The translations under genes were made by a program, and so were the position numbers. A DNA stretch of 64,000 nucleotides from Macrostomum lignano (lineage: Eukaryota). Positions 1-64,000 of this stretch are shown here, in pieces (the first letter of the stretch is position 1; every line of letters starts with the position of its first letter). The notes under the pieces are model-generated. The model did no database searches and was not told the DNA's origin. It saw only the letters and a program-made list of their open reading frames with translations. Location of the stretch: contig NIVC01000438.1 in assembly GCA_002269645.1 (NCBI GenBank), forward strand, positions 349,379 through 413,378, in the 5' to 3' direction.

Positions 1-205
1 GAGTGTCAGCTGTTGGGCAGCCTCCCAGATCCTCAGTTGCTGGGCCAGCCTTCCAGATCCTGAATGTCAGTTTCTGGGCCAGCCTCCAAGATCCTCAGTT
101 GCTAGGCCAACAGCCTCCCAGATCGTCGGTTGCTTGGCCAACAGCCTCCTAGATCCTCAGTTGCTTGGACCACCAGCCTCCCAGATCCTCAGTTGCTGGG
201 CCAGT
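1..205. repeat. ~28-31 bp minisatellite (cagcctcccagatcctcagttgctgggc), same family as 56570-57390
   Basis: Tandem degenerate copies are directly visible; the reverse complement of the unit forms the ACOT8 intron array. Confidence 0.9.
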
Positions 206-223
206 ACTAAGCATTGATCTCAC

Positions 224-3200
224 ATGAACAAGGCTCCCAAAATCCCATTTGAATCCCTACAGCAAGCCCTGTCAGTTCTGGCCCGCAACTCGGAACACCA
301 GTACGGCATCACCAAGGACCAGCAGTACTACGCCAAAGCCCTAGCATTCGATCGCGCCGCAGCTTGTCTGAAAAGTCTCCAACAACCGCTATTATCAATC
401 AGTCAGCTGACCGACAGCTGTCCTCGATACATTGGCGATCACGCTATTCGGATTATCACAGAACTGTTAAACACGGGCGCGTCAGCTGAAGTTGATGCTG
501 TGACAGGCTCGGACCTGTACCAGTGCATGACTAATCTCACAGCTGTCTATGGGGTTGGTCAAGCGTTAGCCTACAAATGGTACAGCTGTGGGGTCAAGTC
601 GGTCTCCGATGCTACTCATCGATTGTTGCGCCATCATGAGTGTGGCGAAGGTCAACAACAGAAGAGAGACAGTGAACTTGTTGCCTTGCTTCCCATGGGA
701 GGCGGTGATCACAAGTGAGTGCGTTTGATTGGTTGAACTCTGCTTGACGCGTCTAATGATGTTTTGATAGCTCAAGAAGACGTATGTAGCTTCACAAATA
801 CCAAGCTTCAAAAATAGTAAATTCATTCACACACACTAAGATTCAAAAACACTGAGATTCACACACACTAAGATTCACAAACACTGAAATTCACACACAC
901 TAAGATTCACAAACACTGAAATTCACACACACTACGATTCACAAACGCTTAACTTCACAAATACTAAGATTCACAAACACTGAGATTCACAAACACTACG
1001 ATTCACAAACGCTGAACTTCACAAACACTAAGATTCTCAATCGCTAAGCTTCACAAATACTAAACTTCACAAACACTGAGTTTCACAAACACTAATATTC
1101 ACAAACGCCAAGCTTCACAAACACTACGATTCACAAACGCTGAACTTCACAAACACTAAGATTCTCAATCGCTAAACTTCACAAACACTGATATTCACAA
1201 ACCTTTTCAACCACTACATGTATTTGATTGACAAAGACCTTATTCAGCCTCCCGTATTTTCCATTTCACAGGCGTCTTCAAACAGGCCTAGCCTTTCACA
1301 ACGATCTCGTCAACAAGCCTGTAGCACTTGCTGAAGCCAGCTATTTTCGCGATTTAATTGCAAAACTGCTACTGGAACTACGAGGCCCCGGATTCACAGT
1401 CACCTTAGTTGGCGGTTTCAGTCGAGGCAAATCAACCGGTCACGATTGCGACTTGTTAATTACTCACGATGTCGAAGGCAGAGAGGCTGGAGCTGTGTCC
1501 GACTTGGCCAGAGTTTTGACAGCTGCCGGGATGGTGATACACGGCACATTTGAAGCTAACAGCTTCAGTCCGTCAGTTTTGAGTAGAGATTTTAGAGTGA
1601 AAGAGTTGAGATCTACGTTGGATCATTTCGAAAAATGGTTAGGCGTTATTAAACTGTCTAGCAGGGATGCTGATTCATCAACTGTAGACCGCGATGTCGA
1701 ATCGATTATGGCCAAGATCGACGGGAACGGCTGCGACAGGCGGGGCGAGGGGCTACCAGCAGCGAAACGGCGAGCCCTATCGCCTAACTATTGCGCGTTT
1801 GATAGCTTTGCCGAGGCTGTGGCTATGGCTGGCGGTGAGGTGAGTGGCTTCTGCTGTGCCTGTACTGTCTGGGATGTGCTGGATTGCTAATCTAGCCAGT
1901 ATATGATCAACTAGAATAGAATGGATTGCTAATCTAGCCAATCACAGATCAATTAGAATGGAATTAATTTTATAATCTAGCCAATCACAGATCAATTGGA
2001 ATAGAATGGAATCAGGCATGAAATTTGTTTAACTATAAAAAATTATGTTTTTTAATTCGGTTATTTTTTTCGTTCTACTAGCAGTAGACGCTAGGAATAT
2101 TTGCTGTATTTTTCTCGCACATTTTTAGGCTGGCGCCGCCTCCGCTAGTCGCGGCTGGCTCGCCCGTCGCGTCGATCTGATCGCTGTGCCGCAGTCGCAA
2201 TACGCTTACGCGCTGCTCGGCTGGACTGGGAATCGATTATTTAACCGAGATTTGAGACTGTTTGCCCAACGCCAGAGACGAATGAAGTTAACTTCGCATG
2301 GCCTCTTTGATCTGCAAAAGGTTTGTCTTACGTGTCTTACGTCCTCTCTGACAAATAGAGGTTTGGAGGTAGAGGAGGGCTGATCGGGGGACATTCTGCA
2401 AAGATAAAGAGATGTAGAGAGGAGAGACTGTAGGGTAGAGGGTAGACTCTGTAGGGTAGAGAGGGGAGACTAGGGTAGAGAGGTGAGACAGTAAGGTAGA
2501 GAGGAGCGACTGTAGGGTAGAGATAGAAGACTGTAGGGTAGAGAGAGATGACTCTATGATAGAGGAGACTATATGGTAGAGAGAGGAGACTATGGGGTAG
2601 AGGTAGGAGACTGTAGGGTAGGGAGGGAAGACTAGGGTAGAGTGGAAATACTGTTGGGTAGACTGTTGGGTAGAGAGGATGGACTAAATGGTAGAGAGGA
2701 TGGACTAAAGGGTAGAGAGGATGGACTAAAGGGTAGAGAGGATGGACTAAAGGGTAGAGAGGATGGACTAAAGGGTAGAGAGGATGGACTAACTAAAGGG
2801 TAGAGATGGGAGACAAGGGTATAGATGTAAGGGGGAGAGTAGATGGCAGCTTGGATGGAGGAGACTGCAGAAAGAATTGAGTGAGTAGTCTCATGTAAGT
2901 TCCTCAATTTTTACGAGTAGTACTTGTACTTAGTTTAGTTCAGTTTCTGTCTGTCCCCATTTTCAAGTGCCAAGCAATTGCAGCTGTTGCGCACTAAAGA
3001 TTTTGTACTTTTCTTGTTTACGGCCGTCCACGCCATGTATTTGGACCTATGTTAGAATTCTCGGCATTAGGAAACTGCTTCTTTATTGATTTTTCTTGCT
3101 TTGCAAATCCTACTATATCGGTTTTTGGACTTTAAACTGCTAGAATGGACCATATTTAACATTCTCGGTAGAGAGAACTTAATGCGAAGTATTGTGGGGC

Positions 3201-4306
3201 ACTTAGTCGTTTTAGTCCAAATATGGCAAAGCTACTGTGGGAAAGGAATTAGTCGTGGAAAGAAACCTCGCAGATTGGTGTTGATAAGTCTTGGCTTAGC
3301 ATTTTCATAGTCGTGAATTTTTGAAAAATAAACTGTTGTAGTGCAAATTTTTGTATTTTTTAGATTAGTAGATGACTAACTATAGATTCTTACCTGACAG
3401 AAATTGTTAAGACGAACGATAGATAGAGAAGCAAAGAAAGTCGCAAAGATGAGGGGAAGGTTAGAGAATAGAGATGGAGGGAGGGAGATTCAAAGATAAT
3501 TGAATTGGCAGAGATGAAGAGATGGGGAAGCAAGAGATAAAGTAAGTGTAGAGATAGGTTTGCAAGAGATGAAGGGAGAGTAGAGATAGAGATGCTAGGG
3601 GGAGAGATAGAGATGAAGCGAGAGGTAGCAGAGATGAAGGGAGGGGTAGCAGAGATGAAGGGAGAAGTAGCAGAGATGAAGGGAGGGGTAGCAGAGATGA
3701 AGGGAGAAGTAGCAGAGATGAAGGGAGGGGTAGCAGAGATGAAGGGAGAAGTAGCAGAGATGAAGGGAGGGGTAGCAGAGATGAAGCGAGAGGTAGCAGA
3801 GATGAAGGGAGGGTAGCAGAGATTAAGGTAGGGGTAGCAGAGATAAAGGGAGGAGTAGCAGAGATGAAGGGAGGGTAGCAGAGATGAATGGAGGGGTAGC
3901 AGAGATGAAGCGAGAGGTAGCAGAGATGAAGGAAGGAGTAGCAGAGATGAAGGGAGGGGTAGCAGAGATGAATTGAGGAGTAGCAGAGATGAACGGAGGG
4001 GTAGCAGAGATGAAGGGAGGGGTAGCAGAGATGAAGGGAGGGGTAGCAGAGATGAAGGGAGGGGTAGCAGAGATGAAGGGAGGGGTAGCAGGGATAAGGG
4101 GATTGGCAGAGATGAATGTAGTATGGGAGAGGCAGAGTTAGCGATAGATTAAGGAGTTGGCATACATTGAAGCGGATGTGTATAATATTAAATATTAATT
4201 AACATCTGTGACATTACAGGAGGCGTCCCTGCCGGCCAGTTCAGAAGAGGAGATCTTTCAACACCTTGGCTTGGACTACATTCCTCCAAAATTCCGAAAC
4301 TGCTGA
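224..4306 (+). CDS. DNTT/POLM-like: Family X DNA polymerase, Pol mu/terminal deoxynucleotidyl transferase (TdT)-like; 4 exons seen, 5' end (BRCT exon) may lie left of the window
   Basis: Exons ~224 (or acceptor at 263)-714, 1272-1839, 2129-2320, 4220-4306 join in frame at GT-AG sites (phases 2,0,0). Motifs: 8-kDa domain ALSVLA...AFDRAAACLKSL; HhH TAVYGVGQALAYKWY; GGFSRGKSTGHDCD (two catalytic Asp plus the mu/TdT-type His); TLDHFEKW; RRVD (third Asp); ALLGWTGNRLFNRDLR; C-terminal SEEEIFQHLGLDYIPPKFRNC*. Confidence 0.93.
825..1200. repeat. ~16-bp intronic minisatellite (ctaagattcacaaaca)
   Basis: Tandem degenerate copies in intron 1 of the polymerase. Confidence 0.9.
1880..2010. repeat. ~3 copies of a 42-bp unit (ggattgctaatctagccaatcacagatcaattggaatagaat), same family as 36975-37980
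   Basis: Direct sequence match to the reverse complement of the 37-kb array. Confidence 0.85.
2400..2870. repeat. GA-rich ~19-21 bp intronic minisatellites
   Basis: gagaggagactgtagggta and gagaggatggactaaagggta tandem units. Confidence 0.85.
3590..4110. repeat. 21-bp intronic minisatellite (gtagcagagatgaagggaggg)
   Basis: More than 20 tandem copies; source of the spurious VAEMKGG ORF. Confidence 0.92.
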
Positions 4307-7300
4307 AAATACATGCATATTCCCTGTGCAGTTGCTAACTTTTATTATTTAGATTTTATCTTCTGGGTCTATTTTTGTAGTTATTTTTACGCAACGTTAT
4401 TAGTGATGCGATTTCTAAAAATTGTTCTAATAATAAAAAAATTGCTCACAGGTGCCAATAATTTATAGAGTCAATTCGTTTGCGCGTCATCTTAACAAAC
4501 CCAGGTGAGGCTGGTAATGGTCAATAAAAACATATGCAAGTCTGACGCTGGCCTCAATTTCGGTTATAATGTGCCTCAGTACTATCTTATCATCGAATGA
4601 TTTTGATAAGGCTTATCGCACCTGGCTGGATTATTTAATCGGTTTTCTCTCTCAGATAATTAGTGGGTGCTGGTTAAGACCTTGTTATAGAACTATTAGC
4701 CATTTTACAAATTTACCCAGCTGTCTTTCAGTAATAATTTTAGTAGAATCTCCAATTTGGTCGCCTATTAAATATAATTATCTGCCCGACTGTGCTAGGC
4801 TGGGAAAAATATTTAAATTGGAGTAAAATTGCATGATCAACTCGCGCGGTTGTGCAATCATCCAGTGTTCACAGGCTTATTTAATATAAGTACATAGTGG
4901 CCTGGAACGATTGCGGAATTTAGAGGGCTAGACTAGACCTAGACTAAGGAAAACAATTAAGATACTGCCAGGTTTTTTTGCAGGTTGGAGTTAGGTAAAT
5001 GTTTCGAGTCCCGGCCTTCATATTGCGTAACTAACTGTGCCAACTGGAGAGCATCTATAGGCCAAGTTAAGCTTTAGACTCGAACTTCTAACAAAGCTAT
5101 GTGTGAATATGTCTTTGTTCTTACTTTTAGTCTTTGTGTCTAAACTTGGTTTTGGGGAAACTGTTAGTCAGTCAACAGAAGGCATTATTTGTTTCTTAGG
5201 TCTGCCAGCTGGCTCAAGACCTGGAATATCATTATAAATAGAAAATCGCTGTTCACGACTGCGTCTTTGTGTCAGAAGTCAGAAATTCAAGCTGCTTTAC
5301 TTGGTCTTTGTTTCTGGACTAACTGACTGCACACGACTAATTCTTAGTCTCGTGTCTCAAATCCAGGGATAGAAGGTGAAGGCGGGACGTCATTCTACTC
5401 CCAGGCTTAAAGGGGTGAAAATAATTAGTTATACCATATAACCAGACGACGACAAAGCGGGTGATTCATTCTGAGTCACAAACAAGTCAGCATCAGCTGA
5501 TCGGTTTGGCTACTAAAATTTGTTAGCATCGCATCACATCTTTGTCTGGATTATTTGCGTTTACAAATTCATACATTGTTCGTTTATATGCTTGTTTATT
5601 TCCAGAATAAATATACTGACTATTTCTATTTTAAATTCGTCACGTAAATTCTTAAGTCTGTTAAATTTCTATTTTTATTTAATTGGTTCTAGAATATTCT
5701 ACAGACCTGGATGGTGTTCTTATCAAAAGGTGCTTATCAAATTTAATCCTTCAAAGCAGTTCGAAGTGCAACTCTGCTTGACTTGATTTTATCTTGTTTT
5801 CGAATTTAAATTTTCTCTAGGTAACTTATTGAACAGTCAATTCGAGTTCAAAGTCTAAATTTAAATTAGAGGCTCCAACTTTCGATAAGCTAAATGTACT
5901 TTTTCTCGTCTATTTTCTTGCTTCGATACAAGTCATTAGTCATCTAAGTTTCATTTTTTATTTATAACTTTACTATATACTCGTAGGATTCTGTCTTAAT
6001 GCCCCCTTCTTGATTATAAAACTAATGTTCTTGTTTAAGCAACTAAAATAAACAGCGACAAAATTAGTTAAACCCGCGGGCCGCTTGCCTCCATAATACG
6101 CGTGTCACACGCTATCTAGCCTATTTTGTCTGTTTACCCGTAGCTTTTTCTATCATTTTAGCTATTTTGCAGTAATTTAAAGTATCCTGTCATTGTCGTG
6201 TCTCCCCTTCCCCCCGCCTAACCTTAGTTTTCTTCCAGTCTTTCTCAGAAGCAGCTGATTTGTGTTTTCGCTTAGCTAGCCTGGCCTCTGCTAAAAACAA
6301 TACAATGCTATTATGCTAGCCTCAGCAGTTAGCATAGGTTTGGTAAAATTGAGATAAGTGTGGACTTGGTAGGGCTAGGAACAGCAGGGAGCCGCTGAGC
6401 CAGTTCTAGCGATCTATATTAGAAGTAATAACCTAGCCTTGCTGAACTGAGGCGGGGGTTTCATTTACGGGGCTGTAGTTAAGTAAGTAGAGGAAAAAGG
6501 AAGGAATAAAAAGCGCTGAAGCAGAACTGTATGAAGGTCTAGGCTGTCTGTAGGTCTAGGCTTTCTTGCAAAAACAAGCATAGAGAGGGCTGTGCCAGGC
6601 AAAGCAATCGTTGTTGGGTTGGGTTGGGACAGGACAGGAGAAGAGAGGCTTGACAGAAAGCGCTGGGGTAAGGGGAAGGAATTTCAAAGCTGCATTAGCC
6701 CTGTGCGTGCGTCACGAGGTTTGATTAGGAGGGTGGGCCAAGGCCTCGACCTTGAGGTTTATCATGTGACTCGGCCTCCTATTCGCTCCCAGCTGGTTAA
6801 AATGTTCTTTCTTTGCTCTACCCCCTGTCCTCTTCTATCCCCTCTCTCGTTTTCCGCTCTTAATATTTCAAGACTGTACATTGGCTCTTATTTGGTTGAA
6901 GCCTATGTACAGTCTCTCCCGCCTGGCCCTGTCTGTTTTCATCGATCCGTTTTTCACCCTCCCTCACCCTGGCTACGGGGGGGGAGAGAGAATGGAGAAC
7001 AGGGTCTATAAAATGAATTGCAGGGGTCTCGCTCCTGGCCCCTCAGCCCCAACAGTAATCATCATTGCTAAATGTGAGCCTAGGCTTTACTTACTAAGCT
7101 AAAGGAAGTGTTGTGCGTGAAGGCGTTTGCATTTTCATTCTGGTAAAGCAGTTACGATCAAAGTTGGTAAGTTTTGGGCCCCAGCTTTTTAAATATTCAA
7201 TATTTGCATTTATTAGACAGCCGCTTTTTCATCTTTAGTAGCATGCCAAAACTCAACGACCCCAACCAACTTCACCTTCACTTTTGTTGCAGGTCAACAA

Positions 7301-7499
7301 CGGTTGTGCGAATCAAATCTATAAGAAAAAAGATTTAAAAAATCGTTATATTATCAACGAAAACGTTTCTATTGATTAGCGAAGTTGTCTAAAAGCAAAA
7401 TCTCATTAGATTTATATTAATAGCGATCTAGCCAAGCATTAATATAATTAGCTTCCATATACATAATTTTTATTCTTAATTGAATCGCGCATCAGTTCA

Positions 7500-7922
7500 A
7501 TGTGCCACCAGTGTGCCACAACGAAAATGAGCAGCAACAATAATAACAAAAAGCAACAGCAGCAGCAATGCTACAATGGCAGCAGTACACAGTACTATTA
7601 TTATCAGCAGCAGCAGCAGCAGCTGCAGTATTACGCTAAGCAGGCGTCGTCTCGTTCTAGCCCGAAGGGTCGCAGTCGAACACCGCCGCAACAGCAGCAC
7701 CACCAGATGGCATATTCGCCACCAGCTAGGCAGCTGGCTGGCGGTCGGGTTCACGAGCCGCCAAGAGCCGAGGAGCTTCCAGTTCCACCCATGGATTGGT
7801 GCAACGCTATGATTGCTCAACAGCAACAACAACAGCAGCAGCAGCAGCAATTGCAGATGCAGCAGATTCAATGCGACTTGGCCAGCATGACGCTGAAACG
7901 AATGCTAAACGTATCGGCCTGA
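7500..7922 (+). CDS. PNRC: PNRC-like protein (proline-rich nuclear receptor coactivator / Dcp1-binding decapping activator motif), polyQ-rich, 140 aa
   Basis: LAGGRVHEPPRAEELPVPPMDW resembles the PNRC motif [22 protein letters not shown]; C-terminal MTLKRMLNV resembles the PNRC LKTLLKV NR-box-like helix. Small single-exon ORF with an upstream acceptor ttttgttgcag near 7292. Confidence 0.8.
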   Translation: MCHQCATTKMSSNNNNKKQQQQQCYNGSSTQYYYYQQQQQQLQYYAKQASSRSSPKGRSRTPPQQQHHQMAYSPPARQLAGGRVHEPPRAEELPVPPMDWCNAMIAQQQQQQQQQQQLQMQQIQCDLASMTLKRMLNVSA

Positions 7923-9144
7923 AGTAGACAAGACAACAGCGGAGAAACGAAACACGGGTTTGTGCTTCAACAGAATTCTTCTGTGTGCGTTTTTTCTATA
8001 CGTATCTATTTTTTGTCCTGCCATTTTTTATTTATTCTTATTTAAACATTCTTAGTCTTTACTAGTTTTGAGAGGCAAGGCTTCAGTCCTTCCGAGCTGT
8101 GCTGTCTGTGTTTTGTGTTGCTTCAGAAATCCAAGTTGCAATTTGGCTATTATTATTATTAAGAAAAAACCGAAGAGTATTCTTTTAATCTCTTCTTCTT
8201 AACCGTCTTTACTGTAATTCGGAGACTGAAGAAAAAAACAATAAAAGCCGCATTTTTTGTGGCAACCGAATTTTGCTGATTCTGTATAATCTGGAACTCT
8301 CTTCTTTACTGTACTCACTGTGTAGCGAAGCTCAGGCGCCTCTGCGATGGCGTCAAATCTATTTTATATACAAGCCGCGTATCTCTCGGTTCTTTTTTAA
8401 CTGTCACCTTCCAGTGACTTGGTTCACGAGAAGAATTGAGGAATTTGCTTGTGTTTTTATTTGGATTCTGGCGGTCGGTCGGGAATATTTTTCTCTGTTT
8501 TGTTTCTTAGAAAAATCGATTGATGACTACTTACTACTGGATTACACTACTGACAGTAGGATAAAGCAAATTTATTGCCGAACACCGCCAATCCCAATCC
8601 AATAGAAATCATCGTCATGCTTAACCATCATCATCAGCTCAGATCGCTGCCAGGCGTCTCATCCTTCAACTTTTTGTGTTGTTCATTATTGTTATTGTTG
8701 TTTTTTTGCTGAAACAGACTCAACCGGTTTCTTAAACAAACAACAAACTAATCTACACAAGCCTTCTCATTCATCATATCTTCCCAAATTCAATCATTTA
8801 GTTTTGTATGCGCATGTGAAAGATCCTATCCTAAAGTAATAATCGAATTTTAGTTCAGCAAGCTTCTCTTTCTCTCCTTTCTTGATATTTCTTGCTTTTA
8901 ATGCCTGCAACAACCGCATGCAGGGCTGAAGTAGCGGCTCGTCTCTTTTTTTGTGTTTTTGTCTCTCTGGTGCCTACAGTGTCCTTCAGTACGCTAAGCC
9001 TGTCAATCAGTTTGCTAGGCTCATATATTATTGTAATCTGCAAGCGCGTCACAACCGTATATCAATAAGTCAATCTTTGTTTGTAAGTAGTATGTGCCGT
9101 GTATGTCATTTTTACCGTATTCCTGTGCTGATGATAAGTTGTAT

Positions 9145-9268
9145 CAGGGGTCGGCAAACATAAAAAACCCAGAGCATGACTGCGGGCCAGAGAAGGGGAG
9201 GAGAGAAAAGAAAAAGGCGAGAGAAGAGACAATCTTTGAGCGGGCCGGTTCAGATTTGCCGACTTCTG
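9145..9268. mobile_element. Minimal hAT-type MITE (124 bp)
   Basis: TIRs caggggtcggcaaac ... atttgccgacttctg; 8-bp TSD agttgtat/agttatat (7/8); shares internal catgactgcgggc and gagcgggccgg with 12954-13847. Confidence 0.75.
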
Positions 9269-11599
9269 AGTTATATGCAATGCATCTATATTTTTGTTTC
9301 CAATCTCTGGCCATCTTGTCACTGTTTCAATCAGTCACTTCTGTACCGAACACCGGGGGTAGGATATGACTAATGTTGGAGAATTCTTACAGCTTAGAGA
9401 TGTCTTCAAGATGAGACGTATATACTAACTACTGACTGCACACAGTTGCTGTAATAGCTGGTCTTTCTTGTCAGTGTCTGTCTGTATTCATTGCCATCTT
9501 CATATCTCTCTATATATGTTTATCTCGCTATTTTATCCGTCTTTTTGATTGATGAAATAGAGAAAGAGAGAGAGAGAGTGTGAAAAATCATTTTAAGCCG
9601 CGTTTTTTTTGTTCTCTCTGCATTGTCCCGCCAGTTCCTCTGCCATGCCAATTCATTGTCAGGATTATTAATAATATTTCTCTTCGTTCCCCGTACTCTT
9701 ATTAAGCTTCGGCTTTGCATTTTTGTTCTCTCTCCCCCACCTCTCTCTGCGCTTGTTTCCCTGCTGTTGTAAATAAGCTTTTTATAGAATTATTAAGCCT
9801 CTCTATATGCTCGTATACTACTGACAACTTTATTTCAAGTAGGATGTAAGCAATATAATAAGTCTTCTTCCTCGTCTCCTTCATATTTTACTTGTATTTT
9901 TATTGGTATTTCTTTCAGCTTAGTGCGTAGTGTTTCAATCCTCGATATTAGTTTGGGTTCGTATTTTTCTAATCGTCTCTCGTAATTCATTAATCTCCCG
10001 TTAATAATTCATATTTTTCAGTCTAGTGTCTATACTTTGTTTATTTTTCCTTGCTTTCCTAACTTGTTGTGTTCGGCTCGGTTTCTTTTTCCGAAAAAAG
10101 CGCTGTTTTTATATCGACTCACACACAGACAGAAGTTCAAGAGACACTTTTTCTGTCCTATTATTACTATCATTATCCACTCTGTGTTGTGACTTCGCCT
10201 ATTTCTCGTTTACTGTTGTTATTCAGAGGTTAACTAAAGTACAAAATTGATTATTTAACTAAATTAATTAGCCAATATTGAACTAGAAGTAAACCAAAAT
10301 TAATCAGCTCCTGTCTCAAGTCTTGTGATGCGTCTGTGCCGCCGCCTAATAAAAGTATCTTTAATGTACTTATTGTAGTTGTTTTATTGCATTTTCACTT
10401 GATTTTATTATTATTCGTCTGTGTAATAATTCTCTTACCGTATCTTTCCTTTACCTACCTACTGTACCTGGAAATTTATCGTATCGCAGTTATTATATTC
10501 TACGAAATTCTACTTATTTTTGTTATGTAAATATTATTAGTTAGTTCCGCTTTCCCACCTGATTGAAAGCGGTGTTTCTATGGAGACAGAGAGAGATCGA
10601 TTCGATGAGCCAGCCAGACTTGCTGCTACCCTTGCTTGCGAAAAAATTTGCTGGTTAATTCTTTTTTTTTGATTGTTGTTTGTACATTTTTTACTAAAAA
10701 GAACACTTTCAGGGCACTTTTTGCCCGGCTTCGCTTGCTTTTGGGTAGTTTATATATCTATTGGTCTGTGCCGGCCTCTCGAACGCTTTGCTGTAAAATT
10801 CAGTACTGTTTCATTATTAATAACTGGCTAGGTAACTGTTTAATGTACTTGTACTTTATATGTATGTAGCGTCTTTCAATAGGTTTGTGTGCGCGGCGCA
10901 TTATTGATGACTTCGAGCTCTCAGCTGTTTATGTATCGTCAACTTTACTTATTATTATTCCTATTTCTGCGTTTGAGCACAGTCGTTAAAAATATTTACT
11001 TCGCTGCTAATTAGCTGCCTCGGTCGGAGTTCTCGGTCGGAGTTCTCGCTCGCACCTCTACTACTACCATTTTAATTAGTTTTTCTTCTAAATCCATCAA
11101 AAGTATAATAATTATGTAGTTGCCAAGCAGTCTGTTTTTTTGTTTCTGTTTACCCGCAACGGACCGCGTAGTCGTTTAATTAATGTTGATTATTTTTTAA
11201 ATCTCTGATGTCGAATAAAAACCGCAGCAATATCTTTCGTACCTGTACTCAATATTCTCTTGCACGCAATTGCTATGCTAGTATTTTACACCAGTAGAAC
11301 TACCGACCAGGCCATCCGTACTTCTGTATGTCCAATTTTTTGTTTCAGCTTTCAACTGTGTTTTTTCCTTTATTATTCAAGCTAAAAATAGCAGGCAAAA
11401 TATACACGTCAAAATTCTGTTAAAAATCAGCCTTTTCAAGACTCTAACCACCAGCTTACTGAAGTAATTGAATTTCTTGCAGTCTTGTTTGTCGCTTTAC
11501 CCTTTGTTTTATTTAATACCAATCGTTAAAACTAAAAGCACAACGCATCAGTGAGAAATTATGAACTAATATACTAATATTAGGAATCATGAACAGTCT

Positions 11600-11900
11600 G
11601 TGGTGATCAGAATAGTCTGTGGTAATGTGATTCATAAATAGTCAGTGATAATGGGAATCATGAATAGTCCGTAGGGATCATTAATGGTGGTAATGGGAAT
11701 TATGAATAGTCACTAGGGATCGTGAATAGTCAGTTGGGATCATGAACAGTCAGTGGGGATCATGAACAGTCGGTGGGGATCATGAACAGTCGGTGGGGAT
11801 TATGAACAGTCAGTGGGGATCATAAACACTCGGTGGGGATCATAAACATAAACAGTCAGTGGGGATCATGAACAGTCAGTGGGGGTCATGAACAGTCAGT
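11600..11900. repeat. 20-bp minisatellite (gggatcatgaacagtcagtg)
   Basis: Tandem copies degenerating towards the left. Confidence 0.85.
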
Positions 11901-12953
11901 AAGAATCACGGACAATTTATTGTCATGACCAACTCAAACCGATATGGCTGCTACAGATTACTAAGTATATTGGTAAACTCAGTTGCATTTTTCTGTATGT
12001 ATTCCACACTTCCTACTTGTAAGTAACTCCCGGAGGCCAACAAACTTTGAGCTGTGCATAAAAATCTGTATTGTGCTGCAAGGATATTTTTTGCACCCGA
12101 ACGGAGCAAATTTGATTAGAGGGCCTTCTCCTATCCAGTATAAGTATCAGGCCCTGTCCGTTGGAGGGTGCCACCGTCTCTTGGTAGGCAACCCCGGTCT
12201 CCTATAGGAGTATATTTGTAGTATAGCGTGCCAGAGATTGCCAAAAGTTGAGCTCGTCATTCACATTGAGCTGCATGGTTACCTCAGCTTTCAATAGGTT
12301 ATTGGAGAAGCCCAATTTTTACGGGGGTGATTGTGCGGTACTGCCATTAGAGTATCCTTTGCACGTCAAAGACTGAAAATGGTTACATTGACTACGAGGT
12401 AAGGGTTGACCAGAGTTATGTAGCAAATATTGAACTTATTGTAGGTGACCATGTACATGTACGAGTATTTACAGTTGTGACTCTTCTAATTACTAATTAC
12501 ATACATGTAGTATGTATATACTGGTGTAGAGAAAAGCTCAACAAATACATGTAGAACTCGAATGTACATGTAGGATACAGAATTGTTATCGGCGGATGCT
12601 AAGTCTCTCATGTAAAGGTGATAGCATGGTGATAGCCTGTCTGTTGTATCCAATCCTGGCAACCAAATAGTGTTTCAGGTAAAGAAAGCTTTTGTACGAG
12701 CTACATGTATAACTAGGGGTGTCGGAACCGGGGGGGGGGGGGTGGCATGGGAGGCTGGAGGCCCCCGCCCCCCACTTTTGCATGATCCTGCAAGTGCCCT
12801 TTTTGAATTTCAAGCAAGTGTCAGCCGGTTTTCGGCTTTGGCTTTTTTGAGTCTTGGAAGCTAAGGGTACCAGCGGATATAATAGTTCATGTTGTTCTCA
12901 ATCCCTCTACTACTAGAATTTTTTATCCAATGTGCCTACTAGTGCTTTTAGTG

Positions 12954-13847
12954 CAGGGGTCAGCAAACCTTTTACCTCAAGGGCCAGATTGCGAACCTAG
13001 CGCAATGACTGCCCTTCTGGGTCCGCTTCGCTGGCCCCCCTAAGCGAAACGCGCGCGTACATGTACGTCCAGGAGTCCCTGATGACTGCGGGCTATAGGG
13101 AGAGAGGATAGGGAATAGGGAGAAGAGAAATACGAGAGCAGGAGAAAGGAGGGGCGAAAGAATAAAGGAGAAATAAAGAGGAGAATAAAGAGTAGACGAG
13201 AAGAGAGATAAAATAGGAGAGGAGAGAGGAGAGCGGAGATGTATGAGGAGAGGAGAGTCGAAATATGAGAGAGAGGAGATAAGGAGAGGAGAGAGGAGGG
13301 AAGGGAGAATAGAATGGAGAGGAAACGGGAGATTAGAGGAGACGAGAGAGGTGAGGAGAGGTGAGGAGATGAGAGGAGAGGAGAGATATGAGGAGAGGAT
13401 AGGAGAGGAGAGGAGAGAAGAGAGGGGAGGAGAGGTGAGGGGATGTGAGGAGAGGAAAGGAGAGGAGAGGAGAGGAGAGGAGAGGAAAGGAGAGAGAGAG
13501 AGGAGAGGAGAGGAAAGAAGAGGAGAGGAGAGGAGAGGAAAGGAGAGAGAGGAGAGGAGAGGTGAGGAGAGGAAAGGAGAGGAGAGGACAGGAGAGAGGT
13601 GATAAGAGGTGAGAAGATGAGAGGAAAGGAGAGAGAGAGGAGAGGAGAGGAGAGGAGAGGAGAGGAGAGGAGAGGAGAGGAGAGGAGAGGAGATGACAGT
13701 ACAGGAGAATATGAGAAGAGAGAGCTGAGAAGACAAAAACATCGAGCGGGCCGGATTGCTATTGTGAAGATTCAAAGGACCCAAGGGCCGGATAGAGAGG
13801 CTTTGCGGGCTACATTAGGCCCTCAGGCCGGAGTTTGCCAACCCCTG
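12954..13847. mobile_element. hAT-type non-autonomous element with an internal ~650 bp (GGAGA)n tract
   Basis: TIRs caggggtcagcaaac / gtttgccaacccctg; 8-bp TSD ttttagtg/ttttagta (7/8). CAGGGG ends and an 8-bp TSD are typical of hAT. Confidence 0.8.
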
Positions 13848-14271
13848 TTTTAGTATTCAGCCCTTTTACTTTGGCAACTCTGATCGAAATTCCGAGTCCG
13901 CCGCAATCCCAAGATTTAAACCGCTGCTGGCGCTGCAACTAAAAGCACAAAAATGCCGTCAGATAAAATATAGAGACAGCGCCAAGAGGAACTGAAAGAG
14001 GCAGTTAATTGCCCTGGCAATTTTCATTCATTTGAGATATATCACTAAATAAATTGATAGTGCAGCGCAGTTGCGCAATGTTTGAATTAGTTGAAAATTC
14101 GAACATTTTTCAGACTTTGGCTACTTCCAACACAGAATTGAATATTGGCCTGGTTGTCACAATTAGTGTCGCAAGCAGGAGTTAGGGTGCCCCTTAGATT
14201 ACAAAAAATCATGTGCAATGTGCCCTCCCTCCAATAGCCCCCCCCCCCCACTTTGAAGTATGTTTCGACAC

Positions 14272-14478
14272 CACTGGCCAGCTGAAGCCGAAGCAGGCGG
14301 GCCTCACAGAGCAGAGCTCGGCGCATTCCAACCTGCCGAGACCTGGCGCCGACTCCATGGCAGCTGGAGCCGAGATGCTGTGCAGTTTTACGGCAGCAAA
14401 CATGATTTGGGATGTCGTGACTGCCGAGAATGCGAGTCCAGACAGAGACAGCAGCAGAAGGAGCGGGCCTTGCCTCAT
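14272..14478 (-). pseudogene. Lectin unit A: signal peptide + 3'-truncated PAN-like exon, no F-lectin exon
   Basis: MRQGPLLLLLSLSGLAFSAV...ECAELCSVRPACFGFSW, then an abrupt switch to a cagtggtgtcgaaac...poly-G element. Confidence 0.8.
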
Positions 14479-15356
14479 GTCTCAAGACTTGCTGTGTAGC
14501 AGGGCTGATGGAGACTTGTGCATGGCCAAACTTCACTGCGTGTCTCCTTATAAAAATTGCATCCAAGCCCTAATGGAAGCCTAGCTAATAGCGGGGCAGT
14601 CGAACAGGAAATTGAAACGATGCGAAAGCAAACAAAAGAGTTTCACGCTCTACCGGAAGTGTTTACCGGAAGCGTCAGAGAAAGTCAGCTTCATGGGATG
14701 TTGGCTTAGTCTTAAATTTTATTCATGCATGAATGATAAATCTTCTATCGGGAGGAGGAGCTACTATGCATGATGCATTATGGCATACCCTGGTAGCTTT
14801 TGAATTCTAAAAGCGATGCCTAATGTATCTTTTTTTCACTACATTTAGAAACTTTTTTGCTTTGAATATTGTCGGAACAGCAACTTTTACCCAGGATGAT
14901 TGACAAGCAAAGGCGATGAGAAAAAAATCAACGGGGCCGTGAAAAACATCATTTGGTCTGTGTCTAAGCTCATTTGGTCTGTTGGAAAATAAGATTTTCT
15001 TTGGCAGCCTACTTCTTCGTTTCGGTTAGGGTTGCGGTTTCTGGTTGCGAGTTCGAATCTTCCACTGAGCTCGGCAAGGACCAACTTTTTCCAGAATCGG
15101 TCCGACTGTCACTACCGACTTGCAGTCAACCAACTGTCTAGGATGTGCCTCGCCTCACACTTGTTTGCTACCCAATTTGTACGGTTGGTTTAGTTGCTGC
15201 AGATTCGAGCTCGTGACTTAAGCGGCGCACGCTCGTATGCCAAATTTGAAATAAACTTTCCGTAAAATAGCGTTTAAAGAAGTAGAGTTTAGAATGGATG
15301 TGCACATTTTTGTGAAAATGCTGATAACGGTTCTGCGAAAGTCTGCAATAGCGTGA

Positions 15357-15432
15357 CTGAGTGCCGTAGCCCAGCGGTCTACCGCGACGCTCTTACATGC
15401 CTGCGGCCCGGGCTCAATTCCAACTGCAGTCA
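15357..15432 (+). other. Degenerate tRNA-like / tRNA-derived SINE head
   Basis: A-box-like tagcccagcgg and B-box-like gggctcaattcc at tRNA spacing; stems pair poorly. Confidence 0.4.
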
Positions 15433-16164
15433 CAGTAATTTGGGGCTAAAATCGAATCTCGGCTTGGCTCGATCTGCTCGTGCAACTAACGCCCTTAAGG
15501 CCGGCCAACCCTCAAGGCACAATGAAGTGTACATGTGCTTGTGCGTGTGACTGCGTATGTATCAGTGCGCTTGTGTGCCTACTTAGGGGAGTCAGCGCAA
15601 TGGGCAGTAATGCCTCTCGCCGGTTGTGTGACAATGTCGCTTAAACTGCGCCAGGGTGCACACAGCCCCTGCCAAAAATCATAGCGTGCCTGCATTTACA
15701 TGTGCGAGCGTATGTAGAAGCTGCTAGATATGCAATTTCCTCAAATTGTATGCAAACAACAATATCAGCTGGTTATGAAGCCTTACTTGTTTGTACTTGT
15801 CAAACAGTTCCTGGTTTGTCAAGACCCACCACCCTAAAAAGAAATTAAAGCACAAAAAAGTAGAAACAATGTCTATATATCAATGGGGTGAATTCAGAAA
15901 TTCAAGCCCAGGGAGACCGGTTTGGCATATGAGCTACCGTATACAGGGCAAACATAGCAAGCAGCTTTCTTTGACACCGACTTCGAACAAATTATGCTAG
16001 GACAATAGCCAATTGGATCCCGGACATTGTTTGTCTTCACTTCTTTTTCCATTTCGTATTCGACTTTCTTAGTCTTCACTCACGAATAGATTTTTACTAG
16101 GAGAAACACAGCGAAGATTTTCCACAAGTCTCAATCAACCCAGGTGCGAGGTAAGTCTTGAAAC

Positions 16165-16857
16165 ATGAGGCAATCCACTCCTGCTGCTGTCTCTGTCTGG
16201 ACTCGCATTCTCGGCTGTCATGACATCCCAAATCATGTTTGCTGTCGTAAAAGTGCACAACATCTCGACTCCAGCTGCCATGGAGTCTGCGCCAGGACTC
16301 GGCAGGTTGGAATGCGCCGAGCTCTGCTCTGTGAGGCCCGCCTGCTTCGGCTTCAGCTGGCTGCAGGGTCTGTGCCGGCTCTTTGACTGGCTGGCGTTCA
16401 GCAGCCCGGATGGCTGGCAGGTCTCGGAGTCATGCGACGTGTACACCATGACTATAATACGTAAGTATATTGATTGCATAGTTGTTTAAGAAATGAAATC
16501 AAGTGACAGAAACTCGATGACGCCATTGCAACTCAACAGGACCCGTCCAGCCCAGCCTTGCTGGCTGCAACCAGAGCTCCACAAGAGGCGGATTCTGCGA
16601 ACGAGCTATCGATGGAAACAGGGAAACAGGGACCAAATCTTCATGCATCTGTCCTGAAGCAATGCCGACGACGATGTCGTCGGATTGGTGGGAGGGGTAG
16701 CTGGCCGCTCCATCGCTTGTCTCTTACGTCACCATCTACAACAGGCAGGACTGCTGCACTGAGTGACTCAACAAATTCTCGCTGCAGGTGGACGGCGTCG
16801 AGTGCAACCGAGTGAGCCTGACGGTGCCGTTCTCCGTGGCCAACTTCAGCTGCCTTT
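16165..16857 (+). pseudogene. Lectin unit B (inverted copy): PAN exon + F-type lectin exon, disabled
   Basis: 5-nt deletion in the signal peptide relative to unit A (frameshift); donor gtaagt at 16461; lectin exon has a frameshift after AIDGNR and in-frame stops (WWEG*LAAPS, DCCTE*LNK). Confidence 0.85.
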
Positions 16858-17257
16858 AGGCGAACGCTGGAGCCTCATGCATGTCAGCGGCTCAGTGCGG
16901 AATGCGGATGCAAATCGCGTCCAATATGGAAACATAGGCAGTGGTGTTTACAGCTCGCCTTTAAAGAACAAGTGCGCTCGTACAATCGAATAACATCAAA
17001 TACTGCAAACATTAAGCTATCTCAAATTTTAACATTTAGCTAGCTACTATTACGGCCAGGAAGTCAAATTTTAGGAAACTTTTGAAAGTGTCGAGCTGAT
17101 TACATAACATGTGGCATTGCAATATTTAATTTGTTTTCTTAGTCTTAGTTAATTTGTTTCATTCAGCGCTTTTAAATCTTGGATCTCATGTAAGGCATGA
17201 TATGTACTCTGGTGATTGGAGTCGCAACTGTCCGCAGCCGTTGCAGGTGTGTGCTGT

Positions 17258-17480
17258 GTACACTGTGATACTGCTGTGTACTGTGATACTGCTGTGTACT
17301 GTGATACTGCTGTGTACTGTGATACTGCTGTGTACTGTGATACTGCTGTGTACTGTGATACTGCTGTGTACTGTGATACTGCTGTGTACTGTGATACTGC
17401 TGTGTACTGTGATACTGCTGTGTACTATGATACTGCTGTGTACTGTGATACTGCTGTGTACTGTGATACTGCTGTGTACA
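17258..17480. repeat. 18-bp minisatellite (tgtgtactgtgatactgc), ~12 copies
   Basis: Near-perfect tandem array; gives the VILLCT / DTAVYC pseudo-ORFs. Confidence 0.93.
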
Positions 17481-17954
17481 CGGGTAAGTTACAGTAAGAT
17501 AATAATAATAATGTATTACACCTGCCCTAATGGCCAGATGTGCAACCTACAGCTCAGCCGCAGCTATTGCGCGGTGCATCTGAAGGCTGCGTACGGCTGT
17601 TCAGTCCGAGGACTGGGGGGTCGCCATATCCACCCTCAATTACCCCAACTAATACGACTGGCACCCATTTTACAGCTCGGTGAACTGAAGCAATGCAGAG
17701 TTCTTTGGTACCTGTTACTAAAACGTACCAAAAATATCGAGAAGACGAAGAGGGTTCTAGTGAGCAGTAGTTTGTTAGTAACCTGTATATTTAGTAGCAG
17801 TAGTAGGGAGCGAGGTGGGATTAGATTGGTGCTATGTCTGCTGTTTTCAAATGCAAGTACATGTAAGCCTAGAGAGGGCATAATTCTTTAACCAATTGCC
17901 GCCTGCAAACGTCGGCTGGCAAACGTCGGCTGGCAAACGTCGGCTGGCAAACGT

Positions 17955-18062
17955 CGCTATCCCCAGAGTTCAGTGTCTTGCTCAAGGACACAAATTGCTT
18001 CTAGTGGGATCAGGAATCGAACCCACGACCTACAAGTGGTGTGTCAGACGCTCTGACCACCC
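17955..18062 (-). mobile_element. tRNA-derived SINE fragment with a central gtgtccttgagcaagacact box
   Basis: Minus strand reads gtggtcagagc (A-box-like) ... gggttcgattcc (B box) ... gtgtccttgagcaagacactgaactc, resembling the conserved central box of V-/Meta-type SINEs. Confidence 0.6.
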
Positions 18063-18477
18063 TCTTAAGTTAAAGTGGTATGAATACGTAAAAAGAACAT
18101 TGGGTATGCGAGCTTTTATATATCCTATATTAATTATATCCCATATTTATTATACTTAGTCTATAGACACGAAATACCGCTTAAGGAGGGAGCTCACACA
18201 AACGTACGAGGAACCCCCCCCCCTCTTGCAAAGCGGCACCGGACTCACGACCCGGTGCAACTGTTTAAACAACATTCAAGTGAACTGCTCTCTGGTGAAG
18301 GTCGGGCGGTTGCAGCTTGGGCGGCTCTATGCTTAACAGCAATAACAGGGTCAAAGAGTTGCAGCCATCAGATTTAAGTGGACTGAAGATTGCCACGCCT
18401 CAATATGGCAAAAGGCGAAGCAAGATAAGACAAGATTGCCGAAAGCGTGGCATGTATAATCAGCCACTGATAATGGC

Positions 18478-18625
18478 TCACTCGGTTGCACTCGCTGCAG
18501 TTCATGCGCAAGGAGAACTCGTTGAATCGGCCAGTCTGTTATAGATGGTGACGTAAGAGTAAGATACAAACGATGGAGCGGCCTGCTGCGCCTCCCACAA
18601 TTCGATTTGGATTCTGCCTTGCGTC
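18478..18625 (-). pseudogene. Lectin unit C: partial F-type lectin fragment
   Basis: Decayed WWEGQ..APSFVS..YVTIYN..ECNRV homology with indels. Confidence 0.75.
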
Positions 18626-19068
18626 CTTAAGGTAGAATAAAAAATTACTTAATCAATTTCGAGATGATATCTCTAGAAATCTACCGATTAAGAGAAGCAA
18701 CCTGATTCAGTGTAGTGGAGCGATGGCCCTTCTCCATCAGCAGCCCGCTTTATGGATCAAATTGAAAGTATCCACACGGAACATCGACACGAAGGGCTTC
18801 AAACTTATAAAATATGTCAGTGCTGTTTGATTTGAAAACCGATTCGACTTGCTAAATGCTTTTTGGGGTCCCATAAACTAAAAAGCAAAAATACTTAAAC
18901 TTCCAATCTGCAAGGCATACTCATTTTTGAATGCTTGAAAGTTTCTGCAGAAGGTTCTTAAACTTTTATTGATTGCTCCTGTTTTCATATCACGGCCGTT
19001 CAGTTTCTCAAAATTACAGCTTGCAGTTCCATTCTGCAGGTCGCTGAGGCCATTCGCCACCAGCTCAG

Positions 19069-19889
19069 CTACAGCCTGTAAGCCTCGATCTCGCAAATGG
19101 TAAGGTACCCGGTGCGCAGGTTCGTCACCCGAACTTGTCTACCGAAGGCGTTGCAGCTAAAGTTGGCCACGGAGAACGGCACCGTCAGGTTCACTCGGTT
19201 GCACTCGACGCCATTCACCTGCAGCGAGAATATTTTTAGCCAATTAGTGCAGCAGTCCAGCCTGTTGTAGATGGTGACGTAAGAGACAAACGATGGAGTG
19301 GCCAGCTGCCCCTCCCACCATTCGAACGGGTTGTTTTCAGTGTGGGCGCAGGAATCTCCATAGTAGTCTTGGTTCCTGTTTCCGTCAATTGCTCGTCCGC
19401 AAACGTTCGACCCGTGCGTTGAACTCTGCGAGCAGCTTTCGAGCTTCAGCTGAGTTTGTGGCTGTGAGTCTGGAAGTTATTTGCGGTCAAAATAATGTTA
19501 CCACGAGCTTAATTGTCGCGTTCAATTTAGGCACACTATAAATTTGCACAGAGTGAATTAGTCAAGTTCCTAATACTAGTGCATAACATCTTACCGACAA
19601 TCCTGGTGTACACGTCACATGACTCCGATGCCTGCCAGTCATCCGTGCTGCTGAACGCCAGCCAGTCAAAGAGTCGGCACAGACCCTGCAGCCAGCTGAA
19701 GCCGAAGCAGGCGGGCCTCAAAGCGCAGAGCGTGGCGCAGTACATTGAATCTCTGCCAGGCAGGGTCTCCATGGCAACTGGAGTCGAGTTGCTGCGCAGT
19801 TTGACTGCCATGAATTGGATGTGGATGCTCATGGCAAACGAAACTTCCCATGTAGAGCATAGCAGCAGCAGCAGCAGAATTAGCTTCAT
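19069..19889 (-). CDS. Lectin unit D: secreted PAN-like + F-type lectin protein (intact; exons 19889-19595, 19469-19069)
   Basis: Signal peptide MKLILLLLLLCSTWEVSFA; CATLC...C.GFSW..GLC.L PAN core; phase-1 GT-AG intron; AIDGNRNQDYYGDSCAHTENNPFEWW...YNRLDCCTNWL...CEIEAYRL*. Confidence 0.9.
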
Positions 19890-21101
19890 CTTTAGCTAGC
19901 AGAAGCTGCAGGTGTCAGTGTTCAGTTTCACGTCGATTTTAAGAGTTGAGGTTTTTTCGTAGTGTGCGACGTCTATGATTATTGGCACGCTCTATCCCTC
20001 TTCCAGACTAGGCAAGCCGCTTGCTTCATTTTGACTTTGCCCATGCATGGAAGCATGGCCGTGAGTTTGCTCTACAAAGAAGGAAGATACACCAGCTAGT
20101 TAGTGTGAGATTGGCGGGCTGTCTTGCTGTGTAAACGACAGGTCACGAGAAAAATGTTTTTAGGCTGACTACATTTAATGGGTGCAAAGCTTTTAGAAGG
20201 AACAAGCAAATTTTTAACTGTCAAATATTATTGGTGACAGCCGTGCGCGGGGTTTTTGTCGCCATGACGACGGATACTCAACAAAAGCAATGGGAAGCGG
20301 CAGAAGTAGATGAAATATCTTGTATTGAGTATGAGTATTTAGTAATTCGCTAAACTATCTGCTGTGAGTAATAGAGTGAATAAAACTGTATCAGATTTAT
20401 TGAAATTCGAAGCCAATATTGCTTTAAGTCTACCCAGTGAAAGGTAGTTGCTGTTTTAAGAAACACCCCTGTTTGGCCAATCGAATTACCGCTGACATTT
20501 TGAAACTAATGCGTAAATCTCCGTTTCCTAGGCGCCAATCCTGACAAAGTGATCAAAGTTAATGGGCGCAGAGTTGAATACCACTGTCTATAGCATCAGA
20601 CAACACAATAAAACGCACGTTGCTCAGATCGACTCCGAGTTTCTCTAACCATTGACCAACTCAATATAAAAGACACGTGCATAAACTACCGACATCACTA
20701 GCCGCAAACAGATTTAAAGGAGTTACACGACAGCACGGACTGCAGCTACCTGGTCAGGCAGAAACTGTCGAAAATTACAGAGTTACAATCTACTGTTGCA
20801 TTACGGTCAATACTCGTACCTTTGAATTAAGCATTTTGCAAGTAGGAAATTTTGCAGCAAGAACATTCAGACCGGTACTTCGAAAACTGCCGCTTAGAGA
20901 CTTGAAGCTATTATACTTTTTGACGGTCCAAATATCATCAGACATACTGCCTAAATGAAATAATACTGCCCAGATTTAACAGTTGATTTCTACTCTGCAT
21001 GCTTGATATATTTGATAAACGTGTTTTCTATGATCTTCGCGTTAGTTACAATGCTGCCTTACTGTTTTGAGTTCTTTGAGTTGACATCGAGACGAGCTCA
21101 G

Positions 21102-21503
21102 CTACAGCGTGTAAGCCTCAATCTCGCAAATGGTCAGGAACTGGCTGAGCAGGTTTGTCACCCGAACTCGGCTGCCGAACGAGTCGCAGCTGAAGGTTGG
21201 CCACGGAGAACGGCACCGTCAGGTTCACTCGGTTGCACTCGACGCCATTCACCTGCAGCGAGAACTCGTTGAGACAGCCAGGGCAGCAGTTCTGCCTGTT
21301 GTAGATGGTGACGTAAGAGACAAACGATGGAGCGACCATCTGCCCCTCCCACCATTCGAACGGGTTTTTATTGGTGCGAGAGCAGGCACCTGAGTATGAG
21401 TCTTGGTTTCGGTTTCCGTCTACTGCCCGGCCACAACGGTAAGGACCCAAGGTTGAGCTCTGCGTGCAGCCATCAAAAGATAGACGATTTGTTCGCCGCA
21501 ACT
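21102..21503 (-). pseudogene. Lectin unit E: orphan F-type lectin exon with a +1 frameshift and no PAN exon
   Basis: Acceptor ttccag intact; exon is 402 nt versus 401 in intact copies (extra C in gccaacCttcagc); binding residues altered (ACSRT, RQNCCPGC). The single indel could be an assembly error. Confidence 0.75.
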
Positions 21504-22649
21504 CTGGAAGTGACAGTCATACTTTTGCTTGGAGATTTAGAGATTTAAATGAATACACTCGTAATTGTACAGCTCACGGATTTTCGACAGGCTCCACTTT
21601 TTAACAGCCGCGTACATGCTTTGCGTCGCCATGACAACCGAAAGGCCGAACGCAAACAATAGAAAAAGCAGCAGGATTGCCCTCATGGTTTACTAGAAAT
21701 TTTGATCAGTTGCTCCATGCGAGTCATTTTTGGAAATCATCGACACTGCTATATAACGGGGGAGGGGTAGCCATTGAAGCAAGCAAAGTCATTGGCTGAA
21801 ATATATAATATGTTGTACCTCTTGTTGTCCGCAGAATAACTCAACTTCCTGTGGGTGAGGCGGCTCAAATCTGAAGTCTTTGATAGTAACGTCGGGTAGT
21901 TGTGCTGCCAGCAGACTTTCCTTCGGGTCTCAGTATCCAATGAGGTGAGGGCCCCAACAGAACGGAGAAATAGCTAACGAAGACGGACGAATTGAGCACA
22001 CCGTCCAAAATTGCAACTCCAAACCACCACCTAGTCAGCAGACCCTCGTCGGTTGTCTAGGTTTCGAATGGGAACTGAGTCACAACAAGCAGTACAATCG
22101 AGGACTCTTAAACAGATACTCGAGGATGAGAAAGCGGAAGGAAGACAATTTACGGAAACGAGCCTGATGGGGTCCGGATTTCTAGACCGAGGAGCTGATT
22201 GCGCAAGTGCCAAGCATGATATCACGTGAGAAACTCACGTGGTATCTATTTTGAGCAACTGATGTCAATTACATGGCTTATAAGGCAAGGGCGCCGAAGT
22301 CCGTGAGCTCTGCCATAAACAAGTTTCCAGGAAAAGCCCAGAAAAAAGGCTTATCACGTGACTAGCTCACATGACAAGGAAAAAGTGAGCCACTTGTGAA
22401 TCTACATAATTCAAAGCTTGGACTGCGATAAGTCTAGAGAACCCAGGGCGTTTAAAACAAAAATGGCGGGTTGGAATAAAAATGCTTGTGATGGATGCAG
22501 CTTGAGTTTATCTTATTGAAAGTAAAAGTGTAAATGTTATCCTCAATTTGCAGACTCCACGTTTACAGACTGCTCAAATTCGACAATTGATAAAAGTCTT
22601 ATATAACTTTTTATTCATACGAGAATTACCAAAAATTTGTCTAAAGAAT

Positions 22650-23900
22650 TGAATATCTTGTAAAAGCGACAAAATTGTTTCTGGCTGCATTCTTGCCTGA
22701 AAAAGCTAGCAATGGATTGGTTCCACTTCAGCATTTCTGACAGCAGTGACGCTTGCATCACCTGTACGCGTACTTACAGCGCATGGCGGTGCTCTAAATT
22801 ATTGCTGTGTTTTTGCAGCAACGGCTTTCACCCGTTATTCAATGGCCTAAATCGCAGATTGGGAGCTGCTCTGAGCAAACACAAGCGAGAGCGCAACAGG
22901 ATGCGGTCAAGCATCGCGACAAAAAACGTTTCGATGACAGTTTTAATTCCCTCATCTTGGCATTGCCGAGGCCTCTCCATAACAACTTCAACAAGCCCTT
23001 AAGTCCCGCTTCCACTGCGCCCTTGAATCAGGCAGATGCTTTATGAGATCATCTTTGCTCGGCTTAAATTTCTTTTAAAAACTATTTGATGAAGGCAACC
23101 ACTGTCGCAGTGCCATCCAGAATCATTTCCAAGAAGTGAAACTCGTTCTAGGATTGGTAAAAGCTCCGCAATTCATAGATCTGTTTGACTTCACTTTAAC
23201 CTTACTCAAAACCTTCTCGGAAGCAGGTCCTCACCGCACCGCAGCCAGCCCTGGAGTATGTATAAGACAACATGGTATGTCTGGCAGGTTAGTCTGGTGT
23301 CACAAGTTCTGTCATTAAAACACCTGGTGACAGGGCTGCGGGTCACTTGAATAACTGAAGTGGAAGAACCCTACACAACAGTTTCTTGGAAATGAGCCAG
23401 AGTCTGGTAAGGAACGCATATTTGTCGTATCATTACTGCGTTTGGTATGCTCTCGAGAATGCGGTTTCGGTTTCGGTACGACAGGCCGGCCTCTCCAGCT
23501 CATTTCTAAGAAATTCGAGTGTTAAATTCTTATTCGTGAGTTCTTAGTTTTAAATATGGATTTCTGTTCTTTGGTGATTGAAGTTTATTAAACTCTGCAC
23601 GGCGCGACACAGAATGTGTTTTCGTTCATGTAACAATGTGGGATTGACTAGATGCCAAAATACCCGAAAATCCGTTGCACAGCTTTTGATGCAAGTGCCG
23701 CTAGCGCACTGCAAACTTGCTGGACTCTTTGTGTGCTTGAGATTAGAGATTGGGATTGGGATTTTGGACTGAGACAGAGACCAAAACTGTACACGCAATA
23801 CTGCAGCCAAAATAGTGATCTCAACGGCAAGCAGACATTGTGGACTGTCGTATCGACCGGTGAGCACTCAATTTCCGCGTTACTCCCTTCCGACTCACGT
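22650..23900 (-). mobile_element. Possible decayed DNA-transposon (hAT-like transposase) remnant
   Basis: Broken reading frames with weak resemblance to hAT motifs (RTCDTRLTCQ; IETFFVAMLDRIL); interrupts the lectin array. Not verified. Confidence 0.25.
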
Positions 23901-24082
23901 ATCCATGCGTAAACGGTAAACTGGATAGTGAAATGGACAAGGGTCACCACATAAGCAGAGTCAATTCTATTTAGGAAGTCAATAGAGATTTTCAAACTTT
24001 CATCAGTGTTGCTTTAATCTTCTAATTTCAATATAATTGAAATTTCAATATTCATCACTGCTGACTTGCAATAACAGCTTGC

Positions 24083-24891
24083 TTAGTAGAGAGTATAGGC
24101 CTCAAGCTCGCAAATCGTTACAGGAAGTTTACAAAGGTTAACAACTCGAACTCGTCTGCCGAAGGCGTTGCAGCTGAAGTTGGCCACGGAGAACGGCACC
24201 GTCAGGCTCACTCGGTTGCACTCGACGCCGTCCACCTGCAGCGAGAATTTGTTGAGTCGCTCAGCGCAGCAGTCCTGCCTGTTGTAGATGGTGACGTAAG
24301 AGACAAACGATGGAGCGGCCAGCTGCCCCTCCCACCATTCGAAGAGGTTGCGGTCCGTGTGGGTGCAGGACAAATCATTAAAATAGTTTTGGTTCCTGTT
24401 TCCGTCGATAGCGTGCTTGCATAATCCGCTGTATATAAAGGCAGTGGAGCTCTGATGGCAGTCAGCAAAGTTCAGCCGTTTCAAGTCTATAAGAGCCATG
24501 TTGATGGAGGAAGCAGGTTGACTTGATCAGGTCTCGTGTGAGTAACAGCTCTATAAGCATATCATCAGAGTGAACAGCAGTTTTTACCTTTTGGCCCGGT
24601 GTACACATCGCATGACTCCCAGACCTGCCAGCCATCCGTGCTGCTGAACGCCAGCCAGTCAAAGAGTCGGCACAGACCCTGCAGCCAGCTGAAGCCGAAG
24701 CAGGCGGGCTTCACAGAACAGAGCTCGGCGCATTCCAACCTGCCGAGTCCTGGCGCCGACTCCATGGCAGCTGGAGTCGAGATGCTGCGCATTCGAACTG
24801 CCGAGTACACCATTGGCGTCTCCATGACAACAGAAACTGCGATCGCAAAAAGAATTAGCAGTAGAAGTAGGCGTTTTTGGCGCATTTCCAA
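24083..24891 (-). CDS. Lectin unit F: secreted PAN-like + F-type lectin protein (intact; exons 24891-24588, 24486-24083)
   Basis: In-frame phase-1 join; AIDGN motif and canonical H-x26-R-x-D-x4-R (SCTHT...RQDCCAER). Confidence 0.92.
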
Positions 24892-25947
24892 GTTGAAAAC
24901 CTAATTTGTAAGGAACAGGCTACTTTTATCTCTTTGCTCTTGTCTCAAGCACTGACGAAATCTAGTTCCTTTTTATTCTAGTGTCCTTTAGTCTCGACCA
25001 CACACCTGAACTCAAAACTCAAGCTGTATTCCCATGGACGCCTCAAAAATACGATTCAGTGTGCGTGTGCTGAAAGTGGAGACTTTTATCTTTAAGGCAT
25101 CACCTTTCTTGCTTAATACCCTATTGTAGCTTCTGCATCTCAAACTAGTGGTAGCCGTCAAATTTCAAATTGGCAGCTCTTGAACTCAGCATAAAACACA
25201 CAGGCTGTAGAATCTAATTTAGCGAACAGGTGCACAGGCTCTTTGATAGCCCCTGTGGGAATTTTCTATCTGGGACCGTTACCATAGCCAGTCATGGTTT
25301 GCCAGGTTGACGGGCTGCATCTCATCCCATGTATTGGGAGAAGCTGGAGCAGGTTGAGCAGGTTGAGCAGCTGGGATATTGCGCTGCATTGGATAAGATT
25401 ATCAAAGCCAGGTAAAGTTTCAGTCATTTTTTAAAGCCATCGTAAGATAAGATCGTTCTTAGCTCCTATCTTCGTAGTGTAAAAGTTCCAACGTACGACC
25501 GAACTTACGCTTACGACAGCTTTATCTTGCGACCCCAAAGAGCTTTACGCTCGTATATTTATGGTCATAGCAAAGCAAACCTTTCCTGGAAACTGTACTT
25601 GCTTGAAGTTAAAAGGCAGAATTGGTGCGCCCACCTTTAACTGGAGGTTGTGCGATGGCGTTCCCGGAGGCTCTGAATTAGTTTAAGAATTCAGTGGAAA
25701 AAGAGGTTAAGAAGCGACTGCCTGAAAGTTGCTAGCGAAAGTCTCGAAGCCGAAGACCCTACCCCTTACACTGCGGAGCCTCTCTAGTCTTTCGGATTTC
25801 AATACTGGTGGAAACTCGTACAGTCAATTATTTTAATGTGTCAATCGGGATTCTCAAACTGTCAGCTATGTTGCTTTTATTTTCTAATTTCAATATAATT
25901 CTTCCTCTGCTTTTATATTCGCAACTGGCTCGCAATAACTTCCTTGG

Positions 25948-26290
25948 TTACAGCGTATAATCCTCAATCTCGAAAATCGTCAAATCATTGTAGTGCAGAC
26001 TGTCCAGAGACTCTTCATAAAGATGAACAACCTGAAACTCGGCTGCTGAATTGGCGTTGCATCTGAAATTGGCGCCGAAGAACGAATCCGTCAGGATCAC
26101 TCGGTTGCACGCGACGGCGTTCAAGTCCAGGGAGAATTCGCTGTGTCGGCCAGTCTGCTTTGGTCTGTTGTCCTGCCTGTTATAGATGGTGACGTAAGAG
26201 ACAAGCGATGGAGCGGCCAGCTGCTCCTTACAAAATTCGATTTTGATTTGGCCTTTTGGTTTGGCTCCTGTTTTAGTCGATTAGCAGAAC
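25948..26290 (-). pseudogene. Lectin unit G: promoter/5'UTR fused to an internally deleted F-type lectin exon
   Basis: APSLVSYVTIYNRQD and CEIE-like C-terminus recognisable with indels; upstream 26330-26570 matches the promoter block of units D, J and K. Confidence 0.75.
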
Positions 26291-26726
26291 CTGGTGTTAG
26301 CGTTTCAGTGTCCAACATCAGCGGAAGCAAACGGTTGCTTTATAGAGGTGAGGTTTTCTCGCGAGGAGCGACACTCCCTGATATTTCGCTCTTCCAGACT
26401 GGAGAAGCCGCTTGCCTGATTTCCAGAGTTTGCCTGTGGAAGCATGGTCGTGAGTTTGCTAAAAAGGAGGATGCACAGCTAGCGAGTGTGATTGGCGGGC
26501 TGTCCTGCTGTGTAAACGAAAGTCACGCGAAAAATATTTTGAAGCTTGCAGCAAACATCTAATGTGTGCACAAAGGGCCTGTCAACTTAAGCTCATAAAG
26601 CGGAGCCCGAGTAACCTATTGATTGCTCCGGTTTTCATTGCAGCAGTACAGTTTCTCAAATTCACTGCTTTCAGTTCCATTCAGCAGATGCACTCGAGGT
26701 TGCCGAGGCCATTCGCCACCACCAGT

Positions 26727-27555
26727 TCAGCTAAGCGTGTAAGCCTCGATCTCGCAAATAAACAGGTACAGACTGCGTACGCTGACTCGAACTCGGCTGC
26801 CGAAGGCGTTGCAGCTGAAGTTGGCCACGGAGAACGGCACCGTCAGGCTCACTCGGTTGCACTCAACGCCGTCCACCTGCAGCGAGAATTTGTTGAGCCG
26901 CTCAGCGCAGCAGTCCTGCCTGTTGTAGATGGTGACGTAAGAGACAAGCGATGGAGCGGCCAGCTGCCCCTCCCACCATTCGAACAGATTTTTTCTGGTG
27001 TGGGCGCAGGAATCTCCATAGTAGTCTTGGTTCCTGTTTCCGTCAATTGCTCGTCCGCAAACACCCAACCAAGACGTTGAGCTCTGCGAGCAGCTTTCGA
27101 GTTTTAGCCAAGTTGGCGGCTTCGGGTCTGGAAGTTATTAGCGGTCAAAATACCTGTTCCACGACTGCCACCTTTAAAAACTTGAGCAATATGAATAATG
27201 CACACCATGAATTCGTATAGAGTTCTCAGTGCTTGGTGTATGCCGTCTTACCGACCATCCTGGCGTACACATCGCATGACTCCGAGACCTGCCAGCCATC
27301 CGTGCTGCTGAATGCCAGCCAGTCAAAGAGCCGGCACAGACCCTGCAGCCAGCTGAAGCCGAAGCAGGCGGGCCTCACAGAGCAGAGCTCGGCGCACTTC
27401 ATCCTGCCGAGTCCTGGCGCCGACTCCATGGCAGCTGGAGTCGAGATGCTGCGCATTCGAACTGCCGAGTACACCACCGGCGTCGCCATGACAACGTAAA
27501 CTCCGATCGCAAAGAGAATTAGCAGTAAAAGTAGGCGTTCTTGGCCCATTTCCAA
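26727..27555 (-). CDS. Lectin unit H: secreted PAN-like + F-type lectin protein (intact; exons 27555-27252, 27127-26727)
   Basis: In-frame phase-1 join; canonical H-x26-R-x-D-x4-R (SCAHT...RQDCCAER). Confidence 0.92.
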
Positions 27556-28419
27556 GTTGAAAAGCTTTAGTTTGTAAGGAACAGGCTACTTTTCTCTTTC
27601 CTCTTATATTATGGGAACTTGCAAAATCTTCCCTTTTATCTTCAATGGCCTTGAGTCTTGGCTACACACCTGGACTAAAACTCATGCTTTATTCCAAGAT
27701 GTCTAAAAAATTCCGCTTGCTGAAAGTTGAGGCTTTTTGCTTCCAAGCATCAAATTGTCGCTTCATTTCTTTTTTCGGCAATGCATCTCAAATTCGTGAT
27801 AGGCTGAATTCAAATTAGCAGCTCTAGCACTCAGCATCAAATTCTTAGGCAGGAGAAAGTAAACAAGGTAGCGAACAGAAATTCAGTCATGACTCTTTGA
27901 TAGCCTCGTGGGAATTCGGGGACGACAATTAGCCTGGCGCCAGTAAATAACTTTGAGGGGGGCATTGAAACTGCACAGTAGCATCAGGGGCAAATAGGCA
28001 ATATTTCTGATTGAGGGACACGTCTCAGGGGGGGGGGGCAAGCCTGCTGGAATGGAGGCGCCACATGCTTTGCCAGCCGATTGGGGGGGGGGGAGGAGGT
28101 TAGCATAATTGGTGAGCCCACCTTTAACTGGAGGGGTTGTGCGATGGCGTTCCCGGAGGCTCTAAATTAGTTTAAGAATTCAATGGGAAAATCCAAATTT
28201 TATCAGTCATTTCTGTGTCAGTTTATCTGTATAAGAAACTGTTTATGAACGAACTGGGCCACTGCTTGCTCAAGTGGGCTGGTTAAGAAGTAGTGTCTTT
28301 TGGTTTATATACTGGTAGAAACTTATGCACGAGTCAATAGGGATTCTCAAACTGTCATCTATGTTGCTTCAATTTTCTAATTTCAATATATTTAATCCTC
28401 TGCACTCGAATGAAAATCA

Positions 28420-28535
28420 TGCAGTCCTGCCTGTTGTAGATGGAGACAAAAGATACAAGCGATGGAGCGGCCAGCTGCCCCTCCCACCATACCATTTGGA
28501 TTTGGCCTTCAAATTTAGCTCATGTTTTTGTCGAA
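28420..28535 (-). pseudogene. Lectin unit I: short F-type lectin fragment
   Basis: WWEGQLAAPSLVS...IYNRQDC, then sequence breaks off. Confidence 0.75.
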
Positions 28536-28984
28536 AGCGTAGAATAAAAATATAATGATCATTTGACTTACTCGAGATGACATCTCTGAAACTCTCCGAT
28601 GAGAAGTAACTCGATTCACTGGAGTGGAGCGGTGGCTCTTCTCCATCAGCAGCTGTGATTTATGAATGAAATTGTAATCATCCACACAGCCTGAGGATTA
28701 AGAACTTCCAAGTAATAAATAAATATCAGTGCTGTTCAATTAAAAACCGAGTCATGGCTAGCCAACAGCTTTCTGAGGTCTCACACCCAAAGCAACAGAA
28801 ATCAATACTTTCTAATCGCAAAGCATAACTCATTTTTTGAATGCTTGAAGGGATCTAAAAAAATATTTCAAGTTTATTGGTTGCTCTGGTTTACATCACA
28901 GCCATTCAGTTTTTCAGATGACATTTCTGCAGTTCCATTGTGCAGATGCACTCGAGGTCGACGCGGCCATTCGCCACCACCAGT

Positions 28985-29811
28985 TCAGCTAAGCGTGTAA
29001 GCCTCGATCTCGCAAATAAACAGGTACAGACTACGTACGCTGAATCGAACTCGGCTGCCGAAGGCGTTGCAGCTGAAGTTGGCCACGGAGAACGGCACCG
29101 TCAGGTTCACTCGGTTGCACTTGACGCCGTCCACCTGCAGCGAGAATTTGTTGAGTCGTTCAGCACAGCAGTCCTGCCTGTTGTAGATGGTGACGTAAGA
29201 GACAAGCGATGGAGCGACCAGCTGCCCCTCCCACCATTCGAACGGGTTGTTTTCGGTATGGGTTCAGGACAAGTGCATGTAATCTTGGTTTCTGTTTCCG
29301 TCAATTGCTCGTCCGCAAACGCTCGAGACGATCGTTGAGCTCTGCTTGCAGCTTTCGAATTTTAGCTGAGTTTAGGGCTGAGTCTGGAAATTATTTGCGG
29401 CCAAAGTACTACTAATTGCACCAGGAGCTTGTCAATAAACTATAGGATTATTAATGCTCATAAATAATTTACACCGAGTGAATTAGTCAAGTTCCTAATA
29501 CTGGTGCATGACCTCTTACCGACAATCCTGATGTACACATCGCATGACTCCGAGGCCTGCCAGCCATCCGTGCTGCTGAACGCCAGCCAGTCAAAGAGCC
29601 GACACAGACCCTGCAGCCAGCTGAAGCCGAAGCTGGCGGGCCTCAAAGCGCAGAGCGTGGCGCAGTTCATTGAATCTCTGCCAGGCAGGGTCGCCATGGC
29701 AACTGGAGTCGAGGTGCTGCGCAGTTTGAGCACCTTGAATTGGAGTTGAACGCTCATGGCCAACGAAAATTCCAACGCAGAGCAAAGAAAAACCAGCAGA
29801 ATTAGCTTCAT
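28985..29811 (-). pseudogene. Lectin unit J: full-length but disabled PAN + F-type lectin gene (exons 29811-29520, 29383-28985)
   Basis: Three independent lesions: PAN Cys to Ser (RPASFGF), 2-nt deletion at the start of exon 2 (399 vs 401 nt), and TGC to TGA at the SCxHT cysteine. Confidence 0.88.
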
Positions 29812-30508
29812 CTTAGCTAGCAGAAGCTGGTGTCAGCTTTTCAGTGTTTCAGCGGAAGCAAACGGTTGATTTATAGAGCATAGACTTTTCCGCAAGGAGC
29901 GACAACTTTATTGATTATTGACACGATATTTCGCTTTTCCAGACTGGAGAAACCGCTTGCTTCATTTCGACTTTGCCTGTGGAAGCATAGCCGTTAGTTT
30001 TCTCATCAACAATGAAGGAAGATACACAGCTAGTGAGTGTGATTGGCGGGCTGTTTTGCTGTGTAAACAAGCCGCGCGAAAAATATCTTGATGCTGGAAA
30101 CATCAAATGTGTACACAATTTCGATGTCTCAGCTTTTAGGCAAAGTGAAGCAAGATTTTAACTGTGAAATATTAACTGTGACAGCCGTGTTTAGGCTTGT
30201 TGTCGCTATGTTCTATGACTTCCAACTATGTATAAATTGTCAGCTTTTTTCATCGAAAATGAGTCATGACTAGCCAACTGCTTTATGAGGTCCCATACGT
30301 AAAGCAACAAAAATCGAAACTTCCAAGCCGCAAGACATATCCATTTTCGAATGCTTGAAGCTTCCTTCAGTCACAGAAGACTTAAAGTTTTACTGATTGC
30401 TCCGGTTTCCATTGCAGCAGTTCAGTTTCTCAAATTCACTGCTTTCAGTTCCATTCTGCAGTTGCAGTCGAGGTTTCCGCGCGAGGCCACTCGCAACCAC
30501 CAGCTCAG

Positions 30509-31327
30509 CTACAGCCTGTAAGCCTCGATCTCGCAGATGCCCAGGTACTCGTTGAGCAGGTTTGTCACCCGAACTCGGCTGCCGAAGGCGTTGCAGCTGA
30601 AGTTGGCCACGGAGAACGGCACCGTCAGGTTCACTCGGTTGCACTCGACGCCGTCCACCTGCAGCGAGAATTTGTTGAGCCGCTCAGCGCAGCAGTCCTG
30701 CCTGTTGTAGATGGTGACGTAAGAGACAAGCGATGGAGCGGCCAGCTGCCCCTCCAACCATTCGAACAGATTTTTTCTGGTGTGGGAGCAGGAGCCTGCA
30801 CGGTAGTCTTGGTTCCTGTTTTTGTCAATTGCTCGTTCACAAACGCCAAACCAAGACGTTGAGCTCTTCGAGCAGCTTTCGAGTTTTAGCCGATTGTGCG
30901 GCTGCGGGTCTGGAAGTTATTTGCGGTCAAAGTACCTGTTCCACAAGCTTTCCATCTAAAGCTGAAGCAATATTGCATAATATGAAATCGTAAAAGTAAA
31001 TTAGTAAAATTCCTAATGCTTGGTGTATGTCGTCTTACCGACCATCCTGGTGTACACATCGCATGACTCCCAGACCTGCCAGCCATCCGTGCTGCTGAAG
31101 GCCAGCCAGTCAAAGAGCCGGCACAGACCCTGCAGCCAGCTGAAGCCAAAGCAGGCGGGCCTCACAGAGCAGAGCTCGGCGCACTTCATCCTGCCGAGTC
31201 CTGGCGCCGACTCCATGGCAGCTGGAGCCGAGATGCTGTGCAGTTCGACTGCCATGAACTGGATGTGGACGGTCATGGCAAACGGAACTCCTAATATAGT
31301 GCACAGCATCAGAAGAATGAGCTTCAT
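30509..31327 (-). CDS. Lectin unit K: secreted PAN-like + F-type lectin protein (intact; exons 31327-31039, 30909-30509)
   Basis: In-frame phase-1 join; AIDKNRNQDYRAGSCSHT...RQDCCAER...CEIEAYRL*. Confidence 0.92.
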
Positions 31328-32508
31328 TTTTGCTAGCAGAAGCTAGTCTCAGTGTTTCAGTGCCTACCATCAGCGGAAGCAAACGGTTGCTTTATAGAGT
31401 TGAGGTTTTCTCGTGATGGGCGACGCTTGTGATTATTGGCTCGATCCATCTCTCCTCCAGGATGGGCAAATAGCTATTATTTTTATCTTCAATAGCCTTA
31501 AGTCTAACAACTTTAGTGTGCTCAAAGCTGAGGCTTTTATCTTCAAGTCATCATTTTTTCGCTTAACGTCTTTCTTTGCCTCTGCATCTCAAGCCTGTGG
31601 TAGGCCAAATTTGAAATTGGCAGCTCTTGAACTCAGCATAAAACACACAGGGTATAGAATGTGAATAGGTAAGCAGGTCGCACTAGCTCTGTGATAGGAC
31701 CGTCACCAAAGCAACGATTGTGCTAGTCAGAGCTTTTTGGAGGGATGCATCTCATCCCCTGCATTGGGGAAGTTGATGCAGGTTCAGCAGCTGGGATATT
31801 GCGCTGTGTTGAATGACTTTCAAGCCAGGTCAAGTGCCAGTCAGTTTGTCAGGATCCTGATAGAGCTACTGAACAAGCGACCTAGTCTTTCAGGACTTGA
31901 TATTGACACCTGGTAGAATCCTGGTAGAAATCTTAAGCATGCTTTTCGGGATTTTACTCACACCAAGAGTGGGCTGATAGGTTTAATTTTCTTTTTTTGA
32001 GCTTATGAAATTTACGATGAAGAACACTGAGAAGGCTGGAACGGTAGGGCTGTTGAGAAATCCGACAAGTCCGACATGGAATCATAGTGTCTTATGATTC
32101 CATGTTGGCTGCTAAACATCCGGGTTCTGATACGCGGGAATTGATTAACTAGGAAAACTCGAAATCGATATAGTTTCTTTTACAACGCTTGTCGTCGCTC
32201 GAGCGGTTGATCACGAGAGAATGCTCGCGCTAGGGAACAATAAAGGTCAAACTCTGGTTCGATACAGACTGGACTGTTAAATTTAAGTTGCCGATTGTTG
32301 TAATTAACATCATGCAAAAATGTATTTTATTACGAGCTATATGGGCACTGCTTGCCTCCGGTTAGTAACAACATATTTTGTCATTAAGCAGACCTGCCTT
32401 CACTGTGTACTTCGTAACCCGGCATAAAAATAGCGAGTAAAATAAGCGTATTAAGAAAATAGAGTGTTTAAGATATTCAATCAAAATTTAGTAGCTTGAC
32501 CGATCACA

Positions 32509-35500
32509 TCAATATGTAAACATTGGAGCTTGCAATCGGCTCAGGATGAGCTTCTTTTGAAAGTTGAGCAAATCGATGCGCTGCTTCAGGCTGTGAATGC
32601 TCGCCTCCTTCTCTTGGCGGAGCACCTGCAGCCAGTCGAAGCTGCTCTGCTGCTGCTGCTCCTGGCCTGTGCCAACTGTGGGGCGTCGAATGGTCGATTG
32701 GGACTGGCTGTTAAATAGAAATTAACTCCAATCTCCCTCTCTGCCCTCTCACTGTCTCTACCCTGTCTCATCTACCTTTTCTCAGTCTCTACCCTGTCTC
32801 ATCTACCTTTTCTCGGTCTCTACCCTGTCTCATCTACCTTTTCTCGGTCTCTACCCTGTCTCATCTACCTTTTCTCGGTCTCTACCCTGTCTCATCTACC
32901 TTTTCTCGGTCTCTACCCTGTCTCATCTACCTTTTCTCGGTCTCTACCCTGTCTCATCAACCTTTTCTCGGTCTCTACCCTGTCTCATCAACCTTTTCTC
33001 GGTCTCTACCGTCTCTCTGTCTCTACCCTGTCTCATCTACCTTTTCTCGGTCTCTAACGTCTCTCAGTCTCCAACCTCCTCTCATCTATCCTCTCTCAGT
33101 CTCCAACCTCTCTCATCTATCTTCTCTCAGTCTCCAACCTCTCTCATCTATCCTCTCTCATCTATCCCCTCTCAGTCTCTACCCTCTACCGTCTCCACCC
33201 GCTATCAGTCACTACCCTCTACCCTCTCCACCCGCTATCAGTCGCTAGCCTCTCCACCCGCTATCAGTCGCTAGCCTCTCCACCCGCTATCAGTCGCTAG
33301 CCTCTCTACCCGCTATCAGTCGCTAGCCTCTCCACCCGCTATCAGTCGCTAGCCTCTCCACCCGCTATCAGTCACTACCCTCTACCCTCTCCACCCGCTA
33401 TCAGTCGCTAGCCTCTCCACCCGCTATCAGTCGCTAGCCTCTCCACCCGCTATCAGTCGCTAGCCTCTCTACCCGCTATCAGTCGCTAGCCTCTCCACCC
33501 GCTATCAGTCGCTAGCCTCTCCACCCGCTATCAGTCACTACCCTCTACCCTCTCCACCCGCTATCAGTCGCTAGCCTCTCCACCCGCTATCAGTCACTAC
33601 CCTCTACCCTCTCCACCCGCTATCAGTCGCTAGCCTCTGTACCCTCTCCGGTCTCTAATATCTCAGTCTTTTACTCTTTTTCTGTCACTCCTCTCTCAGC
33701 CTCTCTGTCTCTATCCTTCTTTAACCTTCCCAGCTCCGTATCAATAATATCTCTTAACGTGTTAAAATCCAATCTATTAATTTTGCCACCGCTTCCCTCT
33801 CCATATAATTACCATCCCCAAACCAGTCATCTCAGTTCCTCTGCTTGTCCTGGCTGCGCATCTTTCATTTTTCAACTACAATCTTCTCATTTCAATCTTC
33901 ATCACCCGTGGTTACCATTTCCTCCTCCGCCGCCCCGGCCGGCTCCGGACATCTTGGCTAGGAGATCAGCTGACTCAGCTTCCTGCTGCTTCAGAGCCGC
34001 CGTCACCACCTGCAATTTCGCTTCAGTGCCGCGCAGCTCCTCCAAGTAGGTGTCCGGATCGAATCCTCGGACAGCTCGGACGGGTGCGTCCGCCGAAACA
34101 CGCGGCAGCGGCTGACCCAACGGTGGGAGCCTCGTGCCAGCTCGGGGCGTTTCGCCGTTGCTACCCGGGTCGCTGCCACCAGCTGCGGCGTCCTCGGTGA
34201 TGAACGCTGGCGGCCCGTGGCGTGATGACTGCGATGGGTGGTTGAAGATCTGGAAGATCTGCTTTTTTTCTTGATAACTCTCAAAGTCACGCATTCACTG
34301 TTTCAGTCACTCATTCACTACTTCAGTCACTCATTCACTGTTTCAGTCACTCATTCACTGCTTCAGCCACTCATTCACTGTTTCAGTCACTCATTCACTG
34401 TTTCAGTCACTCATTCACTGTTTCAGTCACGCATTCACTGTTTCAGTCACTCATTCACTGTTTCAGTCACTCATTCACTGTTTCAGTCACTCATTCACTG
34501 TTTCAGTCACTCATTCACTGTTTCAGTCACTCATTCACTGTTTTAGTCACTCATTCACTGTTTCAGTCACTCATTCACTGTTTCAGTCACTCATTCACTG
34601 TTTCAGTCACTCATTCACTGTTTCAGTCACTCATTCACAGCTTCAGTCACTCATTCACTGTTTCAGTCACTCATTCACTGCTTCAGTCACTCATTCACTG
34701 TTTCAGTCACTCATTCACTGTTTCAGTCACTCATTCACTGTTTCAGTCACTCATTCACTGCTTCAGTCACGCATTCACTGTTTCAGTCACTCATTCACTG
34801 CTTCAGTCATTCATTCACTGCTGTCACTCATTCACTGCTTCTATCACTCATTCACTGCTTCAGTCACTCATTCACAGCTTCAGTCACTTTTTCACCGTTT
34901 CAGTCACTCATTCAGTTACTACTCGTACATTATGATACTACTACCTATTCCAACCATCGGTAACTCCAAGACTTACTTCAAACCCACGATCGGTTCCGTA
35001 GCTCGCAGACGGTGGCCGTGCGGGCACTACGATCTGCTCAAGATAGCGGCCGCTGGATGCCTCTTGGAACCTTGAGCTGGCAATTGGGGGTGCGGCAATG
35101 GCCAGTAGGGGCTGCTGCTTCTGCTGCTGTTTCTCTTGCCGGACCACGGGTCGTCTGCGCCACTCGTCTAGAGCGGCCTCCTGCTCCCAGTAGCTGTCAA
35201 CTCGCTGCTGCAGGTAGTGATCGTCCCTGGCTGACAGGTAGTTGTTTACCATGCCGCCGAAGCGTTTGGGAAATGCTGGGGCCACCTGTTTCAGGGCGAA
35301 ATTAGGAATTGGTAAAGGTGATAATTAAATCGCTTATTAGGTTATTGAGCCGTGAACTATCAAATAGAAAAATGAATAAGTGAATGGAGTAGTATTTGGG
35401 TGACTTAAGTGACTAAATGAGTGATTAATCTGTGAATGAGTGAATGAAGCAGTGAATGAGTGACTGAAGCAGTGAATGGGTGACTGAAGCTGTGAATGAG

Positions 35501-38500
35501 TGACAAAAGTAGTGAATGGGTGACTGAAGCAGTGAATGAGTGACAAAAGTAGTGAATGAGTGACTGAAAGTGTAAATGAGTAAATGAAGCTGTGAATGAG
35601 TTGCTAAAATAGTGAATGAGTGGCTGAAACAGTAAACGAGTGACTAAAATGTGAATGAGTGACTGGAACAATGATGAGTGATTGGAGTAGTGAATGAGTG
35701 ACTAAAGTAGTGAATGAGCGACTAAAGTAGTGAATTAGCGACTAAAGTTGTGAATGAGCGAACTAAAGTAGTGAATGAGCGACTTAAGTAGTGAATGAGC
35801 GAACTAAAGTAGTGAATGAGCGACTTAAGTAGTGAATGAGTGACTGAAGTAGTGAATGAGTGACTGAAGTAGTGAATGAGTGACTGAAGTAGTGAATGAG
35901 TGACTGAAGTAGTGAATGAGTGACTGAAGTAGTGAATGAGTGACTGAAGTAGTGAATGAGTGACTGAAGTAGTGAATGAGCGACTAAAGTAGTGAATTAG
36001 CGACTTAAGTAGTGAATGAGCGAACTAAAGTAGTGAATGAGCGACTTAAGTAGTGAATGAGTGACTGAAGTAGTGAATGAGTGACTGAAGTAGTGAATGA
36101 GTGACTGAAGTAGTGAATGAGTGACTGAAGTAGTGAATGAGTGACTGAAGTAGTGAATGAGTGACTGAAGTAGTGAATGAGTGACTGAAGTAGTGAATGA
36201 GTGACTGAAGTAGTGAATGAGTGACTGAAGTAGTGAATGAGTGACTGAAGTAGTGAATGAGTGACTGAAGTAGTGAATGAGTGACTGAAGTAGTAAATTA
36301 GTCACTAAAGCAGTGAACGGATGTACAACAAATCTGTGGGTCAAAAAGACCTTGATTGGCTCTCCGTGAACCCTGAGCTGGTCCTCCCACCGTCTCGGCT
36401 CCTGCTGCTGTCGCTGTCGCTGCCGCTGACTGCCGCGCAGCCTCCGACCTCTCAGCATCCCGCCGTCTTCATCATCATCAGCAGGGGCAGTAGGCTTGGC
36501 CTCCGTCACCCTGCCGTACCGGTACGAAAGCAGAGGCTGCAAGAAGTCGATTTCCTGGCCGTCCAGGTGCACCCGGTGCTCCAGCTGCCAGTCCTCCAGC
36601 TGCTCCAGAATCGGCCGCAGTCCGAGCAGGGAGTTTTCTAAGAAGCTGAGCACGTGCCAGACCTTGCGATGCGGCTTCACCTCCTCTTTGCCGAATGGCT
36701 TCGGAGCGAATCGCCTCTGGTCGCCCTCCTCCTGTACGGAGTTGATGAAGATCTTCGCGGTGTTGGCGGCGTTGATAACGGATTCCAGCTGCCGCTGGTG
36801 CTGCTTGTCCTGGCTGAAGTACAGGTAATAATACCTGTAGATCGGCTTCAGAATCTCGGACGTGATGGCGTTGTGCACGTCACGGAGACGGTAGAACTGG
36901 TTGAGCAGGACTATGAGGCTGTCGAAATCGGAGTCGTTTAGAAATACTTGAGCTCTGGCTTGGCCTCTGAAATGATCCGTGATTGGCTAGATTAGCAATC
37001 CATTCTATTCCAATTGATTTGTGATTGGCTAGATTAGCAAGCCATTCTATTCCAATTGATCTGTGATTGGCTAGATTAGCAATCCATTCTATTCCAATTG
37101 ATCCGTGATTGGCTAGATTAGCAATCCATTCTATTCCAATTGATCTGTGATTGGATAGATTAGCAATCCATTCTATTCCAATTGATCTGTGATTGGCTAG
37201 ATTAGCAATCAATTCTATTCCAATTGATCTGTGATTGGCTAGATTAGCAATCCATTCTATTCTTATTGATCTGTGATTGGCTAGGTTAGCAATCCATTCT
37301 ATTCCAATTGATCTGTGATTGGCTAGATTAGCAATCCATTCTATTCCAATTGATCTGTGATTGGCTAGATTAGCAATCCATTCTATTCCAATTGATCTGT
37401 GATTGGCTAGATTAGCAATCCATTCTATTCCAATTGATTTGTGATTGGCTAGATTAGCAATCCATTCTATTCCAATTGATCCGTGATTGGCTAGATTAGC
37501 AATCCATTCTATTCCAATTGATCTGTGATTGGCTAGGTTAGCAATCCATTCTATTTCAATTGATCTGTGATTGGCTAGATTAGCAATCCATTCTATTCCA
37601 ATTGATCTGTGATTGGCTAGATTAGCAATCCATTCTATTCCAATTGATCTGTGATTGGCTAGATTAGCAATCCATTCTATTCCAATTGATCTGTGATTGG
37701 CTAGATTAGCAATCCATTCTATTCCAATTGATTTGTGATTGGCTAGATTAGCAATCCATTCTATTCCAATTGATCTGTGATTGGCTAGATTAGCAATCCA
37801 TTCTATTCCAAATAATCCGTGATTGGCTAGATTAGCAATCCATTCTATTCCAATTGACCTGTGATTGGCTAGATTGGCAACCCATTCTATTCCAATTGAT
37901 CTGTGATTGGCTAGATTAGCAATCCATTCTATTCCAATTGATTTGTGATTGGCTAGATTAGCAATCCATTCTATTCCAATTCACCCCTCACCCAGCAACA
38001 GCTCACCTGCAGTTGAGAATGACAATAATGTCATGCAGGGTGTCAGCTTTTCTCCATGCTTCTGCATGAAGTAGCGGTCGCAGCGCTTGAACACGGTGTC
38101 ATAGTGAGCGAAATTATCTCGCAGGTGTTCACCGATGGAGTCCAGCGCCTCCAGCAGGGTGCGCCAGTTCCTCTCAACCGCGTGCAGCTTCAGCATGGTT
38201 TCCTGACTCAGCCTCACGTGGGTTTCTGTTGTCTTTCTCGCTGCTGCGAAAGCTTCTTTTAAAGTCACGAGTCATCATCAACCCACCGAGAATCTTAAGC
38301 CCGATAATTAAGCAAACAAACTCAGATGCTACCTTCCACTGCTTCGGCTCATAAGCATTACGAGCCGCCCAGATTTACTCAAATATTGACTTTTAATCAT
38401 TTTATTTGCTTTGAGATGCTTCTTGTGCTGAATTTCTACCTCTTAGTGAGCTTATATGATGAGAAAAGTTAGTACACTGGGTTTTAATGAATTTCATAAA

Positions 38501-39814
38501 AACATTAAATCATACCTGCATTATAAGTAGCGTTATCGCTCCTTCCCACACCCTGTGCTATCCCACACCCTGTCCTATCCCACACCCTGTCCTATCCCAC
38601 ACCCTGTCCTATCCCACACCCTGTCCTATCCCACACCCTGTCCTTTCCCACACCCTGTCCTATCCACACCCTGTCCTATCCCACACCCTGTCCTATCCCA
38701 CACCCTGTCCTATCCCACACCCTGTCCTATCCCACACCCTGTCCTATCCCACACCCTGTCCTATCCTACACCCTGTCCTATCTCACACCCTGTCCTATTC
38801 CACACCCTGTCCTATCCTACACCCTGTCCTTTCCCACACCCTGTCCTATCCCACACCCTGTCCTATCCCACACCCTGTGCTATCCCACACCCTGTCCTAT
38901 CCCACACCCTGTCCTATCCCACACCCTGTCCTATCCACACCCTGTCCTATCCCACACCCTGTCCTTTCCCACACCCTGTCCTATCCCACACCCTGTCCTA
39001 TCCTACACCCTGTCCTTTCCCACACCCTGTCCTATCCCACACCCTGTCCTATCCACACCCTGTCCTATCCCACACCCTGTCCTATCCTACACCCTGCCCT
39101 ATCTCACACCCTGTCCTATTCCACACCCTGTCCTATCCTACACCCTGTCCTTTCCCACACCCTGTCCTATCCCACACCCTGTCCTATCCCACACCCTGTG
39201 CTATCCCACACCCTGTCCTATCCACACCCTGTCCTATCAAACACCCTGTCTATCCCACACCCTGTCCTTTCCCACACCCTGTCCTTTTCTACACCCTGTC
39301 ATATCCCACACCCTGCCCTATCCCACACCCTGTCCTATCCCACACCCTGTCGTATCCCACACCCTGTCATATCCCACACCCTGTCCTATCCTACACCCTG
39401 TCCTTTCCCACACCCTGTCCTATCCCACACCCTGTCCTTTCCCACACCCTGTCCTATCCCACACCCTGTCCTATCCCACACACTGTCCTTTTCCACACCC
39501 TGTCCTTTGCCACACCCTGTCCTATCCCACACCCAGCGCTATACGTACACCTTCAAAAATATTAAATATACATTTGTCAAAAATGTTACTAAAATTCACA
39601 GCTTGCTACTTTCAGTAGATGAATTGCGTACAGCATCAGCAGCAGTAGTAGCAGTGAAACTCTGCTGACTGGCCGTTATAATCTGCCGACCAGTCAACGA
39701 CCAAAGTCGACCAACATTGAGACGATGCGACCGAGCTGAAGCAGAGGTGTTAAAATAGTCAATAATTGCGTTGTTTAGAAACTTCCAAAACGACTTGTTA
39801 TATTCCAAACACTA
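32509..39814 (-). CDS. Multi-exon protein of unknown function with a C-terminal coiled-coil; may extend upstream to exon-like segments at ~41.77-41.95, ~44.3 and ~46.3-46.7 kb
   Basis: Phase-consistent chain: ~38260-37985 (2), 36966-36351 (2 to 0), 35285-34977 (0 to 0), 34249-33906 (0 to 2), 32707-32509 (ends ...LRQEKEASIHSLKQRIDLLNFQKKLILSRLQAPMFTY*). Further exon ~39814-39599. Junctions upstream of 38.2 kb are not resolved and I recognise no family motif. Confidence 0.65.
32750..33650. repeat. Two adjacent intronic minisatellites (31-bp ctctaccctgtctcatctaccttttctcggt; 26-bp cctctccacccgctatcagtcgctag)
   Basis: Tandem arrays directly visible. Confidence 0.9.
34285..34915. repeat. 20-bp minisatellite (tcattcactgtttcagtcac), ~30 copies
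   Basis: Tandem array; inverted relative to 35430-36305. Confidence 0.93.
35430..36305. repeat. 20-bp minisatellite (gtgaatgagtgactgaagta), ~40 copies
   Basis: Reverse complement of the 34.3-kb unit with ~2 differences per 20 nt. Confidence 0.93.
36975..37980. repeat. 42-bp minisatellite, ~24 copies
   Basis: gattggctagattagcaatccattctattccaattgatctgt in tandem. Confidence 0.93.
38540..39535. repeat. 17-bp minisatellite (tcctatcccacaccctg)
   Basis: More than 55 tandem copies. Confidence 0.93.
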
Positions 39815-40051
39815 ACATTTCCCAAGCCTGAACTACTACTAGTAGGTTAAAAGTACATTTACTCAGCAATTTGCTCTGTCAGTCAACAATCGAAAATTGA
39901 TGACAAAAAAGTGCCCTAACCTTGATCGCGTGATGTAATTATAAACCTTTAAATTATAAATAATTCTCTCTTAGAGCTATATGATATTTTTATGCAAATC
40001 AAATATCAGATGACTTCCTGTTGACAGTGAGTTGACAGCCAAAAGCGTAGC

Positions 40052-40102
<51 letters not shown>

Positions 40103-40419
40103 AAGAAAGGGATCCAAATTTCAAATTAGCAAGCTGAAAAGTTACTTCTAGAAGAAAATAATAAAAACGGGGTCAGCTGAAAGCAGCTGGGGGATAGAAG
40201 GGGGATTGTGAAGGAAAGTGGAACGGGGGCGTGGGCCGCGAGCGGGAAGAGGTGATGACTGAAAATGGCGGATGGAGTTCCAAAGTTGGATAAGGCAAAG
40301 CTGGACTGCTGCAGGAAATAGCTGGGCGCATGAAGGACGAGAGGGTACTGAAAAATAGAATAGAGAGATGATGGAAGCGGTAGGAGAGGTGGGGAGGAGC
40401 GAAAAGGGAAAGGAGAATG

Positions 40420-41505
40420 GATAGTGGGATGAGAGTGTGAGATGAGAGTGGGAGATGAGAGTGTGAGATGAGAGTGGGAGATGAGAGTGTGAGATGAGAG
40501 TGTGAGATGAGAGTGGGAGATGAGAGTGTGAGATGAGAGTGGAGATGAGAGTGGGAGATGAGAGTGGGAATGAGAGTGGGAGATGAGAGTGTGAGATGAG
40601 AGTGGGAGATGAGAGTGGAGATGAGATGGGAATGAGAGTGGGAGATGAGAGTGTGAGATGAGAGTGGGAGATGGCAGTGGGAGAGGAGAGTGGGAGATGA
40701 GAGTGGGAGATGAGAGTGGGAATGAGAGTGGGAGATGAGAGTGTGAGATGAGAGTGGGAGATGAGAGTGGGAGATGAGAGTGGGAATGAGAGTGGGAGAT
40801 GAGAGTGTGAGATGAGAGTGGGAGATGGCAGTGGGAGAGGAGAGTGGGATGGCAGTGGGAGAGGAGTGTCAGTGGGAGATGGCAGTGGGAGAGGAGAGTC
40901 AGTGGGAGATGGCAGTGAGAGAGGAGAGTCAGTGGGAGATGGCAGTGGGAGAGAGTGTCAGTGGAGATGGCAGTGAGAGAGAGAAGTCAGTGGGAGATGG
41001 CAGTGAGAGAGGAGAGTCAGTGGGAGATGGCAGTGGGAGAGGAGAGTCAGTGGAGATGGCAGTGAGAGAGAAGTCAGTGGGGATGGCAGTGAGAGAGGAG
41101 AGTCAGTGGGAGATGGCAGTGGGAGAGGAGAGTCAGTGGAGATGGCAAGTGAGAGAGGAGAGTCAGTGGGAGATGGCAGTGGGAGAGGAGTGTCAGTGGG
41201 AGATGGCAGTGAGAGAGGAGAGTCAGTGGGAGATGGCAGTGGGAGAGGAGAGTCAGTGGGAGATGGCAGTGGGAGAGGAGAGTCAGTGGGAGATGGCAGT
41301 GGAGAGGAGTGTCAGTGGGAGATGGCAGTGAGAGAGGAGAGTCAGTGGGAGATGGCAGTGGGAGAGGAGTGTCAGTGAGAGATGGCAGTGGGAGAGGAGA
41401 GTCAGTGGGAGATGGCAGTGAGAGAGGAGAGTCAGTGGGAGATGGCAGTGGGAGAGGAGAGTCAGTGGGAGATGGCAGTGGGAGAGGAGAGTCAGTGGGA
41501 GATGG
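40420..41505. repeat. 13-bp (gagatgagagtgg) array grading into a 30-bp (gagatggcagtgggagaggagagtcagtgg) array
   Basis: Directly visible; also a (GA)n tract at 40055-40105. Confidence 0.9.
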
Positions 41506-41964
41506 GGAATGACGGATCTGTTCATAAAGTCAAAATATTTCTGAACAGGGAAATAGTACCCACTCCCACTAGTACTATAAATCGAGTACTTTTATCTTTT
41601 ATTTATCACGTGTTTCTACGGAAGTGCCTTGAGCTTAACTGAGAAGCAGATTTCACGGTGCACTAGGAAGCTTCAGATGAGAATGGGGGGGTAGGGATTA
41701 TCAGATTAGGGGTATCTTATTTGAAGAAAAAATCCGGCACGCAAAAATATTTACGTGTACTCTACACCTCCTCGGCTATGTGGATAGAGCGGAGTCGCTT
41801 CGCATCAAACTCTGCTCTGTGTCTCGGAAGCCGCCCCAGCGATTTATGATTAATTAATTCATATCTTGCTGGTTGTTTGTATTCAATAGGAGATTTGCTT
41901 TCACTTTGGTAAATATTGATAGACTTGTGCGGATTAGCTGTACGCCCCGCTAAGCTGTTAGTTA

Positions 41965-44275
41965 GTCGACCCTGCCTCTCTCTCTCCCTTCGACTCTGCC
42001 TCTCTCCCTGCATTCGACCCTGCCTCTCTCTCTCTCCCTTCGACCCTGCCTCTCTCCCTGCATTCGACCCTGCCTCTCTCTCTCCCTTCGACTCTGCCTC
42101 TCTCCCTGCATTCGACCCTGCCTCTCTCTCTCTCCCTTCGACCCTGCCTCTCTCCCTGCATTCGACCCTGCCTCCCTCTCCCTCCCTTTGACCCTGCCTC
42201 TCTCTTTCCATTTGACCCTGCCTCCCTCTCCCTCCCTTTGACCCTGCCTCTCTCCCTCCCTTCGACCCTGCCTCTCTCCCTCCCTTCGACCCTGCCTCTC
42301 TCCCTCCCTTCGACCCTGCCTCTCTCTCCCCATTTGACCCCGCCTCCCTCTCCCTCCCTTTGACCCTGCCTCTCTCCCTCCATTTGACCCTGCCTCTCTC
42401 TCTCCCTTCGACCCTGCCTCTCTCTCCCCATTTGACCCCGCCTCCCTCTCCCTCCCTTTGACCCTGCCTCTCTCTCTCCCTTCGACTCTGCCTCTCTCCC
42501 TGCATTCGACCCTGCCTCTCTCTCTCTCCCTTCGACCCTGCCTCTCTCCCTGCATTCGACCCTGCCTCTCTCTCTCCCTTCGACTCTGCCTCTCTCCCTG
42601 CATTCGACCCTGCCTCTCTCTCTCTCCTTCGACCCTGCCTCTCTCCCTGCATTCGACCCTGCCTCTCTCTCTCCCTTCGACCCTGCCTCTCTCCCTGCAT
42701 TTGACCCTGCCTCTCTCTCCCTTCGACTCTGCCTCTCTCCCTGCATTCGACCCTGCCTCTCTCTCTCCCTTCGACTCTGCCTCTCTCCCTCCATTTGACC
42801 CTGCCTCCCTCTCCCTCCCTTTGACCCTGCCTCTCTCTCTCCATTTGACCCTGCCTCCCTCTCCCTCCCTTTGACCCTGCCTCTCTCCCTCCCTTCGACC
42901 CTGCCTCTCTCCCTCCCTTCGACCCTGCCTCTCTCCCTCCCTTCGACCCTGCCTCTCTCTCTCCATTTGACCCCGCCTCCCTCTCCCTCCCTTTGACCCT
43001 GCCTCTCTCCCTCCCTTTGACCCTGCCTCTCTCCCTCCCTTCGACCCTGCCTCTCTCTCTCCATTTGACCCTGCCTCCCTATCCCTCCCTTTGACCCTGC
43101 CTCTCTCCCTCCCTTCGACCCTGCCTCTCTCCCTCCCTTCGACCCTGCCTCTCTCCCTCCCTTCGACCCTGCCTCTCTCTCTCCATTTGACCCCGCCTCC
43201 CTCTCCCTCCCTTCGACCCTGCCTCTCTCTCCCCATTTGACCCCGCCTCCCTCTCCCTCCCTTTGACCCTGCCTCTCTCTCTCCCTTCGACCCTGCTTCT
43301 CTCTCCCCATTTGACCCTGCCTCTCTCCCTCCCTTCGACCCTGCCTCTCTCTCTCTCCATTTGACCCTGCCTCTCTCCCTCCCTTCGACCCTGCCTCTCT
43401 CTCTCCATTTGACCCTGCCTCCCTATCCCTCCCTTTGACCCTGCCTCTCTCTCTCCCTTCGACCCTGCCTCTCTCTCTCCATTTGACCCTGCCTCCCTAT
43501 CCCTCCCTTTGACCCTGCCTCTCTCTCTCCCTTCGACCCTGCCTCTCTCCCTGCATTTGACCCTGCCTCTCTCTCTCCCTTCGACTCTGCCTCTCTCCCT
43601 GCATTCGACCCTGCCTCTCTCTCTCCCTTCGACTCTGCCTCTCTCCCTCCATTTGACCCTGCCTCCCTCTCCCTCCCTTTGACCCTGCCTCTCTCTCTCC
43701 ATTTGACCCTGCCTCCCTCTCCCTCCCTTTGACCCTGCCTCTCTCTCTCTCCATTTGACCCTGCCTCTCTCCCTCCCTTTGACCCTGCCTCTCTCCCTCC
43801 CTTCGACCCTGCCTCTCTCCCTCCCTTCGACCCTGCCTCTCTCCCTCCCTTCGACCCTGCCTCTCTCTCTCCATTTGACCCCGCCTCCCTCTCCCTCCCT
43901 TTGACCCTGCCTCTCTCCCTGCATTTGACCCTGCCTCTCTCTCTCCCTTCGACCCTGCCTCTCTCTCCCCATTTGACCCCGCCTCCCTCTCCCTCCCTTT
44001 GACCCTGCCTCTCTCCCTCCCTTCGACCCTGCCTCTCTCCCTCCCTTCGACCCTGCCTCTCTCCCTCCCTTCGACCCTGCCTCTCTCCCTCCCTTCGACC
44101 CTGCCTCTCTCCCTCCCTTCGACCCTGCCTCTCTCCCTCCCTTCGACCCTGCCTCTCTCCCTCCCTTCGACCCTGCCTCTCTCTCTGCATCCGACCCTGC
44201 CTCTCTCCTCGCCTCTCTCTCTGCATCCGACCCTGTCTCTCTCCTTGCCTCTCTCTCTGCATCCGACCCCGCCTC
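41965..44275. repeat. ~24-28 bp CT-rich minisatellite (ttcgaccctgcctctctccctccc), 2.3 kb
   Basis: Tandem variants; source of the long RE/G-rich pseudo-ORFs. Confidence 0.93.
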
Positions 44276-44629
44276 TCTCCCTGCCTTCTACCCTGAACTT
44301 CCAGCCAGTCTTACTCAAGAAACATGGCGGGCGCTCATTAAAACTAAAAAACCTGAGAAGCTGCCACAGTTGAAAACGTGAGGATTTGAGAAAAGTAGTT
44401 TAAAAGGTCTTTAATTAGAGACAATAAACTGCAGAACCAGACCGCAGTATTGAAGTTCAATACTGCGCTAACCAGAAAAAAACTAACATTCGTTACCGTG
44501 ACAAGCACGAAAGTGGAGTGATAGTCTGAGGCACTGACTGAGTCCATTAAATAAATTAAATAAAATTTATTGAACTCAAAAACTTTTGCATTAATTTAAT
44601 CATTTACTTTGTCGCCTGTTGTCTTAGAG

Positions 44630-46240
44630 TTATTGTCCTGGTGTCCTAGTGTCCTGGTGTCCAAGTGTCCTGATTTCCTATTGTCCTGGTGTCCTAGTGT
44701 CCTGGTGTCCAAGTGTCCTGATTTCCTATTGTCCTGGTGTCCTAGTGTCCTGGTGTCCTATTGTCCTGGTGTCCTATTGTCCTGGTGTCCTAGTGTCCTG
44801 GTGTCCTATTGTCCTGGTGTCCTATTTTCCTGGTGTCCTATTTTCCTGGTGTCCTATTGTCCTGGTGTCCTATTTTTCTGGTGTCCTATTTTCCTGGTGT
44901 CCTATTGTCCTGGTGTCCTAGTGTCCTGGTGTCCTAGTGTCCTGGTGTCCTAGTGTCCTGGTGTCCTAGTGTCCTATTGTCCTGGTGTCCTAGTGTCCTG
45001 GTGTCCTATTGTCCTGGTGTCCTAGTGTCCTGGTGTCCTAGTATCCTGGTGTCCTAGTGTCCTATTGTCCTGGTGTCCTAGTGTCCTGGTGTCCTATTGT
45101 CCTGGTGTCCTAGTGTCCTGGTGTCCTAGTGTCCTGGTGTCCTAGTGTCCTGGTGTCCTATTGTCCTGGTGTTCTATTGTCCTAGTGTCCCAGTGTCCTA
45201 GTGTCCTGGTGTCCTAGTGTCCTGGTGTCCTAGTGTCCTGGTGTCCTAGTGTCCTGGTGTCCTAGTGTCCTGGTGTCCTGATTTCCTATTGTCCTGGTGT
45301 CCTAGTGTCCTATTGTCCTAGTGTCCTATTGTCTTGATGTCCTATTGTCCTGGTGTCCTAGTGTCCTGGTGTCCTAGTGTCCTGGTGTCCTAGTGTCCTG
45401 ATTTCCTATTGTCCTGGTGTTCTATTGTCCTAGTGTCCCAGTGTCCTAGTGTCCTGGTGTCCTAGTGTCCTGTTGTCCTAGTGTCCTGGTGTCCTAGTGT
45501 CCTGGTGTCCTGATTTCCTATTGTCCTGGTGTCCTAGTGTCCTATTGTCCTAGTGTCCTATTGTCTTGATGTCCTATTGTCCTGGTGTCCTAGTGTCCTG
45601 GTGTCCTAGTGTCCTGGTGTCCTGATTTCCTATTGTCCTGGTGTCCTAGTGTCCTATTGTCCTAGTGTCCTATTGTCTTGATGTCCTATTGTCCTGGTGT
45701 CCTAGTGTCCTGGTGTCCTAGTGTCCTGGTGTCCTAGTGTCCTGATTTCCTATTGTCCTGGTGTTCTATTGTCCTAGTGTCCCAGTGTCCTAGTGTCCTG
45801 GTGTCCTAGTGTCCTGTTGTCCTAGTGTCCTGGTGTCCTAGTGTCCTGGTGTCCTGATTTCCTATTGTCCTGGTGTCCTAGTGTCCTATTGTCCTAGTGT
45901 CCTATTGTCTTGATGTCCTATTGTCCTGGTGTCCTAGTGTCCTGGTGTCCTAGTGTCCTGGTGTCCTGATTTCCTATTGTCCTGGTGTCCTAGTGTCCTA
46001 TTGTCCTAGTGTCCTATTGTCTTGATGTCCTATTGTCCTGGTGTCCTAGTGTCCTGGTGTCCTAGTGTCCTGGTGTCCTAGTGTCCTGATTTCCTATTGT
46101 CCTGGTGTCCTAGTGTCCTGGTGTCCTGATTTCCTATTGTCCTGGTGTCCTTGTGTCCCAGTGTCCTAGTGTCCTGGTGTCCTAGTGTCCTGGTGTCCTG
46201 GTGTCCAAGTGTCCTATTGTCCTAGTGTCATATTGTCTTG
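44630..46240. repeat. 8-nt-based satellite (gtgtccta/gtgtcctg/ttgtcctg) with higher-order blocks
   Basis: 1.6 kb tandem array. Confidence 0.93.
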
Positions 46241-49200
46241 ATGTCTTAGAGTCCTGGTGTTGTAGCCTCGCATCATCGTCCCACCGTCCCAGCCCAGCCA
46301 GCGCTCACCAGCTCTGATGCAGCTCGCCCTGTACAAACTCCACTCGAACGGATCAACGTCCAGTTCGTGAAACGCAATTCTATGATCCAGAGAAACCTTC
46401 CGATGGAATCGCTCGTCCGGTCGCGTCACCTCGCCGCCTCTAAGCAGACCCTTGTCGCTTAGGAATACCATTAAAATCTGCTTTTGCAGCGGCGTTAGTG
46501 CAGCGTGTTTGTTGGCAAAAATTCTGCTTTTAATCGGATCCAAAACTCTACAGAAGGTTGAGCTGCAGGAGATAAGCGAAAAAACTCGAATGGATTGCAA
46601 GGTCGAAGTTCGATGGCTGAGGTGCGAGCTTCGCAAAGTCGTTTCTCGATGTAGTTGCGCTGCTTCTGGCTGAGCAGATTAGTAGAGTGGAGCTGGGCTG
46701 CAAGAAATGACTCTTGTTTGGGAAGCACTTCTGGTAGTGGGCAGGCGCTGATTGGCTGGCTGCTAGATGACTAATCCTGAGGGTCTATTGCCCCGACGGG
46801 GCTGATTGGCTGGCTGCTAGATGACTCATCCTGAGGGTCTATTGCCCCGAAGGCGCTGATTGGCTGGCTGCGAGTGAAAGCAATCTGGCAGAGAAGGATA
46901 GGCGACGTGGGCCCAGCTTGAAAAGCGGTCACCCTGAGAACGTGACAGCCGTTATAACCGGATGAACGAGACAGTGATTCAACCAGGTATCTAACAGACT
47001 CCGTGTGCGCACCTGAAACAGCAATGTGCACGTGTAGTAAATATGGCAGTATCATACACATGTACATGTACTGTAGCAAACCAATCGGAGTTAAAGGCTC
47101 TCAGAGCGAAACTTGAACTGTCTTTTTGCCGAAGACAGCTATCAAAATTACATTTGCCAAGCTCGCTAAGACGCATTGTAGAAAACCAAATTTTCCTCGG
47201 GCAATACAGATATTGAAAAGCACTCAACAGAGACAGGCAATGTTTGCAGGCTATAAACAAAATCGTTAAGTGCAGAAAACGTTGCGAGCTTCCAGATAAG
47301 TAGAGGAGAATATTTGAAGCAGACTGTTTGCAGAATGGCAGCGAGGTTTCAACATGTGATGCTCAACGCGCAGTCCCAACTAGTGCTAATCTTCATATTT
47401 TCCTTTATAAATATGAAATATGGTTTCCTTCATAATTAATCGTCTAAATTTAGCACTTTTTGAAGTCAATGCATTTTTTTAATCTGCCTTTGTAGGCCGC
47501 ACGCAAACCCTTTCTTAGGTCGCTTCGTATTCAATTTTCGAAGCAGCTCAACCTGCTTTAATCTCAAATCCCTTTTATTCATTTCCCTCCTTTAAAAATT
47601 AATAGATATTTGCAGGAGGGCTGCGGGCACCCAGGCGCAAAGTCTTCGGCGAGATCGTCATACAATCCAGCGCTGCTGACGTCAACTCCGCCGACTACTG
47701 AGGACACGCTCAAACATGGTGTACATCGGCCCTTTTTCCCCGCATCGCACAGCCTCATATTCCGTTATAGGACCACACCGTCTCCCAAAAGTCCAAGTTA
47801 GCACATTTTTTTCTAGAATTCTCTATATAGTCCGGCTGAACTCAACAGTCTGGCCTTTTTATTAAATATTTCAGCAACAGATCACCTGGCAACTGCCGCA
47901 GCTGTCACGCCTCAGTTCATCAATCCCGCAGATACAGTTCAATTTCGGGTATAAAAGATAGCCAAATAAAATAAATTGGTAAGCATGATGGCACACAGTA
48001 TTATATCAATGCGGATCCATATGTCTCTGGCGAGCTAATATGATAATCTACTGACCGTGACCAGAGCAGATGGACATAAAAGTACATCATAGGACCCAGT
48101 AGCCAACAAATAGGCTCCATGCTAATCTCTAAACCTACAGTATTCTGAATCGGAATTGCAACGCACAAAAGCAAATTAGCTTGGAACAAGCATCTGCTTT
48201 GACGAGCAGACAGACAGGCTGCTGCTGCAACCGCAAAGCCACAGTTATTTTGGTAATTTCGTCGAAACGGGAGCCGCTCGCCTGGGTGATTTGGACAGAA
48301 AATTCATTTAGTATAATTAGCAATTTTTTCCGGAGACGAATACATGGACTAAAAGTTATATAATTTGTTAGAACATCGCACTGTTGTACTTTTAGACAGA
48401 CAGACAGACAAGCAGGCAGGCATTTAGACACAAAGAAAAGACAGACAGACAAGCGATAGGCTAAATGAGAAAAAATAACAATACCGGACCAGGACTGACT
48501 GCATCAAGAAGATAATAATGAACGATTCGATTCGATACTCAGAATTCGAAAACAAGATAAGACAGGCTGGCGTAGAAAAGCCGAAATCAGAGGCATGACT
48601 ACTTTAGCTATTGGTCGGTAGCCGAGCCGGTAGAAATATTGGCAAAAATATGCCATCCAATAGCGACTGCCAAGCTATATAACAAGGCCGTATAAAGTTG
48701 CTGGCAAGTCAAGTCAAGGTTCGCTTGCAGCAAAGAAATTTCCACAATTGTTTTCGAAGAAAACACTAAAAAGTGGCGCTTTTATTAACGGATAGCGACT
48801 TCTTTATCACTGGGTAAGCTACGGCTATGATTTCATGCGAAATTCCTTCTTTATCCGTGCTGGTAGCGACCCAATATTGATACAGTTAGAGGCAGAAAAA
48901 TCGAGGACCGAGAGATTCCCCAGAGGACGGCATGGCAGGATGTGCAAAGCAGATCAACGGAAATTATATCTTTTAGATAGTCCACCGACTCAGAATCTTG
49001 AGCTGAAAGCAATTCTTTTCCGATAGTGCATAGGAAAGTTCGAATACCATTTCTTTTTCCAATTTCTAAAAGTTCCAATTGAACTTTTGAAGAATTCCGA
49101 GTTCCGAGGCTTTTTAAAGGTCAGTTAAAAAGGGGTAGAAAAGAGAAAGGAAATACTTTGCCGGGTTCGAACTAAACAAGGCAATTTATTAGGAACAAAG

Positions 49201-49596
49201 TATAACAAATGATAATTCAGCGATACCCTTCATAGCAGGACCGCCCACGTGTCCAGAATCTTGAACGAATTGTGGAAATAAAAATCTGGCTTTGGAAATG
49301 TCGTGTGTATTCCCTCTACAAATTGAGGCGGGGGGAGAAGTTTCCCACTGCGGTGACAGCTGCGTCGAACTTCCGGCCATGTCGCGTGACAGCCCACCCA
49401 CTCGCGTTTTCCCTTTCCCTATCCTTGCCGAAGGGATGGGAAGCGAGGAATAAAGCAAGACAAAAATGTGCAACAAGGGATTACGAGGAGTGACGCCAAA
49501 ATCGCCCCAGTCAGTCGCTAATGAGCTTCAAAAACATCACTTGCAAGGCGATACTAGTACTTTTTATAATGTTGCTTCGTTTCAGATCGGCTGACC

Positions 49597-51102
49597 ATGC
49601 TGCTAACAAAGGACAAAATCATCGAACTAGTGGCCACAGTGATGGGCCTGATCATCAACTCGATCACCATGGTAGCGCTGTGCAGCTGGGGCAAACGAAA
49701 GCTCACCAACCGAGCGCGATTGTTAGTAAGCATCACGGCAGCGAATCTCGTAGCAGCTATAGGCGTCGTGATAAGTCTACTAGCCGCTGTCTACAGGCCA
49801 GCAACGAACATGTTCTGCTATAAATGGACAGACATGCTAGTGGAAGACATCAGGATAAGCGGTACCATCCTGATTACACTCGGCCTGTGCAGCTTGAGCC
49901 TGGATTTGTACCTGACAGTGAACCATTCCCTGCAGTATCAGATCCACTCGCGACCAATTACCAGTGTAACCATCGCTAGCAACTGGATTTTGGGCATCTT
50001 TCTTGGCGCATTGTCGTTTTTAGTAAAACTAGCCAAGTCTGAAAACAGTGTACAAGAGGCGCGAGCCCAGTGTAACATTGACAAACTACTTGTAACAAAA
50101 CATTCCAACACATCAGCGGGACTTGCAACGCCTCTGAAATTCACGCCGCAGAATTGGAAGCTGGTAAACTACATAACCCTGCCGCCACTTCCATCAAATT
50201 ACGTGGAAATCTCGGCGCCGTTGTACCTGCCACGTTCGCGTGACTCGTCATCTACGCGGAATAATTGGACTCCCGTGACCATCCCGCCGCTGCCACCAGT
50301 GCCGCTGCATGGCAATGACCTGCTATCAATTTCTACGCCACGTTCTCCAGCGCAGCCTCAATCGAATGGCACAATACTGATGCACATGTCGAGATATTTC
50401 GGGTATGCTACGCAGACTGTTGTCACAGCGATTGGCTTGCTACTAATCAGCACTTTCTTGGCCCTTATATTTCGACGCATCCTGCGTCCGGTTTGCGGTC
50501 AAAGACGCGTAATCGCCAGCAGACGCAGAGGCGCCTGCACAATATTTCTACTGTTGCTGACATTCATCATAACAATGCTACCGGGACTGCTCACTGAACT
50601 GTACATGCTTGTGCAGGTGGTGCTGCACACTGGCAGTGAAATAATTCGCGACGAGGTGTACCACTTCATGTGGGTCCAGCCGTATTTAGATGCGCTAACG
50701 ACCTGCTATGCAGTGGCCAGTCCAATCATTCTCTACACCCGAATGCGAGAAGTTCGCAAAAGCTATCGTCACGTGCTGTTTGGCTTCAAACAGAAATTCC
50801 AGCGAAGCAGCGGGGCAGATGTCGGCGGCGCGCTGACGGCAGCGACAGGCGTAGGAGAAACGGCCGCCGTGCGCAGCGCGACAGTAGCGGCGACGCTGCT
50901 GGCATCCAGCAACAACGTGGCCTCCCGGAGGCACCGGCAGCGAAGTCAAAACGACGCGGAACAAGAAAGCGACGAGTCAAACAATAGCAATGAAAATTTA
51001 TTACACCTAAATGGGCGCTGCACCTTGTCCTCGCCCAGCGACAACTGGGCTGGGAACGAAGACGATATTCGACATCTGATTACTCATAGCACACCTCTGT
51101 AA
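49597..51102 (+). CDS. Intronless class A (rhodopsin-like) GPCR, divergent orphan, 501 aa
   Basis: Seven hydrophobic segments; TM1 GLIIN, TM3 LSLDLY (DRY variant), TM4 W, TM6 TFIITMLP, TM7 ASPIILY followed by helix-8 MREVRKSY; acceptor tttcag just upstream at 49586. Confidence 0.88.
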   Translation: MLLTKDKIIELVATVMGLIINSITMVALCSWGKRKLTNRARLLVSITAANLVAAIGVVISLLAAVYRPATNMFCYKWTDMLVEDIRISGTILITLGLCSLSLDLYLTVNHSLQYQIHSRPITSVTIASNWILGIFLGALSFLVKLAKSENSVQEARAQCNIDKLLVTKHSNTSAGLATPLKFTPQNWKLVNYITLPPLPSNYVEISAPLYLPRSRDSSSTRNNWTPVTIPPLPPVPLHGNDLLSISTPRSPAQPQSNGTILMHMSRYFGYATQTVVTAIGLLLISTFLALIFRRILRPVCGQRRVIASRRRGACTIFLLLLTFIITMLPGLLTELYMLVQVVLHTGSEIIRDEVYHFMWVQPYLDALTTCYAVASPIILYTRMREVRKSYRHVLFGFKQKFQRSSGADVGGALTAATGVGETAAVRSATVAATLLASSNNVASRRHRQRSQNDAEQESDESNNSNENLLHLNGRCTLSSPSDNWAGNEDDIRHLITHSTPL

Positions 51103-51837
51103 CACTTTTCGACTATGGGTATAATTGCTTTATCTGGCTTATTACTTTGTATTAGATAAAACGGCTGCAAAAATTGGTAATTGTCGTGTAATATAATTCA
51201 TAATTGTTGCATATCCCGTAAATTTGCATACATAATTCGGTAAAGTACAAGCTAAAGCACTCAACTTTTCTGCGAGTTAACCGTCTCTTCGAAAATAGAA
51301 ACTTTAAAATGTAAAAAACTGTATGTTGCAGGGGTCGAGGCTGATGGGCACTAAAGTAAGAACTAACAATTAAGTATTCGTAGCCAGATTAACTTCAACT
51401 GAATTCATAGCTTGTTCGACTAAAAGCTCAAGCTTATACCTTTCACTGAATTGTCAATCATATGCTAATTTTCATTCAACTTCCCGTATTTGACGTTTCC
51501 GTGGTCTGAAGCGACACCGATGCATGTGTTAATTGAATTCTGCGCGTGAACTTTGTTTTGAACTAAGTACCCGAACGCAATTTATTGTATGTCTTTTCAT
51601 CAGTCGAGATAGATCTGAACTCTATGAGTGTTATTTACGATCCATATGTTGAACTGTTGTTGTGCATTTTTAGAGCTAGAAACTATCCTGCAATAAACAA
51701 GTTTTATCACGTTTTATTATCTATTATTCGAAATGCTGAGCAAAGCTTATAACAATTTTAGACATGTACGCATTCGTTTTGTAAAAAGATTTAGAAAAAA
51801 TGGGCATTTTTTCAGAATCAGAAAACTTACTGATTGA

Positions 51838-52590
51838 GAGAGAGAGAGATAAGTGTTTTCGGCGCCTCAGCCATTGATCAGGCTCTTACGCCACTAGAGA
51901 TATATAGATTCCAGGTTGGGAGTGTACTAATGTACACAAGATCCTAATTAGAGCTAAGAGGACTGTACATCGAGCCGAGCAAGCGGCGCCAGTCAGGCCG
52001 AGAGCGGGCCCTACCCCCGACCCTCAGAGCGTACGCTTACCCCAAACCCAATTGGCTTATCTAAACCTCCCCGGGGCTGGCAGGGGTTAAGTGAACCTCG
52101 GGGGCAGCCCGTGCCTTCTCCTGGGTTAGAATATGCCAAAAAGTGGTCCGAGGACCTCCCCACGGCCGTGGCCACCCGGAGGAGCCTCCCCACCTACCAG
52201 ACCCCGGGTACTCTTGCCAAGACAGTCTCTTATCATTAAAGCGGCAGGATGGCTAATCGCTGGGACTGTTTCACCCTTTGCTTCGCCAACCCACCATTTC
52301 TATAGTGACCGTGCCAACGGTCCCGTCCTGCTCAGACTCAGTCCTGGTTCTGGCACACTCCAGCTTTAATAGGGTCGCTGGCTGTTCGCTCAGAGGGCAC
52401 TCCGAGGGGGACCGTCAGAGCACCAACTGGAACAGGTATAGGCCTGCCTTCCTATACAGCTACCCACAGCCCTTCCTGATCCACTATTACCCTCCAACCC
52501 AGCCTACTAACTCATTACAAGCTTTCGGCCAGGCAGAGACAAGTTTCACAGGGGTACTGCGGTTAGGCGCCTCTATGCGAGACAAAACCA
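51838..52590 (-). mobile_element. 753-bp non-coding retroposon-like insertion (SINE or 5'-truncated LINE) with a (TC)n tail
   Basis: Perfect 25-bp direct repeat cagaatcagaaaacttactgattga at 51813-51837 and 52591-52615; microsatellite tail and a short 3' hairpin (ggcg..gagcc..ggct..cgcc) on the minus strand. Confidence 0.75.
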
Positions 52591-53049
52591 CAGAATCAGA
52601 AAACTTACTGATTGATTTTTCAGTGTCACTCAGTATAAGCGATGAACGAATAAGCATTGAGCAAGTAGCTACTTTTAGATTATCTATGGTTTGTACTACT
52701 TGCTTTCTTCATCCGAAGAGTAGGCTAAATGCGTATCTTTTTTGCTCTGCGATTTTCATGCTGAGAGACCGAATAAGCATATTCTGGGTGAAATATTCGG
52801 TGGTCTTACCATTCGATACAGCAGATGCGCAAGGACTTGTGGTAAACACAGTTTGGAAAATTTTTAAACAGCCTTCGAACTTTGAAAACGATCCTTTTTT
52901 CTGATTAGTAATGCGCAGATTCCCACGCTAAGAGCTAAGAAACATTTAGGCAGACAGTTAAGAACACAAAAATGCAAGTTTTTGCTATTCAATAAAAATT
53001 TACACCAGTTAGCAACTGAATTTTCGGGGAAAAAAACTGAGAGCCAGAC

Positions 53050-53222
53050 CTGCTCTAAGAAAGTAGGCACTCAATGAGTCGAAACGCAAGCCGGAGTCTG
53101 CGAGACATTCGGCATCGGATACGGCACTTGCAGCTGCGGCAAACATCGCCTGAGCTAGAAGAAGACCGCCGTACATTGAGCTGCCTTCGCTGTCTCCCAG
53201 CCACACTTGGCTCAGTTCGGCA
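53050..53222 (-). CDS. ACOT8: Displaced ACOT8-like exon 2 (173 nt, phase 2 to 1)
   Basis: AELSQVWLGDSEGSSMYGGLLLAQAMFAAA...FDSLSAYFLRAG matches the TesB/ACOT8 N-terminal FGGQ..QAL.AA and SLH.YF.RAG motifs; acceptor tttttag, donor gtctgg. Confidence 0.75.
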
Positions 53223-55254
53223 CTAAAAATTTATAAATTATGTAGGTAGAAACATTAGTACACGTGTACTAAATTGAATAAGTACAGAGTTCAATTAAAA
53301 CACTTTTATAGAACGCAGACAGATGAAATTAAAAAAATCGGACTAAAAAATGTAATGAAAAAACGCAGATCGTCAATGGCATTCCACTAGTCACACAACA
53401 CAATTTCGTTTGATTGCTTTTGAAACAGAAAATAATCGGTGAAAAACAATGAAGCAAAAGTGAGACTCCGTAAAAATCAGGCTTAGCCCGGAAATTAATG
53501 TCGGGGCTAAGCCACCCGGGAAGATTTGTTGGGATTTAATTTTAACAACTCACCGACTGAGAATTGAGGAACGGAAAACTCCATCAGCCTGACGAGTCAG
53601 ACCGAAGATTGCCCGCCACAGCGGCGCCCCTGCGGCCTTCATCCACGCTTGCATGCGACTGGAATGAATTTAGCCGCTAATTTTTACTTATAAAAGCAAA
53701 TCCATTATTAAAATCGATCTTTTTCAAAGACACCTGAGACCTAGGCTGGGCCTATATTCAGGGGAGGGCAGAGGGCATCCTGGCGACTTGGTCCCAGAAC
53801 CGGCTCTGACGGCAATTCTGCCCATTTAGCTGACCCTGAGCACATACATGTACTAGCTCGCCAATACTTAACGCAGTCACGCACTCATACATACGGATGT
53901 ACAGACTGTTGGGTGTGGCCATAGACGATTCAGTCGCACACATCCATGAGCTAAAAAAGCAATGCTTCCAGGTTGGAAAATAAAAAAGAACGTTACGATA
54001 ACATGAAATAAGACGCTCGGTTAAGAGAGCAAATATTAAGAATTAAGAAGTCTTGGCTCACTGTCTTCCGCTAGAGAAGAAGTCATCACACAGACCAGAC
54101 AGGAGTGATTTCGTTTCAATCTCAATATCATAAATTTTGAGGAAATGAAAAGCTTCGACAAAGCATCGCTAATGTGATCTCTGTTAACAAGTTTCCGTTC
54201 GTTGTTTCTTTTATTAGCTATGAGAATCCTTTGTCTGGAGAATTCTTTGTCTCGAGACAGAGACTGTGTTTGTACTTAAAACAAGCGACACTAATTAAGA
54301 ACAGTGGGTACTTTGACAATAGAGGACATGGCGTTTGTGAGAAATTGTGAGAAATCTTTTCCTGTCTCTGTTGTCCCTACAGCAATGGTTTCCGCTGAAA
54401 AAAAATGCATAAAGATGGTTGAAGAGTGGCCCAACTAGCAAATAGTTGATAATTAAAGGATTAGACAATATCGAAAAAATACATATTGACGGAGCTTTTA
54501 AGTAAATTTTATGAAACTATCAATCATAAAGCTTTCAGATAAAAAAACTATTTTGATCATGTACATATCGGCAATTTATAGTTCTTACAATTTTCTAGAA
54601 TTACTTTAAATTAAAAATTAACGTCAAGTCAAAAAAGCTTTAAATGATTTCTTTGAAAACTAAATTCCAAAACAGAAGCTTAGAGCCATGGCGCGATGGT
54701 ATGGAGGCTTTGTCACACTTTTAATATTTTGTTTTATCCTAAGTGTGACATGTGTATTTTATTGAGATTTCTCAAAGCCCAGTTTTAAATTAGACCGTCA
54801 AAAAACAAAAAAATCAAGCTGAAATAAAAACGCGCTACTACTAACAATGAGAAGTTTGTCAGTAGTATAAAAAATGAAAAAAAGTAGCTTAAGTCATTGA
54901 GCACAGGACAATACCCTGACGAAGCATTTTAGACAACACGAGACTAAAAAGCAGAACTTTATTGATCACATTTTAAACTAAATACTATAAGAGCATTAAA
55001 TAATAATTTCACTAAACGCATTACTACTGTAAAATAAGAAATCTAAAACTTTATTATATTAAAGTACAACATCGCTGCAAAAGTATGAGAAGACTTCTAA
55101 ACACACAAAGGTGACTACTTAAGGATTAACGTATCTTTTAAAAAGGTAAAAAATGATTGCACAGCGCTAATTTCAATAAACTTTAGCTTGCATCTCACTT
55201 TGTCTTTTATCTCAGAAAATTGAATCTTGGATTTGCGTCACCATAGGATCTCTC

Positions 55255-56150
55255 ACAAGTGTATCTAATCTCAGCATCTCTCACCTTAAAACCAGTGTAT
55301 ATAATCTCAGCATCTCTCACCTCATCAGTATATCTAATCTCAGCATCTCTGACCTCATCATTAGTGTATCTAATCTCAGCATCTTTCACCTTATCAGTGT
55401 ATCTAATCTCAGCATCTCTGACCTCATCATTAGTGTATCTAATCTCATCATCTTTCACCTTATCAGTGTATCTAATCTCAGCATCTCTGACCTCATCACC
55501 AGTGTATCTAATATCAGCATCTCTCACCTCATCAGTATATCTAATCTCAGCATCTCTCACCTCATCACCAGTGTATCTAATCTCAGCATCTCTCACCTCA
55601 TCACCAGTGTATCTAATCTCAGCATCTCTCACCTCATCACCAGTGTATCTAATCTCAGCATCTCTCACCTCATCACCAGTGTATCTAATCTCAGCATCTC
55701 TCACCTCATCACCAGTGTATCTAATCTCAGCATCTCTCACCTCATCACCAGTGTATCTAATATCAGCATCTCTCACCTCATCACCAGTGTATCTAATATC
55801 ATCATCTCTCACCTCATCACCAGTGTATCTAATATCATCATCTCTCACCTCATCACCAGTGTATCTAATATCATCATCTCTCACCTCATCACCAGTGTAT
55901 CTAATATCATCATCTCTCACCTCATCACCAGTGTATCTAATCTCAGCATCTCTCACCTTAAAACCAGTGTATCTAATCTCAGCATCTCTCACCTTATCAG
56001 TATATCTAATCTCAGCATCTCTCACCTCATCATTAGTGTATCTAATCTCATTATCTTTCACCTCATCAGTGTATCTAATCTCAGCATCTCTCACCTCATC
56101 ATTAGTGTATCTAATCTCAGCATCTCTCACCTCATCATTATATCAAATCT
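55255..56150. repeat. ~30-33 bp minisatellite (tcaccagtgtatctaatctcagcatctctcacc) just 3' of the ACOT8 stop
   Basis: Tandem array, open on both strands. Confidence 0.92.
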
Positions 56151-56191
56151 CAGCGTCAATTGTCAATATAGAACTAATTATTAACATTTCA

Positions 56192-59189
56192 CTAAGCTTT
56201 CACGCCAGCGTCACCGACACTAACATTGGCAGCACCGCTAGCCCGCTCTTTTTCCGTTGGCCTTTGCATTCGCACCAGGCCCTCCTGAAAGATTGTAGCC
56301 ACCAGAGAGCCGTCTCTGCGCCACAGGTTGCCTTTGTTGCTGGTTCGGCCCCGGCCGCCATAGAGGCAGTGCGACTCGGATAGAAGATAGTCGCTGGGCG
56401 AAAGCATCGGCTCGTGAAAGTACACGGAATGATCCAGCGAGGTGACGAATGCTTTGTGCAATCGAACGCTGCTTAGACCGGCGACCAGGATGCCCATGTC
56501 GGCCAGGTAGGTCGTGAGGATGTGGCTCTGCTGACTGCTGAGCTGCAGGTTGAAACAGGTGGGGAGCTGGGAGGCTGATGGCATAGTAAATGAGGATCTG
56601 GGAGGCTGGTGGCATAGTAACTGAGGATCTGGGAGGCTGGTGGCATAGTAACTGAGGATCTGGGAGGCTGATGGCATAGTAAATGAGGATCTGGGAGGCT
56701 GGTGGCATAGTAACTGAGGATCTGGGAGGCTGGTGGCATAGTAACTGAGGATCTGGGAGGCTGGTGGCCCAGGATTTGGGAGGCTGGCATAGCAACTGAG
56801 GATCTGGGAGGCTGGTGTCTCAGAAACTGAAGATCTGGGAGGCTGGCTCAGCTACTGAGTATCTGGGAGGCTGGCCCAGCAACTGAGGATCTGGGAGGCT
56901 GGCCCGGCAACTGAGGATCTGAGAGGCTGGCTCAGCAACTGAGGATCTGGGAGGCTGGCGTCTCAGAAACTGAGGATCTGGGAGGCTGGCCCAGCAACTG
57001 AGGATCTGGGAGGCTGGCCTAGCAACTGAGGATCTGAGAGGCTGGCCCAGCAACTGAGGATCTGGGAGGCTGGCCCAGCAACTGAGGATCTGGGAAGCTG
57101 GCCCAGCAACTGAGGATCTGGGAAGCTGGCCCAGCAACTGAGGATCTGGGAAGCTGGCCCAGCAACTGAGGATCTGGGAGGCTGGCCCAGCAACTGAGAA
57201 TCTGGGAAGCTGGCCCAGCTACTGAGGATCTGGGAGGCTGGCGTCTCAGCAACTGAGGATCTGGGAGGCTGGCGTCTCAGCAACTGAGGATCTGGGAGGC
57301 TGGCGTCTCAGCAACTGAGGATCTGGGAGGCTGGCGTCTCAGCAACTGAGGATCTGGGAGGCTGGCGTCTCAGCAACTGAGGATCTGGGACTGGGTATCT
57401 GGGAATAAAGCACACGGAGACATGCATTTAGAGCAATAAATATTACTCACCTGAGCTTTAGTCTCCTGAGCTTCTCGAAACCGAACCCAGGAATGGACGG
57501 TCGGCTCGTCTGACGGCCGGACGCGAAAGTACACCAGCGGATCAGTGGGCTGCAGCTCCACTGGCACATGGGTGAACTGTTCCACGCGCTGTTTGACAGC
57601 TTTGCGCAGATTTGGAGACAGATCCTCATTGCTGAAGTGGAGAAATTTACAAATTTACAAAAAACGGTCAATTTATTGAATTAAAATTCAATTAAATGTG
57701 CCAAACTCACAAATGTGCCAATATTTATCACAGAAAATAATCACTTACGCAATAAGGGCCGCCAAGAATCCCATCAGATCTAGGTCCTCAGGCTGCAAAG
57801 TCTTTGGCATCGGTTGAGTAATATGCACTATATCGGCCTCGGGTTTCGAGAATGAAGCAATCATTGAGAAGATTGTTTTGTCCTTTTGAACGCCTTCAAT
57901 CATGCGACTAGTGTAGGAGCGGCCGTCGCGGATTTGTCTAACGTGATAGTACACTGGCAGAGCTTGGTCGCCTAAACATTATAGGAATAAGTAAATGTTA
58001 CACTACTACTACTACTACTAATATAATGTTCAAGTAGTAACATTAGCAAACTGATGAAAATCGCATACATTTGTATCTCCTGAGGCGGATTGTTAAACCA
58101 AAACCGTAGATTTTTATGCTTCTATTACCCAAGGGGTTCCCCGAAGGTCATTAAATTGAAAACGGAATTACCTATTCTAAAAATAGCAACAGGCTTTTCG
58201 GATCCTGCATATTAGGTTGTTTGGGCCTTTGCGAAAGCTAAACCACAGTGTACATTCTACGCGGCAGCGCCCACCCCACTCCGCGGCAATAAATTTTATA
58301 GCCCGCTCAAACGTACATTTTACGAGTACAACAAGCTAGCCGGCAATAAAATATCCAGTCTCGCAGCCAGCCCAGCCACCTAACCAAACGTTCTATTAGT
58401 TTCACACTTGTCTACCCCCCTCGGAATGTTTACAACTTAACAAGATATAAAGCTTTACCAAGCGAGATAAAATAGCTGTGAAAACTGTGACACAGCCGAT
58501 CCTCTGGCACGGTTTTATAGGCAGCCGAGAGGCACTGAGCGGCTACTTGGCCGCCGAATAAGCCGCGTCTAGTGCCCTGCCAAAGCGGCTGGCTGCTGAA
58601 ATGTCAATGGGTGGGGAGTGCGATGCGAGCTCAATGCTCTACTAAAATAAGTAGAGTGTAAGTATATTTATTTTCTAAATTTGTCAAAAATCTGTAAAAG
58701 TCGCGATAGTAAAAATCTGTATCTGTACTGCTTTATTTAATAAAATATTATATAAATTTCTAATGTATCATTTAATCTACATTTAGTCGAAAGGAGAGGA
58801 GAAGAGAGGAGAGGAGAGGAGAGGAGAGGAGAGGAGAGAAGAGGAGAGGAGAGGAGAGGAGAGAAGAGGAGAAGAGAGGAGAGGAGAGAAGAGGAGAAGA
58901 GAGAGGTGAGAGAAGAGAGCTAAGAAGAGACACAAACCCTGAGCGGGCCGGATTGCTTCTGAGAAGTTTCAAAAGGACCCGAGGGCCGGATACAGATGCT
59001 TTGTGGACCTCTGATTTAATTCGACAAAAACGTCATTTTAACCTCACTTCAATAATAGCCATTAAGGACACGTATGTTTGACAACAGCAAAGACACTCAC
59101 CCAGGTATCAATATAGACCTGTAGACATTTCCCCCAACAGATTCGAGTTCGAATAGCAGTTTAGTTAGACGACTAAAGTAGGAACTCAT
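56192..59189 (-). CDS. ACOT8: Acyl-CoA thioesterase 8 / TesB-like (exons 59189-59101, [exon 2 absent in place], 57971-57749, 57631-57451, 56542-56192)
   Basis: [14 protein letters not shown]; [20 protein letters not shown]...IFSMIASF; [37 protein letters not shown] (D/S/Q catalytic motifs of TesB-type enzymes); exons 3-5 join in phase. Confidence 0.88.
56570..57390. repeat. ~28-31 bp intronic minisatellite (gcccagcaactgaggatctgggaggctg)
   Basis: Tandem array in the last ACOT8 intron; same family as 1-205. Confidence 0.92.
58790..59005. mobile_element. Partial copy of the GA-tract hAT MITE family
   Basis: (GAGGA)n followed by gagcgggccggattgct...aaaggacccgagggccggata, matching 13744-13800; TIRs not seen. 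Confidence 0.6.
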
Positions 59190-60689
59190 TGGCAAGACCG
59201 TTTCGTTAATAAACGACAATATATCGGCTGGAATAAAAACAGGAGAAATGGCTTTAAAAAATGAAGTACAATACATGATTTATGATTATACCTAGTCAGC
59301 AAAAGAAAACAGTTCGATTTTTCTTAGCACAAGAAAATCGGCTGAATGTAAGAGAAGCTTCAATCTTGAGCATAGATAGATCAATTGAGTCGGTGAAATT
59401 ACTGCTTAATTATCCCAACTGATCTCATTTCCTGAAATCCTGCCGACAGCGAAACGATAGGGTCGCAGCAAAGACGCCGCTATACAGCAGGAAATGAATT
59501 TAAGAAAAGCAGGAGAACTATAAGACACACAAGATAAAAAGCGAGCAGCTGTCTTCGCTCCCGACAGAGATGCCAATGTCTCCCTCTGCCCGTAATCAGC
59601 TTGCACTTCCGGGGTAGCTAAATATAGCTGCCTATATGTATCGGAAGCACGAAATGCGTATCAAATTAGGCAGATAAGAAAGAACAAGGCAAACTCAATT
59701 TCTTGTTTAGGGGGGGGGTAGTAGAGAGCCGGTAAACACGTCCCCCTCATGAGGGAAAATTGACCCCCTCATGGGGGCCAGAACCTGAGGAAGGCACTGA
59801 GACACAAGGCACTGAGGTACAAAGCCCCAAAGTTGTGACCAAAAGCGTTGTAACTCATATAGTAACTCATTTTAATAAATTGAGGATCGAATAAATTTAC
59901 ATGATTTCAGCTTGATTAAGAAAGGAAAAAACCTCCGGATAGAACACCCAGCGTTACGCGAGGTTAAATAATAAAATTTAAATGAAGTCGAGCGTCCCTG
60001 GAGACTTTCAAGTATTAATAAAATTAAAAGCATAGGTTTTAACTGTTGCGAGCTAAGGCAATACACTCCAGCCATATACTTAACTGAGACTTAAATTGAA
60101 AAAAAGATGTTTCACTGCACGATAGATTGGCTCATAAATGCAGCTTTGAAAGAATTTTTTTAGCATAAGTCTTTTGGCTGGGGATCGGGTTGCGGCCTAG
60201 CTAGCTGGTATTGATTGAGCACCAGGCAGAGATGGCGGGAGACTAAAAGATAGAAAGAGACGAGAGAAGACTTGAGCGAGTGCACACAACCGACAGAGTT
60301 GCTGCACGGCCAATATTGCCCGGCAGTATAAAAGTGCAACGAAGCCGGAAAAATAGGTGTCGCACGGCAGTCTATAACACACGCCAAGCACGAAAGCTGT
60401 CCACACACCACACATACTGAGTGGCTTATATGGTGGCACCCACATAAGTATGGCCTCATCTCTATCCCTCTCTAAACAGTTCCTCTTGGAATTTTATGGA
60501 CCTTGCCTTGTTTATTGCTAGACACCTACTTCAACAAAAGTTGATATGCCTTTCACTTACATGACATACTGCACTGCACTACACACACAAACCAAGAGAT
60601 TGGAATTTATTAAAAAAGTGAACCACGAGCGTAGGCTCGGCTTTACACTAGAAATGCTTCAAAGTTAGTAGTAACGTTTACGAAAAAAT

Positions 60690-63600
60690 AGAGTCGTGTC
60701 TGAATCGCTGCATTTAGAGCCGTGTCTGAATCACCCCACTTAGAGTCGTGTCTGAATCGCTGCATTTAGAGCCGTGTCTGAATCACCCCACTTAGAGTCG
60801 TGTCTGAATCACCCCACTTAGAGTCGTGTCTGAATCGCTGCATTTAGAGCCGTGTCTGAATCACCCCACTTAGAGTCGTGTCTGAATCGCTGCATTTAGA
60901 GCCGTGTCTGAATCACCCCACTTAGAGTCGTGTCTGAATCGCTGCATTTAGAGCCGTGTCTGAATCACCCCACTTAGAGCCGTGTCTGAATCACCCCACT
61001 TAGAGTCGTGTCTGAATCGCTGCAGTTAGAGCCGTGTCTGAATCACCCCACTTAGAGTCGTGTCTGAATCACCCCACTTAGAGTCGTGTCTGAATCGCTG
61101 CATTTAGAGCCGTGTCTGAATCACCCCACTTAGAGTCGTGTCTGAATCGCTGCTTTAGAGCCGTGTCTGAATCACCCCACTTAGAGTCGTGTCTGAATCA
61201 CCCCACTTAGAGTCGTGTCTGAATCGCTGCATTTAGAGCCGTGTCTGAATCACCCCACTTAGAGTCGTGTCTGAATCGCTGCATTTAGAGCCGTGTCTGA
61301 ATCACCCCACTTAGAGTCGTGTCTGAATCGCTGCATTTAGAGCCGTGTCTGAATCACCCCACTTAGAGTCGTGTCTGAATCACCCCACTTAGAGTCGTGT
61401 CTAAATCACCCCACTTAGAGTCGTGTCTGAATCACCCCACTTAGAGTCGTGTCTGAATCGCTGCTTTAGAGCCGTGTCTGAATCACCCCACTTAGAGTCG
61501 TGTCTGAATCACCCCACTTAGAGCCGTGTCTGAATCACCCCACTTAGAGTCGTGTCTGAATCGCTGCATTTAGAGCCGTGTCTGAATCACCCCACTTAGA
61601 GTCGTGTCTGAATCGCTGCATTTAGAGTCGTGTCTGAATCACCCCACTTAGAGTCGTGTCTGAATCACCCCACTTAGAGTCGTGTCTGAATCACCCCACT
61701 TAGAGTCGTGTCTGAATCACCCCACTTAGAGTCGTGTCTGAATCACCCCACTTAGAGTCGTGTCTGAATCACCCCACTTAGAGTCGTGTCTGAATCACCA
61801 CATTTAGAGTCGTGTCTGAATCGCTGCATTTAGAGCCGTGTCTGAATCACCCCACTTAGAGTCGTGTCTTAATCACCCCACTTAGAGTCGTGTCTGAATC
61901 ACCCCACTTAGAGTCGTGTCTGAATCACCCCATTTAGAGTCGTGTCTGAATCGCTGCATTTAGAGTCGTGTCTGAATCACCCCACTTAGAGTCGTGTCTG
62001 AATCACCCCATTTAGAGTCGTGTCTGAATCGCCCCATTTAGAGTCGTGTCTGAATCACCCCATTTAGAGTCGTGTCTGAATCGCCCCATTTAGAGTCGTG
62101 TTTGAATCACCCCATTTAGAGTCGTGTCTGAATCACCCCATTTAGAGTCGTGTCTGAATCACTCCATTTAGAGTCGTGTCTGAATCACCCCATTTAGAGT
62201 CGTGTTTGAATCACCCCATTTAGAGTCGTGTCTGAATCACCCCATTTAGAGTCGTGTCTGAATCACCCCATTTAGAGTCGTGTCTGAATCGCCCCATTTA
62301 GAGTCGTGTCTGAATCACTGCATTTAGAGTCGTGTCTGAATCGCTGCATTTAGAGTCGTGTCTGAATCGCTGCATTTAGAGTCGTGTCTGAATCACCCCA
62401 TTTAGAGTCGTGTCTGAATCACCCCATTTAGAGTCGTGTCTGAATCACCCCATTTAGAGTCGTGTCTGAATCACCCCATTTAGAGTCGTGTCTGAATCAC
62501 CCCATTTAGAGTCGTGTCTGAATCGCCCCATTTAGAGTCGTGTCTGAATCGCTGCATTTAGAGTCGTGTCTGAATCGCTGCATTTAGAGTCGTGTCTGAA
62601 TCGCTGCATTTAGAGTCGTGTCTGAATCACCCCATTTAGAGTCGTGTCTGAATCACCCCATTTAGAGTCGTGTCTGAATCACCCCATTTAGAGTCGTGTC
62701 TGAATCACCCCATTTAGAGTCGTGTCTGAATCACCCCACTTAGACTCGTGTCTGAATCACCCCATTTAGAGTCGTGTCTGAATCACCCCATTTAGAGTCG
62801 TGTCTGAATCACCCCACTTAGAGTCGTGTCTGAATCACCCCATTTAGAGTCGTGTCTGAATCACCCCACTTAGAGTCGTGTCTGAATCACCCCACTTAGA
62901 GTCGTGTCTGAATCACCCCACTTAGAGTCGTGTCTGAATCACCCCATTTAGAGTCGTGTCTGAATCACCCCATTTAGAGTCGTGTCTGAATCACCCCACT
63001 TAGAGTCGTGTCTGAATCACCACATTTAGAGTTGTGTTTGAATCACCCCATTTAGACTCGTGTCTGAATCACCCCATTTAGGCTCGTGTCTGAATCACCC
63101 CATTTAGAGTCGTGTCTGAATCACCCCATTTAGAGTCGTGTCTGAATCACCCCACTTAGAGTCGTGTCTGAATCACCCCATTTAGAGTCGTGTCTGAATC
63201 ACCCCACTTAGAGTCGTGTCTGAATCACCCCACTTAGAGTCGTGTCTGAATCACCCCACTTAGAGTCGTGTCTGAATCACCCCATTTAGAGTCGTGTCTG
63301 AATCACCCCATTTAGAGTCGTGTCTGAATCACCCACTTAGAGTCGTGTCTGAATCACCCCATTTAGAGTCGTGTCTGAATCACCCCATTTAGAGTCGTGT
63401 CTGAATCACCACATTTAGAGTTGTGTCTGAATCACCCCACTTAGAGTCGTGTCTGAATCACCCCACTTAGAGTCGTGTCTGAATCACCCCACTTAGAGTC
63501 GTGTCTGAATCACCCCATTTAGAGTCGTGTCTGAATCACCCCATTTAGAGTCGTGTCTGAATCACCCCACTTAGAGTCGTGTCTGAATCACCCCATTTAG

Positions 63601-63950
63601 AGTCGTGTCTGAATCACCCCATTTAGAGTCGTGTCTGAATCACCACATTTAGAGTTGTGTCTGAATCACCCCATTTAGAGTCGTGTCTGAATCACCCCAC
63701 TTAGAGTCGTGTCTGAATCACCCCACTTAGAGTCGTGTCTGAATCACCCCACTTAGAGTCGTGTCTGAATCACCCCATTTAGAGTCGTGTCTGAATCACC
63801 CCATTTAGAGTCGTGTCTGAATCACCCCACTTAGAGTCGTGTCTGAATCACCACATTTAGAGTTGTGTTTGAATCACCCCATTTAGACTCGTGTCTGAAT
63901 CACCCCATTTAGGCTCGTGTCCGAATCACTCCGCCTAGAGTCGTGTCCAA
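60690..63950. repeat. 26-bp satellite array (~125 copies), variants ttagagtcgtgtctgaatcaccccac and ttagagccgtgtctgaatcgctgcat
   Basis: Continuous tandem array with no unique spacers. Confidence 0.95.
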
Positions 63951-64000
63951 ATCGCTTTATTCAGAGTCACGCGTGAATAGGCCTTCATCTTGAGTTGTGT

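Follow-up and report, generated by a model that had tools for sequence, protein, structure and literature searches.

A Tandem Array in Macrostomum lignano Probably Encodes Small Secreted Lectins Combining a PAN/Apple Module with an F-Type Lectin Domain

Introduction

F-type lectins are well known and are represented by the eel agglutinin AAA (PDB 1k12), striped bass FBP32 (3cqo) and S. pneumoniae SpX-1 (2j1r/2j22). In the reviewed members, the F-type lectin domain (FTLD) has CTL, pentraxin, CCP, TM or FA58C partners. The eel isoforms have variable CDR1 and CDR2 and an invariant CDR4 (PMC5712786). The sperm bindin of the oyster Crassostrea gigas is a single-copy gene with 1–5 internal FTLD repeats and alternative splicing, for which positive selection has been demonstrated and whose FTLD diversity comes partly from recombination between the repeats. 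PAN/apple modules include lectin-type apple domains of apicomplexan micronemes, namely EtMIC5 (1hky), TgMIC4 (4a5v) and SML-2 (2yio), and concerted evolution is known from MHC genes, Ig V segments and pseudogene-templated conversion.

Here we analyze a 64-kb stretch of M. lignano DNA, the whole of which is called the window below. With a probability of about 0.7, we consider that it contains a lineage-restricted tandem array of compact genes, each with its own promoter, for small secreted soluble PAN–FTLD lectins. From the N-terminus, such a protein would carry a signal peptide, a single divergent PAN/apple module and, after a short linker interrupted at the gene level by a phase-1 intron, a single FTLD. 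What is new is this architecture and the lineage-restricted array rather than the kind of lectin itself.

Results and Discussion

Layout of the Array

The whole window was searched by tblastn, using unit F as the query, and by nhmmer, using a profile built from five units. Both recovered exactly 11 units, where a preliminary description had counted at least 11, in a 17-kb array (14277–31365), with no further unit elsewhere in the 64 kb. The E-values of the units, which range from 1e-9 to 1e-298, exclude chance. Ten units lie on the minus strand and B alone on the plus strand. Four units are intact and seven dead, the same division into D, F, H, K and A, B, C, E, G, I, J as described before, now with the lesions mapped:

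14277–14520, minus strand: unit A, 5′ flank plus ~205 nt from the start of exon 1 (ATG 14478), truncated at 14277
16123–16896, plus strand: unit B, pseudogene; frameshift within the signal peptide, 3 stops in frame, several indels, 3′ end truncated
18434–18616, minus strand: unit C, old exon-2 relic, core identity 68%
19069–19889, minus strand: unit D, intact, 231 aa; exon 1 19595–19889, intron 19470–19594 (125 nt), exon 2 19069–19469
21098–21696, minus strand: unit E, pseudogene; exon 2 21098–21539, vestigial exon 1 21584–21696
24083–24885, minus strand: unit F, intact, 233 aa; exon 1 24588–24885, intron 24487–24587 (101 nt), exon 2 24083–24486
25948–26573, minus strand: unit G, exon-2 relic; exon-2 part 25948–26282, 67–77% identity
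26727–27549, minus strand: unit H, intact, 232 aa; exon 1 27252–27549, intron 27128–27251 (124 nt), exon 2 26727–27127
28421–28501, minus strand: unit I, 70–80-nt piece of the exon-2 core, 94% identity
28985–29811, minus strand: unit J, pseudogene; exon 1 ORF open, intron 136 nt
30509–31327, minus strand: unit K, intact, 229 aa; exon 1 31039–31327, intron 30910–31038 (129 nt), exon 2 30509–30909

Duplication, decay and frequent exchange between copies shape the array; among the duplications are modules of two units and one inverted event. Unit A is the left arm of the inverted duplication, head-to-head with B (inverted repeat 14277–14460/16178–16361, 95% complementary), and its 67 aa match the N-terminus of the gene model P0001 at 100%. 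C and D were co-duplicated as one module, [I+spacer+J] being homologous to [C+spacer+D]. The birth-and-death pattern suggested earlier is thus supported, with both duplication and decay seen and 7 of 11 copies dead. Unit E carries a +1 frameshift near 21195 and has lost its sugar-binding triad (H52R, D81N, R86C). The relic of G directly abuts a promoter-proximal-like segment (26282–26573), a deletion having removed exon 1 together with the intron and the beginning of exon 2. In J, Cys62 of the PAN core is changed to Ser, 2 nt are deleted just past the acceptor, and a TGA replaces the Cys50 codon.

It is scarcely credible that the extra copies and pseudogenes are spurious products of collapsed or mis-joined haplotypes or of long-read indel errors. 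The single-base frameshifts of E and J are indeed typical of such errors, and the DV1 genome of M. lignano, a hidden polyploid rich in repeats, contains 180 Mb of duplicated blocks at least 95% identical. However, the units differ by 8–35% at the protein level and their flanks by far more, and the pseudogenes bear several lesions each independent of the others, stop-generating substitutions among them. In addition, J-type lesions recur in the independent gene models P0013 and P0001, and the peculiarities of D and K reappear in the gene models of another assembly.

The Intact Genes

Each of the four intact genes has an ATG, two exons, a single GT..AG phase-1 intron and a stop, giving 229–233 aa. 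The intron phase had been assigned correctly in the preliminary description, but its length of ~100–125 nt has to be widened to 101–136 nt. The paralog BOX15_Mlig008430g1, taken from an RNA-seq-derived annotation, has just one intron, of 81 nt and phase 1, located between the same two domains, which provides independent support for the two-exon gene model. The promoter elements comprise CCAAT and TATA-like boxes, and the 5′ regions fall into two classes.

Exon 2 is firmly identified by its sequence matches as a bona fide FTLD. The HMM match to which the preliminary description had looked exists, PF22633 scoring 37–47 bits against a Pfam cut-off of 27.8, and all six sequence matches in the PDB are F-type lectins (FBP32, E = 4e-27; eel agglutinin 1k12, E = 5e-11). 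With motif definitions taken from PMC5712786, an ungapped alignment to AAA residues 34–86 places D38, N40, R41, S49, C50, H52, R79, D81, C82, C83 and R86. The His52/Arg79/Arg86 triad and the Cys82–Cys83 pair are kept in F, H and K, and every Ca2+/structural residue is retained in F and H. The motifs H-x26-R-x-D-x4-R and AIDGN are present in F, H and K; in D, the last Arg (Arg86) is Trp. The FTLD of H is fully canonical; F has the canonical triad, with CDR1 longer by 2 aa and CDR2 by 1 aa, and K keeps the triad while having Gly39 replaced by Lys beside the Ca2+ ligands and EWWEG by EWLEG (Trp to Leu). Half of the intact genes, D and K, are altered at conserved FTLD positions.

The loops were located by aligning the sequences to AAA and FBP32, because the full-length AF2 model is poor (pLDDT 46). 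On this alignment, variation, indels included, is concentrated in the part of exon 2 encoding CDR1 and CDR2, around the fucose pocket as had been proposed, with CDR4 invariant. The family-invariant cysteines C112 and C123 bracket CDR1, a loop of variable length.

By motif conservation alone, F and H would be expected to bind L-fucose-type ligands (axial 4-OH) in a canonical pocket, while the substitutions Arg86 to Trp in D and Gly39 to Lys and Trp to Leu in K may alter or weaken binding. CDR1 and CDR2 would probably tune which fucosylated oligosaccharide is recognized, and the four live genes would therefore give a few specificities.

Exon 1 is predicted to encode a signal peptide and a divergent PAN/apple module, the latter supported at the fold level. 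The five Cys described before are present (C52, 56, 62, 72 and 92 of H). PAN_1 appears at the same position in 8 of the 9 family members scanned, at 14–19 bits and never at the Pfam gathering score, and the only matches in a PDB profile search were TgMIC4 and EtMIC5, whose C-x3-C-x5-C-x9-C spacing is identical. The AF2 model of the domain has a pLDDT of 86.9 and a pTM of 0.77. The top ~48 Foldseek matches to it are nearly all PAN/apple modules or PAN-containing proteins (TM 0.47–0.60; probability 0.6–1.0, mostly ≥0.9), with modest E-values of 0.05–0.8. These results agree with the PAN-like exon of the preliminary description, and its secreted two-exon architecture is likewise supported by the predicted signal peptide and the exact gene models. 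The N-terminus is of the n/h/c type with a predicted helix at 2–21, and the protein lacks a second hydrophobic segment. The PAN module could contribute another ligand-binding site, like the galactose-binding apple domains of TgMIC4 and SML-2, or mediate oligomerization. Physiologically, the lectins would recognize extracellular glycans, at a surface that is either mucosal/immune or reproductive.

Gene Conversion

The near-identity of the core at the nucleotide level, noted earlier, is confirmed at 92–98% identity over ~177 nt of exon 2 and likewise over the PAN core, with low identity in introns and flanks:

26806–26982 (H coordinates), minus strand: homogenised exon-2 core tract, encoding WWEGQLAAPS...NRQDCCAERL...FSVANFSCNAFG, CDR4 included; equivalents in B, D, E, F, J and K
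27265–27399 (H coordinates), minus strand: another homogenised tract, covering the PAN Cys core in exon 1, as seen from identity and pS

Eight units, three of them the pseudogenes B, E and J, share the exon-2 core at 90–98% identity, and the PAN tract is 89–98% identical among D, F, H, J, K and B (pS 0.10–0.19). GC3 in the homogenised tracts is 0.83.

A simply constrained β-sandwich, as the core had been viewed, or very recent duplication, in either case without gene conversion, is a highly improbable explanation. The tract does encode the sugar-binding CDR4, the Cys–Cys pair and buried strands conserved across all F-type lectins. However, its synonymous sites are near-invariant as well (pS 0.00–0.11 versus 0.4–0.66 in adjoining sequence and across most of the gene), and B, E and J, with their stops and frameshifts, keep it at 90–97%, only the old relics C and G falling to 68–77%. 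In B, the tract is 96% identical to that of H and the remaining exon 2 only 51–64%. We attribute the invariant synonymous sites and the sharing by dead copies to gene conversion. A Sawyer-type permutation test is significant, six of the ten pairs giving P ≤ 0.0015, and recent whole-unit duplication is excluded by the intron and flank identities of 36–83%, mostly ~50–75%.

Gene conversion accounts for the near-identical core, and the genes are recombinant mosaics. The nearest neighbor changes by gene segment among units; H, for example, is F-like at the 5′ end, K-like in the middle and J-like at the C-terminus. Conversion keeps the PAN Cys core and the FTLD β-core with CDR4 nearly identical in live and dead copies. 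The segments between the tracts (signal peptide/PAN N-terminus, linker–CDR1–CDR2 and C-terminal strands) are alleles-in-paralogs, old and divergent, and recombination shuffles them into mosaics.

Selection and Expression

Positive or diversifying selection (dN/dS > 1 in the loops), as anticipated in the preliminary description, finds no support: among the four live genes, dN/dS is significantly above 1 in no region, in a test under-powered by the four sequences, by pS saturating at ~0.5 and by recombination, which violates the model. Significant purifying selection acts on the PAN core (0.10–0.31), CDR1 (0.31, CI 0.21–0.84, significantly below 1) and the C-terminus (0.27), and whole-gene dN/dS is high (0.38–0.81).

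These values bear on the idea of a diversified recognition repertoire with positively selected loops, serving immunity or gamete/mate recognition as in oyster bindin or the eel fucolectin isoforms. The distribution of variation and indels over CDR1 and CDR2 beside an invariant CDR4 follows the eel pattern, recombination reassorts the variable segments as reported for bindin, and in the least saturated pairs the variable parts change as fast as expected under neutrality or faster. There, pN/pS is 1.23 in the CDR region of H–K, the best unsaturated comparison (P = 0.38), and 1.8–2.2 at the PAN N-terminus, but the excesses overall have P = 0.14–0.38. Considering also the low ratios of CDR1 and the C-terminus, and that there are just four live genes, two with non-canonical binding sites, we regard such a repertoire as unlikely, though a reasonable conjecture.

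The proteins closest to the units are uncharacterised M. lignano gene models, matched by D, K and A at 97–100% (D to P0004, 96.8%; K to P0003, 97.6%, the latter carrying the odd changes of K too). The family appears confined to Macrostomum as far as databases show. The earlier statement that this is not a described system holds for the literature searched, where no paper on the family was found, but not for databases, since UniProt already has M. lignano entries auto-annotated as 'Apple/FTP domain-containing'.

For D, F, H and K, our search turned up neither transcripts nor proteins nor an expression pattern, and the RNA-seq-based NCBI annotation lacks all four. An AATAAA/ATTAAA hexamer is missing within 300 nt of the stop in H and K. 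Together with the seven dead units, the substitutions in D and K, and whole-gene ratios reaching 0.81, this would fit a decaying locus in which even the four ORFs are unexpressed or functionless remnants. We find this doubtful, however, because four frames of 229–233 codons are still open with good splice sites despite pS of 0.4–0.66, the regions named above are under purifying selection, and the CCAAT/TATA-like elements are conserved. Moreover, an independent assembly contains open counterparts of D and K in which the odd residues recur, and paralogues elsewhere are transcript-supported.

Comparison with Known Systems

The array shares its lectin domain with AAA, FBP32 and SpX-1 (E to 4e-27), including the H-x26-R-x-D-x4-R motif, the vicinal Cys–Cys, the Ca2+-site residues and the Cys50–Cys146 bridge. 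It differs from the reviewed F-type lectins in that the FTLD is preceded by a PAN/apple module, lies wholly in one exon, and has an extra, family-specific Cys pair flanking CDR1.

The modeled exon-1 domain would have the same fold as EtMIC5, TgMIC4, SML-2 and the HGF/plasminogen N domains, a helix on a curved sheet (TM 0.56–0.60), with the Cys spacing of EtMIC5. Unlike 6-Cys apple domains, it has no N-terminal Cys, only four core Cys and a non-conserved fifth.

As in oyster bindin, FTLD diversity stems partly from recombination, in a candidate self/mate-recognition context of a broadcast-spawning or promiscuous invertebrate. The array, however, consists of separate single-FTLD genes in tandem, without significant positive selection. 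As in concerted tandem families such as MHC and Ig V segments, short tracts homogenize a framework, diverged segments are reassorted and dead copies participate. Unlike those systems, it shows no sign of somatic conversion or of selection favoring reassortment, and the conversion pattern may be a passive by-product of the tandem arrangement.

Organization of the Array

The lectin array consists of exactly 11 units between positions 14277 and 31365, with none elsewhere in the 64 kb. The same eleven were recovered by two independent searches, one using tblastn with the best-looking unit and the other an nhmmer profile built from five units. This bears out the preliminary description, which had proposed a tandem array of at least 11 units, and the reading of the sequence also leads to the same assignment of intact and broken copies. 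All units except B are located on the minus strand. Four of them are clean two-exon genes, each with an ATG, a GT..AG phase-1 intron, and a stop codon, in which exon 1 encodes the signal peptide and a PAN/apple module and exon 2 the F-type lectin domain (FTLD). The phase and the place of the intron are as previously described, whereas the length, given as ~100–125 bp, has to be corrected to an actual span of 101–136 nt.

Units of the lectin array (window positions, strand, state)
19069–19889, minus: unit D, intact; 231 aa, intron 125 nt
24083–24885, minus: unit F, intact; 233 aa, intron 101 nt
26727–27549, minus: unit H, intact; 232 aa, intron 124 nt
30509–31327, minus: unit K, intact; 229 aa, intron 129 nt
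minus: unit A, broken; first ~205 nt of exon 1, nothing more
plus (inverted): unit B, broken; signal-peptide frameshift, three in-frame stops, 3' end missing
minus: unit C, broken; old relic of exon 2
minus: unit E, broken; +1 frameshift, sugar triad lost, exon 1 vestigial
minus: unit G, broken; old exon-2 relic adjoining a promoter-proximal-like segment
minus: unit I, broken; core fragment of 70–80 nt
minus: unit J, broken; deletion of 2 nt following the acceptor, Cys50 codon changed to TGA, Cys to Ser in the PAN core

Units A and B form a head-to-head inverted duplication with 184-nt arms that are 95% complementary, and the two-unit modules [C+spacer+D] and [I+spacer+J] are duplicates of each other. 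The position of the exon-2 relic of G next to a promoter-proximal-like segment indicates an internal deletion in this unit. We have also considered that the relics C, G, and I represent a single downstream fragment co-duplicated with each gene. C and I do fall within the duplicated two-unit modules; however, G has its own promoter-like segment and internal deletion, and the proposal was refined accordingly. For the spacers A–B, B–C, D–E, and E–F, no further copies exist in the window or at two other M. lignano loci, such that no transposon can be named. Three elements, namely a CCAAT box, a CTCTATAAA box, and a conserved leader, recur upstream of the ATG in units D, J, and K. A different 5' region is common to F and H, and these two 5' classes track the two types of signal peptide.

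Long antisense open reading frames of up to 172 aa overlapping the lectin exons (e.g., 26562–27080, plus strand, 172 aa; 28940–29338, plus strand, 132 aa; and 26143–26562, plus strand) are not regarded as coding: their length varies among the intact units, and their composition mirrors that of the sense frame. Codon composition probably accounts for their existence.

The window is eukaryotic, and minisatellites are very abundant in it. Those with periods of 13–69 nt reach an extreme density at 12–14 kb, 17252–17479, 32.7–46.2 kb, 55.2–57.4 kb, and 60689–63947, examples being a 24-mer repeated 95 times at 41966–44295 and a 26-mer repeated 125 times at 60689–63947. They flank the lectin array, with one inside it, between B and C, and the satellite at 56.5–57.4 kb recurs at ~83% on the M. 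lignano contig NIVC01001584.1. The Rfam search gave no RNA families in the window. Two plus-strand open reading frames, at 224–718 and 1228–1890, resemble exons of a family-X DNA polymerase (pol lambda/mu/TdT-like), with matches to DNA_pol_lambd_f (1.9e-5) and DNA_pol_B_palm (5.9e-5) just under the gathering scores and with GFSRGK...DCDLLITH present. A single plus-strand frame of 501 aa at 49597–51102 encodes a rhodopsin-type GPCR (7tm_1, 30.2 bits compared to a cut-off of 30.5) with a long third intracellular or extracellular insert.

F-Type Lectin Domain

The assignment of exon 2 as an F-type lectin domain is firmly upheld. Pfam PF22633 (F5_F8_type_C_2) matches D, F, H, K, and the paralogues at 37–47 bits, the cut-off being 27.8, and all six PDB matches are F-type lectins (E values of 4e-27 to 1.5e-8). 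The solved structures matched are striped bass FBP32 (4e-27), the pneumococcal fucolectin-related protein, eel agglutinin (AAA; 1k12), and Sm-hPAF. No gap interrupts residues 34–86 in the alignment to AAA, so that the AAA number equals the H number minus 90, and the alignment with FBP32 (3cqo) is likewise ungapped. The loop positions were taken from the sequence alignment to AAA and FBP32, the full-length AF2 model of H (11-sequence alignment) having a mean pLDDT of 46, too low for the mapping of loops.

The residues defining the fucose triad, the cysteine pair, and the Ca2+/structural positions were taken from the literature (PMC5712786). In F and H, the triad His52, Arg79, and Arg86 is in place together with Asp81 and the vicinal Cys82–Cys83 (AAA numbering), and the Ca2+/structural residues Asp38, Asn40, Arg41, Ser49, Cys50, and Cys146–Glu147 are all kept. 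The segment AIDGNR...SC.H...ICEIE aligns residue for residue, covering Asp38, Asn40, Ser49, Cys50–Cys146, Glu147, and Arg41–Glu149. F and H have a canonical fucose pocket. The H-x26-R-x-D-x4-R motif noted earlier is present, as His52...Arg79-x-Asp81-x4-Arg/Lys86, in F, H, and K and is lost in E and J, while D carries Trp instead of Arg86, as does the database protein model P0004. K keeps the triad but has Lys at Gly39, which adjoins the Ca2+ ligands, and EWLEG in place of EWWEG. The oddities of D and K recur in the independent models P0004 and P0003 and are therefore real. The DCC sequence with the vicinal pair Cys82–Cys83, whose disulfide in F-type lectins touches C1–C2 of fucose, is found in all four intact genes and is lost in the paralogue P0175/P0008. 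A family-specific, invariant pair of cysteines, C112/C123, flanks a CDR1 segment of variable length.

An N-F-S sequon (VANFSCN; H residues 202–204, window ~26815–26823) is invariant in the homogenized core of every copy and paralogue, making the lectin itself a candidate for N-glycosylation at this position.

PAN/Apple Module

Exon 1 starts with a typical signal peptide (predicted helix 2–21), followed by a module of ~75 residues. The preliminary description had called this module PAN/apple, and the call stands at the level of the fold but does not reach Pfam membership. None of the PAN_1, PAN_3, and PAN_4 gathering scores is attained; for PAN_1, eight of the nine members scanned score 14–19 bits compared to the 21.4 needed (15.9 bits for exon 1 of F). 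These sub-threshold matches always fall at the same position, and in the same Pfam scan K has no PAN_1 match. Against PDB sequences, a profile of the module matches only the apple domains of the apicomplexan proteins TgMIC4 and EtMIC5, and these weakly (E values of 0.18 and 0.53). The pattern C-x3-C-x5-C-x9-C is conserved across the family with a spacing identical to that of EtMIC5, and a fifth cysteine (C92) is not kept in distant paralogues. The core cysteines would form two central disulfide bridges. Several family members are named "Apple domain-containing" in UniProt.

A domain-only AlphaFold model (AF2, 16-sequence alignment) is of good confidence, with a pLDDT of 86.9 and a pTM of 0.77, and the predicted fold is an alpha-helix packed on a curved antiparallel sheet, as in PAN domains. 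Its best ~48 Foldseek matches in the PDB are nearly all PAN/apple or PAN-containing proteins, with probabilities of 0.6–1.0 (at least 0.9 for most) and TM scores (TMq) of 0.47–0.60, and comprise EtMIC5, the HGF N domain, TgMIC4, SML-2, the apple domains of factor XI and prekallikrein, plasminogen, and SRK. On the basis of this predicted model, we accept the exon-1 module as a divergent PAN/apple fold, although it scores below the Pfam threshold.

Relatives in M. lignano

All of the best protein matches come from M. lignano gene models: D and P0004 share 96.8% identity, K and P0003 share 97.6%, and the 67 residues of unit A match the beginning of P0001 without a difference. For F and H, no public sequence exceeds 85% identity. 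These comparisons place the window in a haplotype, homeologue, or assembly other than that from which the UniProt models were derived. The published M. lignano genome is a repeat-rich hidden polyploid.

The P0001 model contains the exact 67 residues of unit A, then 29 residues identical to exon 1 of unit B, and then a J-like unit. Either the left edge of the array (14277–16896) would be structurally different in the UniProt assembly or P0001 would be chimeric.

In the NCBI annotation, which was built from RNA-seq, the paralogue BOX15_Mlig008430g1 (P0175) has a single 81-nt GT..AG phase-1 intron exactly at the PAN|FTLD boundary, providing independent support for the two-exon model. A second paralogue, BOX15_Mlig024493g1 (P0009; positions 10001–10657 of a locus on NIVC01001584.1), is 56% identical to H and lacks this intron, which may reflect intron loss or a retrocopy. 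Each of the two is solitary and located elsewhere in the genome, indicating that the window holds the cluster of the family.

The many other FTLD architectures in M. lignano (models P0020, P0022, P0028, P0118, and P0158) include Kringle with six FTLDs, WSC with FTLD, and seeming PAN–FTLD fusions with Sushi/TM or fibrinogen-C, some of which resemble merged neighboring genes (P0028, for example, contains an internal signal peptide). This variety suggests that FTLDs have expanded more widely in the species.

Gene Conversion and Mosaicism

The near identity of the FTLD core reported earlier is borne out, the intact genes sharing 92–98% DNA identity over a 177-nt tract. Identity in this tract is 90–97% for the dead copies B, E, and J, compared to 36–83%, mostly ~50–75%, in the introns and flanks of the units compared. 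The synonymous divergence (pS) is a mosaic, amounting to 0.00–0.11 across the FTLD beta-core (H residues ~149–207), 0.10–0.19 in the PAN Cys core, and 0.4–0.66 in the signal peptide, the linker, the CDR1–CDR2 region (loops around the fucose pocket), and the C-terminal strands. Because dead copies share the core, pS is near zero within it, and the flanks have diverged, we attribute the near identity mainly to concerted evolution and not to protein constraint alone. In the old relics C and G, identity over this tract is only 68 and 77%, respectively, which shows the outcome without homogenization. Nucleotide-identical "cores" in tandem families should accordingly not be equated with protein constraint unless synonymous sites and pseudogenes have been checked.

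In a Sawyer-type permutation test, 6 of 10 pairs reach significance (P ≤ 0.0015), and the nearest neighbor differs by segment. In H, for example, the 5' flank and the first 50 codons resemble F (0.93), the intron, the CDR region, and the 3' flank resemble K, and the C-terminal segment resembles J (0.97). GC3 is highest in the homogenized tracts (0.83), and a raised GC3 is the expectation under GC-biased conversion. These data favor gene conversion combined with mosaic recombination, and the evolutionary interpretation proposed earlier needs to be revised in this sense, positive selection being unproven.

One way in which such a germline array might work is by reassorting specificity segments through conversion. 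The few live PAN–FTLD genes would be repeatedly rewritten from neighboring live and dead copies, the pseudogenes would serve as conversion donors, as in chicken immunoglobulin genes, and the PAN and FTLD cores would act as homology anchors, while the specificity-determining PAN N-terminus, CDR1/CDR2, and C-terminal strands would be reassorted. We consider this improbable, at roughly one chance in ten. If true, lectin repertoires would differ among individuals or lines, with possible roles in the discrimination of mates, sperm, or microbes in a promiscuous hermaphrodite.

Selection

Compared over their whole length, D, F, H, and K give dN/dS values of 0.38–0.81, and in no region is the ratio significantly above 1, in a test that is under-powered with four sequences and confounded by recombination. 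By region, it is 0.31 for CDR1 (bootstrap CI 0.21–0.84), 0.94 for CDR2 (CI 0.18–6.2), 0.31 for the PAN core, 0.27 for the C-terminus, and 0.92 for the PAN N-terminal strands. In unsaturated comparisons, the values are 1.23 for the H–K CDR region (P = 0.38) and 1.8–2.2 for the PAN N-terminus (P = 0.14–0.30). The PAN core gives 0.10–0.20 (P = 0.005–0.04), which amounts to significant purifying selection. The variable parts thus evolve fast, at roughly neutral rates in recent comparisons, and diversifying selection is not demonstrated.

Function and Expression

The D, F, H, and K proteins, with their predicted signal peptides, are secreted and soluble. Sequence features suggest that they bind fucosylated glycans, with the fine specificity set by CDR1 and CDR2, and the PAN module is likely to be a second binding or an oligomerization module. 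TgMIC4 and SML-2, structural neighbors of this module, are galactose lectins. The physiological role would be extracellular glycan recognition, whether immune, mucosal, or reproductive.

None of the four intact genes is found in the RNA-seq-based NCBI annotation. No fucolectin, apple, FA58C, or discoidin annotation occurs in the supplementary data of the papers on the prostate ISH screen, positional RNA-seq, and three-species RNA-seq; the BOX15 gene IDs have no literature match, and the literature and supplements searched yielded no expression data.

M. lignano is transgenic and amenable to RNAi and is used in research on sexual conflict, regeneration, and bioadhesion. The four small, intron-tagged genes, with distinct CDR1/CDR2 loops, can readily be expressed and knocked down, which makes it directly testable what flatworm fucolectins recognize, and where.

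Comparison with Known Lectins

The preliminary description did not know this architecture as a described tandem system. The literature searched does not connect Macrostomum with this lectin family (the lectin mentions in two Macrostomum papers, a Drosophila reference and a C-type lectin, are irrelevant); however, family proteins already exist in UniProt, auto-named "Apple/FTP/F5/8 type C domain-containing". An HMMER scan of 1.84 billion representatives gave 7,828 proteins carrying the FTLD. Among the best 150 of these, those that also span the N-terminal module belong without exception to M. lignano, and no PAN+FTLD protein from outside Macrostomum is present. A profile of the N-terminal module alone found only M. 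lignano proteins among 5.8 billion, with no relatives outside Macrostomum.

The F-type motif was noted long ago in "planaria" (PMC5712786), and the loop-based isoform diversity of F-type lectins in eel is well described (PMC5712786), as is, in reviews, the recombination-based diversity of oyster bindin. The partner domains of the FTLD named in the reviews are CTL, pentraxin, CCP, TM, and FA58C, with PAN/apple named in neither, and the PAN/apple + FTLD architecture of the M. lignano array differs in this respect from the F-type lectins covered there. The locus is a real, cleanly organized, lineage-restricted lectin gene array, and the kind of system it represents is not new. F-type lectins, as in the case of the eel isolectins and oyster bindin, serve as a model of diversifying carbohydrate recognition, and the present locus provides a clear example in which homogenization of the framework is combined with reassortment of the loop-encoding segments.

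Follow-up and report, generated by a model that had tools for sequence, protein, structure and literature searches.

The window analyzed here, a stretch of 64,000 nucleotides from Macrostomum lignano (contig NIVC01000438.1, positions 349,379 to 413,378), contains 11 units of a two-exon lectin gene between 14.3 and 31.4 kb, about 17 kb in total. In this gene, exon 1 encodes a signal peptide and a PAN/apple-like domain and exon 2 an F-type lectin domain. Four of the 11 units (D, F, H, and K) are intact; scattered among them are seven pseudogenes or fragments (A, B, C, E, G, I, and J). The original prediction had described a mosaic family starting at 19069; the mosaic array is real, but its true start is 14277. 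The units are as follows, in window coordinates:

14277..14557, minus strand: unit A, exon-1 fragment, pseudogene and inverted partner of B (tblastn)
16090..16853, plus strand: unit B, pseudogene in opposite orientation with several in-frame stops (tblastn)
18393..18620, minus strand: unit C, degenerate exon-2 fragment upstream of D (tblastn)
19069..19889, minus strand: gene D, intact, 231 aa; exon 1 19595–19889, intron 19470–19594, exon 2 19069–19469
21092..21656, minus strand: unit E, pseudogene; exon 2 frameshifted by a 1-bp insertion, exon 1 degraded, binding motif RQNCCPGC
24083..24885, minus strand: gene F, intact, 233 aa; exon 1 24588–24885, exon 2 24083–24486
25951..26255, minus strand: unit G, degenerate exon-2 remnant, with a remnant of a D/J/K-type 5' flank at 26282–26573
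26727..27549, minus strand: gene H, intact, 232 aa; exon 1 27252–27549, exon 2 26727–27127
28421..28534, minus strand: unit I, short exon-2 fragment upstream of H
28985..29811, minus strand: unit J, pseudogene; exon 2 lacks 2 bp at its start and has a TGC>TGA stop within SCxHT
30509..31327, minus strand: gene K, intact, 229 aa; exon 1 31039–31327, exon 2 30509–30909

The decayed units are related to their neighbors to different degrees. Fragment A aligns with B in inverted orientation (281 bp, 87% identity) and with F, H, and K over 108–111 bp (94–95%). The framework of B is 96.5% identical to H, with exact matches of 83–89 nt to H and F, and B resembles F in intron and backbone. Fragment I matches H at 94% over 70 bp and G at 82% over 111 bp, and C reaches only 72–76% identity to the other frameworks. 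C–D and I–J form a segmental duplicate pair of 1830 bp.

F-type lectins are recognition proteins in immunity and fertilization. The lectin exon matched the Pfam profile F5_F8_type_C_2 (E = 1e-11) and, among PDB F-type lectins, FBP32 (4e-27) and eel agglutinin 1K12 (6e-11). Alignment to FBP32 and 1K12 was gap-free over the His/Arg/Arg fucose-binding triad, with 1K12 across CAHT...YNRQDCCAER. Defined as a His followed by Arg-x-Asp-x4-(Arg/Lys), spaced like His52/Arg79/Arg86 of eel agglutinin, the binding motif is complete in F, H, and K, and broken in D (RLDCCTNW) and E. Invariant cysteines correspond to Cys50, the vicinal Cys82–83, Cys108, and Cys124. The cation-binding motif of F-type lectins, defined as h2DGx (PMC5712786), is represented by AIDGN in the array lectins, the exceptions being K and its relative P0003 with AIDKN. 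A Foldseek search returned F-type lectin domains as all of its top 11 PDB matches (2J22, 1K12, lectinolysin, and FBP32; E 1.6e-6 to 5e-5; TM-score normalized to target length 0.52–0.66, and 0.34 for the two-domain FBP32), using a structure model of only moderate quality (mean pLDDT 65) and with the matches dominated by the lectin domain. By motif and profile, the array lectins are thus members of the F-type lectin domain family, with predicted fucose binding. For exon 1, the PAN_1 profile scored 17.7 bits (E = 0.003) against a cut-off of 21.4 bits. Four cysteines of this PAN-like domain are invariant, relatives are named "Apple domain-containing protein", and one of them, P0001, bears a precomputed PF00024 match. 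Every close protein homologue found in the search came from M. lignano itself.

The central claim of the original prediction was that nearest neighbors change along the gene. We examined it in a MAFFT nucleotide alignment of D, F, H, J, K, E, and B, which was gap-free in exons, together with sliding-window identities, and all six statements on block sharing held at the DNA level. H shares its leader with F (85–100% identity in columns 101–250, including about 100 bp of 5' flank, where D, J, and K reach 40–60%). With K, it shares the middle of exon 1 (98%; 79-nt exact match, H 27440..27362 = K 31227..31149), the intron, the linker/CDR1 region, and RKNLFEW. The DYYGDSCAHT block of H matches D exactly over 65 nt (D 19404..19340 = H 27062..26998), and its C-terminus matches J exactly over 68 nt (H 26774..26707 = J 29032..28965), with 98% identity over 26863..26712; this tract reaches past the stop codon into the start of the 3' UTR. 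K carries a D/J-type leader, switching between 31243 and 31233 of the window (chi2 = 67, p = 0.001), and its middle resembles A, with which it has an exact stretch of 46 nt and a short patch (LHSISA) in common. The ENNPFEW of D recurs in J, and its ...EAYRL* end in K. Painting each copy with its closest relatives gave the following segments:

D: J-like 19945–19451; H-like 19450–19342; J-like 19341–19316; K-like 19315–18960
F: H-like 5' flank and leader 24931–24757; B-like 24756–24407; H-like framework 24346–24141; own 3' end
H: F-like 27597–27441 (92%); K-like 27440–27064 (90%); D-like 27063–27005 (98%, CDR2 cassette); K-like 27004–26864 (99%); J-like 26863–26712 (98%, C-terminus, stop, and 3' UTR); K-like 26711–26620 (94%)
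J: D-like 29832–29244; H-like 29243–28930
K: D/J-like 5' flank and leader 31440–31243; H-like 31242–30576; D-like C-terminus 30575–30504; H-like 3' flank 30503–30404

H is the most mosaic copy, painted by the copying model in six segments from four relatives, and its D-like and J-like tracts each lie between K-like segments. Exact matches of 65–108 nt join copies that are 80–88% identical overall. Each gene is a patchwork of its neighbors because the copies repeatedly swapped short DNA stretches. Protein-level convergence does not account for this, because the tracts span 5' flank, intron, stop codon, and 3' UTR. For the same set of tracts, the proposed exchange of loop cassettes applies in part: loops are swapped, but leader, intron, and untranslated sequence are swapped as well.

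Statistical tests agreed on segmental exchange, which had been proposed as gene conversion or shuffling. The PHI z-value was −20.7 for all sites (p ≤ 0.0005) and remained significant when the exons were taken separately (exon 1 −6.4, exon 2 −5.6). GENECONV-like fragments were globally significant for H–J, F–H, F–K, and D–H (p = 0.001), and triplet breakpoints reached p = 0.001, including those at 24757..24738 in F and 29244..29215 in J. Among 159 informative sites, 44 FH|DJK splits fell within columns 40–239, and DJ|FHK splits clustered at columns 261–317. Successive segments supported mutually incompatible splits (bootstrap FH 100, HK 99, DH 88–95, and HJ 98–99); the segment borders of these trees were picked after viewing the alignment, and the global tests are independent of segment choice. 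As a null, 100 single-tree simulations keeping the observed spatial rate pattern yielded a PHI z of −0.28 ± 1.09 (minimum −4.3) against about −20 observed, and a maximum fragment score of 7.7 ± 1.2 (largest 11.3) against 25.9. A single tree for all windows, the outcome that would have spoken against the original prediction, therefore failed to account for the signal, both in these simulations and in the segment bootstraps. The mosaic ancestry of the copies and the positions of the tracts are demonstrated by these data.

Silent sites revealed a second side of the exchange. Within the array, only 20 of 548 four-fold sites of the framework differ (3.6%), compared to 43–55% against a dispersed paralogue (L001:10001-10657, protein block about 85% identical), and introns diverge by 23–70% among copies. 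Framework silent sites are thus homogenized relative to both introns and the dispersed paralogue, which is concerted evolution of the framework. Along the gene, silent divergence (pS) between F and K varies 37-fold, from 0.023 to 0.86, and two homogenized blocks are nearly free of it. The variable blocks correspond to three binding-site loops: CDR1 and CDR2 in the eel agglutinin definition (PMC5712786), and the loop following the His. In these loops, pS is 0.4–0.8 and pN/pS is mostly below 1 (mostly 0.35–0.84), and the variable loop blocks show no clear dN/dS > 1. Old silent divergence combined with such ratios therefore points to reshuffled old variants rather than demonstrable diversifying selection, and an adaptive benefit of the reshuffling is likewise undemonstrated. 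The D–H CDR2 patch is bordered by the conserved motifs AIDGNRNQ and SCxHT, and several other switches lie at the edge of, or inside, the two homogenized blocks. Given these positions and the near absence of silent divergence in the blocks, the idea that near-identical framework sequence acts as homology anchor fits the data.

We consider it probable (about 0.85) that this tandem array of genes and pseudogenes for secreted PAN/apple-like plus F-type lectins was shaped by repeated ectopic recombination in the germline, comprising both gene conversion and unequal crossing-over. Unequal crossing-over would create hybrid genes whose 5' and 3' parts come from different types, with H combining an F-type 5' part with a K-type 3' part, and K a D/J-type 5' part with an H-type 3' part. 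Non-reciprocal conversion tracts of about 60–300 bp would carry single blocks between copies, like the D–H CDR2 cassette and the H–J tract of C-terminus and 3' UTR. As the copies are not polarized into donor and acceptor, conversion is distinguished from reciprocal double crossover by tract geometry only. Frequent conversion in the PAN core and the β-sandwich framework of the lectin domain would keep silent sites near-identical in all active copies and most pseudogenes, while binding-site loops, leaders, introns, and flanks would survive as old divergent variants. Occasionally, an old variant may be transferred as a block when an exchange begins and finishes in adjoining conserved sequence. 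The events would date to the germline, and their probable product is a repertoire of lectins with differing loop combinations. The process itself is a known evolutionary one, unusually clear here and in a family where it was previously undescribed.

Identical tracts and a uniform framework could also be false products of assembly or polishing, caused by mis-mapped paralogue reads or chimeric joins. The tract lengths of 59–150 bp are of short-read size, about 20 minisatellite arrays occur in the window alone, and the M. lignano genome is very repeat-rich. Exact-ORF look-ups for pieces of H, K, and F and for the K-like P0003 gave no match, so that H and F, the most striking mosaics, have no independent DNA match and are known from the present assembly alone. 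However, overall divergence of 12–25% between copies and unrelated flanks are too much for collapse, and mosaic borders also part flank homologies at the kilobase scale (F-type 5', K-type 3', and [C–D] versus [I–J]). Proteins from another M. lignano annotation, moreover, repeat the block combinations of D and K and the frameshift of J: P0004 is 96.8% identical to D with the same combination, P0003 differs from K by one residue and a model gap, and P0013 and P0001 read the shifted frame of J. The combination of DYYGDSCAHT and ENNPFEW recurs on a third backbone, P0005. We therefore regard an artefact as improbable.

About equally improbable is that germline recombination at this locus constitutes a cassette-exchange system for an innate recognition repertoire, in which conversion preserves framework identity to permit loop swaps. 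The swapped cassettes might then be CDR1, CDR2, the post-His loop, and the C-terminal strand, loop variants might be stored in retained decayed copies, and exchange might perhaps be somatic too. If true, this flatworm F-type lectin cluster would be a new invertebrate case of conversion-based receptor diversification.

Slightly less credible still is a dedicated mechanism in which expressed lectin genes are converted, possibly somatically, from a donor library of pseudogene and fragment templates, on the pattern of chicken immunoglobulin genes or the model put forward for snail FREPs. Seven of 11 units are indeed pseudogenes or fragments among the four intact genes, the variable blocks coincide with the CDR1 and CDR2 of eel agglutinin (PMC5712786), and intact H and pseudogene J have a 98%-identical tract in common. 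Five decayed units (A, B, E, I, and J) retain 91–96% identity in conserved blocks; they would thus still be recombination-competent, and they clearly take part in the exchange network. Their suggested role as donors, on the other hand, is not supported, as the H–J transfer could have run either way; the J-like proteins P0013 and P0001 are compatible with both directions in a protein-level comparison. Diversification of the chicken immunoglobulin type relies on one expressed acceptor gene and a bank of silent donor pseudogenes. Here, no single acceptor locus exists: the intact genes number at least four, and every one of them has a start codon, leader, and 5' flank of its own, so that the suggested analogy to antigen or receptor diversification holds in an evolutionary sense only. 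Leader, intron, and UTR are exchanged as well as loops, the silent divergence of the loops is old and comes with no clear excess of replacements, and ordinary germline exchange accounts for all patterns. The analysis covered germline sequence only, and nothing in it supports a programmed or somatic system.

A history without exchange, in which one duplication tree, regional rate differences, and convergent selection on loops mimic the mosaic, could appeal to the sharp alternation of conserved and variable regions and to lectin loops as plausible targets of selection, but is effectively refuted by the rate-heterogeneous simulations (fragment score ≤ 11.3 and PHI z −0.3 ± 1.1 against 25.9 and −20.4 observed), the highly bootstrap-supported incompatible splits, the silent sites, introns, and UTRs inside identical tracts, and the freely diverging four-fold sites of the dispersed paralogue.

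Under recurrent germline recombination, conversion has two concurrent effects at this locus: the scaffold is homogenized and old loop variants are reshuffled. With four intact and seven decayed copies in 17 kb of a genetically tractable flatworm, the array is compact and shows the process, itself textbook, very cleanly. As ancestry is mosaic by segment, gene trees, dating, and dN/dS of the family mislead unless run per segment, and the same caution applies to similar tandem families in M. lignano.

Patchwork paralogues produced by gene conversion, with homogenized and retained segments and with pseudogenes involved, are familiar from MHC, KIR, and plant resistance-gene clusters. The FREPs of Biomphalaria glabrata, a secreted lectin family with tandem and dispersed copies, include mosaics attributed to gene conversion, and somatic diversification has been claimed for their IgSF domain. 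Both families are secreted invertebrate lectins, whereas the flatworm array concerns germline sequence only and a different domain. To our knowledge, the generation of binding-loop variety in animals is known in detail only for oyster bindin. The report on SIGLEC11/16 describes interlocus gene conversion with an established pseudogene-to-gene direction (PMC5701461), and that on Entamoeba Gal/GalNAc lectin genes likewise includes interlocus gene conversion (PMC3125142). The flatworm array resembles SIGLEC11/16 and the clusters above in its patchwork paralogues and participating pseudogenes, but protein folds and organisms differ, and the H–J tract fits either direction. In sperm bindin of the oyster Crassostrea gigas, F-lectin diversity is located around the fucose-binding pocket, and recombination yields new domain sequences; a few single-copy genes with 1–5 internal repeats undergo recombination in a mid-repeat intron and alternative splicing, and positive selection was demonstrated (PMC5712786). 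Lectin domain and recombination are alike in the two systems. In the flatworm, however, separate single-domain genes and pseudogenes form a tandem array, the intron separates the PAN exon from the lectin exon, and the loops lack a clear dN/dS > 1. Eel fucolectins (Anguilla anguilla agglutinin and eFL-1 to eFL-7 of A. japonica) vary mostly in CDR1 and CDR2 with a conserved triad, and the review covering them describes no mosaic or gene-conversion analysis for the eel genes (PMC5712786). The most variable flatworm blocks align to the same two loops, and multiple isoforms per animal are common to both, with the flatworm proteins adding an N-terminal PAN/apple-like domain.

The DNA is eukaryotic. 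A tblastn search of the window with one copy as query recovered 11 related units (A to K) within 14.3-31.4 kb, ten on the − strand and only unit B inverted. A complete unit comprises two exons and one GT..AG phase-1 intron of 101–136 bp, which lies between the PAN and lectin exons in all array genes. The product of exon 1 combines a hydrophobic leader with a cysteine-rich domain (~70 aa), and that of exon 2 combines a linker with a domain of ~125 aa.

Units of the lectin array
19889..19069, − strand: gene D, intact, 231 aa
24885..24083, − strand: gene F, intact, 233 aa
27549..26727, − strand: gene H, intact, 232 aa
31327..30509, − strand: gene K, intact, 229 aa
Unit J, − strand: pseudogene, 2-bp deletion opening exon 2 and a TGC>TGA stop
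Unit E, − strand: pseudogene, 1-bp insertion, exon 1 decayed
Unit B, + strand (inverted): pseudogene, several stops
Units A, C, G, and I, − strand: fragments
18393-18620: unit C, a degenerate exon-2 remnant
25951-26255: unit G, a degenerate exon-2 remnant

Judged by sequence, exon 2 is an F-type (fucose-binding) lectin domain, for which fucose binding is predicted. It matched Pfam F5_F8_type_C_2 (E = 1e-11) and PDB sequences including striped-bass FBP32 (4e-27), eel agglutinin 1K12 (6e-11), pneumococcal fucolectin-related modules, and the lectin domain of lectinolysin. No gaps interrupt the 1K12 alignment at the cation motif AIDGN, the His52/Arg79/Arg86 triad, or the vicinal cysteines, and the top 11 Foldseek matches of a moderately good AlphaFold model (pLDDT 65) were exclusively F-type lectin domains. 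Exon 1 is PAN/apple-like at E = 0.003, which falls short of the Pfam threshold, and the structure search for this fold gave matches dominated by the lectin domain. Every close protein relative comes from Macrostomum lignano; full-length PAN+lectin relatives (~220 aa) are few, and the lectin domain alone has thousands. Antisense ORFs of 132–172 aa over the lectin exons (26562-27080, 28940-29338, and 26143-26562, + strand) are most likely a by-product of GC-rich, stop-poor coding sequence.

When D, F, H, J, K, E, and B were aligned with MAFFT, every block on which the original prediction of segmental exchange was based could be found at the DNA level, and the nearest neighbour of a unit changed along its length. 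Sharing extended beyond the coding sequence to the 5' flank (F and H), the intron and 3' flank (H and K), and the stop codon with the beginning of the 3' UTR (H and J). Exact matches reached 65 nt for D–H, 68 nt for H–J, 74 nt for F–H, and 79–108 nt for H–K, in units with an overall identity of only 80–88%. Copying-model painting resolved H into six segments.

Segments of unit H by copying-model painting
27597–27441: F-like
27440–27064: K-like
27063–27005: D-like
27004–26864: K-like
26863–26712: J-like
26711–26620: K-like

Several tests set this pattern apart from chance. The 159 informative sites were spatially clustered, with 44 FH|DJK splits in columns 40–239 and consecutive DJ|FHK splits in columns 261–317. 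The PHI statistic lay 20.7 SD under the permutation mean for all sites, and it stayed significant when restricted to exon 1 (−6.4) or to exon 2 (−5.6), two regions with an unambiguous alignment. When polymorphic sites were examined with a GENECONV-like test, the pairs H–J, F–H, F–K, and D–H each had a global p of 0.001. Neighbour-joining bootstraps assigned H mutually incompatible partners in different segments, i.e., F in the 5' flank and leader (100%), K near RKNLFEW (99%), D in the CDR2 block (88–95%), and J at the C-terminus (98–99%). In triplet scans, the main switch fell at 31243..31233 in K, 27441..27402 in H, 29244..29215 in J, and 24757..24738 in F, with p = 0.001 for each. When 100 data sets were simulated on the best single tree, with the observed spatial rate profile kept, PHI z was −0.28 ± 1.09 and the largest fragment score was 11.3, compared to 25.9 observed. 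PHI, the GENECONV-like test, bootstraps, and simulations thus bear out segmental exchange between copies. A four-gamete Rm of 39 was not used as a count of events because the infinite-sites assumption fails at such divergence.

A polishing or assembly artefact could in principle produce mosaics. No H-type or F-type protein was found among the retrieved relatives, no second genomic copy of the array genes was retrieved, and look-ups in public assemblies gave no match for H exon 1, H exon 2, K exon 1, or F exon 2 as exact ORFs, or for the K-like protein P0003; the one contig recovered holds a dispersed paralogue that has no intron. Proteins of a different M. lignano annotation repeat the block combinations of D (P0004, 96.8%) and K (P0003, one mismatch), and P0013 reads J in the same shifted frame. 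An artefact behind H and F is unlikely; only the D, K, and J types recur in that annotation. D and P0004 share RxDCCTNW, in which Trp takes the place of the fucose triad's final basic residue, and K and P0003 share AIDKN for the cation-binding AIDGN and EWLEG for EWWEG. As both variants are kept in the second annotation, they are probably functional and not signs of decay. The one-codon-shorter C-terminal type of the H–J tract is also present in P0013 and P0001, two J-like proteins that differ from J at 4/23 residues in the C-terminal stretch and 3/79 in exon 1. Pseudogenes had been proposed as donors; for this tract, either direction of transfer would fit the data.

The conserved framework (62 codons, WWEGQL…AFGSR) was nearly uniform at silent positions: among D, E, F, H, J, K, and B, 20/548 comparisons of four-fold degenerate sites differed (3.6%), whereas introns of the same pairs were 23–70% different. 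Along the gene, pS between F and K was 0.37, 0.13, 0.13, 0.81, 0.58, 0.023, and 0.86. As an outgroup for silent-site divergence we used the dispersed paralogue P0009 (L001:10001-10657), which, unlike all array genes, lacks an intron and could represent either the ancestral form or a retrocopy. Constraint on the protein fails to explain the silent identity because 43–55% of the four-fold sites are different in this paralogue, whose framework has ~85% protein identity; we infer that homogenisation by conversion explains it. Five of the pseudogenes (A, B, E, I, and J) retain 91–96% identity in the conserved blocks. The C and G remnants are just 72–78% identical to the framework, compared to 91–100% for the other copies, and seem to be out of the homogenising exchange.

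Loops were numbered from the gap-free eel agglutinin alignment and a review (PMC5712786). SSTSWLGVC is equivalent to CDR1, NQDYYGD to CDR2, and RQDCCAER is CDR4, and RKNLFE follows the His52 equivalent. H and K differ chiefly in CDR2 and at the C-terminus. The two aromatic positions of the CDR2 equivalent match Phe45 and Tyr46, which make up the fucose-methyl pocket of eel agglutinin (PMC5712786). The edges of the D–H patch coincide with the conserved motifs AIDGNRNQ and SCxHT, which fits the idea that framework blocks serve as homology anchors. By Nei–Gojobori counts, the loops showed high silent divergence. Positive selection in the loops is not claimed because pN/pS was mostly 0.35–0.84 and exceeded 1 in H–K only, on 8 changes. 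The loops look like old variants that were reshuffled rather than changes recently brought in by selection.

Plant resistance genes, the MHC, KIR, Siglecs, and the lectin genes of Entamoeba are known cases of interlocus gene conversion and unequal crossing-over. In the lectin array, itself a tandem family, the process is most likely the same ordinary one. [C–D] and [I–J] form a 1830-bp segmental duplicate (76.6% identity), F and H have a common upstream flank, and the common downstream flank of H and K includes a leftover D/J/K-type promoter region; this sharing points to unequal crossing-over, which would have yielded hybrid genes, over which short conversion tracts would then have been laid. 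Receptor-style diversification, proposed by analogy, is hypothetical; a single acceptor locus, one defining feature of the chicken immunoglobulin type, was not found. Among F-type lectins, the nearest parallel is oyster bindin, with recombination and selection, and in eel isoforms CDR1 and CDR2 are likewise the most variable loops (PMC5712786). Literature searches returned no paper on F-type lectins or family mosaicism in Macrostomum, and none on gene conversion in F-type lectins.

A Chi-like octamer, GCTGGTGG, lies on the − strand 5–12 nt past the stops of D (19057-19064) and K (30497-30504), where H and J carry CTGGTGGTGG. It occurs 11 times in the window (1.8 expected); with five of these copies inside one minisatellite, we regard it as a curiosity and not as a hotspot.

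Other features of the window
224-718 and 1228-1890, + strand: family-X DNA polymerase in two ORF pieces, lambda/beta-like fingers and palm
825-1202: 32-bp minisatellite between the two polymerase pieces
49597-51102, + strand: rhodopsin-family GPCR, single ORF, 501 aa (7tm_1, E = 4e-7)
32740-46230 and 55250-63950: ~20 long minisatellite arrays, periods 13–98 bp, up to 125 copies

The Pfam E-values of the polymerase pieces (2e-5 and 6e-5) are slightly short of thresholds. Some of the minisatellite arrays have extreme GC skew, and the one at 56560-57390 is also present on M. lignano contig NIVC01001584.1 (L001:990-1780) with ~83% identity.
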